Source: Syntrophales bacterium (GTDB lineage: Bacteria > Desulfobacterota > Syntrophia > Syntrophales > UBA2210). Taken from it: a DNA stretch of 64,000 nt. Shown piece by piece: positions 1-64,000 of this stretch. Numbering within the stretch: position 1 is the stretch's first letter; every line of letters begins with the position of its first letter. The stretch covers positions 1,120,001 to 1,184,000 of the forward strand of contig CAXXNF010000001.1 in NCBI GenBank assembly GCA_963666365.2, read 5' to 3'. A program made the position numbers and the translations under genes. The notes under the pieces are model-generated. The model was not told the DNA's origin. It searched no databases and saw only the letters and a program-made list of their open reading frames with translations.

Positions 1-245
1 TTCAGCATCTTCATCACATACGATGGAGAATGTTTCGGCGGAACCGACAAATACAGATGCACATGATCCGAGCATATCGCACCTTCTATAATCTTGATGT
101 CCAGCCATTCGCATAACTTCGTGAGAATTTCCTTTAGTCGAGGCTTGATATCCTTGACCAATATATGGTACCGATATTTCGGAACCCAAACAATGTGATA
201 CTCACAACGATATTTCGCATGGGACGATCTGTTGTAACCTTCCAT
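1..245 (-). CDS. tnpA: IS200/IS605-family HUH (Y1) transposase, runs off the window edge
   Basis: Manual minus-strand translation from ATG at 245 gives MEGYNRSSHAKYRCEYHIVWVPKYRYHIL...EGAICSDHVHLYLSVPPKHSPSYVMKML. This has the YHIVWxPKYR and DHVH (HUH) motifs. A GGAGGAAG RBS lies at 251-258. Not in the ORF track. Confidence 0.95.
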   Translation of the reverse strand, partial: MEGYNRSSHAKYRCEYHIVWVPKYRYHILVKDIKPRLKEILTKLCEWLDIKIIEGAICSDHVHLYLSVPPKHSPSYVMKML

Positions 246-365
246 ATCAACTTCCTCCGCTCCACAGGTTACAACGAAAACCCTTTGCTCATCAACAATG
301 TTGATTCGCTAAAGGTGTGGGGCCTCCGCCCCCACACCCCACCACTGACTACGTCAGTGGATTAG
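1..365 (-). mobile_element. IS200/IS605-family insertion sequence (end upstream of tnpA); boundary approximate
   Basis: tnpA plus two subterminal hairpins: GGTGTGGGG/CCCCACACC (314-338) and a perfect CCACTGAC-TAC-GTCAGTGG (342-360). Host-gene codons resume at about 362-370. Confidence 0.85.
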
Positions 366-1417
366 GCCGATATTCAAGAGCGATGTCTATGAATGCGGAA
401 ATGATAAATGATAAGGGCGGCTTCAAGGTGGGAGGCGAAATCTATAAATGGAAGACCTTTACTTTTATCTATGACCACAAATATGTTCCCGCTGAAGCCG
501 TCAAGGCCGCGAACAAGGCGATCTTTTCGGACAAGGTACAATTAGTGTCCATCATGGGGGGCAGCCCCACCTTCGCCTGGATTCCGACATTGAAACAGAA
601 CAATATATTGTCGCTGAATGATACCGCAGGCGGCAAATCCGTCACGAATCCCGACAATCCCCTGGTGTTCAGACACAATCCCGGCATTGAAGCCTCCTAT
701 GCGGTAGGGCTGAAATATATGAAAGAACAGCAGGGCGTCAAGACGATTGCCTCTCTGAACCCTGACGATGCAACCGGACACAGCAACGATGAAGCCTCTC
801 GGTATATGGTCGGCAAGGTCGGAGGCCTTGAAATTATTGCAAGTGAATTTTTCGAGCGTGGCACAAAGGATTTCACTTCCCTGCTCACGCGGATTATCGC
901 CAAAAAACCGGACATGATCGAGACCGGCATGACGGACCCCACCAGCCAGGCACTCGTTCTCAAACAGGCCAGGGAACTCGGCTATAAGGGAACAATGTAT
1001 CTCATATGGGAACCGAATCCACAACAGGTCGTTAAAATAGCTGGCCCCCTTGCCGAGGACGCCTTTCTCGGCATTGCGGAAGCCGAGCCCAAGACTGACA
1101 TCGCAAGAGAACTCTATCAGAAGTTCCTGACAAAATACCCGCCGCAAGAGTGGGATGCGAATTATTACACCCACAGCGAACTTTTCACCCTCCTGACAAT
1201 GGCAATAGAGAAAGCCCAGAGCTTTGATCCTTTAGTCCTCGCCAACGTCATCGAAGGGCTGAAATGGAAAGGCGCCTTGGGTAACCGCAGCTGGGGTGGC
1301 ACGGAAATCTTCGGAATCAAGAGGCAGATACTAATGCCTGTCACACTGCAGACGGTAAAAAACGGCAAGGCTGTTCTAGTGACAAAGCAGTATGTTCCTC
1401 CCGGAGTCCTGGATTAA
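362..1417 (+). pseudogene. ABC transporter substrate-binding protein (Leu/Ile/Val-type), 5' part cut off by the IS
   Basis: EMINDKGGFKVGG...YDHKY...DFTSLLTRIIAKKPD...LKQARELGYKG are typical LivJ/K-family motifs. There is no signal peptide, and the N-terminus of the 317 ORF is translated IS hairpin sequence. Confidence 0.8.
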
Positions 1418-1504
1418 GTGAAGTGAAACAGGTCTCTTTTCCTCTCCCCGCACATAACGGCACAAAGGGGAGGGGAAAAATATGCAGTTCCAAAGGAGCA
1501 CACA

Positions 1505-3220
1505 ATGGATCTGGAAGAATTGAAGAAGGAGTTTGAGCAGGACGGACCCAGTGTAGTCTACCGGCTCTATGAGCATGCAAAGTCAAAGGCGGAAAAGAAG
1601 TTTCTCTATTACGGCGAAGAAAATCAATACCTTACCTATGCGGACTTTAATCAATTGACCAACAGAATCGCCCATGCTCTGCAATCGATGGGTGTGGGGA
1701 AAGGCGACAGGGTTTCCCTCTATCTTTTCAATCCCCTTGTCACCGTGTCGGTCATGTTCGGTATCTGGAAGATCGGGGCCGTGTTCAGCCCCATCAACTT
1801 CAATTACAAGGGGAGGCTCCTGTCATATCAAATCAACGATACGGCACCGAAACTCCTGATCACCGAACAATCCATGCTGCCCCTTTTCAATGAGGTCGCT
1901 GCCGACCTTCACCCAATGACGGTGATTTTGCGAAAACCCACACACAACGAGCATGATTACAGCGCCGAAACCGCCTGGATGACGCTGGACAATAAATTTG
2001 AACAGGTGGCTTACGAAGAGCTGCTGAAGGGCGATACAGCGGATCTGTGCACCGAAATCAATTACTGGGATATGGCAAACATTATTTATACCTCGGGGAC
2101 AACGGGACCGGCCAAGGGGGTCATGCAGTCACACCGCTGGATGGCCCAGTATACCCTCAACTCACGGCGGTTTATCCATGAAGATGATGTCTTCTATAAT
2201 GATCTGCCCATGTATCATGTGGGAGGGGCCATCAGCAATTTTGTCCGTGTAGTCTGGGCAGGAAGCAACATCGCCATGTGGGACAAGTTCAGTCCCAAAG
2301 ACTTTTGGGAACGAATCAAGGTGAGCGGGGCAAGCATGACGACCCTTCTGGACGTAATGGTGCCCTGGTTGATGAATGCGCAAGAATCCCCCAGAGACCA
2401 CTTAAATTCTCTAAAAATGGTGCACATGCAGCCTCTTCCCCAGTATCATAACAAGGTGGCGAAGAGATTCTGCATTGATTATATCACCGGCGGCTATGGC
2501 CAGACGGAAGCGGGCAACGGGTTCGTCGGCCTTTTCGATGAACTCGAGCCGGGGGAAGGAACGCCTCCGGAACTGTATAAAGGACATTCCAGAGCATATA
2601 TTCTCGATCTATTCCGGCAATGGGGTTACCCGATTTTCTCAGGGAATGACGAAGTGAAAAAGGGCCTGATGGGACGCTCGGTTATTATTGAACCGGCAGT
2701 GTTGAACGAGCACGACGAAGAACTGGGGCCGGGTCAATACGGTCAGCTGGCGTTTAGAAGCAGACTGCCCTTCTCGATGCTGGACGGCTATTTCAACAAG
2801 CCGGAGGCTACCGTCAAGGTATTTCGAAATCTATGGTTTCACACGGGCGACGCCTGTTACAAGGACGAGAACGACATTTACTATTTTGTAGACAGGATGG
2901 GCGGATTCATACGGACTCGGGGGGAAAACATCTCTTCCTATCAAATCGAAGACATTATCAACAGCCATCCCACCGTACAGGTATGCGCGGCCTTTCCGAT
3001 TCCTGCGGCCGACGGCGAAGAAGACGATGTCGTCGCCTATGTTACGCGGGAAGAGGGTTCGGCGCTTACAGAGATTGAATTGCGGGAATGGCTCGCAAAG
3101 GAAATGCCTAAATTCATGTGGCCGAAGCATATAAGGTTTATCGATGCCTTACCCAGAACACCGACAAACAAGGTGGAAAAATACAAGCTGAAGGAGATGA
3201 TCCTGAACGAGCTGAAATGA
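1505..3220 (+). CDS. Acyl-CoA synthetase (AMP-forming), CaiC-like
   Basis: YTSGTTGPAKG, YGQTE, WFHTGD, RGENIS and LPRTPTNKVEK adenylation motifs; AAGGAG RBS. Confidence 0.93.
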   Translation: MDLEELKKEFEQDGPSVVYRLYEHAKSKAEKKFLYYGEENQYLTYADFNQLTNRIAHALQSMGVGKGDRVSLYLFNPLVTVSVMFGIWKIGAVFSPINFNYKGRLLSYQINDTAPKLLITEQSMLPLFNEVAADLHPMTVILRKPTHNEHDYSAETAWMTLDNKFEQVAYEELLKGDTADLCTEINYWDMANIIYTSGTTGPAKGVMQSHRWMAQYTLNSRRFIHEDDVFYNDLPMYHVGGAISNFVRVVWAGSNIAMWDKFSPKDFWERIKVSGASMTTLLDVMVPWLMNAQESPRDHLNSLKMVHMQPLPQYHNKVAKRFCIDYITGGYGQTEAGNGFVGLFDELEPGEGTPPELYKGHSRAYILDLFRQWGYPIFSGNDEVKKGLMGRSVIIEPAVLNEHDEELGPGQYGQLAFRSRLPFSMLDGYFNKPEATVKVFRNLWFHTGDACYKDENDIYYFVDRMGGFIRTRGENISSYQIEDIINSHPTVQVCAAFPIPAADGEEDDVVAYVTREEGSALTEIELREWLAKEMPKFMWPKHIRFIDALPRTPTNKVEKYKLKEMILNELK

Positions 3221-3241
3221 TAACAGATAGAGGTACTTACA

Positions 3242-4792
3242 ATGGATTGGCAAGAAAAGATCGATGAGTTGACACGACGGCGTGACACAGCCCTGGAAAT
3301 GGGGGGTCCCGAAAAGATAAGGCGCCAGCATGACCAGGAAAAGCTCACTGCCCGGGAGCGATTGGACCTGCTCTTTGACAAAGGGACGTTTACTGAATAC
3401 GGCTTGCTCGCCATGTCTGCCAGCGAACGCCTTAAAAGGGAAAATAAAAAGACGCCCGCCGATGCGGTGCTTGTCGGCTATGGCAAGATCAACGGCAGGA
3501 TGGCCTGCGGCATTGCCGAGGATTTCACCGTTCTGGGCGGTTCCGTAGGCAGAACCCACTGGCTCAAAAACTGGCGTACCGTACAGCTCGCAAAAAGCAC
3601 AAAGGTGCCTATCGTGTGGATGATGGATGGCGCCGGCGCACGATCGGAGGAAACGATCAACATGGGGCTTCCCCACGTGAGTCATTTTCTCGAAATCGCA
3701 AGGCTTTCCGGCATCGTTCCCCAGGTGGCCATCGCCATGGGTCCCTGTTCGGGCGATTCGTCGCTGCAGGTAAGCCTGATAGAGTTCATCATTATGGTGA
3801 AGGGACACGGGGAACTGTTCGCCGGCGGTCCCCCGGTGGTGTATTCGGCAATCGGCGAGGTCGTGTCCAAGGAAGATCTCGGGGGGTCGAAGATCCATTG
3901 CCGGGTATCCGGGCTGGGCGACAACGAAGCGGCTTCGGACGAAGCGGCTATTGCCATGGCCAAGGAATATCTGTCCTACATGCCGCTCAACGCCTATGAG
4001 TACCCGCCCCATGTGGACACGGGCGATCCCGCGGATCGCATGGAGGAGGAACTCCTGGATATAGTACCGGTAGGGAAAAACAAACCCTACGATATGAAGC
4101 GCATCATCCGCTGTATCGTGGATAAGGGCGCCGTTTTCGAAATCAAGCCCCTTTTCGCGCCCAGCCTGATCACGACACTGGCGCGCATGGGCGGACATAC
4201 GGTAGGCATCATCGCCAACCAGCCAAAGATACTGTCGGGGGCAATCGACGCAAAAGCGGCGGCCAAATACCGTCATTTCGCCGATCTCTGCGGCGCCTAT
4301 CACATTCCGATCATTTTCCTTACCGACGTTCCCGGCGTCATGACGGGCAGCCAGGCGGAACGGCAGGGAACGTTGCGGGCGGGGCTTGCCTGCGCCTATT
4401 CCCTCGCCTTCGCCGATGTGCCGATCATTACGGTGGTCATTAAACGGGCCTTCGGCTATGGAGGCTCTGCCATGGGCGGCTATGAGGCCGGCCAGACCGC
4501 TGTCTTTGCCTGGCCGACGGCTGACTTCGGCGCCATTCCGGCGGGCGGAGGAATCCTGGCGGCCTACAAGAAGGAAATCGAAGCCGCACCGGATCCTGAA
4601 GTCAAGATCAAGGAATTGATGGAGCAGTTCGCCTCGATCGGCGGGCCCTATGGGGCGGCGGCCGACTTCAACGTGGACGATGTAATCGATCCGCGCGAAA
4701 CGAGGCCTCGCATTATCCGGGCTCTGGAGCTGGCCATGCACCGCCGGAGTGTTCCCGCGCAACCTACCTCGCGACACGGAATTATGCCCTAG
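3242..4792 (+). CDS. Acyl-CoA carboxylase/decarboxylase carboxyltransferase (beta) subunit, copy 1
   Basis: MGG...KLTARERLDLLFD, DFTVLGGS, EDLGG, DVPG and DDVIDPRETR motifs. Confidence 0.92.
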   Translation: MDWQEKIDELTRRRDTALEMGGPEKIRRQHDQEKLTARERLDLLFDKGTFTEYGLLAMSASERLKRENKKTPADAVLVGYGKINGRMACGIAEDFTVLGGSVGRTHWLKNWRTVQLAKSTKVPIVWMMDGAGARSEETINMGLPHVSHFLEIARLSGIVPQVAIAMGPCSGDSSLQVSLIEFIIMVKGHGELFAGGPPVVYSAIGEVVSKEDLGGSKIHCRVSGLGDNEAASDEAAIAMAKEYLSYMPLNAYEYPPHVDTGDPADRMEEELLDIVPVGKNKPYDMKRIIRCIVDKGAVFEIKPLFAPSLITTLARMGGHTVGIIANQPKILSGAIDAKAAAKYRHFADLCGAYHIPIIFLTDVPGVMTGSQAERQGTLRAGLACAYSLAFADVPIITVVIKRAFGYGGSAMGGYEAGQTAVFAWPTADFGAIPAGGGILAAYKKEIEAAPDPEVKIKELMEQFASIGGPYGAAADFNVDDVIDPRETRPRIIRALELAMHRRSVPAQPTSRHGIMP

Positions 4793-4833
4793 CAAAATAT
4801 ACGCAGTTATTGAAGGAGGAAATTTTTTCAGCG

Positions 4834-6390
4834 ATGCCTTTTGAACAACAGATGGAAGAACTAAAACGGCGTAAAGAAAAGGCCCTGAAGATGGGCGGAG
4901 AAGAAAAGATCGCAAAACAGCACGCCAAGGGGAAATACACCGCACGGGAACGGATCGACAAGCTTCTCGATGCCGGTTCTTTTTCCGAAGTCGGAATGCT
5001 GAACCACTCCGACATAACGGGAATGGAAGACAAAAGCCCCGCCGACAGCAAGGTGGGCGGATACGGCACGATTAACGGCAGGCCTGTAGGAATAATTTCT
5101 GCAGATTTTACCGTCCTTGGCGCAACTTCCAGCCGCATTGCGGCACGGAAGGAAAAGGACATACGGGCAACGACCATACGGCATGGCATGCCCCTTCTTT
5201 ATCTGGGAGAAGCAGGGGGCGCCCGCATGCCCGATATTATGGGAGCAGCCGGGCTCGCGTCCTTTGGAGGCGGGGGCAGAGACACCTTTATAGAAAGCAT
5301 GAGCCGTGTGCGGGAAACGCCTATGGTCGCAGCCGTACTGGGAAAGTGCTACGGTGCGCCGACCTGGAAGGCCTGCCTCGCTGATTTTGTCGTGATGGTC
5401 AAGGGAACGGCCATGGGGGTCTCGGGTCCGCGGATTGTATCGATTGCACTGGGAGAAAATATATCCGATGAGGAGCTGGGGGGCTGGGAACTGCACGCAC
5501 GGGTCACCGGCATGGCAGATCGGGTGGCGGAAGATGAAGACGAATGCGTCAATATTATTAAAGAGTTTCTAAACTATATGCCTTCCCATAACGGAGAACT
5601 ACCCCCGCGGGCACCCGTACCGGAAGGCTCCGGCGATAAGATGCCCCATATTCTCGATCTGTTGCCGGAAACGCGAAACCGTACCTACGATATGAACCAA
5701 ATCCTGAAATGCATTGTCGACAAGGACAGTCTTTTCTCTATCAAACCGCTTTTCGGACAAACGGTCATTACATCGCTCGCACGCATCGACGGCAAGGTGG
5801 TCGGTATCGTGGCGAATCAACCCCGTTTCAACGCCGGCGCCATGGACACCGACGGCATCGAAAAGGTCATAAGCTTTCTCTGTCTTTGCGATTCCTTCAA
5901 CATTCCATTAATTTTCATGGAAGACATACCCGGATTTCTGGTGGGACGCGAGGCGGAGCGGAAACGAGTAGGCGCCCACGTAATGAATTTCATGAACGCC
6001 ATGGGACTCCTGACCGTACCTAAAATTACCGTAATAGTGAGAAAGGCCTACGGCATGGCCTATCACAATATGTGCGGCGGCGGAAGCGGCGCCGATTCGA
6101 TCGTCGCCTGGCCTACGGCGGAAATCAGTTTCGTCGATCCCGTCATTGCGGCTAATGTAGTCTTCGGCGCCACACCGGCACACACACCGGAGGAACAGGC
6201 GGAACGGGTGGCAAAAATGGCGGAAGGAACCGATCCTTACGGGGCCGCCGGTCTTCATTTTTTCCACGACGTAATCGATCCGCGGGAAACCCGGAATCAC
6301 ATAATCCGCCTACTTCACCAGACACAGGATTTCTCGAAAACAGGGGGAATCGGCGCACATAAACTGGCCAACTGGCCTACGAAGTTTTAA
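4834..6390 (+). CDS. Acyl-CoA carboxyltransferase subunit, copy 2
   Basis: Same family motifs. Start placed at ATG 4834 (MPFEQQ), matching the paralog and following AAGGAGGA. Confidence 0.92.
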   Translation: MPFEQQMEELKRRKEKALKMGGEEKIAKQHAKGKYTARERIDKLLDAGSFSEVGMLNHSDITGMEDKSPADSKVGGYGTINGRPVGIISADFTVLGATSSRIAARKEKDIRATTIRHGMPLLYLGEAGGARMPDIMGAAGLASFGGGGRDTFIESMSRVRETPMVAAVLGKCYGAPTWKACLADFVVMVKGTAMGVSGPRIVSIALGENISDEELGGWELHARVTGMADRVAEDEDECVNIIKEFLNYMPSHNGELPPRAPVPEGSGDKMPHILDLLPETRNRTYDMNQILKCIVDKDSLFSIKPLFGQTVITSLARIDGKVVGIVANQPRFNAGAMDTDGIEKVISFLCLCDSFNIPLIFMEDIPGFLVGREAERKRVGAHVMNFMNAMGLLTVPKITVIVRKAYGMAYHNMCGGGSGADSIVAWPTAEISFVDPVIAANVVFGATPAHTPEEQAERVAKMAEGTDPYGAAGLHFFHDVIDPRETRNHIIRLLHQTQDFSKTGGIGAHKLANWPTKF

Positions 6391-6437
6391 ATTGCAAACT
6401 TTTTGAACATCGAGTGTAGATAAAGGAGATATCGACG

Positions 6438-7995
6438 ATGCCCTTTGAACAACAGATGGAAGAACTGAAGCGCCGCAAGGAGAAAGCGCTGCTGATGGGA
6501 GGAGAAAAAAAGATCGCCAAGCAGCACGCCGAGGGGAAATATACCGCCCGGGAACGGATCGACAAGCTTCTCGACGCCGGTTCTTTTTCCGAAGTCGGAA
6601 TGCTGAACCACTCCGATATGCCGGGGATGCAAGACAGAAGCCCCGCCGACAGCAAGGTAAGCGGCTATGGTATGATTGACGGACGGCCCGTGGGATTAAT
6701 TGCTGCAGACTTTACCGTCCTGGGCGCGACTTCAAGCCGCATTGCAGCACGAAAAGAAGGCGATGTCAGGACCACAGCCACGCGGCACGGCTTCCCCATA
6801 ATCTATCTCGGCGAGGCCGGCGGCGCCCGCATGCCCGACATTATGGGATCGAGCGGTCTGGCATCGTACGGCGGCGGCGGCAGAAGCACCTATCTTGAAC
6901 ATATGAGCAGGGTACGGAAAACACCTATGGTTATGGCCGCGCTTGGCAGATGTTACGGAGAGCCGACCTGGATGGCCTGCCTTGCCGATCTTGTGGTCAT
7001 GGTCAAAGGGGCGGCCATAGGCGTATCGGGTCCCCGAATCGTGTCCCTTGCCCTGGGTGAACAAATCACCGACGAGGAGCTGGGGGGATGGGAGCTGCAT
7101 GCCCGGGTTACCGGCATGGCCGACCGCGTGGCGGAAAACGAAGACGAATGCATGGAAATCATTCGCACATATCTGAGCTACATGCCCTCGCACAACGGAG
7201 CACCCCCCCCCGCGGGCGCCCGTGCCGGAAGGTTCCGGCGCCGACATGCCCCACATTTTCGATCTGCTGCCGGAAAAACGAAACCGCACCTACGACATGA
7301 ACCAGATCCTGAAATGCATTGTCGACAAGGACAGCCTCTTTCCCATCAAACCGCTCTTCGGCCAAACGGTCATTACATCGCTCGCCCGCATCGACGGCAA
7401 GGTGGTCGGTATCGTGGCGAATCAGCCCCGCTTTAACTCCGGCGCCATGGATACGGACGGCATCGAAAAAGTCATGAGCTTCCTCTGTCTTTGCGATTCC
7501 TTCAATATTCCTCTTGTTTTCATGGAAGACATTCCTGGATTTCTGGTGGGACGCGAGGCGGAGAGGAAGCGGGTAGGCGCCCACGTAATGAATTTCATGA
7601 ACGCTCTGGCCCTTGTTACGGTCCCCAAAATCACAGTGATCGTGAGAAAGGCGTACGGTCAGGCCTACTGGAATATGTGCGGTTCCGGCGCAGGCGCCGA
7701 TTCCATAGTCGCCTGGCCCTCAGCCGAAATCAGTTTTGTCGACCCCGTCATAGGGGCAAACGTGGTCTTCGGCGCCACGCCCGCAAAGACGCCGGAGGAA
7801 CAGGCGGAACGGGTGGCAAAAATGGCAGAGGGGACCGACCCTTACGGGGCCGCCGGTCTTCATTTCATTCATGATGTGATCGATCCGCAGGAAACGCGCA
7901 GCCACATCATTAAGATGCTCCAGCAAACACAGGATCTTTCAAAAACGAAAGGAATAAGCGAGCACAGACTGGCCTGCTGGCCTACCAAGTTTTAG
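6438..7995 (+). pseudogene. Acyl-CoA carboxyltransferase subunit, copy 3, with a +1 frameshift in a C9 tract (or a sequencing error)
   Basis: ORFs 6438..7436 and 7222..7995 together are colinear with copy 2. C9 at 7203-7211 sits where 8 C would restore HNGAPPPRAPVPEGSG. Confidence 0.85.
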
Positions 7996-8164
7996 ACAGA
8001 AGCCATTTCCACAGGTATATGACTGTTTCCTGTGACTTCACAAAGCAAAGGGATGCATTCTTCATTGTCCGGCACATGCGTCCGGTGTATCGAAAGCGAT
8101 TTGCGTCAGACGGCAGGATTTGATACAAGGCTGGAATTATAAAAGCAAGGAAGGAACCTCACGA

Positions 8165-9037
8165 ATGAAATGGAAAACAAAAATCACTGAATTGCTGGGA
8201 TGCCGATATCCGATTTTGCAGGGTGCCACCGAAATGATCGGCACATGGTCCTTTGCCGCCGCCGTGGCGGAGGCGGGCGCCCATGGGACGATTACCGCAT
8301 CGATATGCAGAACGCCGGATACCCTCCTCGACGATATTCGGCAATGCAAGGATGCCACAAAGGGGTCATTCGGCGTAAACCTGAGCATCGGTCTCTGTCC
8401 CCGGATAGAGGAGATGCTGGAGGTGTGCATCGCAGAAGGCGTTCCCATAGAAACTTCGGTATATAAGCCGGATGCCCTGGCGCCGCGCATCAAGGAATCG
8501 GGATTGCCCTGGATTCATAAGTCAGCCCGGGTAAAAGACGCGATCCACGCCCAGGAAGTGGGGGCAGATGCCATAATCCTGGTGGGGGTGGAAGGTGCGG
8601 GCATCAAAAATCCCGCACAGTTGCCCACCATGACCACCATCCTCTGGGGCGTGCGGGCGCTTTCCGTGCCGGTAATCGCCGCGGGCGGCATCGGTGACGC
8701 TCACAGTTTTCTTGGCGCACTGGCACTCGGGGCCGAAGGGGTGACCATGGGAAGTGCCCTCATGACCACGAAGGAATGCCCTATCGCTCCGGAATATAAA
8801 GAAAAAATGCTGCAACTCAGATTGGATGAGGCAGAGTTCCGTACCCGTGTGCTGACGCCGGCGCCTTTCAACCGCGACGCCGCGGCACGTCCTGAACCAA
8901 AGGATATCGACTGGAGTCATGCCGCTTCCTTCGCGGTGACGGGAATTAATCGGATACTCAGCGTAAAGGATTTTATCAATACTGTGATATCGGACGCGGA
9001 ACATATAGTGCGTGAATGGCAGTTTTTAAAGGACTGA
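8165..9037 (+). CDS. Nitronate monooxygenase / FabK-like FMN-dependent enzyme
   Basis: TKITELLGCRYPILQG, GVEGAG and PVIAAGGIGD...LALGAEGVTMGS motifs. Start set at MKWKTK. Confidence 0.88.
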   Translation: MKWKTKITELLGCRYPILQGATEMIGTWSFAAAVAEAGAHGTITASICRTPDTLLDDIRQCKDATKGSFGVNLSIGLCPRIEEMLEVCIAEGVPIETSVYKPDALAPRIKESGLPWIHKSARVKDAIHAQEVGADAIILVGVEGAGIKNPAQLPTMTTILWGVRALSVPVIAAGGIGDAHSFLGALALGAEGVTMGSALMTTKECPIAPEYKEKMLQLRLDEAEFRTRVLTPAPFNRDAAARPEPKDIDWSHAASFAVTGINRILSVKDFINTVISDAEHIVREWQFLKD

Positions 9038-9123
9038 TCGTTTGAATCACCGCACAGGGCAAGAGAAACGTAAGGAACGCCCGCATGTGGTGAGAGTTAT
9101 TTTTAACAAAAAGGAGCATATGC

Positions 9124-10653
9124 ATGGAAACGTATCCCTGGTGGACCGATGCACAGGTCGCACTGGCAGAAGAGGCGAAGAGGTTTGTTGATGAAGTGCT
9201 CATGCCGATAGGCACGCGCAGCACCCTGAATAACACATTCAGCCGCGAGGCCATGAAACTGATGGCGGGCGAGGGCTGGTTCGGGGCCCTGGTTCCCAAA
9301 CAATACGGCGGTCACTTCGAAGAATGGGGCGTCACTGGCGCGGCGATTCTTAATGAAGAAGCCGCCCGTGCGGCAGTGGTCGGTCCGCTGGGCACCACCA
9401 TGTTCGGAAGCGCCACACAGCTCCTTCATAACGGGAATGATGCGCAGAAGGAGAAATGGCTGCCGCCGATGGCCCGGGGCGAGCTGCTCGGATGCATTGT
9501 CATGACCGAACCCTATGCCGGTTCCGACATCGCCTCCATCGAATCGACGGCCGTGCGGGAGGGCGACAGCTACATTATCAATGGAAAAAAACGTTTTCAA
9601 ACCACCGCCGCTGCCGCGGACTGTTATCTCTGTTATTTCCGGACAAGCGACAGGCCGGAGGACAGGGCGGCCTACCGTCATCTCAGCGCTTTTGTGGTCG
9701 AGAAGGGCGCCCCCGGATTCCACGTGGAAAAGATCAACGATATGATCGGGATGCAGGGCAATTATAACGGCAACCTGGCCTTCGATGACGCACGGATTCC
9801 CGCCTTCAATCGTCTGGGTGAAGAGGGCGACGGATGGAAGATCATGATGGGCGGCCTCAATGTCGAACGCATTCTCAACGCCGCGCCCATTATCGGCTTG
9901 ATGCGTGAGTGCCTACGGTACACACACCACCACCTCGAGCGACGTCTTCAATTCGGTCGCCCCACCGGAGATATTGCGACCAACCAGTTCAAACTGTCGG
10001 ACATGATTTCAAACCTATCACTGAGCAGGCTGGTCATGTATTATGCATCCTACTGCGCCGATCTCGGACGGGAAGTCCCTATCGAAGCGGCGGTTTCCAA
10101 ACTCTTCGCCGCCGATTCACTCATGGAAATGGCCGTTGAGGCCATTCAGTGCATGGGAGGAAACGGCACGCTGAAGATCTATCCCATTCAACGGATCATG
10201 CAGGATGCCAAGCTGACGCAGATAGCAGCGGGCACCTCGGAAGTGCTCAAGCTCCTCATCTACCGCCAGGGGACAAGGAAAATGAAGGAGGATCTGAAAG
10301 TTCCCCAGCGCATCGTCGATCCGGAGCTGCGCGTACCCCTGCCTGTTGGGAAGGCCACGGCCAAGATACCCGCTGCGGGCGAGACGGACGTGCTGAACAT
10401 CCTGGCAGAAAATTACCTGGTCAATCCCGGCCTGCATATGACTATGGGCGACATCAGAGAGTGGCTTGAGATCACTCACGCCGACCTGATCGCCTGCCTG
10501 GAAAGCCTGGAGACGAAGGGCCAAGCCGGACTCTACCGAACGAAGCGCGGCATCGAACTGGCGAGGATCACCCTTTCGGGCCTTCAGGCAGCGCACTCGC
10601 CCGACTATTATCACTATATGCCGGAATGGGTAAACCAGGATGACCTGTTTTAG
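9124..10653 (+). CDS. Acyl-CoA dehydrogenase with a C-terminal extension of about 120 aa (winged-helix-like)
   Basis: MTEPYAGSD, YIINGKKRF, RLQFGRP, AIQCMGGNG and QIAAGTSEV motifs, followed by an extra domain. Confidence 0.92.
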   Translation: METYPWWTDAQVALAEEAKRFVDEVLMPIGTRSTLNNTFSREAMKLMAGEGWFGALVPKQYGGHFEEWGVTGAAILNEEAARAAVVGPLGTTMFGSATQLLHNGNDAQKEKWLPPMARGELLGCIVMTEPYAGSDIASIESTAVREGDSYIINGKKRFQTTAAAADCYLCYFRTSDRPEDRAAYRHLSAFVVEKGAPGFHVEKINDMIGMQGNYNGNLAFDDARIPAFNRLGEEGDGWKIMMGGLNVERILNAAPIIGLMRECLRYTHHHLERRLQFGRPTGDIATNQFKLSDMISNLSLSRLVMYYASYCADLGREVPIEAAVSKLFAADSLMEMAVEAIQCMGGNGTLKIYPIQRIMQDAKLTQIAAGTSEVLKLLIYRQGTRKMKEDLKVPQRIVDPELRVPLPVGKATAKIPAAGETDVLNILAENYLVNPGLHMTMGDIREWLEITHADLIACLESLETKGQAGLYRTKRGIELARITLSGLQAAHSPDYYHYMPEWVNQDDLF

Positions 10654-10677
10654 TGGAGTATTTATTATGGCCCTGTA

Positions 10678-10758
10678 AATAGCTCCACTATGCCGACGGG
10701 TCGGCATTATGAGGAAATAAAAAAATTCTCTCTGCCTCTCGGCGGGAGAAAATGAATC
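10678..10758. repeat. Dispersed intergenic repeat, short copy
   Basis: AGCTCC..TAtgCCGACGGgtCGGCATTA and GAGGAAATAAAA...CTGCCTCT...GCGGGAGAAAATGAATC are shared with 60128-60419. Confidence 0.6.
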
Positions 10759-10933
10759 AGTTAGGCAGAAGGTATATTACTCCTTGGGGAGGGAATGGCG
10801 GGGGAAGGGATTGCTCCCGGATCGCAGTAATCTTTTTTGGTGCCTCTGTATGGATTAAAACCTTCAGTCAACGGCGGGCGTCTTTTAAGGTTTTTCCTTG
10901 ACATCGGATAAGAGCTGTCCGTATATCTAGCAC

Positions 10934-11995
10934 ATGAGAAATTGGATCTATAGAGCACTGGTCATCATAGTAATTCTGGCTGGGGGCAGCTACGCCGTTA
11001 ATTGGCTTCTTGATGCCTTCTCTCATGAAAGCACTGACAATGCGCAGATTACCGGCATTATCGTGCCCGTTTCTTCTGAAATAAAGGGACGGGTGGTAAA
11101 GGTGCATGTGGAAGATAACGAATACGTCTCCGCTGACGACCCTCTGGTTGAGATTTTTCAGGACGATTACCTCAAGGCACTCAAAGAAAAGACCGATGCC
11201 GTGTCGCGCTTGAAAGCGGAAAAAAGCGAATTGAAAAGCCTGATCGTAGAGAAGGAAAAGGTGCTCCAGCGGGTGCGGGCCAACGAGAAAGTCGCCCGCG
11301 CAGAAGAATTTCTGGCAAACAGGGAAAAAAAACGATACGAGGCACTGGTGCGGCAGAAGGCGGTTTCGCAGAGCCATTATGACAATGTACAGTCTCAATG
11401 GAAGATCGTTCATGCGCGCACTGAAGCGTCCGCAGCCGAAGTGGCCGAAGCGGAGGCGGCCATCAAGGTGCTGAAGGCGCGGTTGCAGACACAGACGTTC
11501 CGAATAAAAGAAGCCGAAACATCGCAGCATTTAGCCCGGTTGAACGTACAGAGGACCGCAGTGAAGGCGCCGGTATCGGGACGGGTGGCGAAAAAAAACG
11601 TTGAGGTAGGAAAATATGTGCAGGCAGGCCAGTCACTTCTCGCCCTTGTCAAGGAAGATATATGGGTCATCGCAAATTTTAAGGAAACTCAAATAAAAAA
11701 GATGGTGGTGGGACAGCCCGTTGAGATAGAGGTTGATGCCTATCCCCACATGAAGATTAAAGGCCGCATCGAAAGCATCCAGCACGGCACCGGATCGGTA
11801 TTCAGCCTGCTCCCTCCTGAGAACGCCACAGGCAATTTCATTAAAGTCGTCCAGCGCGTTCCCGTTAAAATCCTTATAGAGAAAGAGGGCGACTCAAGCC
11901 ATATGCTCTGGCCGGGGCTTTCAGTTGTCGCCACGGTGGACGTGAGCGACCCTTCAGGCGCGGCTTCATCCGCAAAGCAGAAGGCTCGTGACTAA
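10934..11995 (+). CDS. emrA: HlyD-family (EmrA-like) efflux membrane fusion protein
   Basis: ESTDNAQI, WVIANFKETQ and GTGSVFSLLPPENATGNFIKVVQRVPV motifs. Confidence 0.92.
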   Translation: MRNWIYRALVIIVILAGGSYAVNWLLDAFSHESTDNAQITGIIVPVSSEIKGRVVKVHVEDNEYVSADDPLVEIFQDDYLKALKEKTDAVSRLKAEKSELKSLIVEKEKVLQRVRANEKVARAEEFLANREKKRYEALVRQKAVSQSHYDNVQSQWKIVHARTEASAAEVAEAEAAIKVLKARLQTQTFRIKEAETSQHLARLNVQRTAVKAPVSGRVAKKNVEVGKYVQAGQSLLALVKEDIWVIANFKETQIKKMVVGQPVEIEVDAYPHMKIKGRIESIQHGTGSVFSLLPPENATGNFIKVVQRVPVKILIEKEGDSSHMLWPGLSVVATVDVSDPSGAASSAKQKARD

Positions 11996-13577
11996 GACGC
12001 CGGCACGTCACAAGTGGCTGATCGCGGTCACCGTCATGAGTGGCGCGATCATGGCCGCCCTGGATATCAGCATTGTAAATGTGGCACTGCCTCAGATGCG
12101 CGGAAGCCTGGGCGCCTCCGTTGAAGAAATCACCTGGGTTTCGACGGGCTACATCCTTTCCAGTGTCATCCTCATGCCCATGATTGCCTTCCTGAGTTCG
12201 CGATTCGGACGAAAGCGATTCTATCTTTTTTCGACGCTGCTTTTTACCTTTTTTTCCACGCTTTGCGGTTTTGCCTGGGACCTGCAGTCGATAATCTTCT
12301 TCAGAGTTATTCAGGGCATCGGAAGCGGTACGCTGATCGTGGTTTCGCTGGCCATACTTAGAGAAACCTTTCCTCCCGAAGAGCAGGGAACCGCCATGGG
12401 TATTTACGGGTTCGGCGTTATCCTTGGTCCCGCCATCGGACCTACCGTGGGAGGGTGGCTTACCGACCTCTATTCCTGGCGGTGGATTTTTTATATCAAA
12501 TGGCCTTTGGGTATTCTCAATGCACTGCTCATTCTAAAATTTATCGAAGATCCGCCCTATCTGATCCGGGAAAAAGGGGGAACCCTTGATCTGGCCGGAC
12601 TCTTTTTTATGGCTGTCGGCCTGGGCGCCATCCAGGTCATATTGGCAAAGGGTAACAACAGGGACTGGTTTGAATCAAATCTGATCGTCATGCTTGCGGT
12701 AATAGCCGCGGCAGCTCTTCTCATGTTCGCCTATCGGGAGTTGACCACCGAGAAGCCCGCCGTGAACCTTCGGATTTTGAAAGATTTCAATTTTCTTTCG
12801 GCCTGCATCTTCACCGGGTTTCTCCATCTGGCCCTGATGGGCAGTTTATTCCTCTTTCCCCTCTTCCTGCAGCAGCTGCTCGGATATCCCGTACTCGATT
12901 CAGGATTGGCTCTTTTACCGAGAAGCATTGCCATGATGCTTGCTATGCCCCTGGGGGGACGACTGTACAATCGTACAGGACCGAAATTTCTCATTGGAGC
13001 AGGATCTCTTATAAACGCTCTTTCATTTTATCAGCTGTCGGGACTTTCTCTCAATACGGGCTACTGGGAATTTTTCATCCCCCAGGTGCTTCAGGGAATG
13101 GGATTTGGCCTGATATTCGTCTCCTTGATTACGGCCGCTTTGTCGAGCATTGAAAATCGCTTTATGACTGATGCGTCAGGACTCTTCAATGTCGTATCCC
13201 AGGTGTTCGGCAGCATGGGCATTGCCGTGGTCGCCACCATACTGACCCGCAGAGTAACCTGGAGCCGGGCGCTGCTGATGGAACAGATCACCGCGTTCAG
13301 TGACGCCACGGCGGAAAAGATGCACACAATCTCTTCAATATTGACTGCCCGCGGTGTCAGTCCGGGCGATATAGACACAATGACATTGAAAATGATGGAG
13401 CACATCGTTATGAAACAGGCAACCATCCTCGCCTACAACCATGTGTTTTATCTGCTTGCCGTTCTCTTCATCGCCTTGCTCGGTCTCTTGTGCTTTATAA
13501 AGCATCGTCCATCGCCGCCGATGAGAGGGGTCTACAGTGCGAAACCACCTGCGGGGGAAGGGGAGAGGGAACCATAA
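11988..13577 (+). CDS. emrB: DHA2-family MFS efflux permease (EmrB/QacA)
   Basis: LDISIVNVALP, RFGRKR, GPAIGPTVGGWLTD and WRWIFY motifs; many transmembrane segments; overlaps the emrA stop. Confidence 0.92.
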   Translation: MTKTPARHKWLIAVTVMSGAIMAALDISIVNVALPQMRGSLGASVEEITWVSTGYILSSVILMPMIAFLSSRFGRKRFYLFSTLLFTFFSTLCGFAWDLQSIIFFRVIQGIGSGTLIVVSLAILRETFPPEEQGTAMGIYGFGVILGPAIGPTVGGWLTDLYSWRWIFYIKWPLGILNALLILKFIEDPPYLIREKGGTLDLAGLFFMAVGLGAIQVILAKGNNRDWFESNLIVMLAVIAAAALLMFAYRELTTEKPAVNLRILKDFNFLSACIFTGFLHLALMGSLFLFPLFLQQLLGYPVLDSGLALLPRSIAMMLAMPLGGRLYNRTGPKFLIGAGSLINALSFYQLSGLSLNTGYWEFFIPQVLQGMGFGLIFVSLITAALSSIENRFMTDASGLFNVVSQVFGSMGIAVVATILTRRVTWSRALLMEQITAFSDATAEKMHTISSILTARGVSPGDIDTMTLKMMEHIVMKQATILAYNHVFYLLAVLFIALLGLLCFIKHRPSPPMRGVYSAKPPAGEGEREP

Positions 13578-13636
13578 TGTTGTCCGCCCCGGGATGGTCG
13601 AACCTTTTTCCGCACGCACCGTGGGCGAAAAAGCGG

Positions 13637-16600
13637 TCAGGCATATTTCTTTAATCCTGTGCGATGGTGATGCCGGGCGTGTTCGATCATAAAATGCAGG
13701 CGATTGAGGATATTGACTTCGCTTGCGCCGGCATCGAAATCGAGAAAGAGCATATTCATCATGGGATAGAACCGAAGGATGCGGTTTTCGATCCCCTTGG
13801 CAACTACTTGATTGGCGATGCAGCCGAAGGGCTGAAGGCAGACGACGTCCCAGATTCCCTCCCGGGCGAAGCAGGCGATCTCGGCCGGAATCAGCCATCC
13901 CTCGCCAAACTGGTTCGACAGGCTCACAATCTCAGACGCCATGCGGGCTTTCTGATAGATGCCCGCAGGAGGTTCATAACAGCGAAAGCCCCTGAGCACC
14001 CTTTCAAACCGGTCTATCCAGAGCCCTGCCTGATATTCCAGAAACACCTCAAACAGTTTTGACACCACACTTCGAGGCTCCAGATAACTGCGCCGGTTGT
14101 CCTTCACGTTGACAAAAAACTGCATTACAAAGTCCGTAAGCGAGGGAACCGACACTTCCACCTTTTGTGCGATTATCCAGTCAACCACGTTCATCTGGCT
14201 GAAGCGGTTGTATTTCAGGAAAATTTCACCCACGATGCCGATTCTGGGTAGACTTGCATTCTCACTGACTATGTCGTTAAAGGATGCGACAGCCTTCCTG
14301 AGACTGTCTATGAGTCCCTTTGCATCATCCCTTTCGGCACAGTGACGACCCATGTCAAGATAGTGGTCCCGCACGGCCCCGGCAGATCCGGGCGTCCCTT
14401 CGCGCACCACCGTCTTGTAATACATGCGTGCGATGGCGTCCGCATACAGAAGGCTGGTAAAGGCCGGTTTTATGATCCGACTGAATGCAAGTTCGAAGCC
14501 GGGCTGCTCGTTGATCAAATCGCTCCCCTGGGCCGCCGCCACTACAGATACCTCGGGATATCCTGCACCGATGAGCGCCTTTTTAATGAGCGACACATAG
14601 TTGGTGGCCCTGCACTGTCCGCCCGTCTGAGACATGCCGACAACGGTCTTCCGGGGATCGAACCGACCGGATTTAAAGGCCTTTATAAAATCGCCGATCA
14701 CGACGGTGGCGGGATAGCATATTTCATTGTTGGCGTACTGCAATCCGTACTCCACGGATTCCTTGTCCGAAGGGGGGAGAATTATCAGATTGTAGCCGAG
14801 GAGGCGGAAGAGGGGCGAAAAGAAGGGAGAATAGCAGTCGGCAAAATAGGGAGCGATGATCTGTTTTGTCCGATCTTCCGGCAGATAGGGAGGAGCTTTG
14901 GCACGGTGGCGAGAGGGCGCGGCGCGGCGAGAGGGTTGCACTGCAAGGGTTTCCATCAGCGATCGCAGGCGAAGACGGGCAGAGCCGGTGCTGGATATTT
15001 CGTCGATTTTGATGACCGTAAAGGGTTTTCCTGCCGCGGCCAGTATGTCGCGAATCTCATCCATCACGAAGGCATCGGGACCGCAGCCGAAAGAATTCAG
15101 CATGACATACTGAATATTCTGCGCCGATTGATCGGCCACCCATTGCGCCGCCTTAAGAATCCGGTTGGGGAAGGTCCATTGAGGAATGGTGTGCAGTTCT
15201 CTCACACTTTTTTCGCAGAGGCTGGAGACTGCGTCGCAGGGGAGTACATCGGCGCCCAGGTCAGCCAGAATTTCCGATGTGTGGTGCTCGATGAGCGGAT
15301 CGGCGTGGTAGGGTCTGCCGGCAAGCACGATCACGGTCCGCCCCTGTCTGCGCGCCTCGTCAAGCACCATGCGACCCCGGTTTTCCAGAGATGCGCGAAA
15401 ACGGCCCTGTGCCGCCAGTGCCCGTACAAAGGCATTCTCGAAACGCCGGCGGGACACATTAAGGGATTTCAAATACCTGAAACAGGCCTTCTTGAGCAAC
15501 CTTTCATCACGGAACGATATTGTCGGCGCGTCAAAAGGAATCGGCTGTTCTTCCCTTTCTCCCATGGCGCCCTTCAGCACTTCGGCATAGCTTCCCACGA
15601 TGGGACAGTTGTAGCTGTTCGCCGCGTCTGCCTCTTCTTTGATCTCATGAATCGTCAACGGATAGAGGATGCGGTCCACCCCTTTTTCACGGAGATCCAT
15701 TATATGGCCGTGAGCCAGCTTTGCGGGAAAACAGATGTTATCGGCCATTATCGATCCGAGGCCCTTTTCGTAAATCTCCTGGCTCGACTCTTCCGACAGC
15801 ACGACATGAAAACCGCACTCGGTCAGAAGGGTGCTCCAGAACGGGAAATCTTCATACATCCCCAGGATGCGGGGAATACCTATAGTCGTAGCGGCAACGG
15901 GCGCCACAGGCGGCGTGAGATTTTCAAAAAGCAGCTCCCTGCGGGCGGCAAAGAAATTGGTTCCCCTTGCGGCACTGCCGCCGCGATTGCCGAAATGGCG
16001 TTCACACTTGTTTCCGGTAAAAAATCGCCCTCCGCCGCTGAATGAAAAAACGGTTACACTGCATTGATTGGGACACCCGCGGCATTCAATTTCCCGGGTG
16101 CGATAGCGGGTTGATTCTTCCAGGGTGTCCAGGTGAAACGGGCGGACCGCTTGCTGACCGGCATCATAGGCCTCTTTTGCCAGTAAGGCCGCACCGAAGG
16201 CGCCCATCATTTCCGGCTTGTCCGAAGAGGCAATGGAAGAACCGGAAAGCATTTCAAAGGCTCTCAGTACTGCCGGGTTCCGAAAGGTTCCCCCCTGCAC
16301 AAGAATATGGCCGCCCAGCTCCGATGTGTCCCGCAGTTTCAGGACCTTGTTGAGGGTGTTTTTGATCACCGAATAGGCGAGACCCGCCGCGATATCCTCT
16401 ATCGAAGCATTCTCGCGCTGTGCCTGCTTGATGCGGGAATTCATAAAAACGGTGCATCGTGTCCCGAGGTCGCAGGGCGCCCGGGATTTACAGGCCCTCC
16501 GGGCGAAGGTATCCGCCGTCAAACCGAGGGACTGGGCAAAACCCTCGATGAAGGAGCCGCATCCCGAAGAGCAGGCTTCGTTGATTTCAATGCGCTTTAT

Positions 16601-17926
16601 TCCATGATCGCCGATAAACAGTGCTTTCATGTCCTGCCCGCCTATGTCGAGAATAAATGAAACCTTCGGATCACACTGCATGGCCGCCCGCCAGTGGGCA
16701 ATGGTTTCCACCACGCCCCGGTCGAGATCAAAGGCGGCACTGATTAGATCCTCTCCGTACCCGGTCGCCTTGCCGGCAGCAATGGGCATCCGTTCTGCGC
16801 CTCCCCCTGCCTTTTCTCTCAGTACGAAAAGGGCTTCCATTACGGCGTCGACAGGGTTACCCCGGTTCGGGCGATAATCGCTGAATACCGTTCGCTCCCT
16901 GGAATCGATCACCATCACTTTGGCGGTAGTGGACCCGCAATCGATTCCGAGAAAAAAGGGCGGCTCGGCGCGCTGAAAGGGAATCTCCTCAAGTCTCATA
17001 ATACGGCGGCTATGTTCCCAGTGCCGGTATGCGGCCTCGTCGGAGAAGAGTGGAGGCAGCCGATGACGAGTGTTGGTATGCACCGCGTTGAGGATGTTCA
17101 TACGCTCTTGCCAGTCGCCGAGGCCTGCCGCAGGAATGTCCCGTTCCTCCGTGAGCGCCGCACCCCAGGCGGGAAAGAATAATCCGTTGGACGGCATGAC
17201 GACGTCATCCTGCGTAAGTTTCAAGGATCGGCAAAAACAGTCCCGGAGACTGGAGAAAAAGGTCAGAGGACCACCGCAGAAAAGCACCTTGCGCCGTATT
17301 GACACGCCGCGGGCAAGGGAATTGAGGTTCTGGAGGGCCACTGCATGAAGAATGGAGGCACATATGTTGGACAGTTCGATTTTACGGCTTACCAGATTTT
17401 GCACATCTGTTTTCGCAAATACACCGCATCGTGAGGCAATGGGATAGATGCGGGTGTGCAGACCGGCCAGTCTGTTGAGATCTTCGACGGAGAGATTGAG
17501 CAGCGTTGCCATCTGGTCTATAAAGGCGCCGGTGCCGCCGGCGCAACTGCCGTTCATGCGTATATCAGGCGGCCGTTCCGCGGAGAAAAACATCATCTTG
17601 CTGTCCTCTCCGCCGATGTCAATAAGCGTTCCCACCTCCGGAAAGTACCGCCGCGTTACCTCACCGGCGGCAACAACCTCCTGAACGAAAGGGACACCGA
17701 CGCGCTCGGCGATCCCCATTCCCGCCGATCCGGTAACAGTCAGCGCTATCGGATGGTCGCCAAGGGCTGCCGTTGCCTCTTCCATGATGGATCTGAGGGT
17801 GTTCGCAATGTCGGCGCCGTGACGCCGATAGGCTGAAAATGTAACCGTTCCCCGCCCGTCAAGAATAATGACCTTTGCCGTGGTGGAACCCACATCCAAG
17901 CCAGCTCGAAATAGTTCCTTCCTCAT
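13637..17926 (-). CDS. CoA-substrate-specific enzyme activase (2-hydroxyacyl-CoA dehydratase activator; two BadF/BcrA-type ATPase domains plus dehydratase-like C-terminal domains)
   Basis: GLDVGSTTAK...DIGGEDSK...CAGGTG...SRCGVF and GIDCGSTTAK...DIGGQDMK...CSSGCGSF...TRCTVF; also NICFPAK, SFGCGPD and QPFGC. Confidence 0.92.
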   Translation of the reverse strand: MRKELFRAGLDVGSTTAKVIILDGRGTVTFSAYRRHGADIANTLRSIMEEATAALGDHPIALTVTGSAGMGIAERVGVPFVQEVVAAGEVTRRYFPEVGTLIDIGGEDSKMMFFSAERPPDIRMNGSCAGGTGAFIDQMATLLNLSVEDLNRLAGLHTRIYPIASRCGVFAKTDVQNLVSRKIELSNICASILHAVALQNLNSLARGVSIRRKVLFCGGPLTFFSSLRDCFCRSLKLTQDDVVMPSNGLFFPAWGAALTEERDIPAAGLGDWQERMNILNAVHTNTRHRLPPLFSDEAAYRHWEHSRRIMRLEEIPFQRAEPPFFLGIDCGSTTAKVMVIDSRERTVFSDYRPNRGNPVDAVMEALFVLREKAGGGAERMPIAAGKATGYGEDLISAAFDLDRGVVETIAHWRAAMQCDPKVSFILDIGGQDMKALFIGDHGIKRIEINEACSSGCGSFIEGFAQSLGLTADTFARRACKSRAPCDLGTRCTVFMNSRIKQAQRENASIEDIAAGLAYSVIKNTLNKVLKLRDTSELGGHILVQGGTFRNPAVLRAFEMLSGSSIASSDKPEMMGAFGAALLAKEAYDAGQQAVRPFHLDTLEESTRYRTREIECRGCPNQCSVTVFSFSGGGRFFTGNKCERHFGNRGGSAARGTNFFAARRELLFENLTPPVAPVAATTIGIPRILGMYEDFPFWSTLLTECGFHVVLSEESSQEIYEKGLGSIMADNICFPAKLAHGHIMDLREKGVDRILYPLTIHEIKEEADAANSYNCPIVGSYAEVLKGAMGEREEQPIPFDAPTISFRDERLLKKACFRYLKSLNVSRRRFENAFVRALAAQGRFRASLENRGRMVLDEARRQGRTVIVLAGRPYHADPLIEHHTSEILADLGADVLPCDAVSSLCEKSVRELHTIPQWTFPNRILKAAQWVADQSAQNIQYVMLNSFGCGPDAFVMDEIRDILAAAGKPFTVIKIDEISSTGSARLRLRSLMETLAVQPSRRAAPSRHRAKAPPYLPEDRTKQIIAPYFADCYSPFFSPLFRLLGYNLIILPPSDKESVEYGLQYANNEICYPATVVIGDFIKAFKSGRFDPRKTVVGMSQTGGQCRATNYVSLIKKALIGAGYPEVSVVAAAQGSDLINEQPGFELAFSRIIKPAFTSLLYADAIARMYYKTVVREGTPGSAGAVRDHYLDMGRHCAERDDAKGLIDSLRKAVASFNDIVSENASLPRIGIVGEIFLKYNRFSQMNVVDWIIAQKVEVSVPSLTDFVMQFFVNVKDNRRSYLEPRSVVSKLFEVFLEYQAGLWIDRFERVLRGFRCYEPPAGIYQKARMASEIVSLSNQFGEGWLIPAEIACFAREGIWDVVCLQPFGCIANQVVAKGIENRILRFYPMMNMLFLDFDAGASEVNILNRLHFMIEHARHHHRTGLKKYA

Positions 17927-17968
17927 CGCGTTTCTCCGAATCGTATATTACCGTAAAATGCCTCAACA

Positions 17969-18625
17969 TCAGTCCCGATAGAGCGGGGGCTGCAGCGAGG
18001 ATGCATTGTTGATGCTGCCCATCAAGGTCTCAACGATCACCACTTTTCGTTCGTCGATAAATCGGTCGAAGGCATCCGGCTTGTCGTCGATGAAAAATTC
18101 ATTAAACAGGGGTTTGGCAATAAAGGGAAAGACGCAGAGACTGATCAAATTCGCCACAAACTGAGAAGCCGGAATCTCGGAATTGAGATCGCGCATTTCC
18201 TTTTCTATCCATCGCCGCATCCGATCGGATAAGAGCCCCTTCATGGTGAATTGTGCAACGATCTTGTCGGGATTTTTATTAAGCTCATTCATGATAAAAT
18301 TGGGAAGATAGGGATTTTCCTTAAACAAATCAAGATAATGATCAACGAACCATTTTATTTTTTCTTGAAAGGGCATGTCGCCTGACATAATTTCTTCCAC
18401 TCTGGGGAGAAAGTGATCGAAGAGATCGTCAAATACGGCCTCGAACAGCTTCTTTTTGCTTCGAAAGTAGTAATGAAGCGCTGTGCGGCTGATTCCGGCT
18501 TCGTCGGCAATGTCCTGCATCACGGTGCCGTCTATACCCTTTTTCACGAATACCCCTTTGGCTGCCTCCAGAATGCGCTGATCTTTGTCGCGCGAAGCTC
18601 CCTCTGCGTGCAACATCTCTGACAC
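17969..18625 (-). CDS. TetR/AcrR-family transcriptional regulator
   Basis: ILEAAKGVFVKKGIDGTVMQDIADEAGISRTALHYYFRSKKKLF HTH. Confidence 0.93.
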   Translation of the reverse strand: MSEMLHAEGASRDKDQRILEAAKGVFVKKGIDGTVMQDIADEAGISRTALHYYFRSKKKLFEAVFDDLFDHFLPRVEEIMSGDMPFQEKIKWFVDHYLDLFKENPYLPNFIMNELNKNPDKIVAQFTMKGLLSDRMRRWIEKEMRDLNSEIPASQFVANLISLCVFPFIAKPLFNEFFIDDKPDAFDRFIDERKVVIVETLMGSINNASSLQPPLYRD

Positions 18626-18744
18626 CTCTGTTCAACAGTATAGTCTGACAATTGCGTCCGCCTATGTAATTGATTTTCAGCAATCTGTCAACAGGGGTTC
18701 CGCAGGAAATTTCAATCATGGATTTTTGATTTGTTTTATGGGTG

Positions 18745-18814
18745 TTTCGCGCAGAGGCGCAGGGACGCTGAGGACAAGAGAAGATCTTTTCTCTGCGTCC
18801 CTGCGGGAGAAAAA
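18745..18814. repeat. Dispersed palindromic intergenic repeat (CGCAGAGGCGCAG family)
   Basis: TTTCGCGCAGAGGCGCAGGGaCGCTGAGGACAAGAG...CTGCGGGAGAAAA is near-identical to 60337-60413. Confidence 0.75.
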
Positions 18815-18817
18815 GAA

Positions 18818-21082
18818 TTATGTGTGCTCTTTCTCGGATCCCTCCAACTCTTCGACAACATCCTTGGATGCTTCTGATTCCGAAATGACCTGTACGCGCG
18901 GGCGGGCACGCTCGGGGCGTGATGACTGTTCCACAACAGTGTGCTCTTCAAGTGCAACCCGCATAGGTGGCGCAGCGCCCTCTTTATCGATGCCAAACCA
19001 CAGGGTCTGATGGGGAAAGGGAATTTCGATGCTCCGTTCATCGAACACCTGTTTCATGAGCTGTAGAAAGGCGCGCCGCACGGCGAACTGTTTCATGGGA
19101 ATCGTCCTCAGGCGCACCCGGATTTCGACAGCCGAATCAGCCAATTTGTTCATACCGAACACTTCCAGGTCGCCCGTGATGAACGGCCCCCATACTTCGT
19201 CCTTCCGGAGTTCAACGGCCACGTCCTGAAGCGCCTGCACCACATCGCCGTATCGCTCACGGTATGCCACACCAGCATCGATCAGGGCATATCCGTATTC
19301 CCGGTTGTAATTGGTGACGGTGGTCACCTCGCCGAAGGGAATTACATATACCGTGCCGGCAAGATCACGTAGTGTTACCGTCCGAACGGTAAGACGTTCC
19401 ACCGTCCCGGCGTAGCCTCCGGCCTCCACCCAGTCCCCCACGGATATGGCGTCCTCCAGCAGTATGAATATGCCCGTGATCATGTCGCGCACCAGCGTCT
19501 GGGCGCCGAAGCCAACGGCCAGTCCGACAACGCCGGCACCTGCCAGGAGCGGCGCAATGTTTATGCCGAACCGTGAAAGCACCAGCATCGAGACAATCAC
19601 CACAAGCGTCACGCGCATCACTGTTTTCAGCATCGGCAGCAATGTGAGCATGCGCGTCCTTCCCTTTCCCTCCGCCTCCTCCCGGACAAGCAGTCGTTCG
19701 GTCAGTATATTTACGGTCTCCCACAAAACAAGCGCGCCGACGATGATGATGATGACCTTCAGCAGTTCCGCGATAAGCATCCCACCCATGGGCGAAAGCA
19801 GCCAGCCCAGGGTGCCCAGCCCCCAGACCTCGAGAATCGCGAAGGCGCACACCGCATAGATGATTCCCGAGAGAATCGCTCGCACAAGCGCCTGATAACG
19901 GTTTGCCCGCGCTTCCAGACCGGGATAGTCCTTTTTCAATACATCGCTTATAAGGAAAAGCCGATCTACTCCCCGCCGCACCACCCGTACCAGTATTACC
20001 GTCAGGAATGTCAGGACCATTGTCATGGCAAGACCGGAGAGAAGAAATTTCGTGCCTCCCTCAATTTCGAGCACCCATTGGGCATAGAATCCAATCACCA
20101 GAATAATCGCGATGATATGCCACCCATCAGCCAGACGCCGCAAAAACGCAATGAGCATGGCAAGCCCGGCCTGTCGTTCCCGTAGCGGCGCTGATTCCCT
20201 TCTTTCCTTACACATCCAGGCGGCAACATTTTTTCTGTTCTGCAGAATCAGGGTGACCAGCAACACCACGACGGCAAGCCCCAAAAACTTCATCAGAAGG
20301 GAGTATAACACTGCCGGTACACCCATGAGCAGGGCCGCTTCCAGGATAAAATATCCATACACGGTGAGGAGGGTCACCCGCCGTATCCATATATAGGCAT
20401 AGTGGCCGGTCTCCTCATCGGAAAACAGCACACTGAGCGCCGGACTTCCTGGAGCGCAGATCATGCGAGCAACCGCAAGAACTAGACCCGAGACGACAGC
20501 GGCATTGATCAGGGCCAGCACGGCCAGCCGGGTCTCCGCTGCGGAATTCGTAAGCGGTACTACGACATAGGCGGCAACGGCGAAGCCAACAATCGGTATG
20601 ATGTCAAAGAGGGTGCGGGAAAAAAGGAAAAGCGCTCTTACCCAGATTTTATTCTCTTCACGGTCTTCCACGGAACGGCGCCCGCGGCTCAAAAGGCGCT
20701 GCAACAGCCACCAGACAAGAAGACCTGCTGTCAGAACCAGGACCAGTTTAACCAGTATTCCGCCCCAGCGCAGAAGATTTTGCGGGTCCTGCGCCTTCAC
20801 AAACACATCCTGCAACACTGCAGGCAGGGCAAGAAGCCCTGTGCCCGCTTCGGCAAGCAAGTCGGCCGCTTTTTCCATCCGACCCGACACAAAGGCTATA
20901 AACTGGCCGCCGATTCCTCCTGCATCGATGATGGTGACTGCAGGGGCTTTTCCCGGTGGTGTTTCTTCTCCGGCTACGGCGATATGCGAAAAGATAAGGC
21001 CGGCCCACAGCAAAGCCGCTGCGATAATGACGATCGTGGTACGTGAATATCTCAACAGAACAACCTCCTCATTACTATTCAC
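18818..21082 (-). CDS. MscS-family mechanosensitive channel (YbiO-like, large N-terminal membrane region)
   Basis: PLLAGAGVVGLAVGFGAQTLVRDMITGIFILLED...VGDWV...IEIPFPHQ. Confidence 0.92.
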   Translation of the reverse strand: MNSNEEVVLLRYSRTTIVIIAAALLWAGLIFSHIAVAGEETPPGKAPAVTIIDAGGIGGQFIAFVSGRMEKAADLLAEAGTGLLALPAVLQDVFVKAQDPQNLLRWGGILVKLVLVLTAGLLVWWLLQRLLSRGRRSVEDREENKIWVRALFLFSRTLFDIIPIVGFAVAAYVVVPLTNSAAETRLAVLALINAAVVSGLVLAVARMICAPGSPALSVLFSDEETGHYAYIWIRRVTLLTVYGYFILEAALLMGVPAVLYSLLMKFLGLAVVVLLVTLILQNRKNVAAWMCKERRESAPLRERQAGLAMLIAFLRRLADGWHIIAIILVIGFYAQWVLEIEGGTKFLLSGLAMTMVLTFLTVILVRVVRRGVDRLFLISDVLKKDYPGLEARANRYQALVRAILSGIIYAVCAFAILEVWGLGTLGWLLSPMGGMLIAELLKVIIIIVGALVLWETVNILTERLLVREEAEGKGRTRMLTLLPMLKTVMRVTLVVIVSMLVLSRFGINIAPLLAGAGVVGLAVGFGAQTLVRDMITGIFILLEDAISVGDWVEAGGYAGTVERLTVRTVTLRDLAGTVYVIPFGEVTTVTNYNREYGYALIDAGVAYRERYGDVVQALQDVAVELRKDEVWGPFITGDLEVFGMNKLADSAVEIRVRLRTIPMKQFAVRRAFLQLMKQVFDERSIEIPFPHQTLWFGIDKEGAAPPMRVALEEHTVVEQSSRPERARPRVQVISESEASKDVVEELEGSEKEHT

Positions 21083-21932
21083 AGCAGAGTCCCCTCTTTA
21101 ACAGCCATGGCTTCGATCGCTCAAAGTTCCTGCGCGCCACATCGGTGCGGGCAAAGCCTCCCGCATCAGGACCGGCAGCCGTATGCGCGCCGAGACTGTA
21201 CATAAGACAAAAGTTCCTGTATGCCGCTTCTATTTCGGCACTGAATCCCCGCGTGTCTTCCATGTGATTAATGGCGTTTTTGATCGTTCCCGTCCAGGAA
21301 GGGGCGGACAAATAATTGTCGGCAACGCGGGTTGCATATGCCAGGGTTTCTTTTTCCAACTGATCCGCCGGAAATGAGCGATTGACAAATCCGTAGGCGA
21401 GGGCCTCCGTGGTGGTAATGAACCGGTGTTCCAGAAGGATTTCCTTTGCCTTTCGCGGCCCCAGGTCCCAGGGAGCGGAAAAATATTCCACCAGCCCGGG
21501 CAGGAATCGAGCATCATCGGCAGCAAAGATAACATCCATGGCCGCCGCCAGCATCCACCCGGCGTATATGCAGTATCCATGAACCATGGCAACGGTGGGC
21601 TTCGGACAGTTACGCCACGCCAGGGTTTTTTTCACGAAATACTCGTACATATCGTCGACTTTCTTATGAAAATTTTTGTCCTGCGGTTTTGCAAGGTCCT
21701 TTGCCTCGCAGTAGCGAAGTTCCGCATCCGTTCCCAGGTCATGACCGGCAGAAAATGACCTGCCGGCGCCGGAAAGCACAATCGCCCCGCAGGCCCCATC
21801 GGATATCGCCGCATGAAAAGCCCGGTCCACTTCATCCAGCAATTGGTACCCTTGAGCATTCAAACATTCCGGCCTGTTGAACACGATGCGGGCCACATGT
21901 CCGGGTTGATAGACAATTTGTTCAAATTCCAT
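21075..21932 (-). CDS. Enoyl-CoA hydratase/isomerase family protein
   Basis: FNRPECLNA, FSAGHDL and PKPTVAMVHGYC crotonase motifs; ATG at 21932 with a GAAGGAG RBS. Confidence 0.9.
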   Translation of the reverse strand: MEFEQIVYQPGHVARIVFNRPECLNAQGYQLLDEVDRAFHAAISDGACGAIVLSGAGRSFSAGHDLGTDAELRYCEAKDLAKPQDKNFHKKVDDMYEYFVKKTLAWRNCPKPTVAMVHGYCIYAGWMLAAAMDVIFAADDARFLPGLVEYFSAPWDLGPRKAKEILLEHRFITTTEALAYGFVNRSFPADQLEKETLAYATRVADNYLSAPSWTGTIKNAINHMEDTRGFSAEIEAAYRNFCLMYSLGAHTAAGPDAGGFARTDVARRNFERSKPWLLKRGLCCE

Positions 21933-22087
21933 GAGCTCCTTCCTTTCTTGGCTGAAATGCCTCATCAAGGATCTTTACCGATGACCGTCAGTACCGATAC
22001 CTGTGTACTCTTACGGAACATATCAGTTTTTTCCGCAAAAAAGAAGAAAAAGCATCTCACCGAAGGCGCGGAGGACCGCCATTTCTC

Positions 22088-22115
22088 TTGACAGAACCAC
22101 GACAGAGTATATGCT
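22088..22115 (+). promoter_or_regulatory. Putative sigma70 promoter of ygiQ
   Basis: TTGACA-16 bp-TATGCT upstream of AAGGAG/ATG 22150. Confidence 0.5.
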
Positions 22116-22149
22116 CGAAATGATACAAACGATGCGTAAGGAGCACATC

Positions 22150-23835
22150 ATGTTTCTGCCCGCCACTCAAGATGAAATGAAGGCCCTTCGATGGAATGCC
22201 CTCGATGTGGTGCTGGTCACTGGCGACGCCTATATCGATTCTCCTTTTGTGGGAGTGGCGGTTATCGGTAAGGTGCTCCTTGATGCGGGGCTTCGCGTAG
22301 GAATTATTGCGCAGCCCGACACTGCCTCGGAACAGGATATCCGTTGCCTTGGCGAACCGGCCCTTTTCTGGGGGGTGACGGCAGGATGCATCGATTCCAT
22401 GGTGGCCAATTACACCGCCAGCGGACGACGGCGCAGAAGCGACGATTACACGCCGGGAAACAGGAACAGGCGCCGTCCCGATCGTGCCGCTATCGTCTAC
22501 AGCAATCTTATCAGGCATTATTTCAAGCACACCCGTCCCATCGTGCTCGGCGGCATCGAGGCGAGCCTGCGCCGCATTGCTCATTACGACTTCTGGTCCC
22601 ACCGGATTCGCCGATCCATTCTCTTCGATGCCAAAGCCGACTATCTGCTCTACGGCATGGCCGATCATTCCGTATGTGAACTGGCGGCCTGTCTCCGCGA
22701 CGGGAAGGATCCCCGCAACATCCGGGGGCTCTGCTACGCTTCGCCTACTCCGCCGGAAGGCGCCCTGACGCTTCCCTCTTTTGAGGAGGTTGCACATGAC
22801 AAGGGGGCCTTTCGGGATATGTTTCACCTCTTTTACCGGAATAACGACCCGGTCACGGGGCGTCCGCTGGTACAAAAGCAGGACAGCCGGTATCTCATTC
22901 AGACCCCCCCACCCCTTCCCCTTTCTCAACAGGCACTCGATTCGGTCCATGGACTCAGGTATGAGCGGGCGCTGCACCCCTTCCATCGCAAGGATGGGAC
23001 CGTAAAGGCCCTTGACACCATCGGCGCTTCCATTGCCACGCACCGCGGCTGTTACGGAGAGTGTCATTTTTGCTCCATTGCCGTTCATCAGGGACGCACC
23101 GTGACTTGGCGGAGCCGGGAGTCGATTGTGGCGGAGGCGAAAGAACTGGCGGCCCAGCCGGGATTCAAGGGAATCATTCGCGACGTGGGAGGACCCACGG
23201 CCAACATGTACGGCATCGAGTGCAGCCGAAAGGAAAAAGAGGGCGCCTGTCCCTCACAGCGCTGTCTTTTCCCAACGATCTGCCGGGGACTCCCCGTCGA
23301 TCACGGAGCACAAATAAGTCTCCTGAAGGAACTCAGATCGGTTGACGGGGTGAAAAAGGTATTTGTCGCCTCGGGAATCCGGCATGATATGATCCTGGCC
23401 GACACAGACCATGGCGTTGCCTACCTGGAGGAGCTGATCCGCCACCATGTATCGGGGCAGATGAAGATCGCGCCGGAACATTCGGAAGCCCGGGTCCTGG
23501 AGATGATGGGGAAACCGGGCCCCGAGGCACTGCTTCGTTTCAAGGCACTTTTTACCCGCCTGACGCAAAAGCACAAAAAAACGGCTTTTCTGACCTATTA
23601 TCTCATCGCCGCCCACCCCGGCTGCACCGATGACGATATGCGGCGTCTCAGATCGTTCGCCCTGAGGGAATTTCGGCTGCTGCCCGAACAGGTGCAGATC
23701 TTTACCCCCACGCCTTCAACCTATTCCACGCTCATGTACTGGACCGGCGAGAATCCCTTTGACGGCACGCCCTGTTTCGTGGAAACTTCCGTGAGGGGCA
23801 GAGAACAGCAAAAGCGAATGCTGGCGAAGGAGTGA
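22150..23835 (+). CDS. ygiQ: YgiQ-family radical SAM protein
   Basis: MFLP...VTGDAYID, GGIEASLRR and HRGCYGECHFC (CxxxCxxC) motifs, DVGGPTANMY, QIFTPTPST. Confidence 0.93.
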   Translation: MFLPATQDEMKALRWNALDVVLVTGDAYIDSPFVGVAVIGKVLLDAGLRVGIIAQPDTASEQDIRCLGEPALFWGVTAGCIDSMVANYTASGRRRRSDDYTPGNRNRRRPDRAAIVYSNLIRHYFKHTRPIVLGGIEASLRRIAHYDFWSHRIRRSILFDAKADYLLYGMADHSVCELAACLRDGKDPRNIRGLCYASPTPPEGALTLPSFEEVAHDKGAFRDMFHLFYRNNDPVTGRPLVQKQDSRYLIQTPPPLPLSQQALDSVHGLRYERALHPFHRKDGTVKALDTIGASIATHRGCYGECHFCSIAVHQGRTVTWRSRESIVAEAKELAAQPGFKGIIRDVGGPTANMYGIECSRKEKEGACPSQRCLFPTICRGLPVDHGAQISLLKELRSVDGVKKVFVASGIRHDMILADTDHGVAYLEELIRHHVSGQMKIAPEHSEARVLEMMGKPGPEALLRFKALFTRLTQKHKKTAFLTYYLIAAHPGCTDDDMRRLRSFALREFRLLPEQVQIFTPTPSTYSTLMYWTGENPFDGTPCFVETSVRGREQQKRMLAKE

Positions 23836-23838
23836 ACG

Positions 23839-25377
23839 ATGGGCTACCGTGAAATCACGTGCAGCATGCCGACCGAGTATGGTGAGGACGAACTGCGACG
23901 GGCCATCAGGAGTACACTCGGCGTCAGTGATTTTTCCTTTAGGATCGAGGGCAAGAGCCTCGATGCGCGGAAGAAGCAGGACATTCACTGGGTTCTTCGC
24001 ATCGCAGTGCTTTCGGAAGAACTCAAAGGGGGCGAGCCTCCCCCGCGACCGGCACTCTCAATCCCCTTTCGCAAAAGAAACAGGAAGGTGCTGGTAACAG
24101 GGAGCGGTCCCGCCGGTTTTTTTGCCGCCTATGTGCTTCAGAAAGCAGGATTTCATACCGTCATTATCGAGCGTGGCGCCGAGGTAAAGACGCGGGCCCT
24201 CGGCATCAGGGACTTTGAAGCGGGCGGACCCTTCAATCCGACCTGCAATTACGCCTTCGGCGAGGGGGGCGCCGGCGCCTTTTCCGACGGGAAGCTTACA
24301 TCCCGTTCGAAACATATTTCCAGGGAGAAGGAATTTATCCTGGAAAGCTATATCCGTGCCGGAGCTCCTGAAGAGATCCGCTATATGGCCCACCCCCACC
24401 TGGGAAGCGACAACCTGAAGACTATAGTGCGCAATCTGCGCAGGGCCTATATGAACAGCGGCGGTACGATCCTGTTCGAAACATCGCTCCTTGACATCAG
24501 GGTAGTGCGCGGCCGCGTCATGGAAGCGGAAACCTCTACGGGCATCTATGAAACCGATTACTGCATTGTCGCACCGGGTCACTCCGCCTATGATACCTAC
24601 CGCATGCTGATACAAAAGGGGGCGCCCTTTCAGATTAAAAATTTCGCTCTCGGATCACGTGTGGAGCATTCCCAGGAACTGATCAATCGCGCCCAGTGGG
24701 GACGGGCCGAGCTGCCGGGGGTAAAGGCCGCCGAATACCGGCTTACCTCAAAGGGGGATGGAATACTGCCCGTTTATACCTTCTGCATGTGTCCCGGCGG
24801 CGTGGTGGTGCCTGCCACCGCCTACGGGCATACCAACATCGTGAATGGCATGAGCCGCTATAAAAGAAACGGCGCCTTCGCAAACGCGGCCTGTGTGGCG
24901 GCCGTAAATCCCGAAGCGCTTAGAGGGCAAAAGACCGACCCCCTGGAGGTCCTCCAGTGGCTCGAAGAGCTGGAAGAAAAATTTTTTCACTATGCCGGGG
25001 GATTTTGTGCACCCTCCTGCTCCATCAAAAATTTTATAACCAAGGAAGAACCTTCCACGAGTGTCGCAACAAGCTATCCCCTGGGATTGAAACCGGCGGC
25101 CCTGTGGAATCTGCTGCCTGCACCGGTAGGCTCAGCCATTCGTGAAGGATTGAAACATTTTTCCCGCAAGCTACGGGGATTTGAAAAAGGAACCATCATG
25201 GGGCTTGAAAGCAAGACCTCTTCACCGATCCAGGCATTGAGGGAACAGGGCGGACGCTGCCGAGGCTTTGAAAATCTTTTTCTTGTAGGTGAGGGAAGCG
25301 GGTGGACCGGCGGCATCATTTCGAGCGGCGCCGACGGCATCAGGACCGCACTTCACATTATCGATCACGCGAAATAG
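23839..25377 (+). CDS. Uncharacterised FAD-dependent oxidoreductase
   Basis: GSGPAG, FGEGGAGAFSDGKL, YTFCMCPGG, VNGMS and GEGSGWTGGIISSGADG motifs. Confidence 0.88.
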   Translation: MGYREITCSMPTEYGEDELRRAIRSTLGVSDFSFRIEGKSLDARKKQDIHWVLRIAVLSEELKGGEPPPRPALSIPFRKRNRKVLVTGSGPAGFFAAYVLQKAGFHTVIIERGAEVKTRALGIRDFEAGGPFNPTCNYAFGEGGAGAFSDGKLTSRSKHISREKEFILESYIRAGAPEEIRYMAHPHLGSDNLKTIVRNLRRAYMNSGGTILFETSLLDIRVVRGRVMEAETSTGIYETDYCIVAPGHSAYDTYRMLIQKGAPFQIKNFALGSRVEHSQELINRAQWGRAELPGVKAAEYRLTSKGDGILPVYTFCMCPGGVVVPATAYGHTNIVNGMSRYKRNGAFANAACVAAVNPEALRGQKTDPLEVLQWLEELEEKFFHYAGGFCAPSCSIKNFITKEEPSTSVATSYPLGLKPAALWNLLPAPVGSAIREGLKHFSRKLRGFEKGTIMGLESKTSSPIQALREQGGRCRGFENLFLVGEGSGWTGGIISSGADGIRTALHIIDHAK

Positions 25378-25401
25378 CTTCCCGGGAATTGTTTCCACCG
25401 A

Positions 25402-25454
25402 CCGATTATAGGGGGGCATATGGTCTAAGCATAAGTGGGAACTGGATTCAACCA
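25402..25454 (+). repeat. Left end: target duplication plus two degenerate transposase-binding repeats
   Basis: CCGAT|TATAG. ATGGTCT at offset 14 and CTGGATTCAACCA at offset 36 align with ATGGTTTGTCCCA at the same offsets of the reverse-complemented right end. A further copy, TGGTTTGGCCCA, lies at 25560-25571. Confidence 0.7.
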
Positions 25455-25835
25455 CACTTATTGCAGCTCTATTGCGCGCCCGTACCAAGCATTATAAATT
25501 ATAATCAGTTGGTTAGAAAATAGCGAAGTGGAATTTATTAGCAAGGCGGCTCTTAGGTTTGGTTTGGCCCATTTTTATAAAAATTCCCGTATTTTGATAT
25601 TTTTGTCAAATGGTATGCCATTTCAAATATTTTACCGCAATATTGCAACACAATAAAATCACTTTTAAAATTGACAACACCCCTTCTCTCAACAGGAATT
25701 AAGTGGGAACATGGGTACAATATACTGGGAACACAAACCGGAAACAGAATAAATATATTATAACTTAATGATATTACATCGAATTTATTTAGTTTTATCT
25801 AGGTGACTATAAATTATTCTGGAAACTATATAAAT

Positions 25836-26321
25836 TTACAAGTTGCTGTTCTCAGTACCATCGGTTTTCAAGATTGATGCAACCTCCTTCTGTAATTCAC
25901 CAAGCTGGTTTTCAACACTCTTTATCTGCTTTTTAAGCTCCGCAATTTTAGGACTGTTGTTTTTAATATCTATTTCATAATCACCGAAAATACCCATAAA
26001 ACGTTTTGTACTAAACATTAGAAGGTTTAAATTTTTTATTAGCGAGTCAAGCCTAATGTCTTCCAGGGCGATGTCTAGTATCCCTAATTCTTCAGTGGAG
26101 GTCAACCCGTCACCCATTGGCCCCTCTCCATAACGCAACCACTTTTCACTAAGATCATAGACGTTGCAAATTAACTCAATTAATTTATCCGATGGAAGCA
26201 TGCCACCCGTTTCCACTTTGGAAATAAGAGGCTGATCTACCTTAAGGCTGTTAGCAAACGCTTTTTGCGACACCTTAAGCATACTTCTTAAACTATGTAT
26301 TCTTTTACCAATATCAGACAC
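25836..26321 (-). CDS. XRE/Cro-C1 HTH repressor, divergent from ner
   Basis: IGKRIHSLRSMLKVSQKAFANSLKVDQPLISKVETG...WLRYGEGPM; occupies the position of Mu c. Confidence 0.88.
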   Translation of the reverse strand: MSDIGKRIHSLRSMLKVSQKAFANSLKVDQPLISKVETGGMLPSDKLIELICNVYDLSEKWLRYGEGPMGDGLTSTEELGILDIALEDIRLDSLIKNLNLLMFSTKRFMGIFGDYEIDIKNNSPKIAELKKQIKSVENQLGELQKEVASILKTDGTENSNL

Positions 26322-26340
26322 TTAAAAACCTTCCTTCAAA

Positions 26341-26391
26341 AACCATAACCACCATATTTTATCTTGACATTATGGTAATTATGGGTATAAT
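26341..26391 (+). promoter_or_regulatory. Consensus sigma70 early promoter with operator-like ACCATA/TATGG repeats
   Basis: TTGACA (26364-26369), 16 bp, TATAAT (26386-26391). ACCATA occurs twice upstream and TATGG twice within the spacer. Confidence 0.8.
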
Positions 26392-26401
26392 CATAGTTAC
26401 G

Positions 26402-26749
26402 ATGAAAAAGAAAACAAAAAAACCCTCAAATATTCAATGGGAACTAATTAAAACCTTGCTTTTGGCTCGCGGCTATTCACTTGCCGATCTTGCCCGTCTG
26501 TATGGGGTAAATCCTGCTTGTTTCCGGTATGTAAAAAAAATACCTTACCCCAAAATTGAAAAAATTATAGCCAGTTACCTTGGCGTTAAACCCCAGGACA
26601 TATGGCCTGAACGATACGACGAAAACGGAAAGCCCAACAGAATTAACCAATGGTACTTGAGGGGCTCCCGTAAGGTGCAAGATACCACAATTGCAGAAGA
26701 ACAAAAAAGCAAAAATACCAAAAAGACAACAGAGGCGGACGGGCAATAA
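26402..26749 (+). CDS. ner: Ner-like DNA-binding protein
   Basis: IKTLLLARGYSLADLARLYG...PYPKIEKIIASYLGVKPQDIWPERY is the Ner/Nlp signature. Start moved to 26402 because the 26372 start lies inside the promoter. Confidence 0.88.
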   Translation: MKKKTKKPSNIQWELIKTLLLARGYSLADLARLYGVNPACFRYVKKIPYPKIEKIIASYLGVKPQDIWPERYDENGKPNRINQWYLRGSRKVQDTTIAEEQKSKNTKKTTEADGQ

Positions 26750-26750
26750 T

Positions 26751-28844
26751 ATGCAACAATGTGACTGGTATACCGCGCAAGAGTTAGCCGATATGAATTT
26801 GCCCGGCATTCCCAATACAAAACGAGGTGTTAATAAATTCGCGTCTAAACATGCGTGGCCTTTCAGGAAACGAAAAGGAAAAGGCGGCGGTCGTGAATTT
26901 AACATCCATTCCATCCCCCATGCGGCGTTAACTGCATATATGCAATCAAACTTTCCACTCAATCAAATAACACACGCCCAGGACCGCAATTCCAATGACG
27001 ATATAGATTGCATTGCATATGCTAACGCCCCTGAATACAACAGAAAAATAGCCGACAAATATTTAAAATGGATCAGGCGCTTTGACGGTTTGTGTGGCAC
27101 CGAATTGAAAAGCGCCATCAGGCAAGAACAGAAGCTAAATCCCAATATCGACGTGCCGAGCTATCGTCGCCTTAATGCGTCAAGAAAAATATACGAACGT
27201 GAAGGCGTAGAAGGTCTTCTTGGGAGTTATGGCAATCGGGCGGGCAAAAGCAAGATACGCCCGGAATGGCAAAAGCATTTTAACTCATTGTATTTAACTG
27301 AAAAATTGCTTTCCGTTCGGGCATGTTGGAAAATGACATTAGGGAAATTTTGCAATGATAAAGAAGGGGCATCTTCCTTTCCCTCACCTACGGCCTTCCA
27401 AAGACGGCTTGAACAACAATTCCCGAAGTCTGCGATATATCTACATCGGTATGGCTTTAAAAAATGGAATCGAAAGTTCGGAAATTATATCCCCCGCGAC
27501 ATTTCCGATCTTAAGGCGGGTCAATGCTGGGTAGCAGATCACGCCCAACTTGATATATTTGTCAGGTTGAAAAACGGAAAGGTGGTTGCCCCCTGGGTGA
27601 CTGCCTGGATCGATGCAAAGTCAACAAAAGGATTAAGCGCACTACTTCACCCCGATCCGCCCAATTCTGACCATGTATTTCAAAGCTTTCATCACGCTGC
27701 AATTAAATTCGGTCTGCCTGAGTGTATCTACCTCGACAACGGGAAAGACTACCGATGCAGAGACTTTGCCGGAAAACCCCAAAAACATACAGTCAATATT
27801 GACGAAGCACAAACGACAACGATGATGTCTCTTTTGAATGTTGAGGTAATTTTTGCCATTCCGTACAATGCCCAAGCGAAACCAATAGAACGCACCTTTT
27901 TGAAATTTAAAGAGTCTTTTTCGAAAAACTTTGAGACATATCGGGGGGGTAATGTTATAGAGCGCCCCGAAACCCTCCTTCAAAAAATCAAAAATGGCGA
28001 ATCTGTCTATTTTGAAGAATTTGAACGCTGCTTTAATGAGTATGTCTTTGAAATATATAACAAAACACCGTCACACGGAAGGTATTTGCAGGGACGTTCA
28101 CCAGACGACCAATGGAATAGCGAATCTCCTATAAAACGCATGGTTTCAAAAGAAGCGTTAAAACTATTCTGTATGCGTACCTCAAAGCCTGTTGTTATTG
28201 GTCGTAACGGGATCAATGACGGAGACTTTGGGGTAAGTTATTGGTCTGATTGGATGATACATTATAAGGGCCGCAAGGTTTACGTTCGCAGGGATATTAA
28301 GGACTTTAACGAAGCCTGGGTATTTAGCGCGGAAACGGACGAATATCTTGGCAATGCCTTTCTTGTTGGATTGGTGCCGTTTCTTGCAAAAACTCCGACC
28401 GAGAAAAAAATTCTAAAGGAATTGATGGCTGAAAAGCGCCGTGAGGTTAAGCTGCTCCGCGAGTTAGGAAAATCTGATTACGTTCCTTCCGTTCAGGAAA
28501 GGCTGACTCACCTAAAAAAGGCAACTATGCTTCTTAGCCCTGAACCGGTCCCCGAAGGACAACAAAACGTTGTGTTGCTCGCTAATACTAAGATGGATAA
28601 AGTTGCACTGGCAAAAAAACAACACGCAAAATCATTGGAGATCAAGGAAAAATTTCTTGATAAATTGTACCCGAAAAGCCAGGGCACAGACAATTCTAAT
28701 GTAAAAGTACCCGATATGTTTGATAGATTTGCAATGGAGCCGATGCCTAACGTTACCCGCGACCAGGAAGAGGAAAAGCCGGAATATAATTTTTTTGAGC
28801 TGTTGGGGAAGGTGAATAAACAAAAATCACAAGGCGGCATTTAG
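26751..28844 (+). CDS. MuA-like DDE transposase
   Basis: N-terminal Mu-type DNA-binding domain (WYTAQELA..LPGIP..KRGV...RKRKGKGGGREF). Catalytic core WVADHAQLD...YLDNGKDY...NAQAKPIERTF. Mu-transposase-like C-terminal region. Confidence 0.93.
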   Translation: MQQCDWYTAQELADMNLPGIPNTKRGVNKFASKHAWPFRKRKGKGGGREFNIHSIPHAALTAYMQSNFPLNQITHAQDRNSNDDIDCIAYANAPEYNRKIADKYLKWIRRFDGLCGTELKSAIRQEQKLNPNIDVPSYRRLNASRKIYEREGVEGLLGSYGNRAGKSKIRPEWQKHFNSLYLTEKLLSVRACWKMTLGKFCNDKEGASSFPSPTAFQRRLEQQFPKSAIYLHRYGFKKWNRKFGNYIPRDISDLKAGQCWVADHAQLDIFVRLKNGKVVAPWVTAWIDAKSTKGLSALLHPDPPNSDHVFQSFHHAAIKFGLPECIYLDNGKDYRCRDFAGKPQKHTVNIDEAQTTTMMSLLNVEVIFAIPYNAQAKPIERTFLKFKESFSKNFETYRGGNVIERPETLLQKIKNGESVYFEEFERCFNEYVFEIYNKTPSHGRYLQGRSPDDQWNSESPIKRMVSKEALKLFCMRTSKPVVIGRNGINDGDFGVSYWSDWMIHYKGRKVYVRRDIKDFNEAWVFSAETDEYLGNAFLVGLVPFLAKTPTEKKILKELMAEKRREVKLLRELGKSDYVPSVQERLTHLKKATMLLSPEPVPEGQQNVVLLANTKMDKVALAKKQHAKSLEIKEKFLDKLYPKSQGTDNSNVKVPDMFDRFAMEPMPNVTRDQEEEKPEYNFFELLGKVNKQKSQGGI

Positions 28845-28855
28845 AGGAGGTCAAT

Positions 28856-29830
28856 GTGGCTGCTCAAGCTGTTGCGAAAAAGGAAAATACTCTCCAAGAG
28901 ATACCGGAATATGGTTATTATACAAGACTTTCCAGGCGGTTTAGTTACACAATCAGAAGCCGCAATAACCCTTTTTCGTGGACTAGCCTTGCATTTCTTA
29001 TGAATAGGCCAGCTATGCAAATCAAACAATTTGCAGAGGGCATTTTTGATGATTATCTTTCTCCGATGATTGCCAAAGACGTTGAAGCCTTCCTGGTAAA
29101 ATATGAAACAGAGGAAACCCGCTTTGAGGATGATATATGTCAAACCTCTTTTTACACAGAAATATTTCAAACATGCCAATTTGCACGTGATTCCGTAGAC
29201 ATGGCCATCATTGACGGACAGGCGGGATCGGGAAAATCTGTTGCTTTGAGAGATTTTAAACGGCGTGATCCGCTTGCAATCATGATTACTCTTGACCCAT
29301 TGACAAAAGCACCCTCGACAGTTTTACCGCTTATAGGCAAACAGGTTCCCGTGAACACGTCAGATGCAAATAAATCGCAAATATTACAAAACATTATAGG
29401 GGCGCTTACAAACAGCAAACGCCTATTGATAGTCGATGAAGCGCACTTTTGCTCATGGGAGACATTAGAAACGCTTCGTCGCATTCATGATGCGGCGCAA
29501 GTAGGCGTTATTTTGTGTGGTCAAGAGCGCCTTTATAAGCAAATGAAAGACCCTAAATCAGGGTATCTGTGGGATCAGATCAGCTCACGTATTGGCATAA
29601 GGGCCACCCTTAAAAATATCAGAAGTGAAGATACGGAAATGATATGCCTTCGGTTGTGTCCAGGGCTTGACCCTAAGTGTTTGAAATATTTACATCAAAT
29701 AGCGCAAGATTCGGGCCGGTTCAGACTCGTTGCAAAAATACTCAAAAAAGCAATCAAGTTTGCAGACATTGACAAAGAAGCCGTGTCTTATGAGCTTATT
29801 CAAAGCATTGCGGCACAACATATTCTATAA
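28856..29830 (+). CDS. MuB-like AAA+ transposition ATPase
   Basis: Walker A GQAGSGKS, Walker B LLIVDEAH, LETLRRIHD and QISSRIG; GGAGG RBS; directly follows the transposase. Confidence 0.92.
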   Translation: MAAQAVAKKENTLQEIPEYGYYTRLSRRFSYTIRSRNNPFSWTSLAFLMNRPAMQIKQFAEGIFDDYLSPMIAKDVEAFLVKYETEETRFEDDICQTSFYTEIFQTCQFARDSVDMAIIDGQAGSGKSVALRDFKRRDPLAIMITLDPLTKAPSTVLPLIGKQVPVNTSDANKSQILQNIIGALTNSKRLLIVDEAHFCSWETLETLRRIHDAAQVGVILCGQERLYKQMKDPKSGYLWDQISSRIGIRATLKNIRSEDTEMICLRLCPGLDPKCLKYLHQIAQDSGRFRLVAKILKKAIKFADIDKEAVSYELIQSIAAQHIL

Positions 29831-29846
29831 ACAGAGGGCTTATTTT

Positions 29847-30164
29847 ATGAAAAAAGAATTATCGCCAGAAGCACAGCGGGCTTTACGACGCCTAAAAACG
29901 GATGAAATTGAAGCGATACAAAAAAGCAATCCTTTCCGCAATGAACGAAACGAGGCGATTTATAGCTTAAGAAAACTAGGGCTAAAACATTCCATTCTTT
30001 CAGAGATTACGGGTATTTCCCTTACTCAAATGAAAAAGATTTGTCCAGGAAAACGCCGCGAAGAACAAAAGCAATTAGGGGCATTACAAGCGGGTATAGG
30101 ACCGCTCACCGAGGAAATCATAGCCTTAAGGGAGGCGATAGAAGAGTCGTTAAAGAACCGATGA
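29847..30164 (+). CDS. Small HTH protein, possibly a Mor/C-like activator
   Basis: RNERNEAIYSLRKLGLKHSILSEITGISLTQMKKI looks like an HTH; GAGGG RBS. Confidence 0.55.
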   Translation: MKKELSPEAQRALRRLKTDEIEAIQKSNPFRNERNEAIYSLRKLGLKHSILSEITGISLTQMKKICPGKRREEQKQLGALQAGIGPLTEEIIALREAIEESLKNR

Positions 30165-30292
30165 TCCACTATTCAAACGCGCAAATACATATCAAATTAC
30201 CGACTAACACACTTTAGGCTTGGGTTTTAGTGCCGATTGAAATGATTTTAATTACGTTTCCTTATTGAAAACTAAAACTGAAAGGGAGGTAA

Positions 30293-30802
30293 GTGACTAT
30301 GGGGCATGAATTTTTAAAGACCGAAAAATGTGAGGAAGTACCTTTTGTTTCTGGCAGTTTGATAGACGACCTTGACGCTTGGTCCCGGAAATTGCAGGTA
30401 CTTGGGGGAGCAGTGAGTACAATTGCATGGTATAAGAGCAGAAATGTTGATAGTGATTGCTTTTTTGAGACCCAGGGCGAAACTTTGGGGCAGATTATTG
30501 AAGACTACGCCAAAGCCATAGAATTAACCATAGAGAAAAACGCCGCTATCTTTTCCGACCGAAAAGAAAATATCGATATTTTGATTAAGGGGTGTCAAGA
30601 AACCTATGATATTGTAAGTAAAAACCGTCACATTTCTGATATATGCGCGATAGATCGCCGGGTAGCGGAACTTGATGAATTTTTAAAGGGTGCGCTTGTC
30701 CCGGCAATGCGCTTGAAAAACAACTTTGAAACCCTAAAAAGGGAGATTCTTGCAATCAATAAAAAAGCCCCCGAAGCTGTGGCGGCAGCAGAAGGAGCCT
30801 AG
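30293..30802 (+). CDS. Hypothetical helical protein of the element
   Basis: 169-aa ORF with a strong GGGAGGT RBS; no family recognised. Confidence 0.7.
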   Translation: MTMGHEFLKTEKCEEVPFVSGSLIDDLDAWSRKLQVLGGAVSTIAWYKSRNVDSDCFFETQGETLGQIIEDYAKAIELTIEKNAAIFSDRKENIDILIKGCQETYDIVSKNRHISDICAIDRRVAELDEFLKGALVPAMRLKNNFETLKREILAINKKAPEAVAAAEGA

Positions 30803-30869
30803 GAAAAGGGACTTGAATAATCCCGTAAGCTGAAAATACTTTTAACGTAAAAAGAAAATGAAATCAAAA

Positions 30870-30925
30870 TGTTCCGGCTAGGGTAGCTCCCGAAAAGGCG
30901 GTTTCCTCGCCGCCTTGCCGGAACA
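30870..30925 (+). ncRNA. Putative C4-family (c4-2-like) phage regulatory RNA
   Basis: Closing stem TGTTCCGGC/GCCGGAACA encloses hairpins GGG-TAGCT-CCC and AAGGCGG-TTTCCTCG-CCGCCTT. Partly complementary sites GGGGCAACC and TGAGGGG lie at 30936-30952. The family assignment is from recall of phage motifs, not a search. Confidence 0.55.
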
Positions 30926-31015
30926 AAGAAATAGAGGGGCAACCATGAGGGGGTTGTGCGGATCGTCGTGCAATCCCCTTTTTACATATACAGTTTAGCC
31001 AAGGAGGTTTAGCGC

Positions 31016-31483
31016 GTGGATATAAAAAATAAATATGACGCGGTTATTGGGCGCGAGGGGTTGGAACACCTGAAAGACATTGTTCTTTCAAGAAGTAACG
31101 TTACCCCTGGAAAGATCGACGCAAACCAGAGGCACATAAACCGCCTTTTGGGGATCGGAGATGAAGTATTCCTAAAATACTCACAAGATTGTCAACCGGG
31201 CGCTCTGGCCGCGAAAGCGCAGACACGGGCAGCACTCAACGCCTTTCGGAATGCCGGTGATCTTGTGTTTTCAAAGTATCGAAACAACCCCGAAAAGTGG
31301 CCCGAAATCATTGACGAATGTCAACGAAATATTAACGAATTGATGGGAATCAGCGACGAGAGCTTTGTTGATTATATGTGTAAAAAGGAAGCCCAAGAAA
31401 ATAGCACTATCGATGAAACCCAGCGAAAAATTAATCAAATAATCGGTGTGGATGATGAAACCTTTAAAAAATACAACAAATAA
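31016..31483 (+). CDS. Hypothetical protein with three internal repeats of about 22 aa (IDxxQRxINxLxGIxDExFxxY)
   Basis: IDANQRHINRLLGIGDEVFLKY / IDECQRNINELMGISDESFVDY / IDETQRKINQIIGVDDETFKKY; AAGGAGG RBS. Confidence 0.8.
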   Translation: MDIKNKYDAVIGREGLEHLKDIVLSRSNVTPGKIDANQRHINRLLGIGDEVFLKYSQDCQPGALAAKAQTRAALNAFRNAGDLVFSKYRNNPEKWPEIIDECQRNINELMGISDESFVDYMCKKEAQENSTIDETQRKINQIIGVDDETFKKYNK

Positions 31484-31504
31484 TTTCAAATAGGAGGACA
31501 AAAT

Positions 31505-32272
31505 ATGCTTCCAGCTTTAAGAGGTGAAGAAATTGCCGCTCAGGTTCTGAATGCATCGGGCGGTGGCGGTGCATCCATAAAGAAATATTTTAAACTGGAT
31601 ACTGTCAAATTTTCATGGGTGGATGATTACCTTCGGGACGAAGCCTTAAGGAAGAAAATCCAAGGGTTAAACGACAAAATCAACGAAATGCACAATTCGC
31701 CTATGCATAAAGATGAACTTCGGGCGCTGTTTGAATCTACCATTGACCAAATCAATAACGAACGCCGTTTGTGGTTCGAGGAAAAGCTCAAGGCCGTGCA
31801 GAATAGAAAAGGTAGAATGATATACAGTGACATGTTGATTTACAATGCAAGCCTGTATATTTCTCCCATTGGCCTTTCAAAAGGAGATATTGACCAAATA
31901 TTTGCCAACATTCCTGAAGGCGTCAAACAGGCAGACATTACGACCGCCATCGGAAGAATGCAGGAAGAGGTTGCGGAAATAGAGGCTGTTATTGAAAAAG
32001 AGCTGTCACCCCGGTCACGCTGGCTATACCGTGAGGACGGTGAGCCCTTTCACTACCCCCAGGGTTGCCGCTGGACACAATACGTTAACGCCTGGAAAAA
32101 GATTGCCCAGCGATTTGATGGACCTGTAAGCGCCGAGGGGGTCCCTGTTCAAAATGAACATGAAGAGGCTGCATATTATGCGCTAGGGTTGGATAAAATT
32201 CAAAAATTAGAGCCCCTTAGAAAACCGGGGCAAGTGTTTGGATGGGCAAATAGCCGGGCAAATGACAATTAG
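31505..32272 (+). CDS. Hypothetical coiled-coil protein
   Basis: 255-aa ORF with an AGGAGG RBS, 21 bp after the previous gene. Confidence 0.75.
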   Translation: MLPALRGEEIAAQVLNASGGGGASIKKYFKLDTVKFSWVDDYLRDEALRKKIQGLNDKINEMHNSPMHKDELRALFESTIDQINNERRLWFEEKLKAVQNRKGRMIYSDMLIYNASLYISPIGLSKGDIDQIFANIPEGVKQADITTAIGRMQEEVAEIEAVIEKELSPRSRWLYREDGEPFHYPQGCRWTQYVNAWKKIAQRFDGPVSAEGVPVQNEHEEAAYYALGLDKIQKLEPLRKPGQVFGWANSRANDN

Positions 32273-32277
32273 GGGCT

Positions 32278-32348
32278 GAGGGGTGCCTGTGCTTGACGCC
32301 CACCGGGGGAAAGCCCGACCCCTTAAACACGTCAAGCACCAACCCCTC
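32278..32348. repeat. 71-nt structured repeat, copy 1
   Basis: GAGGGG/CCCCTC and GTGCTTGACG/CGTCAAGCAC stems around a variable core. Confidence 0.8.
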
Positions 32349-32455
32349 TTCTCCTTGATACAGGATGAGGATCATCAATGATTAAAGTCGATTACAAAAA
32401 TAATGGTGTGCAAATCACCTTTATATAAAAAGCGGCGGGGTTTTCGATCAGGCTT

Positions 32456-32526
32456 GAGGGGTGCCTGTGCTTGACGCCCGCCGGGGGGCACTTGGACCCT
32501 TTTTTCACGTCACGCACTAACCCCTC
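32456..32526. repeat. 71-nt structured repeat, copy 2
   Basis: Same length as copy 1, with the first 24 nt identical and differences concentrated in the central loop. Confidence 0.8.
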
Positions 32527-32636
32527 CCTCCCTTCTTTCCTTGAAGGAATATGGTTTACAGTAACACATTGTAATGATAGATAAATAATTCAGTTGTAAA
32601 AAAATACACGCCCGCAAAGAAAGAAGGTGGCGGATT

Positions 32637-32924
32637 ATGAATAAAACACTCTTCAAAGAACGATACGAAGCGCTTTACCCTCTCCCCGATGCGGGCTGGG
32701 ACACAACCTGGGTGGACCGTCTGCGGAGCTGGGATGATTTTGTTGAAAACGGCGCCACTGTTGCCATGCAACTGCGCCGTCTCCAGGCGTGCGCCGGCGC
32801 GTACGAAAAAGATTTTCGCAGCCTGGCGCCTATGCTCCACGATCTCCTTATGGAGGCATTTACCATGACTCCCGAACAGCAGGCCGAGCTCGATGAGTGG
32901 AAGGCGGAACTCGGTTTTATCTAA
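32637..32924 (+). CDS. Hypothetical protein
   Basis: 95-aa ORF, GC-richer than the rest of the element. Confidence 0.55.
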   Translation: MNKTLFKERYEALYPLPDAGWDTTWVDRLRSWDDFVENGATVAMQLRRLQACAGAYEKDFRSLAPMLHDLLMEAFTMTPEQQAELDEWKAELGFI

Positions 32925-33033
32925 TGATCTGTGCATTAATCTTTCTTCTCTTTGAATACACACTAAACGTAGTCAAGGAGAAGAATGATATATAAAATAA
33001 GGCATAACAAAAGATGCGAGAAAGGGCCTAAAC

Positions 33034-33279
33034 ATGAAAGGGAAAAATATCGAAAATAAAGCCCCCGAGATGCGTTTGTGCGCCGAGTGCGGGAAGAAAC
33101 CCACAATAACGGAAAAATCCCCGTATTGTGCATCCTGCATGGCTCGGAGGGCCAACGACAAAAAACGTCTTCAAAAGGCACAGACACGCACAAGCGGTAG
33201 TGATATTAGTATAAACACCAGCCGCCAACCATTAAATATTATCGTTCGCATTGATTTTTCGGTAGTAACCGCTCTATAA
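33034..33279 (+). CDS. Small zinc-finger protein
   Basis: CAEC-x11-CASC. Confidence 0.5.
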   Translation: MKGKNIENKAPEMRLCAECGKKPTITEKSPYCASCMARRANDKKRLQKAQTRTSGSDISINTSRQPLNIIVRIDFSVVTAL

Positions 33280-33355
33280 AATCTCCAAGTACGTGCAAAA
33301 AACTCCGCCTAACCATCCTGAATAAGTCAAAACAATTCTCATAGCGTTTGACGCG

Positions 33356-33409
33356 TTGGGACAAACCATCCGATAAATTGGGACAAACCATCCGGCTAAC
33401 TATACCGAT
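33356..33409 (-). repeat. Right end: two perfect 17-bp repeats, terminus and target duplication
   Basis: TTGGGACAAACCATCCG at 33356-33372 and 33378-33394, then CTATA|CCGAT. A partial third copy, AACCATCC, lies at 33311-33318. Confidence 0.85.
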
Positions 33410-33462
33410 GCCGCGCTAACCGCTTCTTCTCCTTCAGCTTTTCCAAAAAAATGAAAAACTTA

Positions 33463-33517
33463 TTGACTCCCACTACATGTTGTGGTCAAATGCCAGAACA
33501 CCTCCAACATATAGTGT
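33463..33517 (+). promoter_or_regulatory. Tandem NrdR boxes over the nrdJ promoter
   Basis: CCACTACATGTTGTGG (33470-33485) and CTCCAACATATAGTGT (33502-33517) match acaCwAtATaTwGtgt and lie 32 bp apart. A TTGACT -35 box is at 33463. Confidence 0.8.
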
Positions 33518-33563
33518 TTTTTAATTCTGAAGGAATCCAAAACGTACAAGGAGACAGTGCATC

Positions 33564-35792
33564 ATGAATCAGAAAACTTCCCCCAGGATCGCACAATTAA
33601 GCCCCAATGCGATGACCGTGCTGGAACGAAGGTACCTCAAGCGAGACACGGAGGGGAAGGTCCTGGAAAGGCCGGTCGACATGTTCAGACGGGTGGCCGA
33701 AACGATCGCCGCCGCCGATGCCCTTTTCGATAAAAGCGCCGACACAAAAAAACTCGCCGATGAGTTTTTTTCAATGATTGCGGGCCTCGAATTTATGCCC
33801 AATTCTCCCACCTTGATGAATGCAGGACGTGAGTTGGGCCAGCTGTCAGCCTGTTTCGTCCTCCCCGTGGGGGATTCGATGGAAGAGATCTTCGACGCAG
33901 TGAAATTTACCGCCCTTATCCATAAATCGGGAGGCGGCACGGGGTTCTCCTTTTCCAGGCTTCGTCCTGCCAGTGACGTGGTAAAGAGCACGACCGGCGT
34001 ATCCAGCGGCCCCATTTCCTTCATGCGGGTCTTTGATGTGGCCACGGAGACCATCAAGCAGGGCGGAACGCGCCGAGGCGCCAATATGGGGATTCTGCGG
34101 GTGGACCATCCCGACATCATGGATTTTATCATGTGCAAGGCAGACAAAAAGCAACTCAACAATTTCAATATCTCTGTAGGGGTTACCGAGGCCTTCATGG
34201 ATGCGGTGAAGCATGATGAAAATTACGATCTTGTCAATCCGCGCAACGGTGAGCGGACAGGAACGCTGAATGCGCGAAAGGTCTTCAACCGCATCGTCAC
34301 GCAGGCCTGGGAAAACGGCGAACCGGGCATCGTGTTTCTCGACCGCCTGAACCGTGATAATCCGACTCCTCATGCGGGCATGATCGAGTCGACAAATCCC
34401 TGCGGCGAGCAACCGTTGCTTCCCTACGAATCATGCAACCTGGGTTCCATCAATCTGGCGGCTATGGTCGAAAAGGGGCAGATCTCATGGGCGCGTCTCA
34501 AGAAAACGGTCCATCTTGCCGTACACTTTCTCGACAATGTGGTGGAGGTAAATCGGTACCCCCTCCCGGAGATTGCCGCCATGACCTTCGGCAACAGAAA
34601 GATAGGGCTCGGCGTGATGGGCTGGGCCGATATTCTCATTCTTCTGGGCATTCCCTACAATTCGGAAGAAGCGATTGAGCTGGCCGGAAAAGTAATGAAG
34701 TTTATCACCGACGAGGGGCACAATGCCTCGAAGGATCTCGCCGCGCAACGGGGTCCCTTCCCGAATTTCAACGGTTCACTTTTCGATCAGCGAGGAGAAC
34801 CGCCGATCAGAAACGCCACGGTGACCACCATTGCCCCGACGGGGACCATATCGATTATCGCCAGCGCGTCATCCGGGGTGGAGCCGCTTTTTGCCGTGTC
34901 CTACGTCCGCCAGGTCATGGACGATGACATTCTGGTCGAGGTGCACCCCTATTTCGAAACACTCGCGCGGGAGCGGGGATTCTACTCGGCTGAACTGATG
35001 CAGCGCATCGCCGAAAGAGGTTCCCTCAAAGATATTGACGAGGTGCCCGAAGATATTCAGAGAATTTTTGTGACGGCTCACGACATCACTCCGGAAGACC
35101 ATATAAAAATGCAGGCTGCCTTCCAGAAATATACCGACAATGCGGTCAGCAAGACGGTAAACTTTTCAAACGGCGCCACCGTCGACGATGTGGCCACTGT
35201 CTACGAGCTCGCCTATCAGCTCGGGTGCAAGGGCGTGACCATCTATCGCGACGGGTCAAGGGACAAACAGGTGCTTTCGACAGGAAAGGGTGCCCCCGAA
35301 GCGCCGAAGACCGTCATTGCCGAGAAACAAAAGGTGGTAAAAAGACAGCGGCCCAAAGTGCTGCAGGGATGGACCTATCAGATGCAGACGGGGTGCGGCC
35401 CCCTCTATGTGACCGTCAACCAGGATTCAACGGGCCTTTTTGAGCTCTTTACCACCATGGGAAAAGCGGGGGGCTGCGCGGCTTCGCAGAACGAAGCCAT
35501 CGGCCGCATGGTGTCCCTGGCCTGGAGAAGCGGCATACAGCCCCGGCAGGTCATCAAACAGCTCCAGGGCATTTCATGCCATTCCCCCGCCGGATTCGGC
35601 GACAACAAGATCACCTCCTGTGCCGACGCTGTGGCCAAGGCGATTCAGTCGCACATGCTGGAGCATGGCTTTGAAACAGTGCGCGAAAAAGTGTCCTTTG
35701 TGAAGGGTGCCTGCCCCGACTGCGGCGGCATCATGGAGCACGAAGGGGGCTGCGCCGTCTGCCGGCTCTGCGGCTACAGCGAATGCGCGTAG
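33564..35792 (+). CDS. nrdJ: Class II (B12-dependent) ribonucleotide reductase with C-terminal TSCPD/zinc-ribbon region
   Basis: PNSPTLMNAG, QLSACFV, QGGTRRGANM, TNPCGEQPL, TIAPTGT, KGVTIYRDGSR and terminal CPDCG...CRLCGYSEC. Confidence 0.95.
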   Translation: MNQKTSPRIAQLSPNAMTVLERRYLKRDTEGKVLERPVDMFRRVAETIAAADALFDKSADTKKLADEFFSMIAGLEFMPNSPTLMNAGRELGQLSACFVLPVGDSMEEIFDAVKFTALIHKSGGGTGFSFSRLRPASDVVKSTTGVSSGPISFMRVFDVATETIKQGGTRRGANMGILRVDHPDIMDFIMCKADKKQLNNFNISVGVTEAFMDAVKHDENYDLVNPRNGERTGTLNARKVFNRIVTQAWENGEPGIVFLDRLNRDNPTPHAGMIESTNPCGEQPLLPYESCNLGSINLAAMVEKGQISWARLKKTVHLAVHFLDNVVEVNRYPLPEIAAMTFGNRKIGLGVMGWADILILLGIPYNSEEAIELAGKVMKFITDEGHNASKDLAAQRGPFPNFNGSLFDQRGEPPIRNATVTTIAPTGTISIIASASSGVEPLFAVSYVRQVMDDDILVEVHPYFETLARERGFYSAELMQRIAERGSLKDIDEVPEDIQRIFVTAHDITPEDHIKMQAAFQKYTDNAVSKTVNFSNGATVDDVATVYELAYQLGCKGVTIYRDGSRDKQVLSTGKGAPEAPKTVIAEKQKVVKRQRPKVLQGWTYQMQTGCGPLYVTVNQDSTGLFELFTTMGKAGGCAASQNEAIGRMVSLAWRSGIQPRQVIKQLQGISCHSPAGFGDNKITSCADAVAKAIQSHMLEHGFETVREKVSFVKGACPDCGGIMEHEGGCAVCRLCGYSECA

Positions 35793-35877
35793 GGAAACTT
35801 CCCTATGTTTCGTCTTTAAGTATCTGATATAATAATGGAAACACGTTGTTTCCCACAAAAAAAAGAGAAGGTGTCCC
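35791..35877. repeat. Degenerate palindromic element with a central IHF-like site
   Basis: GGGAAACTTCCCTAT...AGAGAAGGTGTCCC. The interior is the approximate reverse complement of that at 42293-42384. Confidence 0.65.
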
Positions 35878-36108
35878 CAGAACTACAAAATACTTGATTC
35901 GTTACATTCCTTCGCGATATATACACCTATTATCAGCGTACACGTTCTCCTGTTCTTGAAGGGCGCTCCATTCTATCATACGTATATGCATAAGCGGACC
36001 TGTTGTTCCTGCTGATCTTCCCGTTTCTTTCGGAAAGCTGTGAAGTAATACAGGCGGTTCGTGGTCCCGATTCACTCAGAACCCATGTGTCGGCGACGGA
36101 GGTGCACC

Positions 36109-39100
36109 ATGACGAATTACTCAGGACATTTTACGATACGCAATGGTTCCTGCGGAAAATCTCTCTATTACAGAGGGATCTTTTTAACACTTATTATTAG
36201 CCTCGTTGTATTTTCCGCACCTTTATGCGCCTGTGCCGACGACCCCTTTGCCCCATGGATCCAGGTGAGCCCCCTGGAATTTTCCGATGTCGCCTATGGC
36301 AATGAAAAATTTCTCCTTGTGGATCGCCACGGGGCGATATTCACGTCACCGGACGGCACGGCGTGGACACGACAGGAGTCGGGAACGTCGAAGGAGCTGC
36401 GCGGCGCCGCCTGCGGCCCCGACCGCATGGTCGCAGTGGGTGCGTCGAAGACCATTCTCCTCTCCTTCGACGGCAGCACCTGGCGCCCCCAGGAACAGAT
36501 TTCCGGAGGACCTGCCTACTTTTCGCTCAATGCAGTCGCCTACGGCAACGGCCTCTTTGTGGCCGTGGGCGAAACGTTGCAATCGGGTGCCGGCGTGGCG
36601 CTCACGTCTCCCGACGGCGAGGCGTGGACATTTTACAGTCCGAATTCTTCCTATCTCCATGATGTGACCTACAGCAGCACCCTGGGTCTGTTTGTCGCCG
36701 TGGGTGATTCGGGGGCGATTGTTTCCTCACCCGACGGAATCACATGGACCCAGAGGAATTCAGGCACTTCTCACACACTGCGGGGCATTGCCGAAGGCAA
36801 CGGAACATTCATTGCTGTGGGCGACGCCGGCACGATACTCGGCGCTCTCGATGGAGGCATTGATCAGTGGCGTCAGAAGACATATTCCTCGTCGTTGCCC
36901 CTTTACTCCGTCACCTACGGGAGCGGTTTCTTTATCGCGGCTGGCTATGACTGGGAATGGAACCGAGGGCTTCTTGTCGCCTCCGCCGACGGGGAAGTAT
37001 GGACGAGAACGGAAACGACGGCCACCGACGGCACGGCGCTTGCGTGCATCACCTATGGAAACGGGCGCTTTGTGGCAGTGGGCGGTGAAGAGGGCAATAT
37101 TCTGGCGTCGGATGACGGCGTCGAATGGTCACGGGCAAAAAAGGGGGTTTCCGGATGGCTTACCTCCATCGTCTGCGGCAATAACGGAACGCTTGCGGCA
37201 GTGGGCTATGAAGGAAAAATTGTGGTGTCTTCGGATGAGCTGACATGGGAGGATCGTGCGTCGGGCACGTCGGAAACACTCCTGGACATCACCTATGGGA
37301 ACGGACGTTTTGTGGCTGTAGGAACCGCGGGCATCATTCTGACCTCTCCCGAGGGAGACCAGTGGACAGTACGGTCGGAGGATGTCTTTTATACGCTCAA
37401 CGGCGTCACCTATGGACAGGATTCCTTTATCGCCGTGGGAAACGGGGGGACCGTCGTTGCCTCCGCCGACGGGAGACTGTGGGAAGAACGAGTTTCCGGC
37501 GTCGATGAGGATCTTCTGGATGTCGTCTTCGGCGGGGGGGTGTATGTGGCGGTCGGCATGCTGGGTGCGATCTATACCTCGCCTGACGGTCGTACCTGGA
37601 CAAAAATCGAATCGGGTATTTCCACAACGCTTCTCAGCATCACACGGGACAGAGGCCTCTTTGTGGCCGTGGGCGACGGGGGCACGATTCTCACCTCTTC
37701 CGACGGCGAATCATGGGATCAACACACATCAGGGTTTACCAGCACCCTTCACGCCGTGACCTCAAGCGGCAACCGCTTTGTGGCGGTCGGCGACGACGGC
37801 GTGATGCTCACCTCGGCCGATGGGGCAGAGTGGACACCGGCAGCGGTTATTACCACCCCGATAGTCATATTTCCCACCGACGAAGACCTGTACGGCATTG
37901 CCCAGAGCGATCACCTGATTGCAGCGGGCCGTTTTGGAACCATTCTGAGGTCTTCACGGATGGGATATTCCATTACGGGAAGCATTCTTGATTCATCCAT
38001 ATTGCCGATCGCAGGGGTGGAGGTCAACCTGTTCGATATGGACGGAAACCGCCGTGCCGGCGCCGTAACCCCCGAATCGGGATACTACCGCATTGCCGGC
38101 GTGCCTGCCGGTGAATATCGGATCACCTTTACCAAGGCAGGATACCGCTTCGATCCTTTCTCAACCGTCGTGACCGTCACGGATGGCAATGTGGAACACC
38201 TCGATATCATGGGCGCTTATCCCTATAAAGGAACCGCCATCTGGCCCACCTTTCGTGGCGAGAACCGCCATAGCGGCGCCAGTCACTATGGCGGCCCGGA
38301 AGGTCTGATCCCCCTGTGGAACAGGGACACGGGACATGACGATGCCTGGCACTCATCCGTCCCCCTTCGATCCTCTCCCGCCATCGACGCGAGAGGAATG
38401 ATATACGTCGGCTCCACCAAGGGAATTCTCTACTGCCTTGATCCTCTGGGAAGGGTGAACTGGCGCTATCCCGCCGATGATGTGGACGGGGGCATCGGCG
38501 CAATCGTCTCTTCTCCTGCAATAGGCACCGACGGCTCCGTGTATGTGGGTTCACAGCGCGGCCTCTACGCCTTCAGGCCTGACGGAACACCAAAATGGTG
38601 TTTCGATCTCGCCCAGGGGGCCATCGATTCACCGCCCGTTATCGGGCCTTCGGGCATCGTCTATGCGGGATCCGTCAACGGCCACCTTTACGCCGTCAAT
38701 TCCACCGGGACATTACGGTGGATGTACCCGGCACAGGGAGAAAGCGGGACCATGGGCGCGATTGCGTCGTCTCCCGCAGTAGGAGACGACGGTACCATCT
38801 ATGTGGGATCACAGGACGGCTTTCTCTATGCCGTTACATCGACAGGTTCACTACGATGGCGTTTTCAGACCGGCGGCGCCGTGGATTCCTCCCCCGCCGT
38901 AGGAAGCGACGGCACGGTCTATGTCGGATCGACCGATTGCAACGTCTATGCGATCAATTGCAGCGATGGATCGCTTAAATGGAAATACGCCACGGGGGGG
39001 GCGATAATCGCCTCCTGTGCCCTGGGCGCGGATGGAACTGTCTATATAGGCTCCAAAGGATTTTATGCACTCGGAACCGATGGCGCGCTTCTCTGGCGGC

Positions 39101-42100
39101 ATGACGGTGAAGGGACAAGCTTCTCTTCCCCCGTTGTGGACGCGGCGGGTATGATCTATGCCTGTGGCGATGACGGTACACTATACGGGTTCAACTCCTC
39201 AGGCGATGTACTCTGGTCGCGGCCGGCGGGGAATTGTGTCGCCGCGTCTCCCGCCATCGGTGCTAACGGCATGATATACACGGTATCGGACGACGGCACG
39301 GTATGTGCCTTCGCACGGAACTACACCGAATCCGATGCCGCCCTCCTTGCAGCCCTGTTCATGAAACATTCGGAAAACAGCGAAGCTGCCCGCCAGTTCC
39401 TTCAGCTTCTTGCCGCCGCCTACGGCTTCGACCGGCTCGCAATCCCTGATGTGTCCACGGAACAGGAAGCATATGTACAGTGGATAGAAGACTTCCGATA
39501 TCATCTGGCATGCCGCCCTGCGCCCGATGGCCTGCAGGTGGTGCTTGAAAGAATTCTTCCTTCCCTGAACACCTATATACAGACGATCACCTCGGCCTAC
39601 GGCGAAGATCTCAGCGGCGGAGGAGAGGGGCCGGAACTGCTGATACAACTCACGGCCGGAACCGACAGAACGCCGACTTCCGTTGAATGGCGACTCTTTG
39701 TAAAGACTCCGACGATTGAAGAGCCGAGCCTCCTTTTTGTGGTCGATCCGGTCATGGGCGGCGTGGAAGGGGATATCGGCGCCCTCTACGGCATCGTCAA
39801 TCTCGTCTCCGTGGGGATGGGATTGTATGAGAAATATTCACAGATTACCCTGTCCCTGGAAAACCGCGACATCAACGGTGTACTCGAATACTCCCTTTCG
39901 CTCGTCGCCGAAGAGGGTACGGAGTTCCTTTCAAGCGCCATCGGCCTGGGAACACTTTTTTCCGATGCCTATATGCATTTTTACCACCGATGGCAGGCGA
40001 TCAAAAATGCCGATCCTTCGCCGGGCACCATCGTGCAGGTGGAGAAACTCAGCGACGACTTTACGGCAACAAACAGATACATCAGCCAGGTGGACGAAGG
40101 AGACCATGTGCTCATCGACGTTTCCAGCGAAGAGGTCAAGATGCTCAAGCTGGATGAAGCCGTCGCCTTCCTCGACTCCCTGGGAGAAGCCTTCGACATG
40201 TTCGGCCTGATCTGCGACAGCATGGACCTGGGAGGACTCATTTACGAGCAGGCAACCGATCCCGAGGTGCCGGTGTTTCTAAACTACAAACTCTGGGCCA
40301 CGTCCCTGCAGGTCGCCGGCGGCGTAGTGGCGCTGGCCGGGGTAACTGCGCCGATCGGTATCGGGCTCGCAGTGCTGGGGACCGGAATCGATTATTTCGG
40401 CGGCAGAATCTACGAAATCCAGGCGGATCGCGCCCAGAAAATCAACTTGCTCAACAACCTTGCCCTTACGATGGAAACGCTGATCAGCCAGCGGAATATC
40501 CTTACATCAATGGATACGGAATGGGCTGACCGTCTTGCCGCGAAGTCGCTTGAAAGCGGCGCAGCCTGCGAGCAACTGCTCAATGCCCTTGCCCCGTCGG
40601 AGACGGACACGACAGCCGCCCGGACACTTAAGGTAGGCGCCTATGCGGAAAGTTTCAAGGAATATCTGGCAGACAGAATCGATTACTACAACTACCTTGA
40701 TCAGAAGGCCGCCAATTTTAAAGGCATCGTCCAGACCGCCGTGGATTTTATAGAACTGGCCATGATCCACGCCCTCGATTACAGCGGCGTCGACAATGAA
40801 GGCGTTCCCTTTACGCTCAGGGCCCACATGTGGGGATTTGAGGTAACTCCTCTCGTAGAGTATCTCGACGATCCCGAGTACATATTTCATGCGCTTCCCC
40901 GGAACGGTACGGTGGGACGCCGTTTTATGGTTGAAGACGGCGTCCTGGTTCACGAATGGTGGGACGAGGGCCCCCTCGAGATATCGGAGGATTCCAACTG
41001 GCTGACTTTTCCTGAGGATTTGGGGCTTGATTCGGACCGGCTTTGGGAGCGGCCCGCCACCGGGAAGAAAGCCTGCCTGAACCGATGGCCCTTCTACCCC
41101 GTTTCCGAGGGAGCGGTATTCGGGGACGATGAGGAGATCATCGTCCCCGTGATCGACCGCACTCCCGGAGGAACAGACTGGGTCGCCTATTACGGCATCA
41201 CGCCCGGCGAGGGAGTGGACCCCTCAAAGGGACAGATTCATCTGGGGGGAGACGCCATGGGTAATTATTTACAAAGTCTCCTCATTGTGAACGATGAGGC
41301 GACGGGCGCCCCTCTGAAGAAATTTCATTACAAATATGTACTGGACAAAGAAACGTCCATCGCGCATGCCTTTGATCTGGATTCGTGGCGCTATTCCGAT
41401 GCCTGGGTGTCCACATTCAACGTCAAGGTTCAGGATGCCCTGGCCGGGATCCAGGCGGTGCAGGCCCACTACGAAAGCATGAAATTCATCCAGACGGCAA
41501 AAAAGGGCTACTACCGCCCCGAGATTCCGTCACTCCCTTATGAAAGAGGCTGGTATACACTGCCCTCGCCGATCACCTGGTTTCAGTGCGACCTGGATCA
41601 TCTGGAGGGAGGACCCACGACGACCGCGCTTGAAGGCTGGCAGGAAGTGTACGGGAGCGGTGTGTCCGTTCCCGTGGATATCCCCTTCGTCCGGACGGTG
41701 TATGTCTATTGGAATGCACGAAACGCCGATCCTTCGGGCGATGTGACGCTTTATTTCGGGGACGGGTCGACCTATACAGTGCATATTGAAAACAACATCA
41801 CCATCCGCCATTACAGCGCCGCCGGTTCATCGGACTGGCTGGGCGAGGGCGCAGGCGGCGGTCTTCCCTATCCGCCGCCGGCGGGCACCCATGCCGAGCC
41901 CTGCCTGATCTATCGCTATTTCGACGAGGGCCTCCCCTACTGGCATCGCATCGACCTTCTCATTATTCATATTCCCGAGGCACAGCAGGGCGGTCAGTTG
42001 AAGCGGATCGATTTCGATCCCGATGTCGGCAGCACTCTTCGTCTTTTCGATATCGCCGTCTATGCGGAAGAAACCGTTCCTGCCCTGTCATCCTATCCAC

Positions 42101-42294
42101 TGGGCGATATAAACGGAGACTGGATCTGTGACCTGGCCGACGCCGTGCAGGCACTGAAACTCTTATCACACACAAAAAGCGGAATAGAACTGTTCGCCTA
42201 TGGCAACTCGGGTGCCGATATAGACGGAGACGGCACGGTCGGATTGCCCGAGGCAACTTTCATTCTTCAATTGGCAGGAGGTATCAGGCCATAG
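36109..42294 (+). CDS. Giant secreted protein (about 2,060 aa): WTxRxSG beta-propeller repeats, carboxypeptidase-regulatory-like domain, PQQ-like propeller, unknown region, dockerin-like C-terminus
   Basis: Signal peptide; many YGNGxFVAVG..GxILxSxDGxxW repeats; SSPAIGxDGTVYVGS repeats; GDINGD...ADIDGDG tail. GGAGG RBS before ATG 36109. Confidence 0.88.
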   Translation: MTNYSGHFTIRNGSCGKSLYYRGIFLTLIISLVVFSAPLCACADDPFAPWIQVSPLEFSDVAYGNEKFLLVDRHGAIFTSPDGTAWTRQESGTSKELRGAACGPDRMVAVGASKTILLSFDGSTWRPQEQISGGPAYFSLNAVAYGNGLFVAVGETLQSGAGVALTSPDGEAWTFYSPNSSYLHDVTYSSTLGLFVAVGDSGAIVSSPDGITWTQRNSGTSHTLRGIAEGNGTFIAVGDAGTILGALDGGIDQWRQKTYSSSLPLYSVTYGSGFFIAAGYDWEWNRGLLVASADGEVWTRTETTATDGTALACITYGNGRFVAVGGEEGNILASDDGVEWSRAKKGVSGWLTSIVCGNNGTLAAVGYEGKIVVSSDELTWEDRASGTSETLLDITYGNGRFVAVGTAGIILTSPEGDQWTVRSEDVFYTLNGVTYGQDSFIAVGNGGTVVASADGRLWEERVSGVDEDLLDVVFGGGVYVAVGMLGAIYTSPDGRTWTKIESGISTTLLSITRDRGLFVAVGDGGTILTSSDGESWDQHTSGFTSTLHAVTSSGNRFVAVGDDGVMLTSADGAEWTPAAVITTPIVIFPTDEDLYGIAQSDHLIAAGRFGTILRSSRMGYSITGSILDSSILPIAGVEVNLFDMDGNRRAGAVTPESGYYRIAGVPAGEYRITFTKAGYRFDPFSTVVTVTDGNVEHLDIMGAYPYKGTAIWPTFRGENRHSGASHYGGPEGLIPLWNRDTGHDDAWHSSVPLRSSPAIDARGMIYVGSTKGILYCLDPLGRVNWRYPADDVDGGIGAIVSSPAIGTDGSVYVGSQRGLYAFRPDGTPKWCFDLAQGAIDSPPVIGPSGIVYAGSVNGHLYAVNSTGTLRWMYPAQGESGTMGAIASSPAVGDDGTIYVGSQDGFLYAVTSTGSLRWRFQTGGAVDSSPAVGSDGTVYVGSTDCNVYAINCSDGSLKWKYATGGAIIASCALGADGTVYIGSKGFYALGTDGALLWRHDGEGTSFSSPVVDAAGMIYACGDDGTLYGFNSSGDVLWSRPAGNCVAASPAIGANGMIYTVSDDGTVCAFARNYTESDAALLAALFMKHSENSEAARQFLQLLAAAYGFDRLAIPDVSTEQEAYVQWIEDFRYHLACRPAPDGLQVVLERILPSLNTYIQTITSAYGEDLSGGGEGPELLIQLTAGTDRTPTSVEWRLFVKTPTIEEPSLLFVVDPVMGGVEGDIGALYGIVNLVSVGMGLYEKYSQITLSLENRDINGVLEYSLSLVAEEGTEFLSSAIGLGTLFSDAYMHFYHRWQAIKNADPSPGTIVQVEKLSDDFTATNRYISQVDEGDHVLIDVSSEEVKMLKLDEAVAFLDSLGEAFDMFGLICDSMDLGGLIYEQATDPEVPVFLNYKLWATSLQVAGGVVALAGVTAPIGIGLAVLGTGIDYFGGRIYEIQADRAQKINLLNNLALTMETLISQRNILTSMDTEWADRLAAKSLESGAACEQLLNALAPSETDTTAARTLKVGAYAESFKEYLADRIDYYNYLDQKAANFKGIVQTAVDFIELAMIHALDYSGVDNEGVPFTLRAHMWGFEVTPLVEYLDDPEYIFHALPRNGTVGRRFMVEDGVLVHEWWDEGPLEISEDSNWLTFPEDLGLDSDRLWERPATGKKACLNRWPFYPVSEGAVFGDDEEIIVPVIDRTPGGTDWVAYYGITPGEGVDPSKGQIHLGGDAMGNYLQSLLIVNDEATGAPLKKFHYKYVLDKETSIAHAFDLDSWRYSDAWVSTFNVKVQDALAGIQAVQAHYESMKFIQTAKKGYYRPEIPSLPYERGWYTLPSPITWFQCDLDHLEGGPTTTALEGWQEVYGSGVSVPVDIPFVRTVYVYWNARNADPSGDVTLYFGDGSTYTVHIENNITIRHYSAAGSSDWLGEGAGGGLPYPPPAGTHAEPCLIYRYFDEGLPYWHRIDLLIIHIPEAQQGGQLKRIDFDPDVGSTLRLFDIAVYAEETVPALSSYPLGDINGDWICDLADAVQALKLLSHTKSGIELFAYGNSGADIDGDGTVGLPEATFILQLAGGIRP

Positions 42295-42384
42295 AGGGAC
42301 ACTTCCCTATTTTTTAGCGGCAAGCTACGTGTTTCCAGATTTATATCAATAATTTACGGCACAAAAATAGGGAAGTGTCCCTCT
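42293..42384. repeat. Palindromic element: perfect 22-bp inverted repeat around an IHF consensus
   Basis: AGAGGGACACTTCCCTATTTTT (42293-42314) / AAAAATAGGGAAGTGTCCCTCT (42363-42384); TATCAATAATTTA at 42344-42356. Confidence 0.85.
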
Positions 42385-42388
42385 GACC

Positions 42389-43087
42389 TTAATCGGGAGG
42401 AAGAAAGCGTATCGCCAGGGCGGCTCGTGCCTTGAATTCTTCCATCATTTTTTTCTGGCTTATCGAATGTTCTTCCACAGGAAACCACTCGCGGGGATTT
42501 TTGTAGAGATTATCCTCCGTGTAGATATTTTCATAATAGGTCACCATCAAGAGAGAGCGGCCATTATTGAAAATATCACTATAGGACTTGGCCAGATAAA
42601 GCCGGGACCCCTTGAGATTCAGCTTTTTAAGATATTCGTCATTGTGTAAGGAATGAAGACATATCACATATCCGTGGTCCGAGCTTTGAATGGCTTCCCG
42701 CCCCTTCTCAAGTATGCACGGGAACCGTTCAAACTGGTCCGGTTTCCAGCACACCATTTCTTCGTGCATATCAAGCATTGAAACAGCACATCCCCTCTTT
42801 ACAACTCCCTTCGGGTCTTTTTCGGCAAGCAGAAAAGTCTTGCATGACACCAGAATTCCCAGGGATGTCGAATATTCGGTCATTGCGAACGTTGAAGAAT
42901 GGGTCCCGTCGATTTCACCAAGGTATTCAAGGTTGCGATCTATTTCCATCTTGAAAAGGGGTTGATGGGGATAAATAAAAAGGGTTCCTGTTGGGGTCGG
43001 TTGAATGGCCGGTTGCGGAGTGGCGCATCCGCCGAGCAGAACGGACAATATGATGAATAAGGAAACCCACAGTGCGTTACTCTTCAT
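42389..43087 (-). CDS. Putative lipoprotein
   Basis: MKSNALWVSLFIILSVLLGG-C lipobox; AAGGAG RBS. Confidence 0.75.
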   Translation of the reverse strand: MKSNALWVSLFIILSVLLGGCATPQPAIQPTPTGTLFIYPHQPLFKMEIDRNLEYLGEIDGTHSSTFAMTEYSTSLGILVSCKTFLLAEKDPKGVVKRGCAVSMLDMHEEMVCWKPDQFERFPCILEKGREAIQSSDHGYVICLHSLHNDEYLKKLNLKGSRLYLAKSYSDIFNNGRSLLMVTYYENIYTEDNLYKNPREWFPVEEHSISQKKMMEEFKARAALAIRFLPPD

Positions 43088-43404
43088 AGCAATTTCTCCT
43101 TTCCAGCGAACTAATTCACAAAGAGCATTCAGATTGAATTTTCCAGTCAATTAGAAATGTATCGGATGTGCGGATATTCAATAGTAAAATACGATAGATT
43201 GCAATACTGAATTACTACGTACAAAATAGCGATCAAAACAGGTAGAATGGAATTGAGAAAATGAATTACGTAGGGCTAAATATTCTGAGGGTTGTGTGGT
43301 GAGGGATATTTTCTCCTTGACTTTACCTGCATGGAGGTGCATGAATCAATCACGTATCATTCCCGTAACGATTTAATATACTAGCAGTTTTGGGAGGTGT
43401 GAAT

Positions 43405-43806
43405 TTGAAAAGGCATTCTACTTTCATGCTTACGGCTGCACTGTTAGTTGTGCTTCCACTGTTATGTGTTCCACCTGCAGAGGCATTCAACGTGAATATC
43501 ACGAATGGAAGCCTGATTAACGTCTCGGTTTACATACCTGTGTACGACAGCCCGGGCTCGGATTCGCAAAGTAGTCTAATCCATGCCAATCTTGCACCAA
43601 ATGAGACCCTCACAAAAACAATGCCTACTAAGTATCATAGCTTTATAGCTGTAATCCCGCGCTTCTGCCCCAACCAATGCAACACAATATACATTTGCAC
43701 CTCGGGTCAAATTGCATCAAGCCCTGCCGATTGTTATTTTCGTCAGTTTGATATACAGGGCACTATTATTTACAATTGCATTTCCTGTACCTGTACGTTC
43801 AAATAG
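43405..43806 (+). CDS. Small secreted cysteine-rich protein (start codon uncertain, 43399 or 43405)
   Basis: GGAGGT RBS; signal peptide ending AEA; C-terminal half carries 7 Cys. Confidence 0.6.
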   Translation: MKRHSTFMLTAALLVVLPLLCVPPAEAFNVNITNGSLINVSVYIPVYDSPGSDSQSSLIHANLAPNETLTKTMPTKYHSFIAVIPRFCPNQCNTIYICTSGQIASSPADCYFRQFDIQGTIIYNCISCTCTFK

Positions 43807-43863
43807 CATTATTATACCGGCGACGTATAAAACGACGCCGCAGATGTACACGTTTCAAAAGCT

Positions 43864-44148
43864 TCAAGTGTCCCCTTTTTTCCCGCAGCAACGGTCAAGC
43901 AGGGACTTCGTTACCGAATGCTCCCGTTTCAGCAGTTTCGATCCTCTGGTGATTTTACAGAGACTGATATGATGCCTCTTGGCGATTACGCGCTGGGGGT
44001 TCCCTTCATAAAGTTCTTTCAACAGCTGCCACCGCATCGCCATATCTGACAGTTCCCTAGGGGTAAATATTTCACTGAAAAAGGTTTCCATTTCTTCCGG
44101 ATCATTGATGCGGGTAAACAACGTGATAAGCTCGCGGTAACTATCCAT
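43864..44148 (-). CDS. TrpR/YerC-family transcriptional regulator
   Basis: IFTPRELSDMAMRW...QRVIAKRHHISLCKITRGSKLLK; GGAGGGG RBS. Confidence 0.85.
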   Translation of the reverse strand: MDSYRELITLFTRINDPEEMETFFSEIFTPRELSDMAMRWQLLKELYEGNPQRVIAKRHHISLCKITRGSKLLKREHSVTKSLLDRCCGKKGDT

Positions 44149-44370
44149 GGCCCCTCCCCGTTTCTGTAAATAGAAACACATAGACGACGAAAGATAAGAT
44201 GTCAAATATATTTTATGTGCATCCCCGAAGCCACGCAACGTTACGGTGAAGGCTTTCACGCCGGAATCGCTGAAATTCATTGACCTGGCGGCGTTCTTGT
44301 AATAAACGTGGGGGAATTCGTAACGGATTTATACATACAAACCAGAAAAGGAAATGAAAGGAGGACAGCT

Positions 44371-44640
44371 ATGAACAAGGTGGATTTAATCAATGAAGTG
44401 GCACAGGTAGTGGGAACAAAGGCAAAGGCGCAGGAGGCCATTGAGTGTGTTCTTTCCTCCATTACAACGGCGCTTAAAGACGGTGAAACGGTTTCTCTTG
44501 TGGGGTTCGGAACTTTTAAGGTCGTCGATCGCGCAGCCCGGAAGGGACGAAACCCCCAAACCGGCGAAGAAATCGACATTGCTGCATCGCGGGTTCCCCG
44601 TTTTGTGGCGGGGAAAGCACTCAAGGACGCGCTGAAGTAA
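44371..44640 (+). CDS. hup: DNA-binding protein HU
   Basis: MNKVDLI...[47 protein letters not shown]. Confidence 0.96.
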
Positions 44641-44672
44641 CTACATGCCCTTTGATTAATGTTGCTGCTTTC

Positions 44673-44704
44673 CGTGTCCGGCCCTTTTACGAGGGCCGGA
44701 CACG
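44673..44704. terminator. Hairpin between convergent genes
   Basis: Perfect 13-bp stem CGTGTCCGGCCCT/AGGGCCGGACACG. Confidence 0.65.
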
Positions 44705-44733
44705 TCAGTCATGGTTTACTATTCTCTCTCGCG

Positions 44734-47700
44734 TTATCTCAAGGCGGCAATCTTCTGAAGAATATAGACGATCTCTTCCAATCCCAGGCAGTTGTCATTA
44801 TTTACTGATGCCGTAATGAGAGTCCCTAGTAACGCACTATCCGTACACACCTTTAAAGACAGGACAGCATCTGAAAGATCAACGGCGCCGCTGTTGTCTA
44901 CATCTCCCATAATCACAAAGGTAGCAGTAACTGTCTTGTCCGAATCCATGCATATGCTGCATAATCCCGTTCCCGTGCACCCGTCACCGGACCAGCCTGA
45001 AAAAAACGCATCCATGCCGGTAATTGCCGACAGGGTAACACTCTGACCGGGAGAGTAGGTTTCGCTGCAATCGCTCCCGCCGCCGCAATCTATTTCTCCT
45101 CCCTGACTTAACACGGAACCGCTCCCTTTCCCTGCCACATGAACCGTCAACACCGGTTCGCGAAGCGTAAAGTAGGTCGGCGCGCTCCATGGCGACCACT
45201 GCCCGAAAGAGTCCTGGTACCGTACCGTCCAGCTATAGGTTGCAGGATAGTCGTTGTCGCAGGTCAGGACGCCTTCCGGCACGGTGTAGATCCAGCTGTC
45301 GGTGCCAGAAAGAATTCCCGTGTTGTGCACAATAACCTCCTGGATGGCGCCATCCACTTCCGTAATCAGACGGATGACGAACCAGCTTGCCGCAAGCGCG
45401 TCGCCGTCGGCATCAACAAAAAGGGGGCCCATAAGCTGCGGAGCCGTTGAGAATGCAACCCCTGAAGGACTTCCTCCCGAGGAATCCGGCACTGAGGGCG
45501 CCCTGTTTGCCTCGATAAGGGCGTGTGCCGATGCCCTGTTGCCTGCTCCGTCTCTCACTTCACAGAAAAGCTCATACTGTGATGGAAGGGGAAGTGGCCC
45601 TTCAAGGGACAGCCTGTGTTTACCCGAGGCAATCGTCTGCCATTCCGCCCATGTGCCGTCGGAGAATCGATAGCGCATGGAAAGAGGACCTATCGCGTCG
45701 TAGGCATCCAGATGCATGACAACCTGTGAAGAGGTGGTCACCGGAGCGCCCGCAACGCTTGTGAGATAACAACTGGTAATGACCGGCGCGGTGCGGTCCA
45801 GGATAATCGCCGCCTTGCATGCGGGCGACAGGTTTCCCGCACTGTCTTCAGCAATTCCGTAAAAACGGTAGGTTCCATCAAGGATGACATTGTTTTCACC
45901 GATGACAAAAGGCGGAATGCTGACGGAACAATCGTTCACATAGGATTCCTTGGACATTGCCTCGACAGGATCGAAGACAGTCCCCGTGACCTCCTCGTAC
46001 CATTTAATGCGGGTGATGTCGAAATTATCGGTCACCTCTATATGCAATGTTGCCTCGGGGGTCCGGGTAAAGCCCGAACCGTCTCCTATGGTGAACGCTT
46101 TAATCGCGGGAGGGTAGATATCCTTATCTACGCCGACGGCGACAATGCGCTCATTTCCCGCGCTGTCGACAACCTTTATCTCAAGCGTTCTGCAAGGGGG
46201 AGGGTCTTCGATCTTCAGGGTATCGGAATAGGGAACGTACGGTGACCACTCCCCTCCGGCAACGCGCCAGGAGATCGCCTCCAGCCCCGATTCCCCATCT
46301 GATGCGGACAGGTGCAGATAGAAGGTATGGTTCTTCGCATCGATAGAACCAATGGCAGCCGTGACCGCGGGAACTGTGGCGTCCACACAGATCGCATCGC
46401 AATAGACGCCATTTTTTGCAGTATTCGATGCATTCCGATACTCAACGCAGACCGTATGGACGCCGCTTCCGGTAAAATCAACATACTGCGTTCCCATCGG
46501 GAATAGATAGGATCCCCATTCCTCCGTGTCCAGGACGCCATCCCGGGCAATCCGTATCTCTCCTGTGCTGCTGTCCCATATCTCGAAGGAAAGGGTCGGT
46601 ACCCCCTCTCCGACTACTGTTTCGGGGGTGATTCCCCAGGTGCCGTCCGTATACTCATAGCTCAGGGAGCCATGACCGCCGTATAGTGTGTTGGCGTTAC
46701 CGGCGCTGATTTCGTAATAATTATCGCCATCGCCGGATTCGGCATAGACGAGAAGAGAATAGGTCCCCGTCGCAAGGGCGATGGGGGTCTGCAGAAAGAG
46801 GACATATCTTCCGTTATAGATTCCCATCGAGTGCCTTACTTCGTCGACAGGTGCTGACCAGTGGGCGAGTTCATACTCTTCGCAGGAAGGATCAGCGTCG
46901 TCGCGTTCTGTCACCAGCTTTACGTGGAGGGATCCCGGGGCCCCCACGATATTAAAAATATTGAGTTTGATGACATTGAAGGATAGCGCCTCTGACAGAT
47001 CTATCTCCTGGGCACGGTAGAGGATGCCTTCCGAACCGCCCAGAACCAGGACATCCCCATAGGTATTTTCTACATACCGCAGGTTTCCGTCCGGAGGGGT
47101 AATATGTAGTTCAAGGGGAATCTGCGACGGGCTGTTGACATATGTGGCGCCCCGATTAAGCACAACGGCGCCGGTGGTATCTACCGATATAGAATCGCTT
47201 CCGGTCCCACGGTTGCCGGAAAGATCGGTGACCCTGGCATAGACTGTCTTGGCGCCCATATATACGTCATTTTCCAAGATCTTCCAGGAGGGGATGGTCA
47301 CGAATGTCCCCGTAAAGTATACGGGGTCACTCCAGTCCGCCTGATCGTTTGAAAGCTCGACGGCGAGACGGCCGGTCTCCGAATTATTTACAGTGATCTC
47401 CACATCAACGCGCTTGCATCCGGTGCTTTCTGCAGACCCGCTTGTCGGATCTTTAAGGACCACAGCTATGGAAGGCGCCGTCGTGTCTTTAACAAATTCG
47501 ATGGCTTCACTGGAGGCGACATTTCCTGCCCGGTCCTTCACATCCACCACCAGACTGTAGGCGCCGTCGGCAAGAGCGGCTACATCAGCCACAGCCGCGG
47601 CCATGTCTTCAGAATCGCCATGCTGAAAGGATACCCACGTACCGGATCCGACCTTAGTAATTCCCGAATAGATCCGGTAATTGTAAGATGCGGTAGCCCG

Positions 47701-49917
47701 GTTGCCGTCGTCGGATAGCAGATTGAATAAAAGGGTATTTCCGGTAAATCCTTCGCTTGCGAGGGGTGCCACAAAGAGAGAAGGCGGTGTGATGTCGAAA
47801 GAAAGGACAATTGGTCCGCTTTTATACTGCCGGTCCTGGGGATCCCAATAGGAGAAGTTCACCCATTGCTCGCTGGTATATGAATCGGAAACAGAGAAGG
47901 TATACTCTATCTCTTTCCATTCATAGAGATCGTGGTCAAAACGGATCGTCCGCGTACCTTTCGGTGACTCCCGTTCAAAGGAAAAGACGGCGGCCTCGGC
48001 GCCACCGGCCGTACTTTCGGGGACCGTCAAGGTCGATTTCACCGCCACCTCCCCCATCTCGACCCTCACATCTGTGAGGGGATCGCCCTTTTCATTCTGC
48101 ACGGTTCCTTTCAATAGCTGGAACTGTGTCAGGAACATGCCGCTCGGATTGGTGGCGTAGTTGAAGTCATCCGTGCGCGATCCGTCATGGTGGAAAAGGA
48201 AGCTTCGCGGCGCGTAGTAGGGCGCTCCCTTGTCCAGCTCTAGCTGCGTGGGAACGGGGGGGATATATTCGAGGCGGTAATCGCCTTCAGGCACATTCTC
48301 GAAACGATACACCCCATCGGATGTCCCGTCGTTTGCCGTATCTATGTAGCAGGTCAGCGACTCGCCGCTTGAGGTTTCCCCGGTCAGACGTACGCCTATG
48401 CCGTTTATGTAGCAGCCGGACCCGCAGGGATTGGTGATGACTCTGCCGATAACGGTCCCCCGCGGCGCACGAGCATACACCCTTTTTGTGACGACATTGT
48501 TTGAAGTATTGTAGTCTGCCAGGGCGTAAATGGAATTTCCGTATGAATCGGTTCCCCTGAGCTCTATATAGCCTACCCTGAACTCCAGAGTGTGCATCCC
48601 CTCCGTAAAGGGCCAGGAAAAGCTCCGCAGGGTATAACTTTCGTTGGGCGCCAGGACGATGAGATTTCCGTCGTTGTCTTCCAGCCGCCTGTCAAGAAGA
48701 TCCTCTCCGAAGGGGTCGTGGGCGTATTCTCCGTCGATCTTGATGGTGTAGACGAAAGAGACCGTGTCCTCCGATGCCCGTTCTCCCAGGTTGGTAATCA
48801 TAAAATTGACGCCGGACCACTCGCCGCTGTAAATGGTCCCTTCGGATCCGGGGCTATAGACGATATCGGTCACAGCCATGTCGGGGAGAAAGGGTCGATC
48901 CCTGATGGGCAGAGAGACGGAAAGGTCCTGATCGCCGCCTATCCTGAAATCGTCGGTGACCTTTTTGTAGAAATCCGGGTTGTGGAGCGTCTCCGGGGTC
49001 GGGCAGTTGTAGTTCAGTATGTTGTCTGCGGCGCCCTCGGCAGCGCTTACGGTGTTCGGCATTATGTCAAAGGCCAGCGGTCCCACCAGTGTCAGCTCTA
49101 TCCCCATGGTGCGGTACAGATTGAGACTGTAGTGCACTGTAGGAGAAAGGGTAATGACTTCGTTTCCCGGATCGTAGTAGGGGCTATCGTAAGGGTCCTG
49201 GGGTATGTATATAAAGAAGGGCTGGGCGTTTTCCACGCCGAAACCGGTAAACTGCACGGGGCCGTTGTCTCCCAGCGTCATCCGGACATAATTGCCTTCC
49301 ACCACAAGCTCGCCGGCCAGAGAAAGGCTGGCCATGTCGATGCCCTCCCCCAGGGTGCTTATGACCGAACTTGCCGCCTCTGATACCGTGCCAATCATTT
49401 CACTCAGGGGAAATGCCGAACAGTCCAGATAATCGATGCCGCACATCACCTCCGATCCAAGGGGCATGGGACCTTCCGTTGCGATATTCATACCGAAGTC
49501 ACTACCTATACCGGCGAATTCCTCTTCAAACCACCAGTCCCTGAAACTTATGCCGAAGGATAAGCCGAAGTTTGACGACAGCTCCGTGAAATCGGGATCA
49601 TCGTAGGTTTCGATCCATGCCCTTCCGGCGGCCTGATTGCCAGCATAGAGATCGGTGGAATTGCACTCCAAAATAAGTTTTGCCGAGTAGGAAAGGGCCA
49701 CCGGCGTGTCGCCGGCGCTCAGATATCCCTGCGCTTCCGTAACCAGGGCGATGATCGGGAACCACCCTGTACTCAGGTCAATCCCATTGGCATCGGCTCC
49801 CTGATAAATAAAGCGAAGGGGTATTTCCTTGTGGATGTCGTAGGCCTGTACACAGGGCGCAGAGATTATCAGGCCGACAAATACAAAAACCCATAGTCTC
49901 AGGCGGTAAAAGCACAT
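44734..49917 (-). CDS. Giant secreted protein (1,727 aa) with CARDB/Ig-like repeats, an InlB-B-type repeat and a dockerin-like C-terminus
   Basis: Signal peptide; PDMAVTDI...NNV; repeated DxAGN...DxTAP Ig modules; GKGSGSV...FSGWSG...VTATF; GDVDNSGAVDLSDAV...LGLEEIVYILQ. Confidence 0.88.
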   Translation of the reverse strand: MCFYRLRLWVFVFVGLIISAPCVQAYDIHKEIPLRFIYQGADANGIDLSTGWFPIIALVTEAQGYLSAGDTPVALSYSAKLILECNSTDLYAGNQAAGRAWIETYDDPDFTELSSNFGLSFGISFRDWWFEEEFAGIGSDFGMNIATEGPMPLGSEVMCGIDYLDCSAFPLSEMIGTVSEAASSVISTLGEGIDMASLSLAGELVVEGNYVRMTLGDNGPVQFTGFGVENAQPFFIYIPQDPYDSPYYDPGNEVITLSPTVHYSLNLYRTMGIELTLVGPLAFDIMPNTVSAAEGAADNILNYNCPTPETLHNPDFYKKVTDDFRIGGDQDLSVSLPIRDRPFLPDMAVTDIVYSPGSEGTIYSGEWSGVNFMITNLGERASEDTVSFVYTIKIDGEYAHDPFGEDLLDRRLEDNDGNLIVLAPNESYTLRSFSWPFTEGMHTLEFRVGYIELRGTDSYGNSIYALADYNTSNNVVTKRVYARAPRGTVIGRVITNPCGSGCYINGIGVRLTGETSSGESLTCYIDTANDGTSDGVYRFENVPEGDYRLEYIPPVPTQLELDKGAPYYAPRSFLFHHDGSRTDDFNYATNPSGMFLTQFQLLKGTVQNEKGDPLTDVRVEMGEVAVKSTLTVPESTAGGAEAAVFSFERESPKGTRTIRFDHDLYEWKEIEYTFSVSDSYTSEQWVNFSYWDPQDRQYKSGPIVLSFDITPPSLFVAPLASEGFTGNTLLFNLLSDDGNRATASYNYRIYSGITKVGSGTWVSFQHGDSEDMAAAVADVAALADGAYSLVVDVKDRAGNVASSEAIEFVKDTTAPSIAVVLKDPTSGSAESTGCKRVDVEITVNNSETGRLAVELSNDQADWSDPVYFTGTFVTIPSWKILENDVYMGAKTVYARVTDLSGNRGTGSDSISVDTTGAVVLNRGATYVNSPSQIPLELHITPPDGNLRYVENTYGDVLVLGGSEGILYRAQEIDLSEALSFNVIKLNIFNIVGAPGSLHVKLVTERDDADPSCEEYELAHWSAPVDEVRHSMGIYNGRYVLFLQTPIALATGTYSLLVYAESGDGDNYYEISAGNANTLYGGHGSLSYEYTDGTWGITPETVVGEGVPTLSFEIWDSSTGEIRIARDGVLDTEEWGSYLFPMGTQYVDFTGSGVHTVCVEYRNASNTAKNGVYCDAICVDATVPAVTAAIGSIDAKNHTFYLHLSASDGESGLEAISWRVAGGEWSPYVPYSDTLKIEDPPPCRTLEIKVVDSAGNERIVAVGVDKDIYPPAIKAFTIGDGSGFTRTPEATLHIEVTDNFDITRIKWYEEVTGTVFDPVEAMSKESYVNDCSVSIPPFVIGENNVILDGTYRFYGIAEDSAGNLSPACKAAIILDRTAPVITSCYLTSVAGAPVTTSSQVVMHLDAYDAIGPLSMRYRFSDGTWAEWQTIASGKHRLSLEGPLPLPSQYELFCEVRDGAGNRASAHALIEANRAPSVPDSSGGSPSGVAFSTAPQLMGPLFVDADGDALAASWFVIRLITEVDGAIQEVIVHNTGILSGTDSWIYTVPEGVLTCDNDYPATYSWTVRYQDSFGQWSPWSAPTYFTLREPVLTVHVAGKGSGSVLSQGGEIDCGGGSDCSETYSPGQSVTLSAITGMDAFFSGWSGDGCTGTGLCSICMDSDKTVTATFVIMGDVDNSGAVDLSDAVLSLKVCTDSALLGTLITASVNNDNCLGLEEIVYILQKIAALR

Positions 49918-50385
49918 GCCCCCTCCTTTTCATTCGATGTCCGAAAAGTCTCGCAGAACCCGTAATTTCGTGATACCGGCAAAAGTCGGTGTCCGGTGTT
50001 TTTTTAGAGCTGTTGTCGATCGCCCGTCGCCTGTCCGGATAGGAATTTTTACACGCGTTTAGAATATCCGGTGAAATAGCATATGATTTTTTTATACGCT
50101 CTGCAGTGTAGATCCGCAACAGCAAATACACGAAACGGCCGGGCACTGTGAACTATCTCATAGGGTCAATTCCCTCGACAAAAAGGGCATATCGATGCTA
50201 TTATCCAATTCCGCTGAACCTACCGGCATCTTTAAACGCACTACCAGCGCAATACCGGTCTGCCGCGACGCAACGCCATGATCAAAAGCCTCATGTGCCG
50301 CAGTGAGAGGAAAGGCACAGGGAACAGTGCCATACAATTGCAGCGGTAAAGAGATTTTGAATACTTGTAGGAAGCAATCGAAGAA

Positions 50386-52242
50386 ATGGACGAGCTGTCA
50401 TCGACATTTGATCTTTTGAGGGCAAGATTTTCAGACTACGAGGACAGGCAGGAACAACGTGAAATGGCTCTTGAGGTCATGCGGTGTCTCAGCGACGGAC
50501 AGGATCTTCTCGTCGAGGCGGGAACGGGCGTGGGAAAGTCTTTTGCCTATCTAATTCCTGCGATACTGTCCGGGCAAAAAACGGTGGTGTCCACCTCGTC
50601 ACTGGCACTTCAGGAACAGCTGGTGAAAAAGGATCTCGTCTTTCTCAAGAAGATGCTGCCGGGGCGCTTTTCCTTCGCCGTCCTCAAGGGAAGAAACAAC
50701 TACCTCTGCCTGAGAAAGGACCGTGAATTCGCCGGCCAAGGAAAACCCTATGAGCGGTTCTGCCGGTGGCGTGAGAAAACCAAAACCGGAGAGAAACAGG
50801 ACCTTTCCTTTAATCCTTCCTTCTGGCCGGAGATTTCCGGCGACGCGCGGGACTGCACCGGCAGGCTCTGCTCCTTTTTTGATGCCTGTTTCTATTACCG
50901 TCATTGGCGGCGGCTTTACCAGCGGGATATTGTCGTGGTGAATCATCATCTCCTTATCTATGACGTCCTGTCGGATTTTCACGTGCTCCCCTTCCATGAT
51001 CGTCTGATCATAGACGAAGCCTCCGACTTGGAAGAGGTCATCTCACAGGTATTCGGCAGTACGCTGAGTTTAAGCCGCACGTCATGGCTCCTATCCCGTC
51101 TCAAGAGTGTAAAGATCAACGTTGATAAACTTTTCCCGATGGCGGAAGCGTTCTTCACCGGGCCGCCTTCATCAGGAGAGGCTGTTGCACCTGTCCCTCC
51201 GCACTTGACAGAGGAACTGAAGCGTTTTCGTGAACGATTAGATTTGAAAAAGGTTATCTCCGCGCTGGAAACGCGAAGGGAATGGACCACTGACGAAGAA
51301 TTGCGCGAAGGGCTTGAAAAAATAATCAGCATCACGGCATCTTTTTCCGCCGATCTGGACGACTTTATCACCCAGAACGACCGCCAACGGGTATTTTATG
51401 TCCTGCCAAGGGGAAAAACCCTTGAATTTAAAAGCAGTCTTATCGAATCAAATCAGGCCTTTACCCATCTTTGCGCCGCCTATCAATCAGTAGTTCTGAC
51501 CTCGGCAACGCTGGCGTCGGGAGGCAGCTTCTCCTATATCAAAAAACGGCTGGGAATCGACGGGTTTGCGGAAAAGATCGTTGCATCTCCCTTTGATTAC
51601 AGGCACAAAGCCCTCCTCTACATCGACGGCACGCTGCCGGAGCCGGAAGGCGGCAGCGACGAAATTTTTCAGCACAAGAGCCTGGCCGTCATAGAAGAAC
51701 TCGTGGAGGCCTCACAGGGACGGGCGCTGGTGCTCTTCACCTCATACCGGCACCTTTACTATGCGGCCGCCCACACAGTTATGTCCTACCCCTTCAGGTC
51801 GCAGGGAGACATGCCGCCGGCCAAGCTTATCAACTGGTTCAAACAAACCCCCCACTCCGTTCTTTTCGCCACGGCCACTTTCTGGCAGGGGATCGACATC
51901 AGGGGAGACGATCTCAGTCTCGTGATTATCGTACGGCTTCCTTTCAGTTCGCCGGGAGATCCGCTCTACCAGGAACGCTGCAAACGGCTCGGGAACAGAT
52001 GGTTTCGAGAGCTTGCCCTTCCTTCGGCCATACTCTCGCTCAGACAGGGGTTCGGACGGCTCATTCGCAGTTATGAAGACAGCGGTGTGGTCGCCATTCT
52101 GGACAGGCGGGTGGTCAAAAGTTCCTACGGCAGGAAGATTCTGGAGTCCCTTCCGCCCGCACCCGTCACCTTTGCCATTGAAGAGGTGAAACGTTTTTTC
52201 GATACACTGCCGGAGGCGGTGAGAAAAAATTCCACACAGTAA
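50386..52242 (+). CDS. dinG: DinG/YoaA-family ATP-dependent DNA helicase
   Basis: EAGTGVGKS, KGRNNYLC, Fe-S cysteines, VVVNHHL, IIDEA, LTSATL, FWQGID and QGFGRLIR. Confidence 0.9.
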   Translation: MDELSSTFDLLRARFSDYEDRQEQREMALEVMRCLSDGQDLLVEAGTGVGKSFAYLIPAILSGQKTVVSTSSLALQEQLVKKDLVFLKKMLPGRFSFAVLKGRNNYLCLRKDREFAGQGKPYERFCRWREKTKTGEKQDLSFNPSFWPEISGDARDCTGRLCSFFDACFYYRHWRRLYQRDIVVVNHHLLIYDVLSDFHVLPFHDRLIIDEASDLEEVISQVFGSTLSLSRTSWLLSRLKSVKINVDKLFPMAEAFFTGPPSSGEAVAPVPPHLTEELKRFRERLDLKKVISALETRREWTTDEELREGLEKIISITASFSADLDDFITQNDRQRVFYVLPRGKTLEFKSSLIESNQAFTHLCAAYQSVVLTSATLASGGSFSYIKKRLGIDGFAEKIVASPFDYRHKALLYIDGTLPEPEGGSDEIFQHKSLAVIEELVEASQGRALVLFTSYRHLYYAAAHTVMSYPFRSQGDMPPAKLINWFKQTPHSVLFATATFWQGIDIRGDDLSLVIIVRLPFSSPGDPLYQERCKRLGNRWFRELALPSAILSLRQGFGRLIRSYEDSGVVAILDRRVVKSSYGRKILESLPPAPVTFAIEEVKRFFDTLPEAVRKNSTQ

Positions 52243-52352
52243 ATACCCTGAGGATATGATATCATCATCCGTAAAGCGGCTTTTTCCCCTTCAGGAACTG
52301 TGATGCTATTTAGATGTTCATTCTTTGAATTGAACTTTGGAGTGTAATAGAC

Positions 52353-54149
52353 ATGTTTCGCATCCGTCGCATCTATGATGACACCCTTCCACGGGATCAA
52401 CGGGCCATCGTCCAGGTTCAGGCCATTCTTCGCACCCGTTTCAAGGCCCTCAACGAGCAGGATATCGCGAAAACCACCCGCCAGTTGAAGGACCCCCTTA
52501 AATATCGATTCCGTTCGATTCTCTTTGTGGCCGAAGACGCAAAGGGGGATGTGAAGGGCTTTGCCCTGCTTCAGCACGCCCCCGACGTGGGATTCTGTGT
52601 ACTCGATTATATTTCCATAGAATCGGAGCGGGCAGGCCGTGGGGTGGGCGGCGCCCTCTACGACAGAGTGCGGGAAGAGGCGGCCAGTCTTACCGAAATC
52701 GGGCTTTTTTTCGAGTGTCTTCCCGATGATCCGAAGCTCTGCAGGGACGAGGCGGAACGCGCACAGAGTCGACGGCGCCTGAAATTTTACGAACAGTACG
52801 GCGCCTATCCGATTATCGGCACGGCCTATGAAACCCCCTTTAGACCGGAGGATGACTGTCCACCCTATCTTGTCTTCGATCCCCTGGGAAGGATCGTGTC
52901 GCTTTCTGCAGATATCCTGCGAACCATCATTTATGCTATTCTCACGAGAAAATACGGAAAGTCCTGTCCGCCGGGATACATCGACATGATCCTCCACTCC
53001 GTTGTCGACGACCCCGTCCGTCTCCGTGCACCCCACTACAGGCGGACTAGTCCCGCGGCGCCTGTTCACACCACGAAATCGCTCGAAAAACGCATCGCCC
53101 TGGTAGTGAACGACAAACATCTGATCCACCATGTCCATGAACGGGGCTATGTGGAGGCGCCTGTGCGAATCGATCGCATCCTGGAGGGCATAAAGGATCT
53201 CAAGGTATTCGATCGGATCAATCCACGACATTTTCCAGAGCGTCATATCAAGGCGGTGCATGCAAACCGCTATGTGGAATATTTCAAACGGATGTGCATG
53301 CATATGAAGCCGGAGGAATCCGTCTACCCCTATGTATTTCCGATCCGGAACAATGCCCGCCCGCCGAAAGAGATGCCTGTCCGAGCGGGATATTACTGCA
53401 TTGATACCTTTACCCCCCTGAACCGAAACGCCTATCTCGCAGCCGTGCGTGCCGTGGATTGCACCCTGACGGCGGCCCATGCGATTCTGGAAGGCTATCG
53501 CCTTGCCTATGCCCTGGTGCGCCCGCCGGGGCACCATGCGGAACGGAGCGCCTTCGGAGGGTTTTGTTACTTTAATTCCTCGGCGGTAACGGCGCATTTT
53601 CTTTCTACCTATGGAAGGCTCGCCGTTCTCGATATTGATTACCACCACGGGAACGGAACGCAGGAAATTTTTTATGAGCGTCCCGATGTGCTGACGATTT
53701 CCATCCACGGTCACCCGCATTTCGCCTACCCCTACTTCAGCGGTTTCCCCGCTGAACGGGGAGAAGGGACAGGGAAAGGCTTCAATATAAATTATGCCCT
53801 TCCGGAAAGCCTTGAGGGTGCAGCATATACAAAGGTACTTGAGAAGGCATTGAAAAGAATCACGCGATTTCGGCCGCACTTTCTCATCGTTGCTCTGGGA
53901 CTGGATACGGCCAGGGGAGATCCTACGGGAACATGGAATCTGCTGCCGAAGGATTTTCATACAAACGGCCATCGCATCGGATCGCTCCGCCTTCCCACAA
54001 TTATCGTCCAGGAAGGAGGCTATCGGACCCGCTCGCTGGGGTTAAACGCCCGCGAGTTTTTACGAGGCCTCTGGGAAGGGTTTCAGGGCTTCTCTTCCGA
54101 AAAAAAAGATAAGCGGATACCCTCACCAGCACAGAAAGGATCACCATAA
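52353..54149 (+). CDS. GNAT acetyltransferase-like domain fused to a histone-deacetylase-family (acetylpolyamine amidohydrolase) domain
   Basis: N-terminal LDYIS...AGRGVGGALY...RLKFYEQYG; C-terminal RPPGHHA, GGFCYFN, DIDYHHGNGTQ, LGLD and QEGGY. Confidence 0.9.
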   Translation: MFRIRRIYDDTLPRDQRAIVQVQAILRTRFKALNEQDIAKTTRQLKDPLKYRFRSILFVAEDAKGDVKGFALLQHAPDVGFCVLDYISIESERAGRGVGGALYDRVREEAASLTEIGLFFECLPDDPKLCRDEAERAQSRRRLKFYEQYGAYPIIGTAYETPFRPEDDCPPYLVFDPLGRIVSLSADILRTIIYAILTRKYGKSCPPGYIDMILHSVVDDPVRLRAPHYRRTSPAAPVHTTKSLEKRIALVVNDKHLIHHVHERGYVEAPVRIDRILEGIKDLKVFDRINPRHFPERHIKAVHANRYVEYFKRMCMHMKPEESVYPYVFPIRNNARPPKEMPVRAGYYCIDTFTPLNRNAYLAAVRAVDCTLTAAHAILEGYRLAYALVRPPGHHAERSAFGGFCYFNSSAVTAHFLSTYGRLAVLDIDYHHGNGTQEIFYERPDVLTISIHGHPHFAYPYFSGFPAERGEGTGKGFNINYALPESLEGAAYTKVLEKALKRITRFRPHFLIVALGLDTARGDPTGTWNLLPKDFHTNGHRIGSLRLPTIIVQEGGYRTRSLGLNAREFLRGLWEGFQGFSSEKKDKRIPSPAQKGSP

Positions 54150-54375
54150 GAATGGAGGAGTCCGTTGTGTCCAATGGTCGTGCCGCATCTTCCAACTTAT
54201 GTTTTTTTTAATTAAAAACTTGACTTTTTATCACTGCACATCTACAAATTAGCAAAGTTACTACGATATTAATCCTACACGAATACGAAGGCGGATCAGA
54301 ATCGCAAAGGGTTTTGTATCCCTTCGGCAACGTCTTAAGAAGTCGATTTTTTTCATTTTGAAAAATGCACAGGCC

Positions 54376-54405
54376 GGGGAATCTTTCATATTTGAAAGAT
54401 TCCCC
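54376..54405. promoter_or_regulatory. Perfect 13-bp inverted repeat in the adh-aor leader
   Basis: GGGGAATCTTTCA-TATT-TGAAAGATTCCCC. Confidence 0.5.
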
Positions 54406-54492
54406 TCTCCGAACAGCATGGTGGAAGCCACGTATCTTGACTGTATGAGATCATCAAATATGAGTTTCTGACCAAAGAAAGGGGGTAGATGT

Positions 54493-55764
54493 ATGAGCTA
54501 TTGGTTTCAGGATGAGGGTTTAAAGGGTCTTTTGCCTCTGGCGACATCCACTTCAATGAAAGGACTTACCACCTTCTTCAATATCCCGAGCCTCGTCATG
54601 GGAGCAAACGCCCTGCCCGAGGGCATGGTGATCGGGCCGTCGGTAATAGATTTTCTGGGTTCCGTCTGTACAAAGAAGAGGGCGTTCATCGTAACCGACG
54701 AAGTATGCGAAAAGTACACGAAAAAAGTGGTAAACTCCTTTTCAATGGGGGGATTTACCACCACTGTCTGGAACAAGGCGCTACCGGAGGCGCCCCTTGA
54801 CATCGTTCAAGAATGCAGTAAAGAGATGAATAAATTTGAGCCCGACCTCGTGGTTGCCGTCGGAGGGGGGTCGGTTATGGACGGCGCGAAAGGCGCCTGG
54901 GTGCTCTATGAACGGCCGGATATTACGGACCTTCGCACACAAATCAGCCCCCTTGAACTTATTGGGTTGAGGAAAAAGGCCTTTTTTGCGGCAATTCCCA
55001 CCACGAGCGGGACGGGATCCGAATGCACTCCCGTTGCGGTGCTTCATGATACGGAAACACATCGAAAGATTCCCATCGCAGGGGGAGAACTGGTGCCCGA
55101 TGCAGCCATCCTGGTGCCCGAGTTCACCATGGGAATGCCGCCGAAGATCACCGCCGGGACGGGCCTTGACGCCCTGGCTCACGCGATAGACGGCATTATG
55201 ACTCCCGCCGCCAACGAACTTACCGATGCCATGGGGCTGGGAGCAATCAAGCTGGTCTACAAATTTCTTCCCCGCGCCTACCGCAACGGAAAAGATCGCG
55301 AGGCCCGTCACAGGATGCAAGTGGCCGCCTGTATGGCGGGCATCGGTTTCGGCCAGAACAGCGCCGCCCTTACTCACAGCTTCGGCCATTCTCTCGGTTC
55401 CATGTTCGGAATCCATCACGGCCTTGCCGTGGGAATCTTCATTCCCTATTCGCTGCAATACTACAAGACGGTTTCTGACCGGCACCTGGAAATCTGCGAC
55501 GTCCTCAAAATACCCGAGGGCTCCGATGAGGCGCGCCTCGATATGCTGGTGGAGAAGATCCGTGCGCTTCTGCGTGAACTCGACACACCGCTCAGTCTGA
55601 AGGATCTGGGAATCCCGGCCGACAAATTCCGGGAAGTGATGGACGAGCTTGTACTGTTCACCACCGAGGATATCGATACCTTTTTCAGTCCCCGGCCGAT
55701 TACAGCGGATCAGTGTGTAAAAATCTTCGAATATGCCTATGACGGCAAGGACATAGATTTCTAA
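54493..55764 (+). CDS. adh: Iron-containing alcohol dehydrogenase
   Basis: AVGGGSVMD, IPTTSGTGSE, GLDALAHAI, HSFGH and HHGLA. Confidence 0.92.
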   Translation: MSYWFQDEGLKGLLPLATSTSMKGLTTFFNIPSLVMGANALPEGMVIGPSVIDFLGSVCTKKRAFIVTDEVCEKYTKKVVNSFSMGGFTTTVWNKALPEAPLDIVQECSKEMNKFEPDLVVAVGGGSVMDGAKGAWVLYERPDITDLRTQISPLELIGLRKKAFFAAIPTTSGTGSECTPVAVLHDTETHRKIPIAGGELVPDAAILVPEFTMGMPPKITAGTGLDALAHAIDGIMTPAANELTDAMGLGAIKLVYKFLPRAYRNGKDREARHRMQVAACMAGIGFGQNSAALTHSFGHSLGSMFGIHHGLAVGIFIPYSLQYYKTVSDRHLEICDVLKIPEGSDEARLDMLVEKIRALLRELDTPLSLKDLGIPADKFREVMDELVLFTTEDIDTFFSPRPITADQCVKIFEYAYDGKDIDF

Positions 55765-55775
55765 GGAGGGAAGCG

Positions 55776-57602
55776 ATGAAGGGATATCATGGACGTTTTC
55801 TGAACGTCGATTTAAAAAATACTACTACGAGCGATATGCCGCTTGCCGAGGAAGACCTCAGGCAGTTCATCGGAGGCGCGACTCTTGCGGCAAAACTGAT
55901 CTACGACCACGTCACAGGAGATATGGACCCGCTGGGGCCGGAAAACCCGCTGGTCTTTGCAACCGGACCCCTGACCGGTACACCGATTCCCATGGTAAGC
56001 CGGTTCGCTGTCTGCGGAATCTCGCCGCTCACAGGTCTCTGGGGAGAAGCCACAAGCGGCGGTTCGTTCGGGTTTCGCCTCAAGGGTTCTGGCTACGACG
56101 GCATCTTTTTCACGAATGCCTCCGATGCACCGGTGTACCTCTATCTCGATAAAGATGTAGCGGAACTGCGCGATGCATCGCACCTTTGGGGAAAAGACAG
56201 TTATGAAACACAGAAGATTCTCTTCGAAGAAGTGGGTGAAAAAGGTGTCAGCATTGCCTGCATCGGTGTGGCGGGCGAAAAGATGGCGAGGACGGCAAGT
56301 ATCCTTAATGACGAAGGACGTGCCGTGGGACGATGCGGCATCGGCGCTATCATGGGTTCGAAAAATCTGAAGGCGGTGGTGGTTGCGGGAAACCAGCGGG
56401 CGCAGATCGCCGACCAGGGAGCGCTGAGAGCGGTGATTAAGGAGGTTATGGATGTCATACGGGGCAATTTCATCTCCGTTGCCTTCCGTGAATACGGAAC
56501 CCTTATGTACATGGACATGGGCATGACGCTCGGTGACGTGCCGGTCAAATATTTTCAGAAAAGCATTTTCCCCGTACAGAAATTAACCGGACATGCCCTG
56601 AGGCAGAACTATGTCGTGGAGAACTATGCCTGCATGGGCTGTCCCGTAGGATGCGGCCGCACGATCAAGGAATTTCACGGGACGGAAACGATCGACGGTC
56701 CTGAATATGAGACGGTGGTCGCCTTCGGACCGCTCTGCATGAACTTCGACTGGGATTCGATCATCCGCGCAAACCAGATGTGCAACGCCCACGGCATTGA
56801 TACCATATCGGCGGGCGTCGCCATCGCCTACGCCATGTATCTCTTCGAAAAAGGGGCCTTGACGCGGGAAAGGGCCGGTATGGACATCAACTGGGGCGAC
56901 AGTGAAGCCATTGTAAAACTTCTTGATATGACTATCAAGCGCGAAGGCATAGGCGACCTTCTGTCCCAGGGAACCCTGGCCATGGCGAAAGAATTCGGCC
57001 GCGATCCCGGTGAAGCGGCGCAGGTCAAGGGCATGGAAATGCCCATGCACGACGACCGGGCCTTCCACGGCATGGCAATCTCCTATGCCACCGGTCCGCG
57101 GGGCGCCTGTCATCTCAAAGGAGATTATTACAACATAGAGCTGGGAAGCTTCATCGCAGAGTATATGCTGCTGCCAGGCGATCGCTTCTCATCGGTGGGC
57201 AAAGGAGAAGCAGCGGCAAAATACCAGAGTTTCAAAGACTTGTTCGATTCCCTCACGCTCTGTAAATTCTCACCCATGACGCCGACGCAGATCTGCAAGG
57301 CATTGACGGCGGTGACGGGTGAGAACATCACGCCGGAAGAGCTGCTTCAGGCCGGCGATCGTTCGATCAACATAAAACGAGCGATAAGTAATAAACTAGG
57401 GCTTACCCGGGAAGGGGACAGGGTGCCGAAGATCTGTCTTGAACCGCTCGATGAGGGAAGCGCCGCGGGATCCGTTCCCGATATGGATCTCATGCTCAAG
57501 GACTATTACGCCTATCGGGGCTGGGACTGGGAAACGGGACGGCCTTCGAAGGCGAAGCTGGAAGAACTGGGACTGAAGCAGGCGGCATCGGATCTGCATT
57601 AG
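55776..57602 (+). CDS. aor: Aldehyde:ferredoxin oxidoreductase (W/Mo-pterin AOR family)
   Basis: SPLTG, GAIMGSKNLKA, CMGCPVGC, GPEYET, GIDTIS, RGACH and DSLTLC. Confidence 0.93.
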   Translation: MKGYHGRFLNVDLKNTTTSDMPLAEEDLRQFIGGATLAAKLIYDHVTGDMDPLGPENPLVFATGPLTGTPIPMVSRFAVCGISPLTGLWGEATSGGSFGFRLKGSGYDGIFFTNASDAPVYLYLDKDVAELRDASHLWGKDSYETQKILFEEVGEKGVSIACIGVAGEKMARTASILNDEGRAVGRCGIGAIMGSKNLKAVVVAGNQRAQIADQGALRAVIKEVMDVIRGNFISVAFREYGTLMYMDMGMTLGDVPVKYFQKSIFPVQKLTGHALRQNYVVENYACMGCPVGCGRTIKEFHGTETIDGPEYETVVAFGPLCMNFDWDSIIRANQMCNAHGIDTISAGVAIAYAMYLFEKGALTRERAGMDINWGDSEAIVKLLDMTIKREGIGDLLSQGTLAMAKEFGRDPGEAAQVKGMEMPMHDDRAFHGMAISYATGPRGACHLKGDYYNIELGSFIAEYMLLPGDRFSSVGKGEAAAKYQSFKDLFDSLTLCKFSPMTPTQICKALTAVTGENITPEELLQAGDRSINIKRAISNKLGLTREGDRVPKICLEPLDEGSAAGSVPDMDLMLKDYYAYRGWDWETGRPSKAKLEELGLKQAASDLH

Positions 57603-57636
57603 TAAGCCGACAGATCACAGAGAACGCTACCGGCCG

Positions 57637-57676
57637 TGCCGGGCATGTGGAACGCACCACTGCCCGGCATTTTTTT
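57637..57676 (+). terminator. Rho-independent terminator of adh-aor
   Basis: TGCCGGGCA.../TGCCCGGCA followed by T7. Confidence 0.75.
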
Positions 57677-57814
57677 CTGTGTTCACACGAGAAGAGTATG
57701 GTAATACTCACCGTAATACATCCGGGTATCATCACTACCATGGTTTTTGAATGACATCCCCGGTTTTATTAAGTTTCTGCCGCTGCGACCCTGAAGGGAA
57801 ATGCTGCCTTTGCT

Positions 57815-60085
57815 ATGAACACCACTCACACTACCCACACACTCGGCACCTTTCTCGGTGTTTTCACGCCCACCATCCTGACGATTCTCGGTGTCATCAT
57901 GTACCTGCGCGTCGGCTGGCTGGTGGGACATCTGGGGTTGTACCGCATTATTATTATCGTCATACTGGCAAACGCCATCACGCTCATCACCACAATTTCC
58001 TTTTCGTCGGTGGCCACGAACATCCGGGTGGGAGTGGGCGGCGCCTACTATATTATATCGCGAAGCCTGGGACTCGAGATCGGCGGCGCTATCGGACTCC
58101 CTCTCTTTTTATCGCAAGTGTGTTCCGTTACGCTCTATGCCTTCGGTCTTGCTGAATCGCTTCGCTTTGTCTGGCCCGATATTCCCATCAAGACAGCCGC
58201 GTTCATTATCGTAATCGCCGTAGGGGTTCTCTCGATGGCCGGGGCGAGGCTTGCCCTGAAGATACAGATACCCATCATGGCCCTGATTGTGCTTTCGATT
58301 ACGGCGCTTACCGCCGGCGCCCTTTCCCAGGGCTGGGGGAAACCCTTTCCTCCGGATTATCATTCCGGCGATGTCGGTTTCTGGATGGGATTCGCCATTT
58401 TCTTTCCCGCCGTAACAGGAGTGATGGCGGGACTGGGCCTTTCGGGAGATTTAAAGAATCCGGGAAGGTCCATCCCCATTGGGGCACTGTCCGCCGTGCT
58501 TGCAGGATTTGCGATCTACCTTACCGTTCCCATTCTGCTTTTTGTCGGTGCCTCCGGTGAAGCACTTAAAAATAATGTGCTGATATGGACCGAGCTTGCC
58601 CCTCTTGGGGCCTGGGTCATTCTTCCGGGGCTGTGGGGAGCGATTTTTTCCTCCGCCGTGGGATCAATGCTGGGCGCGCCCAGGACGCTTCAGGCACTGG
58701 CGAAGGATCATCTGGCCCCTCGTTTTCTGGGATGGGCGACGGGCGACTGGAAAGAACTTGTGCCGGGACTGATCGTATCACTGATCATTGCCCTGGGAGC
58801 CGTCTTTCTCGGCAATCTGAACGCCGTGGCGACCGTGGTGACGGTGTTCTTTCTTACCACCTACGGGATGATCAATATCGTCGCCGCCCTTGAGACCTTG
58901 AGCGGCGACACCTCATGGCGGCCGAAACTGAAGGCGCCCTGGGCCGTCAACCTGGCCGGAGGCATCGCCTGTCTGGCAGTCATCTTCCTTATCAATGCCC
59001 CGGCCGGCGTTATTGCCATCCTTTTTGAGGTCATGCTCTGGCTTCTTCTTTCAAAGCGGCAGACAACGGCCCGCTGGGGCGACGCCCGGAGGGGAATTTA
59101 CGAATCCCTGGTGCGATGGGCGCTGCTCCGTCTGGCCCGGCGCCCCATGAGCGCCCGGAATTGGCGGCCCCATGTACTGGTCTTTGTATCAGACCCCCTG
59201 CAAAGTCTCGACCTGGTCCGGTTCGGCAACTGGTTCAGTCAGGGACGCGGCGTGGTCACCGTCTGTCACCTCATGGTGGGCGATCTTGTCCATGACGACA
59301 TTGATGTGATGGAAAAGCACGAGGAAATTCAACAACTCCTCGATGATGAGGGGCTTTCGGTATTCGCCGAGTTCAACCTGGTCAACAATATCGTCGAAGG
59401 CATCACCAATGTGTCTCAGGCAAACGGCATTGCAGGGATTGAGAGCAATACCATACTTGTGGGATGGCCACAGGAACGTCATTTCTTCGCCGATTTTCTT
59501 CGGGTCATGCGCCGTCTGGAAAAAATGAAAAAATCCTTCATCATCGGACGGATCAAACCCCGATATCTTTTCCCCCGTGAAGGGGTGGAGCGGACCATCC
59601 ACGTCTGGTGGGGCGGACTGAAATACAATGGCGATCTTATGCTGCTCCTGGCCTATCTGCTCACTCTCAATCAAGAGTGGCATGAAACAAAAATCGAGGT
59701 TCTCAGCATCGCCTCCAATGAGATGGCAAAGAGCGCAACCGAAAGTTATCTGGCAAAGCTGCTTGCTGAAATCCGCATCAAAGCGGACGCAAAAGTATTC
59801 GTGAAATCACCGGATACAACCATTCGCGACATGATTCACGAAAAAAGCACGGACGCCGAAGTCGTCGTATTCGGTCTCGCCGTCCCGGAAGAAGGAAAGG
59901 AAGACACCTACGTGGAGCGGCTGGAAGAACTGGCCGGAAACATTCCCGTCGTATTTTTTGTCAAAAATTCCAGCGTATTCATAGGCGAGCTGCTTCAGCC
60001 GAACGGCGAAGAGGAAACGGAGGGAGTCATTGTGGAGGAGTCTTCACCCACTGGCAGCGATCCGGGTCCCGAGAGTACAGATTGA
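57815..60085 (+). CDS. Cation-chloride cotransporter (CCC/SLC12-like, APC superfamily)
   Basis: LGTFLGVFTPTILTILGVIMYLR, GGAYYIISRSLG, FFPAVTG, LSGDLKNP, NWRPH and IHVWWGG. Confidence 0.9.
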   Translation: MNTTHTTHTLGTFLGVFTPTILTILGVIMYLRVGWLVGHLGLYRIIIIVILANAITLITTISFSSVATNIRVGVGGAYYIISRSLGLEIGGAIGLPLFLSQVCSVTLYAFGLAESLRFVWPDIPIKTAAFIIVIAVGVLSMAGARLALKIQIPIMALIVLSITALTAGALSQGWGKPFPPDYHSGDVGFWMGFAIFFPAVTGVMAGLGLSGDLKNPGRSIPIGALSAVLAGFAIYLTVPILLFVGASGEALKNNVLIWTELAPLGAWVILPGLWGAIFSSAVGSMLGAPRTLQALAKDHLAPRFLGWATGDWKELVPGLIVSLIIALGAVFLGNLNAVATVVTVFFLTTYGMINIVAALETLSGDTSWRPKLKAPWAVNLAGGIACLAVIFLINAPAGVIAILFEVMLWLLLSKRQTTARWGDARRGIYESLVRWALLRLARRPMSARNWRPHVLVFVSDPLQSLDLVRFGNWFSQGRGVVTVCHLMVGDLVHDDIDVMEKHEEIQQLLDDEGLSVFAEFNLVNNIVEGITNVSQANGIAGIESNTILVGWPQERHFFADFLRVMRRLEKMKKSFIIGRIKPRYLFPREGVERTIHVWWGGLKYNGDLMLLLAYLLTLNQEWHETKIEVLSIASNEMAKSATESYLAKLLAEIRIKADAKVFVKSPDTTIRDMIHEKSTDAEVVVFGLAVPEEGKEDTYVERLEELAGNIPVVFFVKNSSVFIGELLQPNGEEETEGVIVEESSPTGSDPGPESTD

Positions 60086-60127
60086 ACCTCACAATCAATT
60101 CGGTCGAAACAGCTTCCATTCTTCTAA

Positions 60128-60419
60128 AAAGCTCCCCATACCGACGGACCGGCATTACAGTGGAACGTACATGATGCCGGTATCACTTTTCTCGGCTGCA
60201 TTCTTTTTCAGTTGGCGCTGTTGAGAGGGATGGGGTGGTCCCCGGCTCAGACCGGTGTTCCGACCATGCAGCGTCTCGCGAAGCGGTCCCGGCGAGCTCG
60301 CCCTTCGCGCTCGAACAGCGTATCGGGAAAAAAGATTTTCGCGCAGAGGCGCAGGGGCGCTGAGGACAAGAGGAAATAAAAATTTTCTGCCTCTTGGCGT
60401 CTGCGGGAGAAAATGAATC
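60128..60419. repeat. Composite copy of the dispersed intergenic repeat
   Basis: 60128-60157 and 60370-60419 match 10678-10758; 60337-60413 matches 18745-18814. Confidence 0.65.
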
Positions 60420-60824
60420 TGTTGTGCAGAAGCCACTTGTGGATATTGCGATTGAGGCCCCTCTTCGCTCTCTACGGCGTCAATGAATTCCTGACCGGAA
60501 ACATCACATTCAGTGCCCACGACAGAAGTAAAATATCTCTTGCATCTACAAAAATTGAGAATAAAATATTAGTTATTCAAGCTGATTACAATCAGAGAGG
60601 TATCAAAGCTGCTCGGTGCCGGCAAGACCACCTTACAGTGACGTGCGCAGTGGCAAATGGATTTCTGAAAGGGCCGCAGCTACACTATGCATAGGATAAT
60701 ACTACTGCACTTACGTACTATGTATCGGGGAAGAAATCATTTATTGCGGGGACCTTTGGATTCAAGAAAACAAGGTCGATCATTTTTTGTCTTGACAGGT
60801 GTAACCAACCGTAAGAGGTGATGT

Positions 60825-63800
60825 ATGAAGACCACAACGCATACCTTCATAGTCGCATGGGTTATTACGGCGCTCCTGTTGGTCCACTCCTTGGCCTCCG
60901 GTGCGGTGTTGAACGCCCCGACGGGTCTGGCAAAGGTTGTGGGAAACGGTGAGATAAGTCTGGTCTGGGAGCCGGTTTCCGGGGCAACGGGCTATATTGT
61001 CTATAGGGGCGAGGCCAGCGCTGGCCCCTTCACCTTCGTCGCCCAGCCCCGTGGATCAGGGTTTACGGATCGAAACGTCAGCAACGGCTCCGCTTACTAT
61101 TACGTCGTCACGGCGCTCAACGCGGACGGCCAAAGTGCCTTTTCCCCGCCCCTGGAGGCGACCCCGACGACGTCGGTACTGAGGGCCCCCGGTAGCGTTG
61201 CCGCCATCGCCGGCAACGGCCGGATCTCGCTGACCTGGAGCCCTGTGACCTCCGCCGCCGCCTATAATGTCTACCGCGCATCGGCAAGCGGCGGTCCCTA
61301 CATACTGCTGACGACGCCCGCACTCGGCCCTTCTTACACTGACAGGGATCCAGCCAACGGAACGACCTATTTTTACGTGGTTCAGACCTGCAAGGCGAGC
61401 AGTTGCATCGCCGGCTCCGTCGGCGCCTATTCCGAGGAGATGCGTGCCACTCCGTCCTCGAAACTGCCCTCCGCGCCATCCGGACTGACCGCGATCCCTG
61501 GCAGCACCTGGGTAAGCTTGGCCTGGGACCCCCTGGAAGGCCTCACTGCACTGAACGAAGGTTCACCCCTCAATGCTCCCTCCTATGTGGTATCGGACGG
61601 CGCCTTTCTCTATGTGGTGACCGACAACGGCGCCAGGATACAGTCGCTCCCCATGGAGGGCGGCGCAGCCACAGTGCTGTACACGACCTCGGGAGCCCTG
61701 GCGCTCACCGTCCTGGACAATGACCTGTTCTGGATCGATCCCAACTCCGGTCCCTCTACGGACACCCAAATCTGGAAAGCGCCCAAGGACGGCAGCGGCG
61801 CTCCGACAGTTATCTACACTGAATCGGCGACGGGAAGCGGCTGGCTGGACAATGATGTGATCGACGGGACCGGAATCTGCAACGATGGCACCCGGCTGTA
61901 CGCGGCCGATGAGGTCCAGGGCCGTGTCGTGGCCTTCAACCAGGATGGCAGTGGCATGGTGCGTCTGGATGCGGGCCGCTACACCGGCGGTTTCGACACC
62001 GAGCGCCTCAACACCATCGCCTATGCCGACAACGGCCTCTATATCGCCGATAGCGGCAGAGAGGGGGTGGCCTCGCCGGGGGTCTATTTCCTCCCGGCGG
62101 CGGGCGGCGCCTTCGCGACGCTTCATTCGGGCGCGCCGCTCGTGACCCCGGTTGATATCGCCGTCGCGGCCGATTTTCTCTACATTGCAGACAGCGGGAT
62201 TAACACGATCTGGAAACTGCCCCGCAGCGGCGGAACTCCCACTGCCCTGCTTCCAGCCGGCACCTTCGTACAAATCGGCGGAATCACCCTTGCGGGCGAT
62301 ATCCTCTACGCCTCGGACAGGATTACCGGCCTGATCCACCGGATCGACACGATCACAACGGCGAACGGGGTCTCCGGCTATGCGGTTTACAGGGGAAACG
62401 CGAAGGGAGGACCCTACCAGTTCGTCGGCCTGTCGGAGACCACCCGGTTCGAGGAGATGGGCCTGACCAACGGGATTACCTATTATTACGTGGTGGCCGG
62501 GGTCAACGCCGACGGCCGGGGCGCCTTTTCAAACGAGGCCAGCGCCCTGGTCTCGGCGATCGAGCGTCCCCATACCCCCGCCTTGAACGCCGTCTGGGGG
62601 AACAGCGGGGCGGTGTGGCTTTCCTGGGACAGCCCCCCGGGGGCGGTCTCCTACAAGCTTTACCGGTCACAGACCCCGGACGATGGAAACCCCACCCTTC
62701 TGACCACTACGACCGAGCACGGCTATGACGATACGGGCCTCACCGACGGCGCCACCTACTATTACACGGTGGATGCCCTGAACGCCGCCTCCCCGCCGCT
62801 GACGGCCCGCTCGAACGTGGTCGCCGCCACGCCCGTAGCACTGCTTTCGGCACCGGGAGGCCTGCGTGTCACACCCGGCAACACCCAGGCCACCGTGACC
62901 TGGAACCCAGTTGCTGGCGCCTCTTCCTACTACGTGACCGTGGCGACCTCGTCTGGCGGCGAATGGACCGCAGCCAGCGGGCAGACCGCCAGCGCCCATT
63001 TCACGCTCCAGAGCTTGACCAACGGGCAGCCCTACTACATCCGGATCCAGGCAGGGGGAGGCAACTGGTCCGGCTACTCCGGGGAGGTCGTCGTCACTCC
63101 CGAGGACACCCGACCCCTCGCCCCCGCTAATATCTCTGCGACGGTGGGCAATCGTCAGGTTAGCGTCCGCTGGGACGCCGTGCCTCAGGCTACCGGCTAT
63201 CGCATCTACCGTCGGGCCTCCAACAGCGCCTGGCCGGTCGAGCCGATCGGCACCGCCACCGGGACTCTCTTTACCGATACGGGACTTGCCAATGGGATCC
63301 AGTATGATTATCTCGTCAGCGCTGTCAACGACACCGGCGAAGGAGCCTCTTCACCCTCCTATGCCTCCGCCGTTCCCAGCACCGCCTGTCTGACCCGGCC
63401 CGTCAATGTTCGGGTGATCCCCGGCACCACGGAGGCCACCGTAATCTGGGATCCCGTGGTGGACGCCACCAGCTATTACGTGACGGTCTCGACCTCCTCC
63501 GGCGGCGCCTGGGAGCCCTCCAGCGGACAGGTGAGCTGCACCCACTTCACCGCCGAGAACCTCACCAACGGCCAGACCTATTATTTCCGTGTCCAGGCAG
63601 GAGGCGCCAACTGGTCCGCCTTTTCCGAAGAGGTCAGCGCCACCCCCGCCTATGAACGCCCCCAGGCACCCACCAACCTGACGATAGATCTGGGCAACAC
63701 CCAGACCAGTATCCGATGGTCCGCTGTGGACGGCGCCTCGGACTACCAGGTGTTTCGCAGAATCAGCGGCGATCCCTGGCCGAGCGAACCGATCGCGGTC

Positions 63801-64000
63801 GTCACAGGAACACTTTTCACCGACACGGGGCTGATCAACGGTACGGTTTACGACTATGCCGTCGCCGCGGTCAATGACATCGGTGCAGAGGCCAGTGTCG
63901 GTGCCTGGTCCACAGTTCAGGTCTCCCTCTCCCCGACCGTCACGATGACCGACGCCCCGGTCAATGTGAAGGTCGTTCCCGGTAACACCCAGGCGACCGC
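60825..64000 (+). CDS. Large secreted fibronectin type III repeat protein, truncated by the window end
   Basis: Manual translation gives MKTTTHTFIVAWVITALLLVHSLASGAVLNAPTGL...LVWEPVSGATGYIVYR, with repeated P..L...GN....W...Y...D.GL.NG..YYY.V.A units. Frame spot-checked at several points to 64000. Absent from the ORF track, presumably because there is no stop codon. Confidence 0.9.
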   Translation, partial: MKTTTHTFIVAWVITALLLVHSLASGAVLNAPTGLAKVVGNGEISLVWEPVSGATGYIVYRGEASAGPFTFVAQPRGSGFTDRNVSNGSAYYYVVTALNADGQSAFSPPLEATPTTSVLRAPGSVAAIAGNGRISLTWSPVTSAAAYNVYRASASGGPYILLTTPALGPSYTDRDPANGTTYFYVVQTCKASSCIAGSVGAYSEEMRATPSSKLPSAPSGLTAIPGSTWVSLAWDPLEGLTALNEGSPLNAPSYVVSDGAFLYVVTDNGARIQSLPMEGGAATVLYTTSGALALTVLDNDLFWIDPNSGPSTDTQIWKAPKDGSGAPTVIYTESATGSGWLDNDVIDGTGICNDGTRLYAADEVQGRVVAFNQDGSGMVRLDAGRYTGGFDTERLNTIAYADNGLYIADSGREGVASPGVYFLPAAGGAFATLHSGAPLVTPVDIAVAADFLYIADSGINTIWKLPRSGGTPTALLPAGTFVQIGGITLAGDILYASDRITGLIHRIDTITTANGVSGYAVYRGNAKGGPYQFVGLSETTRFEEMGLTNGITYYYVVAGVNADGRGAFSNEASALVSAIERPHTPALNAVWGNSGAVWLSWDSPPGAVSYKLYRSQTPDDGNPTLLTTTTEHGYDDTGLTDGATYYYTVDALNAASPPLTARSNVVAATPVALLSAPGGLRVTPGNTQATVTWNPVAGASSYYVTVATSSGGEWTAASGQTASAHFTLQSLTNGQPYYIRIQAGGGNWSGYSGEVVVTPEDTRPLAPANISATVGNRQVSVRWDAVPQATGYRIYRRASNSAWPVEPIGTATGTLFTDTGLANGIQYDYLVSAVNDTGEGASSPSYASAVPSTACLTRPVNVRVIPGTTEATVIWDPVVDATSYYVTVSTSSGGAWEPSSGQVSCTHFTAENLTNGQTYYFRVQAGGANWSAFSEEVSATPAYERPQAPTNLTIDLGNTQTSIRWSAVDGASDYQVFRRISGDPWPSEPIAVVTGTLFTDTGLINGTVYDYAVAAVNDIGAEASVGAWSTVQVSLSPTVTMTDAPVNVKVVPGNTQAT

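Follow-up and report, generated by a model that had tools for sequence, protein, structure and literature searches.

What is an intact Mu-type element of 8 kb that carries a phage-like switch and transposition genes and no recognizable virion gene? We addressed this question at a locus of a Syntrophales genome, using a contig stretch of 64,000 nucleotides (the window), to which all positions refer. Mu-like phages are the textbook example of viral replication by transposition, and the mini-Mu elements made in the laboratory decades ago showed that a helper can move a small Mu derivative. To our knowledge, the known phage satellites all use integrases and replicons.

Boundaries and insertion site

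The element occupies positions 25407-33404 (7,998 bp), beginning with TATAG and ending with CTATA, and GC content in the window profile drops from ~0.56 to ~0.42 at roughly 25.5-33.5 kb. It is flanked on either side by CCGAT (Table 1). The corresponding empty site was identified in a genome of the same genus (G001), where the flanking genes lie ~150 bp apart vs 8,088 bp in the window, and the flanking genes of G003 are arranged as in G001. Coding sequence accounts for 81% of the element, none of its ORFs has an internal stop, most are preceded by a Shine-Dalgarno sequence, and a search of the element for tRNA and tmRNA genes returned none. In 2 runs of the probable source sample, the whole stretch lies in a single contig each with even depth, and in the assembled contigs of those runs no joint bridges the element or leads out of it; a further run (X3) yielded only short pieces of low similarity, and another (X4) none that could be placed. 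These runs are uninformative on activity or absence.

The insertion point lies immediately 5' of the nrdJ promoter region, as might be expected of an element domesticated for host benefit, e.g., for nrdJ regulation or repressor-based superinfection immunity, and a repressor together with intact ends could hinder incoming relatives. We consider such domestication very improbable, given that the site is empty in the sister genome, no ORF of the window matches a PADLOC defense family, relatives are inserted at unrelated sites, and an intact transposase with intact ends would be unexpected in a fixed locus.

Table 1. Features of the Mu-type element, with window positions and the basis of each assignment
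Feature	Position	Strand	Basis
Target-site duplication, left copy, CCGAT	25402..25406		Direct reading; identical to 33405-33409
Left terminus with terminal transposase-binding site L1 (predicted), TATAG start	25407..25431	+	Weight-matrix score 26.2
AT-rich left-end region with 3 TGGGAAC-type repeats (about 25434, 25701, 25724)	25432..25835		Direct reading
c-type repressor, XRE HTH, 161 aa	25836..26321	-	Pfam HTH_19/HTH_3/HTH_31; PHROG repressor families
Early promoter, TTGACA-16-TATAAT	26364..26391	+	12/12 sigma-70 match
ner-like regulator	26402..26749	+	Pfam HTH_35 1.7e-16; phrog_769 5.6e-22
MuA transposase, intact, 697 aa	26751..28844	+	Pfam domains (see text); phrog_310 6e-100
MuB-type AAA+ target-capture ATPase, 324 aa	28856..29830	+	Pfam AAA_22, Phage-MuB_C; phrog_296 1.5e-51
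orf5, small HTH DNA-binding protein (predicted), long C-terminal helix	29847..30164	+	AF2 pLDDT 91
orf6, clade-specific	30293..30802	+	Homologues in L087, L151, L088, L376 only
int-alpA RNA (Rfam RF02996), 5' of orf7	30871..30938	+	49.1 bits vs gathering score 35.8, E 5.4e-8
orf7, 3 internal repeats (seen in translation)	31016..31483	+	Homologues in L104, L151, L376
orf8, helical protein, 255 aa	31505..32272	+	Homologues in L104, L151, L376; AF2 pLDDT 86
Hairpin motif copy 1, not in Rfam	32271..32355	+	MFE -45.5 kcal/mol, z -4.7
Hairpin motif copy 2	32449..32533	+	82% identical to copy 1 over 72 nt
orf9, 95 aa	32637..32924	+	Family of 13 unnamed proteins, 51-71% identical
orf10, small four-cysteine (zinc-ribbon-like) protein	33034..33279	+	CxxC...CxxC in translation
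R2 and R1, identical 16-nt direct repeats 22 bp apart	33357..33394	+	Predicted tandem transposase-binding sites
Right terminus, ends CTATA	33380..33404	+	End comparison with relatives
Target-site duplication, right copy, CCGAT	33405..33409		Direct reading

Switch and transposition genes

The repressor gene is divergent from the early operon, and its product is 42% identical across the HTH to the repressor of element L087. Among 31 promoter-like sites in the element, the 12/12 score was reached at 26364-26391 only. The reading frame of ner (HTH_35, phrog_769) is open from 26372; judged by the promoter position, the start is most likely at 26402, 3' of the promoter, rather than at 26372.

MuA carries 4 Mu-specific Pfam domains, HTH_Tnp_Mu_1, HTH_Tnp_Mu_2 (weak), DDE_2, and Mu-transpos_C, with PF02316 (1.2e-9), PF02914 (2e-8), and PF09299 (4.3e-9) above the Pfam cut-offs and PF09039, at 18.8 bits, slightly under its cut-off of 20.5. 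Its acidic triad (D263, D329, E380) is unvaried across 20 aligned sequences. The MuB-type ATPase matches PF13401 (1.6e-17) and PF09077 (5.7e-8), its Walker A and B residues are unvaried in the clade alignment, and its match to TniB (PF05621), at 22.4 bits, lies only at the cut-off. None of the element ORFs has a Pfam match to TnsA, TniQ, or a resolvase.

Searches of the 10 ORFs against Pfam and PHROGs (E <= 0.01) returned no family of terminase, portal, capsid, tail, or lysis proteins; the sole row classed as "head and packaging" is a match of a family of small terminase subunits to the ATPase region of MuB (0.0023). Likewise, no recognizable GemA or Mor gene, nor any recognizable late activator, virion-related, or helper-hijacking gene, was found in the element. 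The initial annotation, made from the sequence alone, had described both ends with a 5-bp duplication, a divergent repressor, a consensus promoter, ner, a full DDE MuA, MuB, an HTH gene (orf5) followed by 5 short ORFs, structured RNA-like sequences, undamaged reading frames, and the lack of virion genes, and each of these was borne out by the searches.

Terminal sites

The left ends of L087, L104, L130, L098, L186, L100, and the provirus G032 align with L1 of the window element in the same register. On the right, the 16-nt repeat is present as exact copies at 33357 and 33379, with no third copy anywhere in the genome, and the same tandem layout is common to L087, L104, L130, L098, L186, and G032. 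The predicted transposase-binding repeats are asymmetric, with 1 terminal site on the left vs 2 identical sites on the right. In a left-end comparison, the AT-rich region next to L1 had one motif in common with the left end of L151, and this region may hold candidate inner binding, packaging, or operator sites.

In general form, the end type can be written as T[A/G]TA[A/G]...GTTTGAGA. TA...TA termini were found in the window element, L087, L098, L186, L100, and G032, and TG termini in L104 (left end), L130, L151, and L107. The termini of Mu are 5'-TG...CA-3'; TA...TA is an end variant and no bar to Mu-type chemistry.

Several candidates were rejected. A 17-letter left-end DNA pattern occurred in 117 stretches of genome contigs, essentially all by chance, and only one of these (L283) lay near a MuA, a weak one (26%). 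A candidate right end of provirus G031 had flanks matching at 3/5 positions only, and a candidate right end of L151, a terminus-like octamer beside a tRNA, had differing flanks.

A clade of compact relatives

No relative was returned when loci were searched for exact words of the MuA protein; relatives emerged only from alignment-based searches. The initial annotation had proposed looking for similar compact elements at other sites, and we identified 7 bounded elements, the window element and 6 others of 8.5-13.3 kb (7,998-13,308 bp in all), each with a perfect 5/5 duplication and all with one end architecture; L104 and L186 had been kept out of weight-matrix training. Right ends were findable only <=10 kb from MuA, so that only compact elements could be bounded. 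The MuA clade containing the window element has 11 rows, including 6 of the 7 bounded elements, the other 5 rows ending at contig ends, with SH-like support of 93 in one tree and SH-aLRT support of 99 in another. All 6 clade members of determinable size measure 8-13 kb, no full-size phage is demonstrable among the members, and tblastn found portal or TerL in none of the 10 other clade loci, with matches present in sister-clade loci. MuA identity among members ranges from 35% to 61%. The closest relative, L087 (59% MuA identity), has the same termini as the window element and its own duplication, TCAAT, at a different site.

These relationships bear on whether the element is a recently truncated prophage, in which one internal deletion removed the late region, spared both ends, and left the remainder to decay. 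Defective Mu-like prophages are known, every recognizable gene of the element is a phage early-region gene, and the homologues of orf7 and orf8 have GemA and Mor as neighbors in L104 and GemA in L151. Such an origin nevertheless appears improbable to us: the closest relative is also compact, as is every clade member of determinable size, no cut late gene or pseudogene marks a deletion joint, the ORFs are free of internal stops and have good ribosome-binding sites, and several elements, one of them with a distant MuA, have the accessory module (orf5-orf10) abutting the right end. The initial annotation had likewise argued against a decayed prophage or single-deletion derivative, and 2 of the observations that it had named against its own view were not made, as the nearest relatives form one clade of compact elements rather than complete prophages, and similar elements exist at other insertion sites.

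Some of the relatives retain individual late-type genes. Of the 7 bounded elements, 5 have Mor/C-type activators (L104, L100, L130, L186, and weakly L098), with no late gene behind the Mor of L104. A tape measure gene is present in L130 and L186, the latter also having a chaperone, and L100 has a portal-MuF fusion. Further, the clade member L177 encodes a head protease, baseplate hub, and tape measure; it runs off its contig and could be larger.

Potential helpers and the host genome

The IMG/VR provirus G032, of 36,516 bp, shares these termini, with tandem sites at its right end, and is flanked by a duplication reading GTAAT. Potential helpers with this end type thus exist. In the window genome (94% complete), the element is single copy, and neither a second MuA of the same kind nor other paired end sites were found. 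The resident transposable prophage of this genome has an unrelated transposase and different ends, and an inverted-repeat and duplication search for those ends returned nothing convincing. Co-occurrence with a compatible helper, proposed as a check in the initial annotation, was not seen in the element's own genome, the one genome considered. Satellites can reside in a cell without their helper.

The lack of a compatible helper in the host genome would also be expected of an autonomous phage-derived transposon that has abandoned the viral life style, relies on MuA/MuB for movement within genomes, and enters new cells solely by way of plasmids, other elements, or transformation, with c/ner merely limiting transposition. 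All that transposition needs is present in the element and nothing for packaging, and compactness is ancestral to the clade. Passages of PMC11656645 report Mu-like transposons without virion genes, so a non-viral life style is possible, and apply the term "phage-like transposons" to the cargo-carrying I-A and V-F CASTs, members of the Mu family that bear other genes and lack a virion module; the window element likewise lacks a virion module and has no CRISPR components. Against a transposon of this kind stand the single genomic copy, the near identity of the ends to those of the 36.5-kb provirus, accessory genes without cargo-like function, and the retention by clade members of Mor/C, tape measure and chaperone, and portal-MuF, which have no obvious transposon use. 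We regard it as a possibility to be taken seriously, on which we would place about a third of our confidence.

Accessory genes and structured RNAs

Among 240 loci, homologues of orf5-orf8 and orf10 are confined to such compact elements. In L376, the accessory module adjoins the right end, beside a MuA that is only 26% identical to that of the window. Searches of Pfam, PHROGs, and PADLOC identified no cargo-like function (resistance, defense, or metabolism) among the accessory genes.

The orf5 family comprises 202 representative relatives; in L087 and L088, the homologue directly follows MuB, and in L376 it adjoins the right end. In hhalign, orf5 matched the Mor profile weakly when 49 sequences were used (E 0.0011, probability 20%) and not significantly with 3 sequences only (E 0.073), and none of the 49 family members had a Pfam Mor match. 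Its predicted fold retrieved only generic HTH matches in Foldseek and VIA-align (best Z 5.7, rmsd 2.1, 48 residues aligned), with Mu activator C (Z 3.8) amid these generic folds.

For orf6, we found no Pfam, PHROG, or PADLOC match, and its best ESM Atlas value (0.85) was uninformative. The product of orf7 is 54-55% identical to its homologues in L104 and L151. Proteins of the orf8 family number 19, all unnamed; Foldseek against the PDB gave no match at E <= 0.001, VIA-align retrieved coiled-coil look-alikes only (best Z 8.1, rmsd 9.9, 129 residues aligned), and a single uncharacterized phage protein was matched in BFVD (E 3.5e-3, TM 0.45). No match to orf9 was found in the retrieved relative loci. 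Weak homologues of orf10 lie 3' of the hairpins in L087, L104, and L151, that of L376 is 52% identical over 44 aa, and the ESM Atlas (0.91) returned unnamed, uninformative clusters. Several conserved proteins without assigned function are now open to testing.

The int-alpA match spans model positions 1-71 of 71, and the RNA recurs at the equivalent position in L151 (55.7 bits), L087 (48.8 bits), and L130 (47.3 bits); it is present in 4 clade elements vs 0 of 11 other loci. The family is named, according to a passage of PMC13612085, for the int-alpA gene pair, the PICI core module. The second motif, a 72-nt hairpin repeated within the element, shows covariation over 7 copies (alignment A8, which takes in copy 2) and occurs in 4 elements; like the int-alpA RNA, it was found again in compact elements of this kind only. 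Two structured RNAs are thereby gained, int-alpA in a new setting and a new covarying hairpin.

Proposed life style

We conclude that the element belongs, in intact form, to an old lineage of Mu-type elements that are compact (8-13 kb) and represent in nature what mini-Mu is in the laboratory. As to its mode of life, we prefer, tentatively and at somewhat less than an even chance, a helper-dependent, satellite-like one, for which the late-type genes of compact relatives and the shared ends of G032 are indirect support. The repressor would hold the strong early promoter shut; once repression is lifted, Ner, MuA, and MuB would be made. MuA would then assemble on the left terminal site and the 2 tandem right-end sites, cut the 3' ends, and join them to a target chosen by MuB with a 5-bp stagger. 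Lacking genes for capsid, tail, packaging, and lysis, the element must depend on outside help to pass from cell to cell, and the most likely source is a full-size transposable phage of this end type, whose capsids it would borrow. The accessory module, comprising orf5-orf10, the int-alpA RNA, and the hairpins, may serve this between-cell phase. A satellite is in our view plausible, and packaging by a helper is predicted with a confidence just short of even; the element may be active at present.

A bolder version, which we hold to be possible and less likely than not, is that satellites of transposable phages are met here for the first time, as natural mini-Mu elements that amplify by replicative transposition while a full-size relative grows in the cell and are then packaged from their Mu-type left end by the headful machinery of this helper. 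Timing to the late phase of the helper would fall to the int-alpA RNA, the hairpin together with the zinc-ribbon protein, and the activators of Mor/C type. If so, each particle would carry roughly 28-30 kb of adjacent host DNA besides the 8-kb element, and the satellite would double as a built-in generalized transduction engine, suggesting a route for the transduction of large pieces of host DNA. A natural, long-lived lineage would show that the mini-Mu niche is occupied in nature, and with a satellite of this kind, the known phage satellites would gain a type based on transposition; no such type was found in the literature searched. Should the elements prove to be plain transposons, they still record a departure from the viral life style that is stable and has happened repeatedly.

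Comparison with known systems

With Mu and Mu-like phages, the element shares the order c, early promoter, ner, A, and B; the Mu-specific DNA-binding, DDE, and C-terminal domains of MuA and the C-terminal domain of MuB; the 5-bp duplication; and asymmetric ends with 1 left terminal and tandem right sites, its terminal motif being that of the provirus G032. It differs from them in size (8 kb vs about 36-39 kb), in the absence of lysis, head, tail, and packaging genes and of GemA and Mor, and in having TA...TA termini, the int-alpA RNA, and the new hairpin.

Helper Mu packages mini-Mu from the left end, along with adjacent host DNA. Laboratory mini-Mu and Mud elements retain the Mu ends with the regulatory and A/B genes and have lost most phage genes (PMC3145075), and they transpose by themselves; those are engineered Mu deletions, whereas the window element belongs to a natural lineage, which has conserved accessory genes and RNAs of its own.

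Like phage satellites (P4-like, PICI, and cf-PICI), the element is small and integrated, and it keeps its own switch and mobilization or replication functions in the absence of the full virion gene set; its relatives carry single late-type genes and late activators. P4 likewise carries delta and sid. Unlike these satellites, the element has no integrase, primase/replicase, or cos/pac-terminase piracy genes, and its mobilization would be by replicative transposition.

Transposons of the Tn7, Tn5053, and Tn552 type also make 5-bp duplications, and they pair a DDE transposase with an AAA+ target-selecting ATPase (TnsB/TniA with TnsC/TniB), as the window element does. In contrast to them, the element lacks TnsA, TniQ, and a resolvase and has Mu-specific N- and C-terminal transposase domains, the MuB C-terminal domain, and a phage-type c/ner switch.

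Insertion boundaries and ends

The element occupies a stretch in which GC content falls from ~0.56 to ~0.42 (window 25.5-33.5 kb), between the end of a gene for a FAD-dependent protein on the left and, on the right, a class II ribonucleotide reductase gene preceded by its promoter region. In G001, a genome of the same genus, both flanks are 72-80% identical and lie ~150 bp apart versus 8,088 bp in the window, and G003, from the same family, has the same arrangement; the block is therefore an insertion, and the boundaries and 5-bp duplication given in the initial annotation are right. At the right end a 16-nt repeat occurs in two identical copies, spaced 22 bp apart and abutting the terminus; the left end has a single terminal site. 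This layout and the consensus T[A/G]TA[A/G], eight bases, then [A/G]T[A/G]GTTTGAGA are common to relatives, and the layout mirrors the L1 and R1-R2 arrangement of Mu. The parts of the element are intact, and it is a genuine insertion of the Mu type (Table).

Two palindromic boxes upstream of nrdJ (window 33440-33525), judged by eye, are presumably NrdR-operator-like; the element sits ~35 bp upstream of them and so may separate nrdJ from signals further upstream. Near their left ends, the window element (25450-25475) and the related locus L151 (~92-117) have a ~22-nt motif in common, at differing distances from the terminus, that is a possible inner site for binding or packaging. At L151:8693-8795, a tRNA gene (8715-8795) is preceded at 10 bp by an octamer that matches L151's own left terminus in reverse complement; the flanks of this octamer form no duplication, and no right end was established there.

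Table. Features of the element in the window
Feature	Position	Strand or place	Details
Element	25407-33404		7,998 bp; starts TATAG, ends CTATA
Target-site duplication	25402-25406 and 33405-33409	both sides	CCGAT
XRE-type repressor (c)	25836-26321	minus	
Early promoter	26364-26391		TTGACA-16-TATAAT; 12/12
ner		3' of early promoter	HTH_35, phrog_769
MuA			697 aa; Pfam HTH_Tnp_Mu_1, DDE_2 and Mu-transpos_C above cut-offs; phrog_310 6e-100
MuB			324 aa; AAA_22 and Phage-MuB_C; phrog_296 1.5e-51
int-alpA RNA (RF02996)	30871-30938	between orf6 and orf7	49.1 bits vs gathering score 35.8 (Rfam)

Early module and coding content

Pfam and PHROG matches bear out the divergent repressor, ner, MuA and MuB first read from the sequence. 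The consensus promoter is borne out as well, as the sole perfect site among the element's 31 promoter-like sites. The HTH_Tnp_Mu_2 match of MuA fell just under the Pfam cut-off. MuA residues D263, D329, and E380 are unvarying in a 20-sequence alignment and, by their context, probably form the DDE triad, and the Walker residues of MuB are unvarying within its clade. The six ORFs 3' of MuB (orf5 to orf10) have no internal stops, and most follow a clear Shine-Dalgarno sequence, in agreement with the undamaged ORFs and strong ribosome-binding sites initially described; the coding share of the element is 81%. In line with the initial reading, Pfam and PHROGs gave no match to a terminase, portal, capsid, tail, or lysis family for any element ORF, and PADLOC gave none to a defence family. 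The element is probably active at present, and its being a domesticated locus, fixed in place with these parts, is extremely unlikely.

Compact relatives and MuA phylogeny

Among 791 database relatives of MuA, the best was 59% identical and the next at most 50%, and 240 loci with MuA relatives were fetched, in equal sets of 80, from assembled genomes, metagenomes, and IMG/VR. The 59% relative, L087, is a compact element as well, on a 135-kb metagenome contig, with termini as in the window element, its own duplication, and ordinary host genes on both sides; it contains c, ner, A, B, orf5, orf6, the int-alpA RNA, and hairpins, together with genes for a zinc-ribbon protein and a DUF3800 protein. 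An end-site weight matrix, trained on five of seven bounded elements (L104 and L186 lay outside the training set) and run on 241 sequences, identified these seven by inverted ends of high score and duplications matching at 5/5 positions (Table), in a search that sees right ends no further than 10 kb from MuA and could therefore never bound full-size phages. Similar compact elements, each with a duplication of its own, occur at other insertion sites, a point that the initial annotation had named as a check. Among the closest MuA homologues, the longest contigs were often 8-13.5 kb (for example 13,457, 8,103, 13,064, 11,484, and 9,968 bp), and many orf8 and orf9 homologues were on 8-28 kb contigs; such sizes would be expected if assemblies broke at the ends of position-variable elements.

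Table. Bounded elements, clade rows cut by contig ends, and their phage-type genes
Locus	Bounded size	Duplication	DNA after MuA	Phage-type genes
Window element	7,998 bp	CCGAT		
L087	8,518 bp	TCAAT		head-protease-like fragment
L104	8,531 bp	CTGAA		GemA; Mor/C-type late activator
L100	9,393 bp	GTTTT		Mor/C-type late activator
L130	11,121 bp	CACAT		GemA; Mor/C-type late activator; ~350-aa family; tape measure
L098	12,954 bp	TCTCT		Mor/C-type late activator (weak); ~350-aa family; ~550-aa DNA-binding family at right end
L186	13,308 bp	ATTGG		GemA; Mor/C-type late activator; ~350-aa family; tape measure with chaperone; ~550-aa DNA-binding family at right end
L088			1.8 kb	
L107			0.3 kb	
L151			4.9 kb	GemA
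L110			4.9 kb	
L177			9.0 kb	

Six of the seven bounded elements fell in one 11-row MuA clade (FastTree, 137 non-redundant sequences, SH-like support 93), and in IQ-TREE with 45 rows this clade and the pair of the window element and L087 each had SH-aLRT 99. The remaining five rows are cut by contig ends, so all clade members of determinable size are compact (6/6). L177, with head-protease, baseplate-hub, and tape-measure matches on a contig that stops inside the tape-measure gene, might be the sole larger member; none of the clade's 10 loci besides the window element (L177 among them) had a portal or large-terminase match, and portal matches were found in the sister-clade loci L174, L093, L099, and L199. 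Virion-category PHROG matches within 10 kb were present in 10 and absent from 8 of the 18 loci that matched best and had long flanks downstream (including L098, L100, and L177). The seventh bounded element (L100:8003-17395) lies elsewhere in the MuA tree; it encodes a 717-aa portal-MuF fusion and a Mor/C-type activator, with no other virion gene.

Compactness, accessory genes, and two RNA motifs are common to a lineage whose MuA proteins are 35-61% identical, which makes compactness an old and maintained trait; a remnant left by recent deletion from a phage is very unlikely. Larger clade members have a recurring phage-type gene set (Table), and in L104 Mor is the final gene before the right end, without a late gene to serve.

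At a further set of loci (L173, L175, L176, L196, L128, L194, L141, L197/L147, L200, and L211), the genes for large terminase and portal precede MuA by 5-9 kb on its own strand, a layout unlike that of Mu, whose left end holds A and B.

Accessory genes and RNA elements

Within the 240 loci, homologues were found of orf5 in L087 and L088, of orf6 in L087, L088, and L151, of orf7 and orf8 in L104 and L151, and, weakly, of orf10 in L087, L104, and L151, with none of these five genes in the other loci. The HTH gene and five short ORFs of no known family described initially were recovered: orf5 is confidently predicted to be an HTH protein with a long C-terminal helix, and orf6 to orf10 follow it. 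The predicted orf8 protein is, with confidence, helical and has no look-alike among solved structures. Each of orf8 and orf9 falls in a small family without a name, of 19 and 13 proteins respectively, and most members are on 1-28 kb contigs. A search with the orf8 family added L376, from a Desulfonema MAG, in which homologues of orf6, orf7, orf8, orf10, and orf5 lie between a MuA merely 26% identical to that of the window and a right-end-type terminus at 7035, followed by other DNA and a tRNA gene; the module therefore accompanies compact elements of more than one MuA lineage. In the orf7 product (window 31016-31483), a ~15-residue repeat with the pattern ...IN.L.GI.DE.F.KY occurs three times and is kept in the L104 and L151 homologues.

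The structured RNA-like sequences noted at the outset proved well founded and are of two kinds. The int-alpA RNA also occurs in L087, L151, and L130, in each element immediately 5' of the first gene past the early module, with a purine-rich stretch at its 3' end adjoining the start codon; it was not found in L376 or in 11 loci drawn from the sister clade and further clades. The second is a 72-nt GC-rich hairpin in two copies 3' of orf8, with no further copy in the window's genome and no matching Rfam family, and with one to three copies at the corresponding position in relatives. Aligning seven copies from four elements gave a 20-pair consensus with compensatory double changes in 15 pairs; 92.6% of cells paired versus 76.5% in shuffles (0/500 as high), and pairing dropped to 40-57% once partners were slid, which is good but not final evidence from seven related copies. 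A gene for a small cysteine-rich protein of the orf10 family is directly 3' of the hairpins in L087, L104, and L151, and orf9 intervenes in the window. Other Rfam RNAs were present in early regions of sister-clade transposable phages (L174:7416-7500, L192:11411-11496, and L199:9669-9739), namely sRNA-Xcc1 (59.7 and 54.4 bits) and a type II hammerhead ribozyme (48.5 bits).

Satellite or transposon, and possible helpers

We tentatively read the element as satellite-like, with somewhat less than even confidence: it would leave the cell inside a helper's capsids, and the accessory module may serve this exit step. The IMG/VR provirus behind L187 (47.5 kb, CheckV completeness 86%) holds a 36,516-bp element with a left terminus as in the window, tandem right-end sites, and GTAAT duplicated on both sides, so full-size phages of this end type exist. 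A purely transposon life style, in which the element would move without a helper, is a somewhat less likely reading. The window's genome (4.0 Mb, 94% complete) has one copy of the element, with neither a further MuA of that kind nor another such pair of ends.

We found no description of Mu-type satellites or natural mini-Mu elements in the open-access full texts searched. Mu-family elements without virion genes are already reported (PMC11656645) and so are not unheard of; in the available parts of two further sources, a 2026 gut-prophage preprint covers complete MuA/B phages only and a review (PMC3145075) presents mini-Mu as a laboratory construct.

Co-occurrence with a matching full-size phage, which the initial annotation proposed as a check, was not seen in the element's own genome, where the only candidate has an unrelated transposase. 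This complete-looking transposable prophage of ~32 kb (G000:C1 ~554,000-586,700, minus strand; loci L247, L005, and L006) encodes a CI-like repressor, a 742-aa transposase (phrog_310), and a MuB-like ATPase, along with TerS, TerL, a MuF-like protein, a head protease/capsid fusion, tape measure, tail fibres, and a DNA methyltransferase. Its transposase has only the N-terminal HTH in common with the element's MuA (E 8e-4) and is otherwise unrelated at the BLASTP level; the element's end motifs are absent from its borders, and its own ends were not found. The adjoining region (G000:C1 585,000-592,000) is low in GC (0.37-0.45), contains 411- and 656-aa ORFs of no known family, and may be another island.

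Follow-up and report, generated by a model that had tools for sequence, protein, structure and literature searches.

Tandem copies of a Mu gpI-type C-terminal tail in a head-less mini-Mu element of a Syntrophales bacterium: a strong candidate for a satellite protein acting on helper head assembly

An intact 8-kb mini-Mu element in the genome of a Syntrophales bacterium encodes a small protein built from tandem copies of a motif that is otherwise found, as a single copy, at the C-terminus of gpI, the protease/scaffold protein of Mu-like phages. In this setting the repeat protein is a strong candidate for a tool by which a satellite disturbs or redirects the way a helper phage assembles its heads. 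Judged from its sequence relationships, it is most likely a multivalent mimic of the C-terminal tail of gpI and of gpZ, which we take to be the C-terminal part of gpI. By analogy with better known satellites, the probability that it acts through the docking site of this tail in head assembly is put at roughly 55%, while a specific effect on capsid size is more doubtful. What the sequences show directly are the repeats themselves, their homology to the gpI tail, the intact mobile element in which they lie, the conserved architecture of related elements and the purifying selection acting on the gene. The analysis covered a stretch of 64,000 nucleotides (the window; contig CAXXNF010000001.1, positions 1,120,001 to 1,184,000 of the forward strand), and coordinates without a locus name refer to this window.

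Gene and repeat structure

The repeat gene is an open reading frame of 155 amino acids (31016-31483, + strand), with a GTG start 8-9 nucleotides 3' of an AGGAGG sequence. Its parts are as follows.

31016..31483, + strand: repeat protein, 155 amino acids, with a conserved N-terminal segment of about 30 amino acids followed by tail-like repeats (open reading frame and family alignment)
31112..31180, + strand: repeat 1, amino acids 33-55 (motif IDxxQRxINxLxGIxDExFxxY)
31211..31279, + strand: degenerate repeat, amino acids 66-88, kept across the family (12-member family alignment)
31307..31375, + strand: repeat 2, amino acids 98-120 (same motif)
31406..31474, + strand: repeat 3, amino acids 131-153, the stretch matching the end of the Pfam profile PF10123 (same motif and Pfam)

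A sequence-only reading of this DNA had described three copies of the motif, the last of them at the extreme C-terminus, and both observations hold. The three clear repeats are 23 residues long and share 12-13 of 23 residues in pairwise comparisons, and repeat 3 ends two residues before the C-terminus of the protein. The best match of a 23-mer of the protein to another part of itself scores 69 with BLOSUM62, a value reached by none of 1000 shuffled versions (mean 18.4, SD 4.9, maximum 43). The degenerate fourth copy has 4-7 of 23 residues in common with the other repeats. An AlphaFold model of the whole protein is of low confidence (pLDDT 56.6), with a helix-turn-helix for each repeat and no stable fold, and the repeats are predicted to sit on short flexible linkers of one chain.

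Searches by other routes gave few leads. PADLOC returned no defence family match for the repeat protein, the ESM Atlas held no usable match for it or for the product of the adjoining gene, orf255, and tblastn with the repeat protein gave 0 matches in 50,697 phage records. A search aimed at longer proteins also came back empty. Neither protein was found in IMG/VR viral contigs, and these contigs therefore give no sign of packaging.

Homology to the C-terminal tail of gpI

The profile of the Mu-like prophage I protein (PF10123) matches amino acids 124-152 of the repeat protein with its own last positions, 302-330 of 330 (E 0.011), at a score of 15.8 bits that lies below the family cut-off of 25.2. 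In Pfam and PHROG searches the 155-residue protein has no N-terminal head-maturation protease domain, in agreement with the earlier proposal of a coat-binding protein without a protease domain, and the gpI-type tail motif is present at its extreme C-terminus. A likeness to the C-termini of Mu-type I/Z proteins had been put forward in the sequence-only reading; the match to the end of PF10123, together with profile searches using the repeats themselves, shows this likeness to be real and specific.

The first repeat HMM was built from 36 repeat units of 12 stand-alone proteins only, and was run against 11,165 stop-to-stop frames of at least 50 amino acids from 79 Mu-like loci of IMG/VR with gpI-like proteins, which had been fetched using the related protein P0013 as bait. 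At a domain E below 0.01 it matched 49 frames, a count that overstates independence given that many of the 79 viral loci are near-duplicates, and every match lies 2-9 residues from the C-terminus of a gpI-like frame. The matched frame is the bait-matched gpI frame in 48 of the 49, the exception being a second gpI-like frame in L051. Three further gpI C-termini follow at E 0.48, no other frame falls below E 1, and each gpI frame has one significant domain at most. The positional specificity of the first HMM for gpI C-termini is complete among the 79 loci. By eye as well, many of the gpI-like proteins in these loci end with a single copy of the motif, often in ...FKKYNK like the window protein. 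The viral contig L051 carries two gpI-like genes (5299-6579 and 7196-8227), with the tail motif on the second only.

The identity of the matched genes is clear where their surroundings are informative. In L026, L036 and L044 they are end-to-end members of PF10123 (E about 1e-80); gpI in L026 lies between the Mu portal, F and G genes on one side and gpT on the other, and in L036 and L044 gpT lies 3' of gpI. Relatives of the repeat protein in L006, L101, L103 and L105 combine one repeat of this first class with two that form a second class. The 8 units of that second class were made into an HMM, which at E < 0.001 matched a further 14 gpI C-termini, all of them missed by the first HMM, and the two HMMs together match gpI C-termini in 63 of the 79 loci. 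Among the remaining 16, some have class-like tails below significance, five have another kind of C-terminus and two are truncated. The classes of repeat thus track the classes of gpI tail. Within the order to which the host belongs, gpI was found in 10 of 201 genomes sampled, and six of the ten gpI C-termini match the first HMM (E < 0.001).

A search of phage proteins with a repeat HMM had been proposed at the outset, and such HMMs matched nothing but gpI C-termini (49 + 14 of 79 loci). The repeat might instead have belonged to an unrelated family, for example a DNA-binding repeat; no DNA-binding or other family matched the repeat protein significantly in Pfam, PHROG, PADLOC or the PDB, where the best match was AcaB (E 0.007, with a per-domain E above 1). 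Among solved structures, none contains a relative of gpI or of the repeat, and the literature search returned no paper on what the gpI/gpZ tail binds. A complex prediction of gpT (L036 type, 28-row alignment) with the repeat protein, run without controls, gave scores of 0.26 and 0.04, which count neither for nor against binding.

Relatives of the repeat protein

A word-indexed search of 5.8 billion proteins yielded 16 further clusters besides the protein of the window. Eleven of these (P0002-P0012) are stand-alone proteins of 123-215 amino acids with three to five repeats, and they also have a conserved segment between the repeats and a conserved N-terminal segment. Others are longer: P0013 (251 amino acids) and P0014 (242 amino acids) have an N-terminal domain followed by three repeats, and P0018 (243 amino acids), from a later search, joins an N-terminal domain to a C-terminal half that closely matches that of the stand-alone P0003. 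The N-terminal domain of P0013 and P0018 is a head-maturation protease (phrog_328, about 1e-42), and in the fusion forms P0013, P0014 and P0018 a head-maturation-protease domain is directly joined to two or three repeats. These three and P0157 can be regarded as short gpI forms, with a protease domain and two or three tails and without the long scaffold part.

Repeat number differs among the relatives by recent tandem duplication, with key residues invariant; the protein of L004, for instance, has three near-identical units. The last repeat lies at or near the C-terminus in all full-length members looked at. A profile search of 1.84 billion proteins, with 275 positions that included the protease columns, gave 5,140 matches, mostly gpI proteases, and among the 150 matches listed there are 14 proteins of 58-215 amino acids that match the repeat part only. 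The loci L007 and L106-L109, which had been picked up as relatives by pattern scans, are false positives: their proteins are unrelated and have one short word in common with repeat 1 (AINRLLGIGDD), and they are left out of all counts.

A mini-Mu element without head genes

The repeat gene lies within an element of 7,998 bp with the following features.

25407..33404, + strand: whole mini-Mu element, 7,998 bp, termini TATAG...CTATA (comparison with related elements)
25402..25406, no strand: left copy of the 5-bp target-site duplication CCGAT (perfect duplication)
33405..33409, no strand: right copy of the 5-bp target-site duplication CCGAT (perfect duplication)
33356..33394, + strand: two identical 17-nt direct repeats by the right end, probable transposase-binding sites (sequence)
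25836..26321, - strand: c-like HTH repressor (HTH_19, HTH_3)
26372..26749, + strand: Ner-like winged HTH protein (HTH_35, 1.7e-16)
26691..28844, + strand: MuA-type transposase (HTH_Tnp_Mu_1, DDE_2, Mu-transpos_C; phrog_310, 6e-100)
28856..29830, + strand: MuB-type AAA+ target-capture protein (AAA_22, Phage-MuB_C; phrog_296, 1.5e-51)
29730..30164, + strand: orf144, small HTH-like protein kept in relatives, true start probably an internal ATG (open reading frame, relatives)
30293..30802, + strand: orf169, upstream protein conserved in some relatives (comparison with relatives)
30871..30938, + strand: int-alpA RNA motif (Rfam RF02996; 49.1 bits against a gathering threshold of 35.8)
31505..32272, + strand: orf255, conserved partner gene directly 3' of the repeat gene (helical hairpin and small domain)
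33034..33279, + strand: third conserved gene, a remnant of 81 amino acids with the central zinc ribbon only (165-268 amino acids in relatives)

The element stands out as a low-GC island, with about 42% GC (32-44%) against 52-59% in the flanks. An inverted-repeat search alone did not locate its ends; they were found by comparison with relatives, in which two subterminal direct repeats are followed by 12-14 nucleotides up to the terminus. A site related to the 17-nt repeats of the right end, in inverted orientation, lies near 25560. With a MuA-type DDE transposase, a MuB-type AAA+ protein, inverted termini, subterminal repeats and a 5-bp duplication, the element is of Mu type. In a genome of the same genus (G204) the same flanks lie about 150 bp apart, compared with 8,088 bp in the window, and the element is absent from the site; the intergenic part of this empty site is too diverged in the alignment to place the junction.

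Pfam and PHROG profile searches found no head or tail families in the window element. The repeat gene lies on its early side, 3' of MuB, and the element has no recognisable late module. As expected of a satellite, both the window element and the relatives examined are mobile elements without virion structural genes. The genome of the bacterium itself lacks gpT, gpI and a further MuA, and PF10123 was found in none of the four other carrier genomes, which are incomplete metagenome-assembled genomes. As none of the five carrier genomes has PF10123, a helper would therefore come from outside. These absences also bear on whether the repeat protein, made as it is of scaffold tails, could be a true scaffold for a capsid or capsid-like shell belonging to the element or the genome. 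Such a role is extremely unlikely in a genome without gpT and in an element family for which no head genes were found in or beside the members examined, and the product of orf255 is predicted to be mainly helical, not of HK97 type, and has no fold match.

Downstream of orf255 the window copy differs from its relatives. The third conserved gene, which in relatives encodes 165-268 amino acids with two zinc ribbons and a C-terminal helical domain, is cut to 81 amino acids, and the window copy may accordingly be partly decayed. Between orf255 and this remnant lie two 72-nt direct repeats (32277-32348 and 32455-32526), 82% identical and each with internal dyad symmetry, accompanied by a GC-richer ORF of 95 codons (32637-32924) that has no counterpart in related elements; together they look like a secondary insertion. 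Outside the element, two long ORFs of 2077 and 1727 amino acids (36061-42294 and 44734-49917) with beta-propeller, Ig-like and carboxypeptidase-regulatory domains are probably surface proteins, unrelated to the repeat protein.

Related elements and their mobility

In at least 15 other loci the genes are arranged as (c)-(ner)-MuA-MuB-(GemA or small genes)-(orf169)-repeat gene-orf255-zinc-ribbon gene; these are the genome loci L003-L006 and at least 11 metagenome loci (L088-L094, L100, L101, L103 and L105, with L100 identical to part of L006), while shorter contigs show the repeat-orf255(-Zn) part only. Several of these elements can be followed into host DNA. The L006 element has a 5-bp duplication, ATTTC, on both sides, and is flanked by an EamA gene on one side and by an unassigned 456-amino-acid ORF and then RecG on the other. 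The element of L101 is followed by the ilv/leu operon and that of L004 by CysS and GlmS, and the L088 element is preceded by ParB and RNR. Neither in nor beside the related elements examined were head or tail families found. A 99%-identical element occurs on three contigs with the same ...CA terminus and three different right flanks (L089:5619, L090:6656, L091:2210), which indicates recent transposition.

Some insertion sites recur. The window element (33405-33563), L088 (about 4320-4461) and L093 (8539-8679) all lie just upstream of a class II ribonucleotide reductase gene, with L088 and L093 within a few nucleotides of the same host position and in opposite orientation. In the same way, the elements of L006 and L105 occupy the same site adjoining the EamA gene in opposite orientation. 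This pattern hints at a possible preference for certain targets, something out of the ordinary for Mu-type transposition.

In two pairs of relatives the dN/dS of the repeat gene is 0.17 (L088 and L092) and 0.39 (L006 and L105), and for this reason the gene is considered to be maintained; it is under purifying selection in these relatives. In the first of the pairs the repeat genes are close (pN 0.15) and the adjoining orf255 genes distant (pN 0.43), a contrast that points to module shuffling between elements.

Selection and mobility are also what decides whether the repeat gene might be a relic, a non-functional remnant of gpI left after a Mu-like prophage lost its late genes. The tail is the sole recognisable motif that the protein has in common with gpI, and the third conserved gene is truncated in the window element, as decay would have it. 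This explanation is nevertheless largely refuted and very improbable, as the ends of the element are intact with a target duplication, the compact architecture is found in many loci with host flanks, dN/dS lies at 0.17-0.39, repeat number varies by tandem duplication around invariant key residues, and at least 16 sequence clusters exist besides the window's protein.

A conserved neighbour of the repeat gene is orf255, which lies directly 3' of it in 18 of the 19 loci with downstream DNA present, L102 being the exception. The orf255 family is a tight one of 57 clusters, all of 173-259 amino acids, and the three clusters with a source name come from Deltaproteobacteria, Desulfatiglandales and Syntrophales metagenome-assembled genomes. 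Its predicted structure (pLDDT 84.9) is a long helical hairpin with a small domain. No PDB entry matches this model at E <= 0.001, and its best viral match is one uncharacterised Caudovirales protein (E 1.2e-3).

The constancy of this pairing would suit a cargo adaptor, whose tails would load the protein and a putative N-terminal cargo, such as the product of orf255, into helper procapsids to travel with the DNA, much as targeting peptides do for capsid-like shells. Terminal tails on a chain predicted to be flexible, and a conserved N-terminal segment set apart from the repeats, would likewise be in keeping with this role. Loading, on the other hand, needs no more than one tail, and a cargo adaptor is considered improbable.

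RNA leader

An int-alpA RNA motif ends 78 nucleotides upstream of the repeat gene and is the sole above-threshold copy in the genome. The motif is named for its place between the int and alpA genes of prophage-like islands. It lies just 5' of the repeat gene in 10 of 14 related loci scanned, and was absent from the 14 Mu-like viral head regions scanned. From this placement it is the probable leader or regulatory RNA of the repeat-orf255 operon. The presence of the leader accounts for the upstream extension, by several gene callers, of relatives into a common 'MRDN...' frame. A look-up of sequencing runs listed those of the source sample and no RNA data set. The protease-repeat fusion P0018 lies behind the same leader, and some mini-Mu elements may thus carry a tail-targeted protease that shares the RNA leader of the stand-alone gene.

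That the repeat gene has a leader of its own is one of several features that would also suit the main rival explanation, in which the protein has a different partner and serves the element's own cycle (transposition, repression or host takeover), its likeness to the tail reflecting shared ancestry of a small helix-turn-helix peptide and not shared docking. The gene lies 3' of MuB, of GemA-like genes and of others of early type, and 0 of 5 carrier genomes yielded helper head genes. The family also has a conserved N-terminal segment and, in orf255, a conserved partner gene whose product is without a fold match. Against this stand the correspondence between repeat classes and gpI tail classes, the constant position of the last repeat at the extreme C-terminus as in gpI, and the occurrence of direct protease-repeat fusions; nor did any DNA-binding or transposition family match, the best PDB match being AcaB, as described above. 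Taken together, a different partner appears unlikely.

Proposed function

The preferred reading remains that of a tail mimic acting in head assembly. The protein has three good tails and one degenerate tail, and has neither a protease domain nor a scaffold coiled coil. In a cell where a Mu-like phage is assembling its heads, the repeats would occupy docking sites meant for gpI and gpZ; by analogy, these sites are most likely located on the inward-facing side of gpT, the major head protein. Tails set close together along a single chain would provide avidity and could out-compete the single-tail proteins of the helper, and one multi-tail chain could tie neighbouring subunits together. Scaffold and protease would be displaced from entry, and the helper would then form either small heads of a size to fit an 8-kb element or heads that lack protease and scaffold and fail. 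The partner for docking, its binding and the consequence for helper heads are all inferred here from analogous systems.

Helper packaging of a mini-Mu by headful carries adjacent host DNA. The small-head outcome would be consistent with the packaging of laboratory mini-Mus by helper Mu, as described in an excerpted source (PMC3145075). A specific redirection of capsid size is nonetheless a doubtful part of the proposal.

A broader and tentative view sees in the 8-kb elements the first satellites of transposable (Mu-like) phages to be met in nature. Such elements would use their own MuA and MuB for replication and integration and would be packaged by an incoming Mu-like helper, with the poly-tail mimic, under an int-alpA-type leader, re-sizing or sabotaging helper heads and the different repeat classes widening the range of helpers.

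Comparison with known systems and significance

The closest homologue is gpI/gpZ of Mu itself (PF10123), to whose last ~23 residues in gpI the repeat unit is homologous, and for which fusions of protease and repeats occur naturally. Unlike gpI and gpZ, the window protein has neither the protease domain nor the central helical scaffold part, and it carries three to four tails where gpI carries one. The genes also differ in setting, as the repeat gene lies in a head-less mini-Mu and gpI in the head module.

The closest functional parallel comes from satellites of other phages. In P22 and phi29 the scaffold binds the coat through a helix-loop-helix or helix-and-hook at its C-terminus (PMC3185693), and the statement in the sequence-only reading that scaffold C-termini bind coat in phages such as P22 agrees with this source. 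In 80alpha, too, the C-terminal end of the scaffold is the coat-binding element, and CpmB of SaPI1 has a C-terminal motif in common with this scaffold, competes for the same site on the capsid protein and causes the capsid to shrink (PMC5644958). CpmB is a small helical satellite protein whose C-terminus copies the coat-binding end of the helper's scaffold, and the same logic is proposed for the repeat protein. The latter has a C-terminus homologous to the gpI tails of Mu-like phages, its putative helpers. No sequence relation between the two proteins was seen. Each chain of the CpmB dimer bears a single tail, and in the window protein the tails follow one another along the same chain. The two systems also differ in host and in the family of the helper, the window element is a transposon and not an integrase island, and the function that has been demonstrated for CpmB is proposed by analogy for the window protein.

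Other satellites reach a similar end by different means. P4 Sid and PLE TcaP redirect the capsid size of their helpers, according to the excerpts available (PMC7552001, PMC10945586); in these accounts they form external cages and, unlike the repeat protein, do not mimic the internal scaffold tail of the helper. Laboratory mini-Mu constructs consist of the Mu ends with A and B and are packaged by helper Mu, as the excerpted source states (PMC3145075). The window-type elements, by comparison, occur naturally and are conserved, and besides c and ner they have a conserved module of three genes behind an RNA leader. Searches of the open-access literature turned up no account of Mu-like satellites in nature and none of the repeat-protein family.

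The logic of CpmB is already known; what is new is the type of element, together with the tandem, multivalent design and the RNA leader. To our knowledge, capsid piracy by scaffold mimicry is limited to a few satellites, all of integrase or plasmid type. If the present proposal is true, the docking peptide of Mu-like protease/scaffold proteins would have been identified, and with it a simple and portable peptide tag by which proteins could be directed into Mu-like procapsids. The same logic of piracy would then operate in a Mu-type transposon of anaerobic Desulfobacterota-like bacteria, in the form of several copies of the helper's tail on one chain, and the elements that carry it would constitute a new class of satellite.
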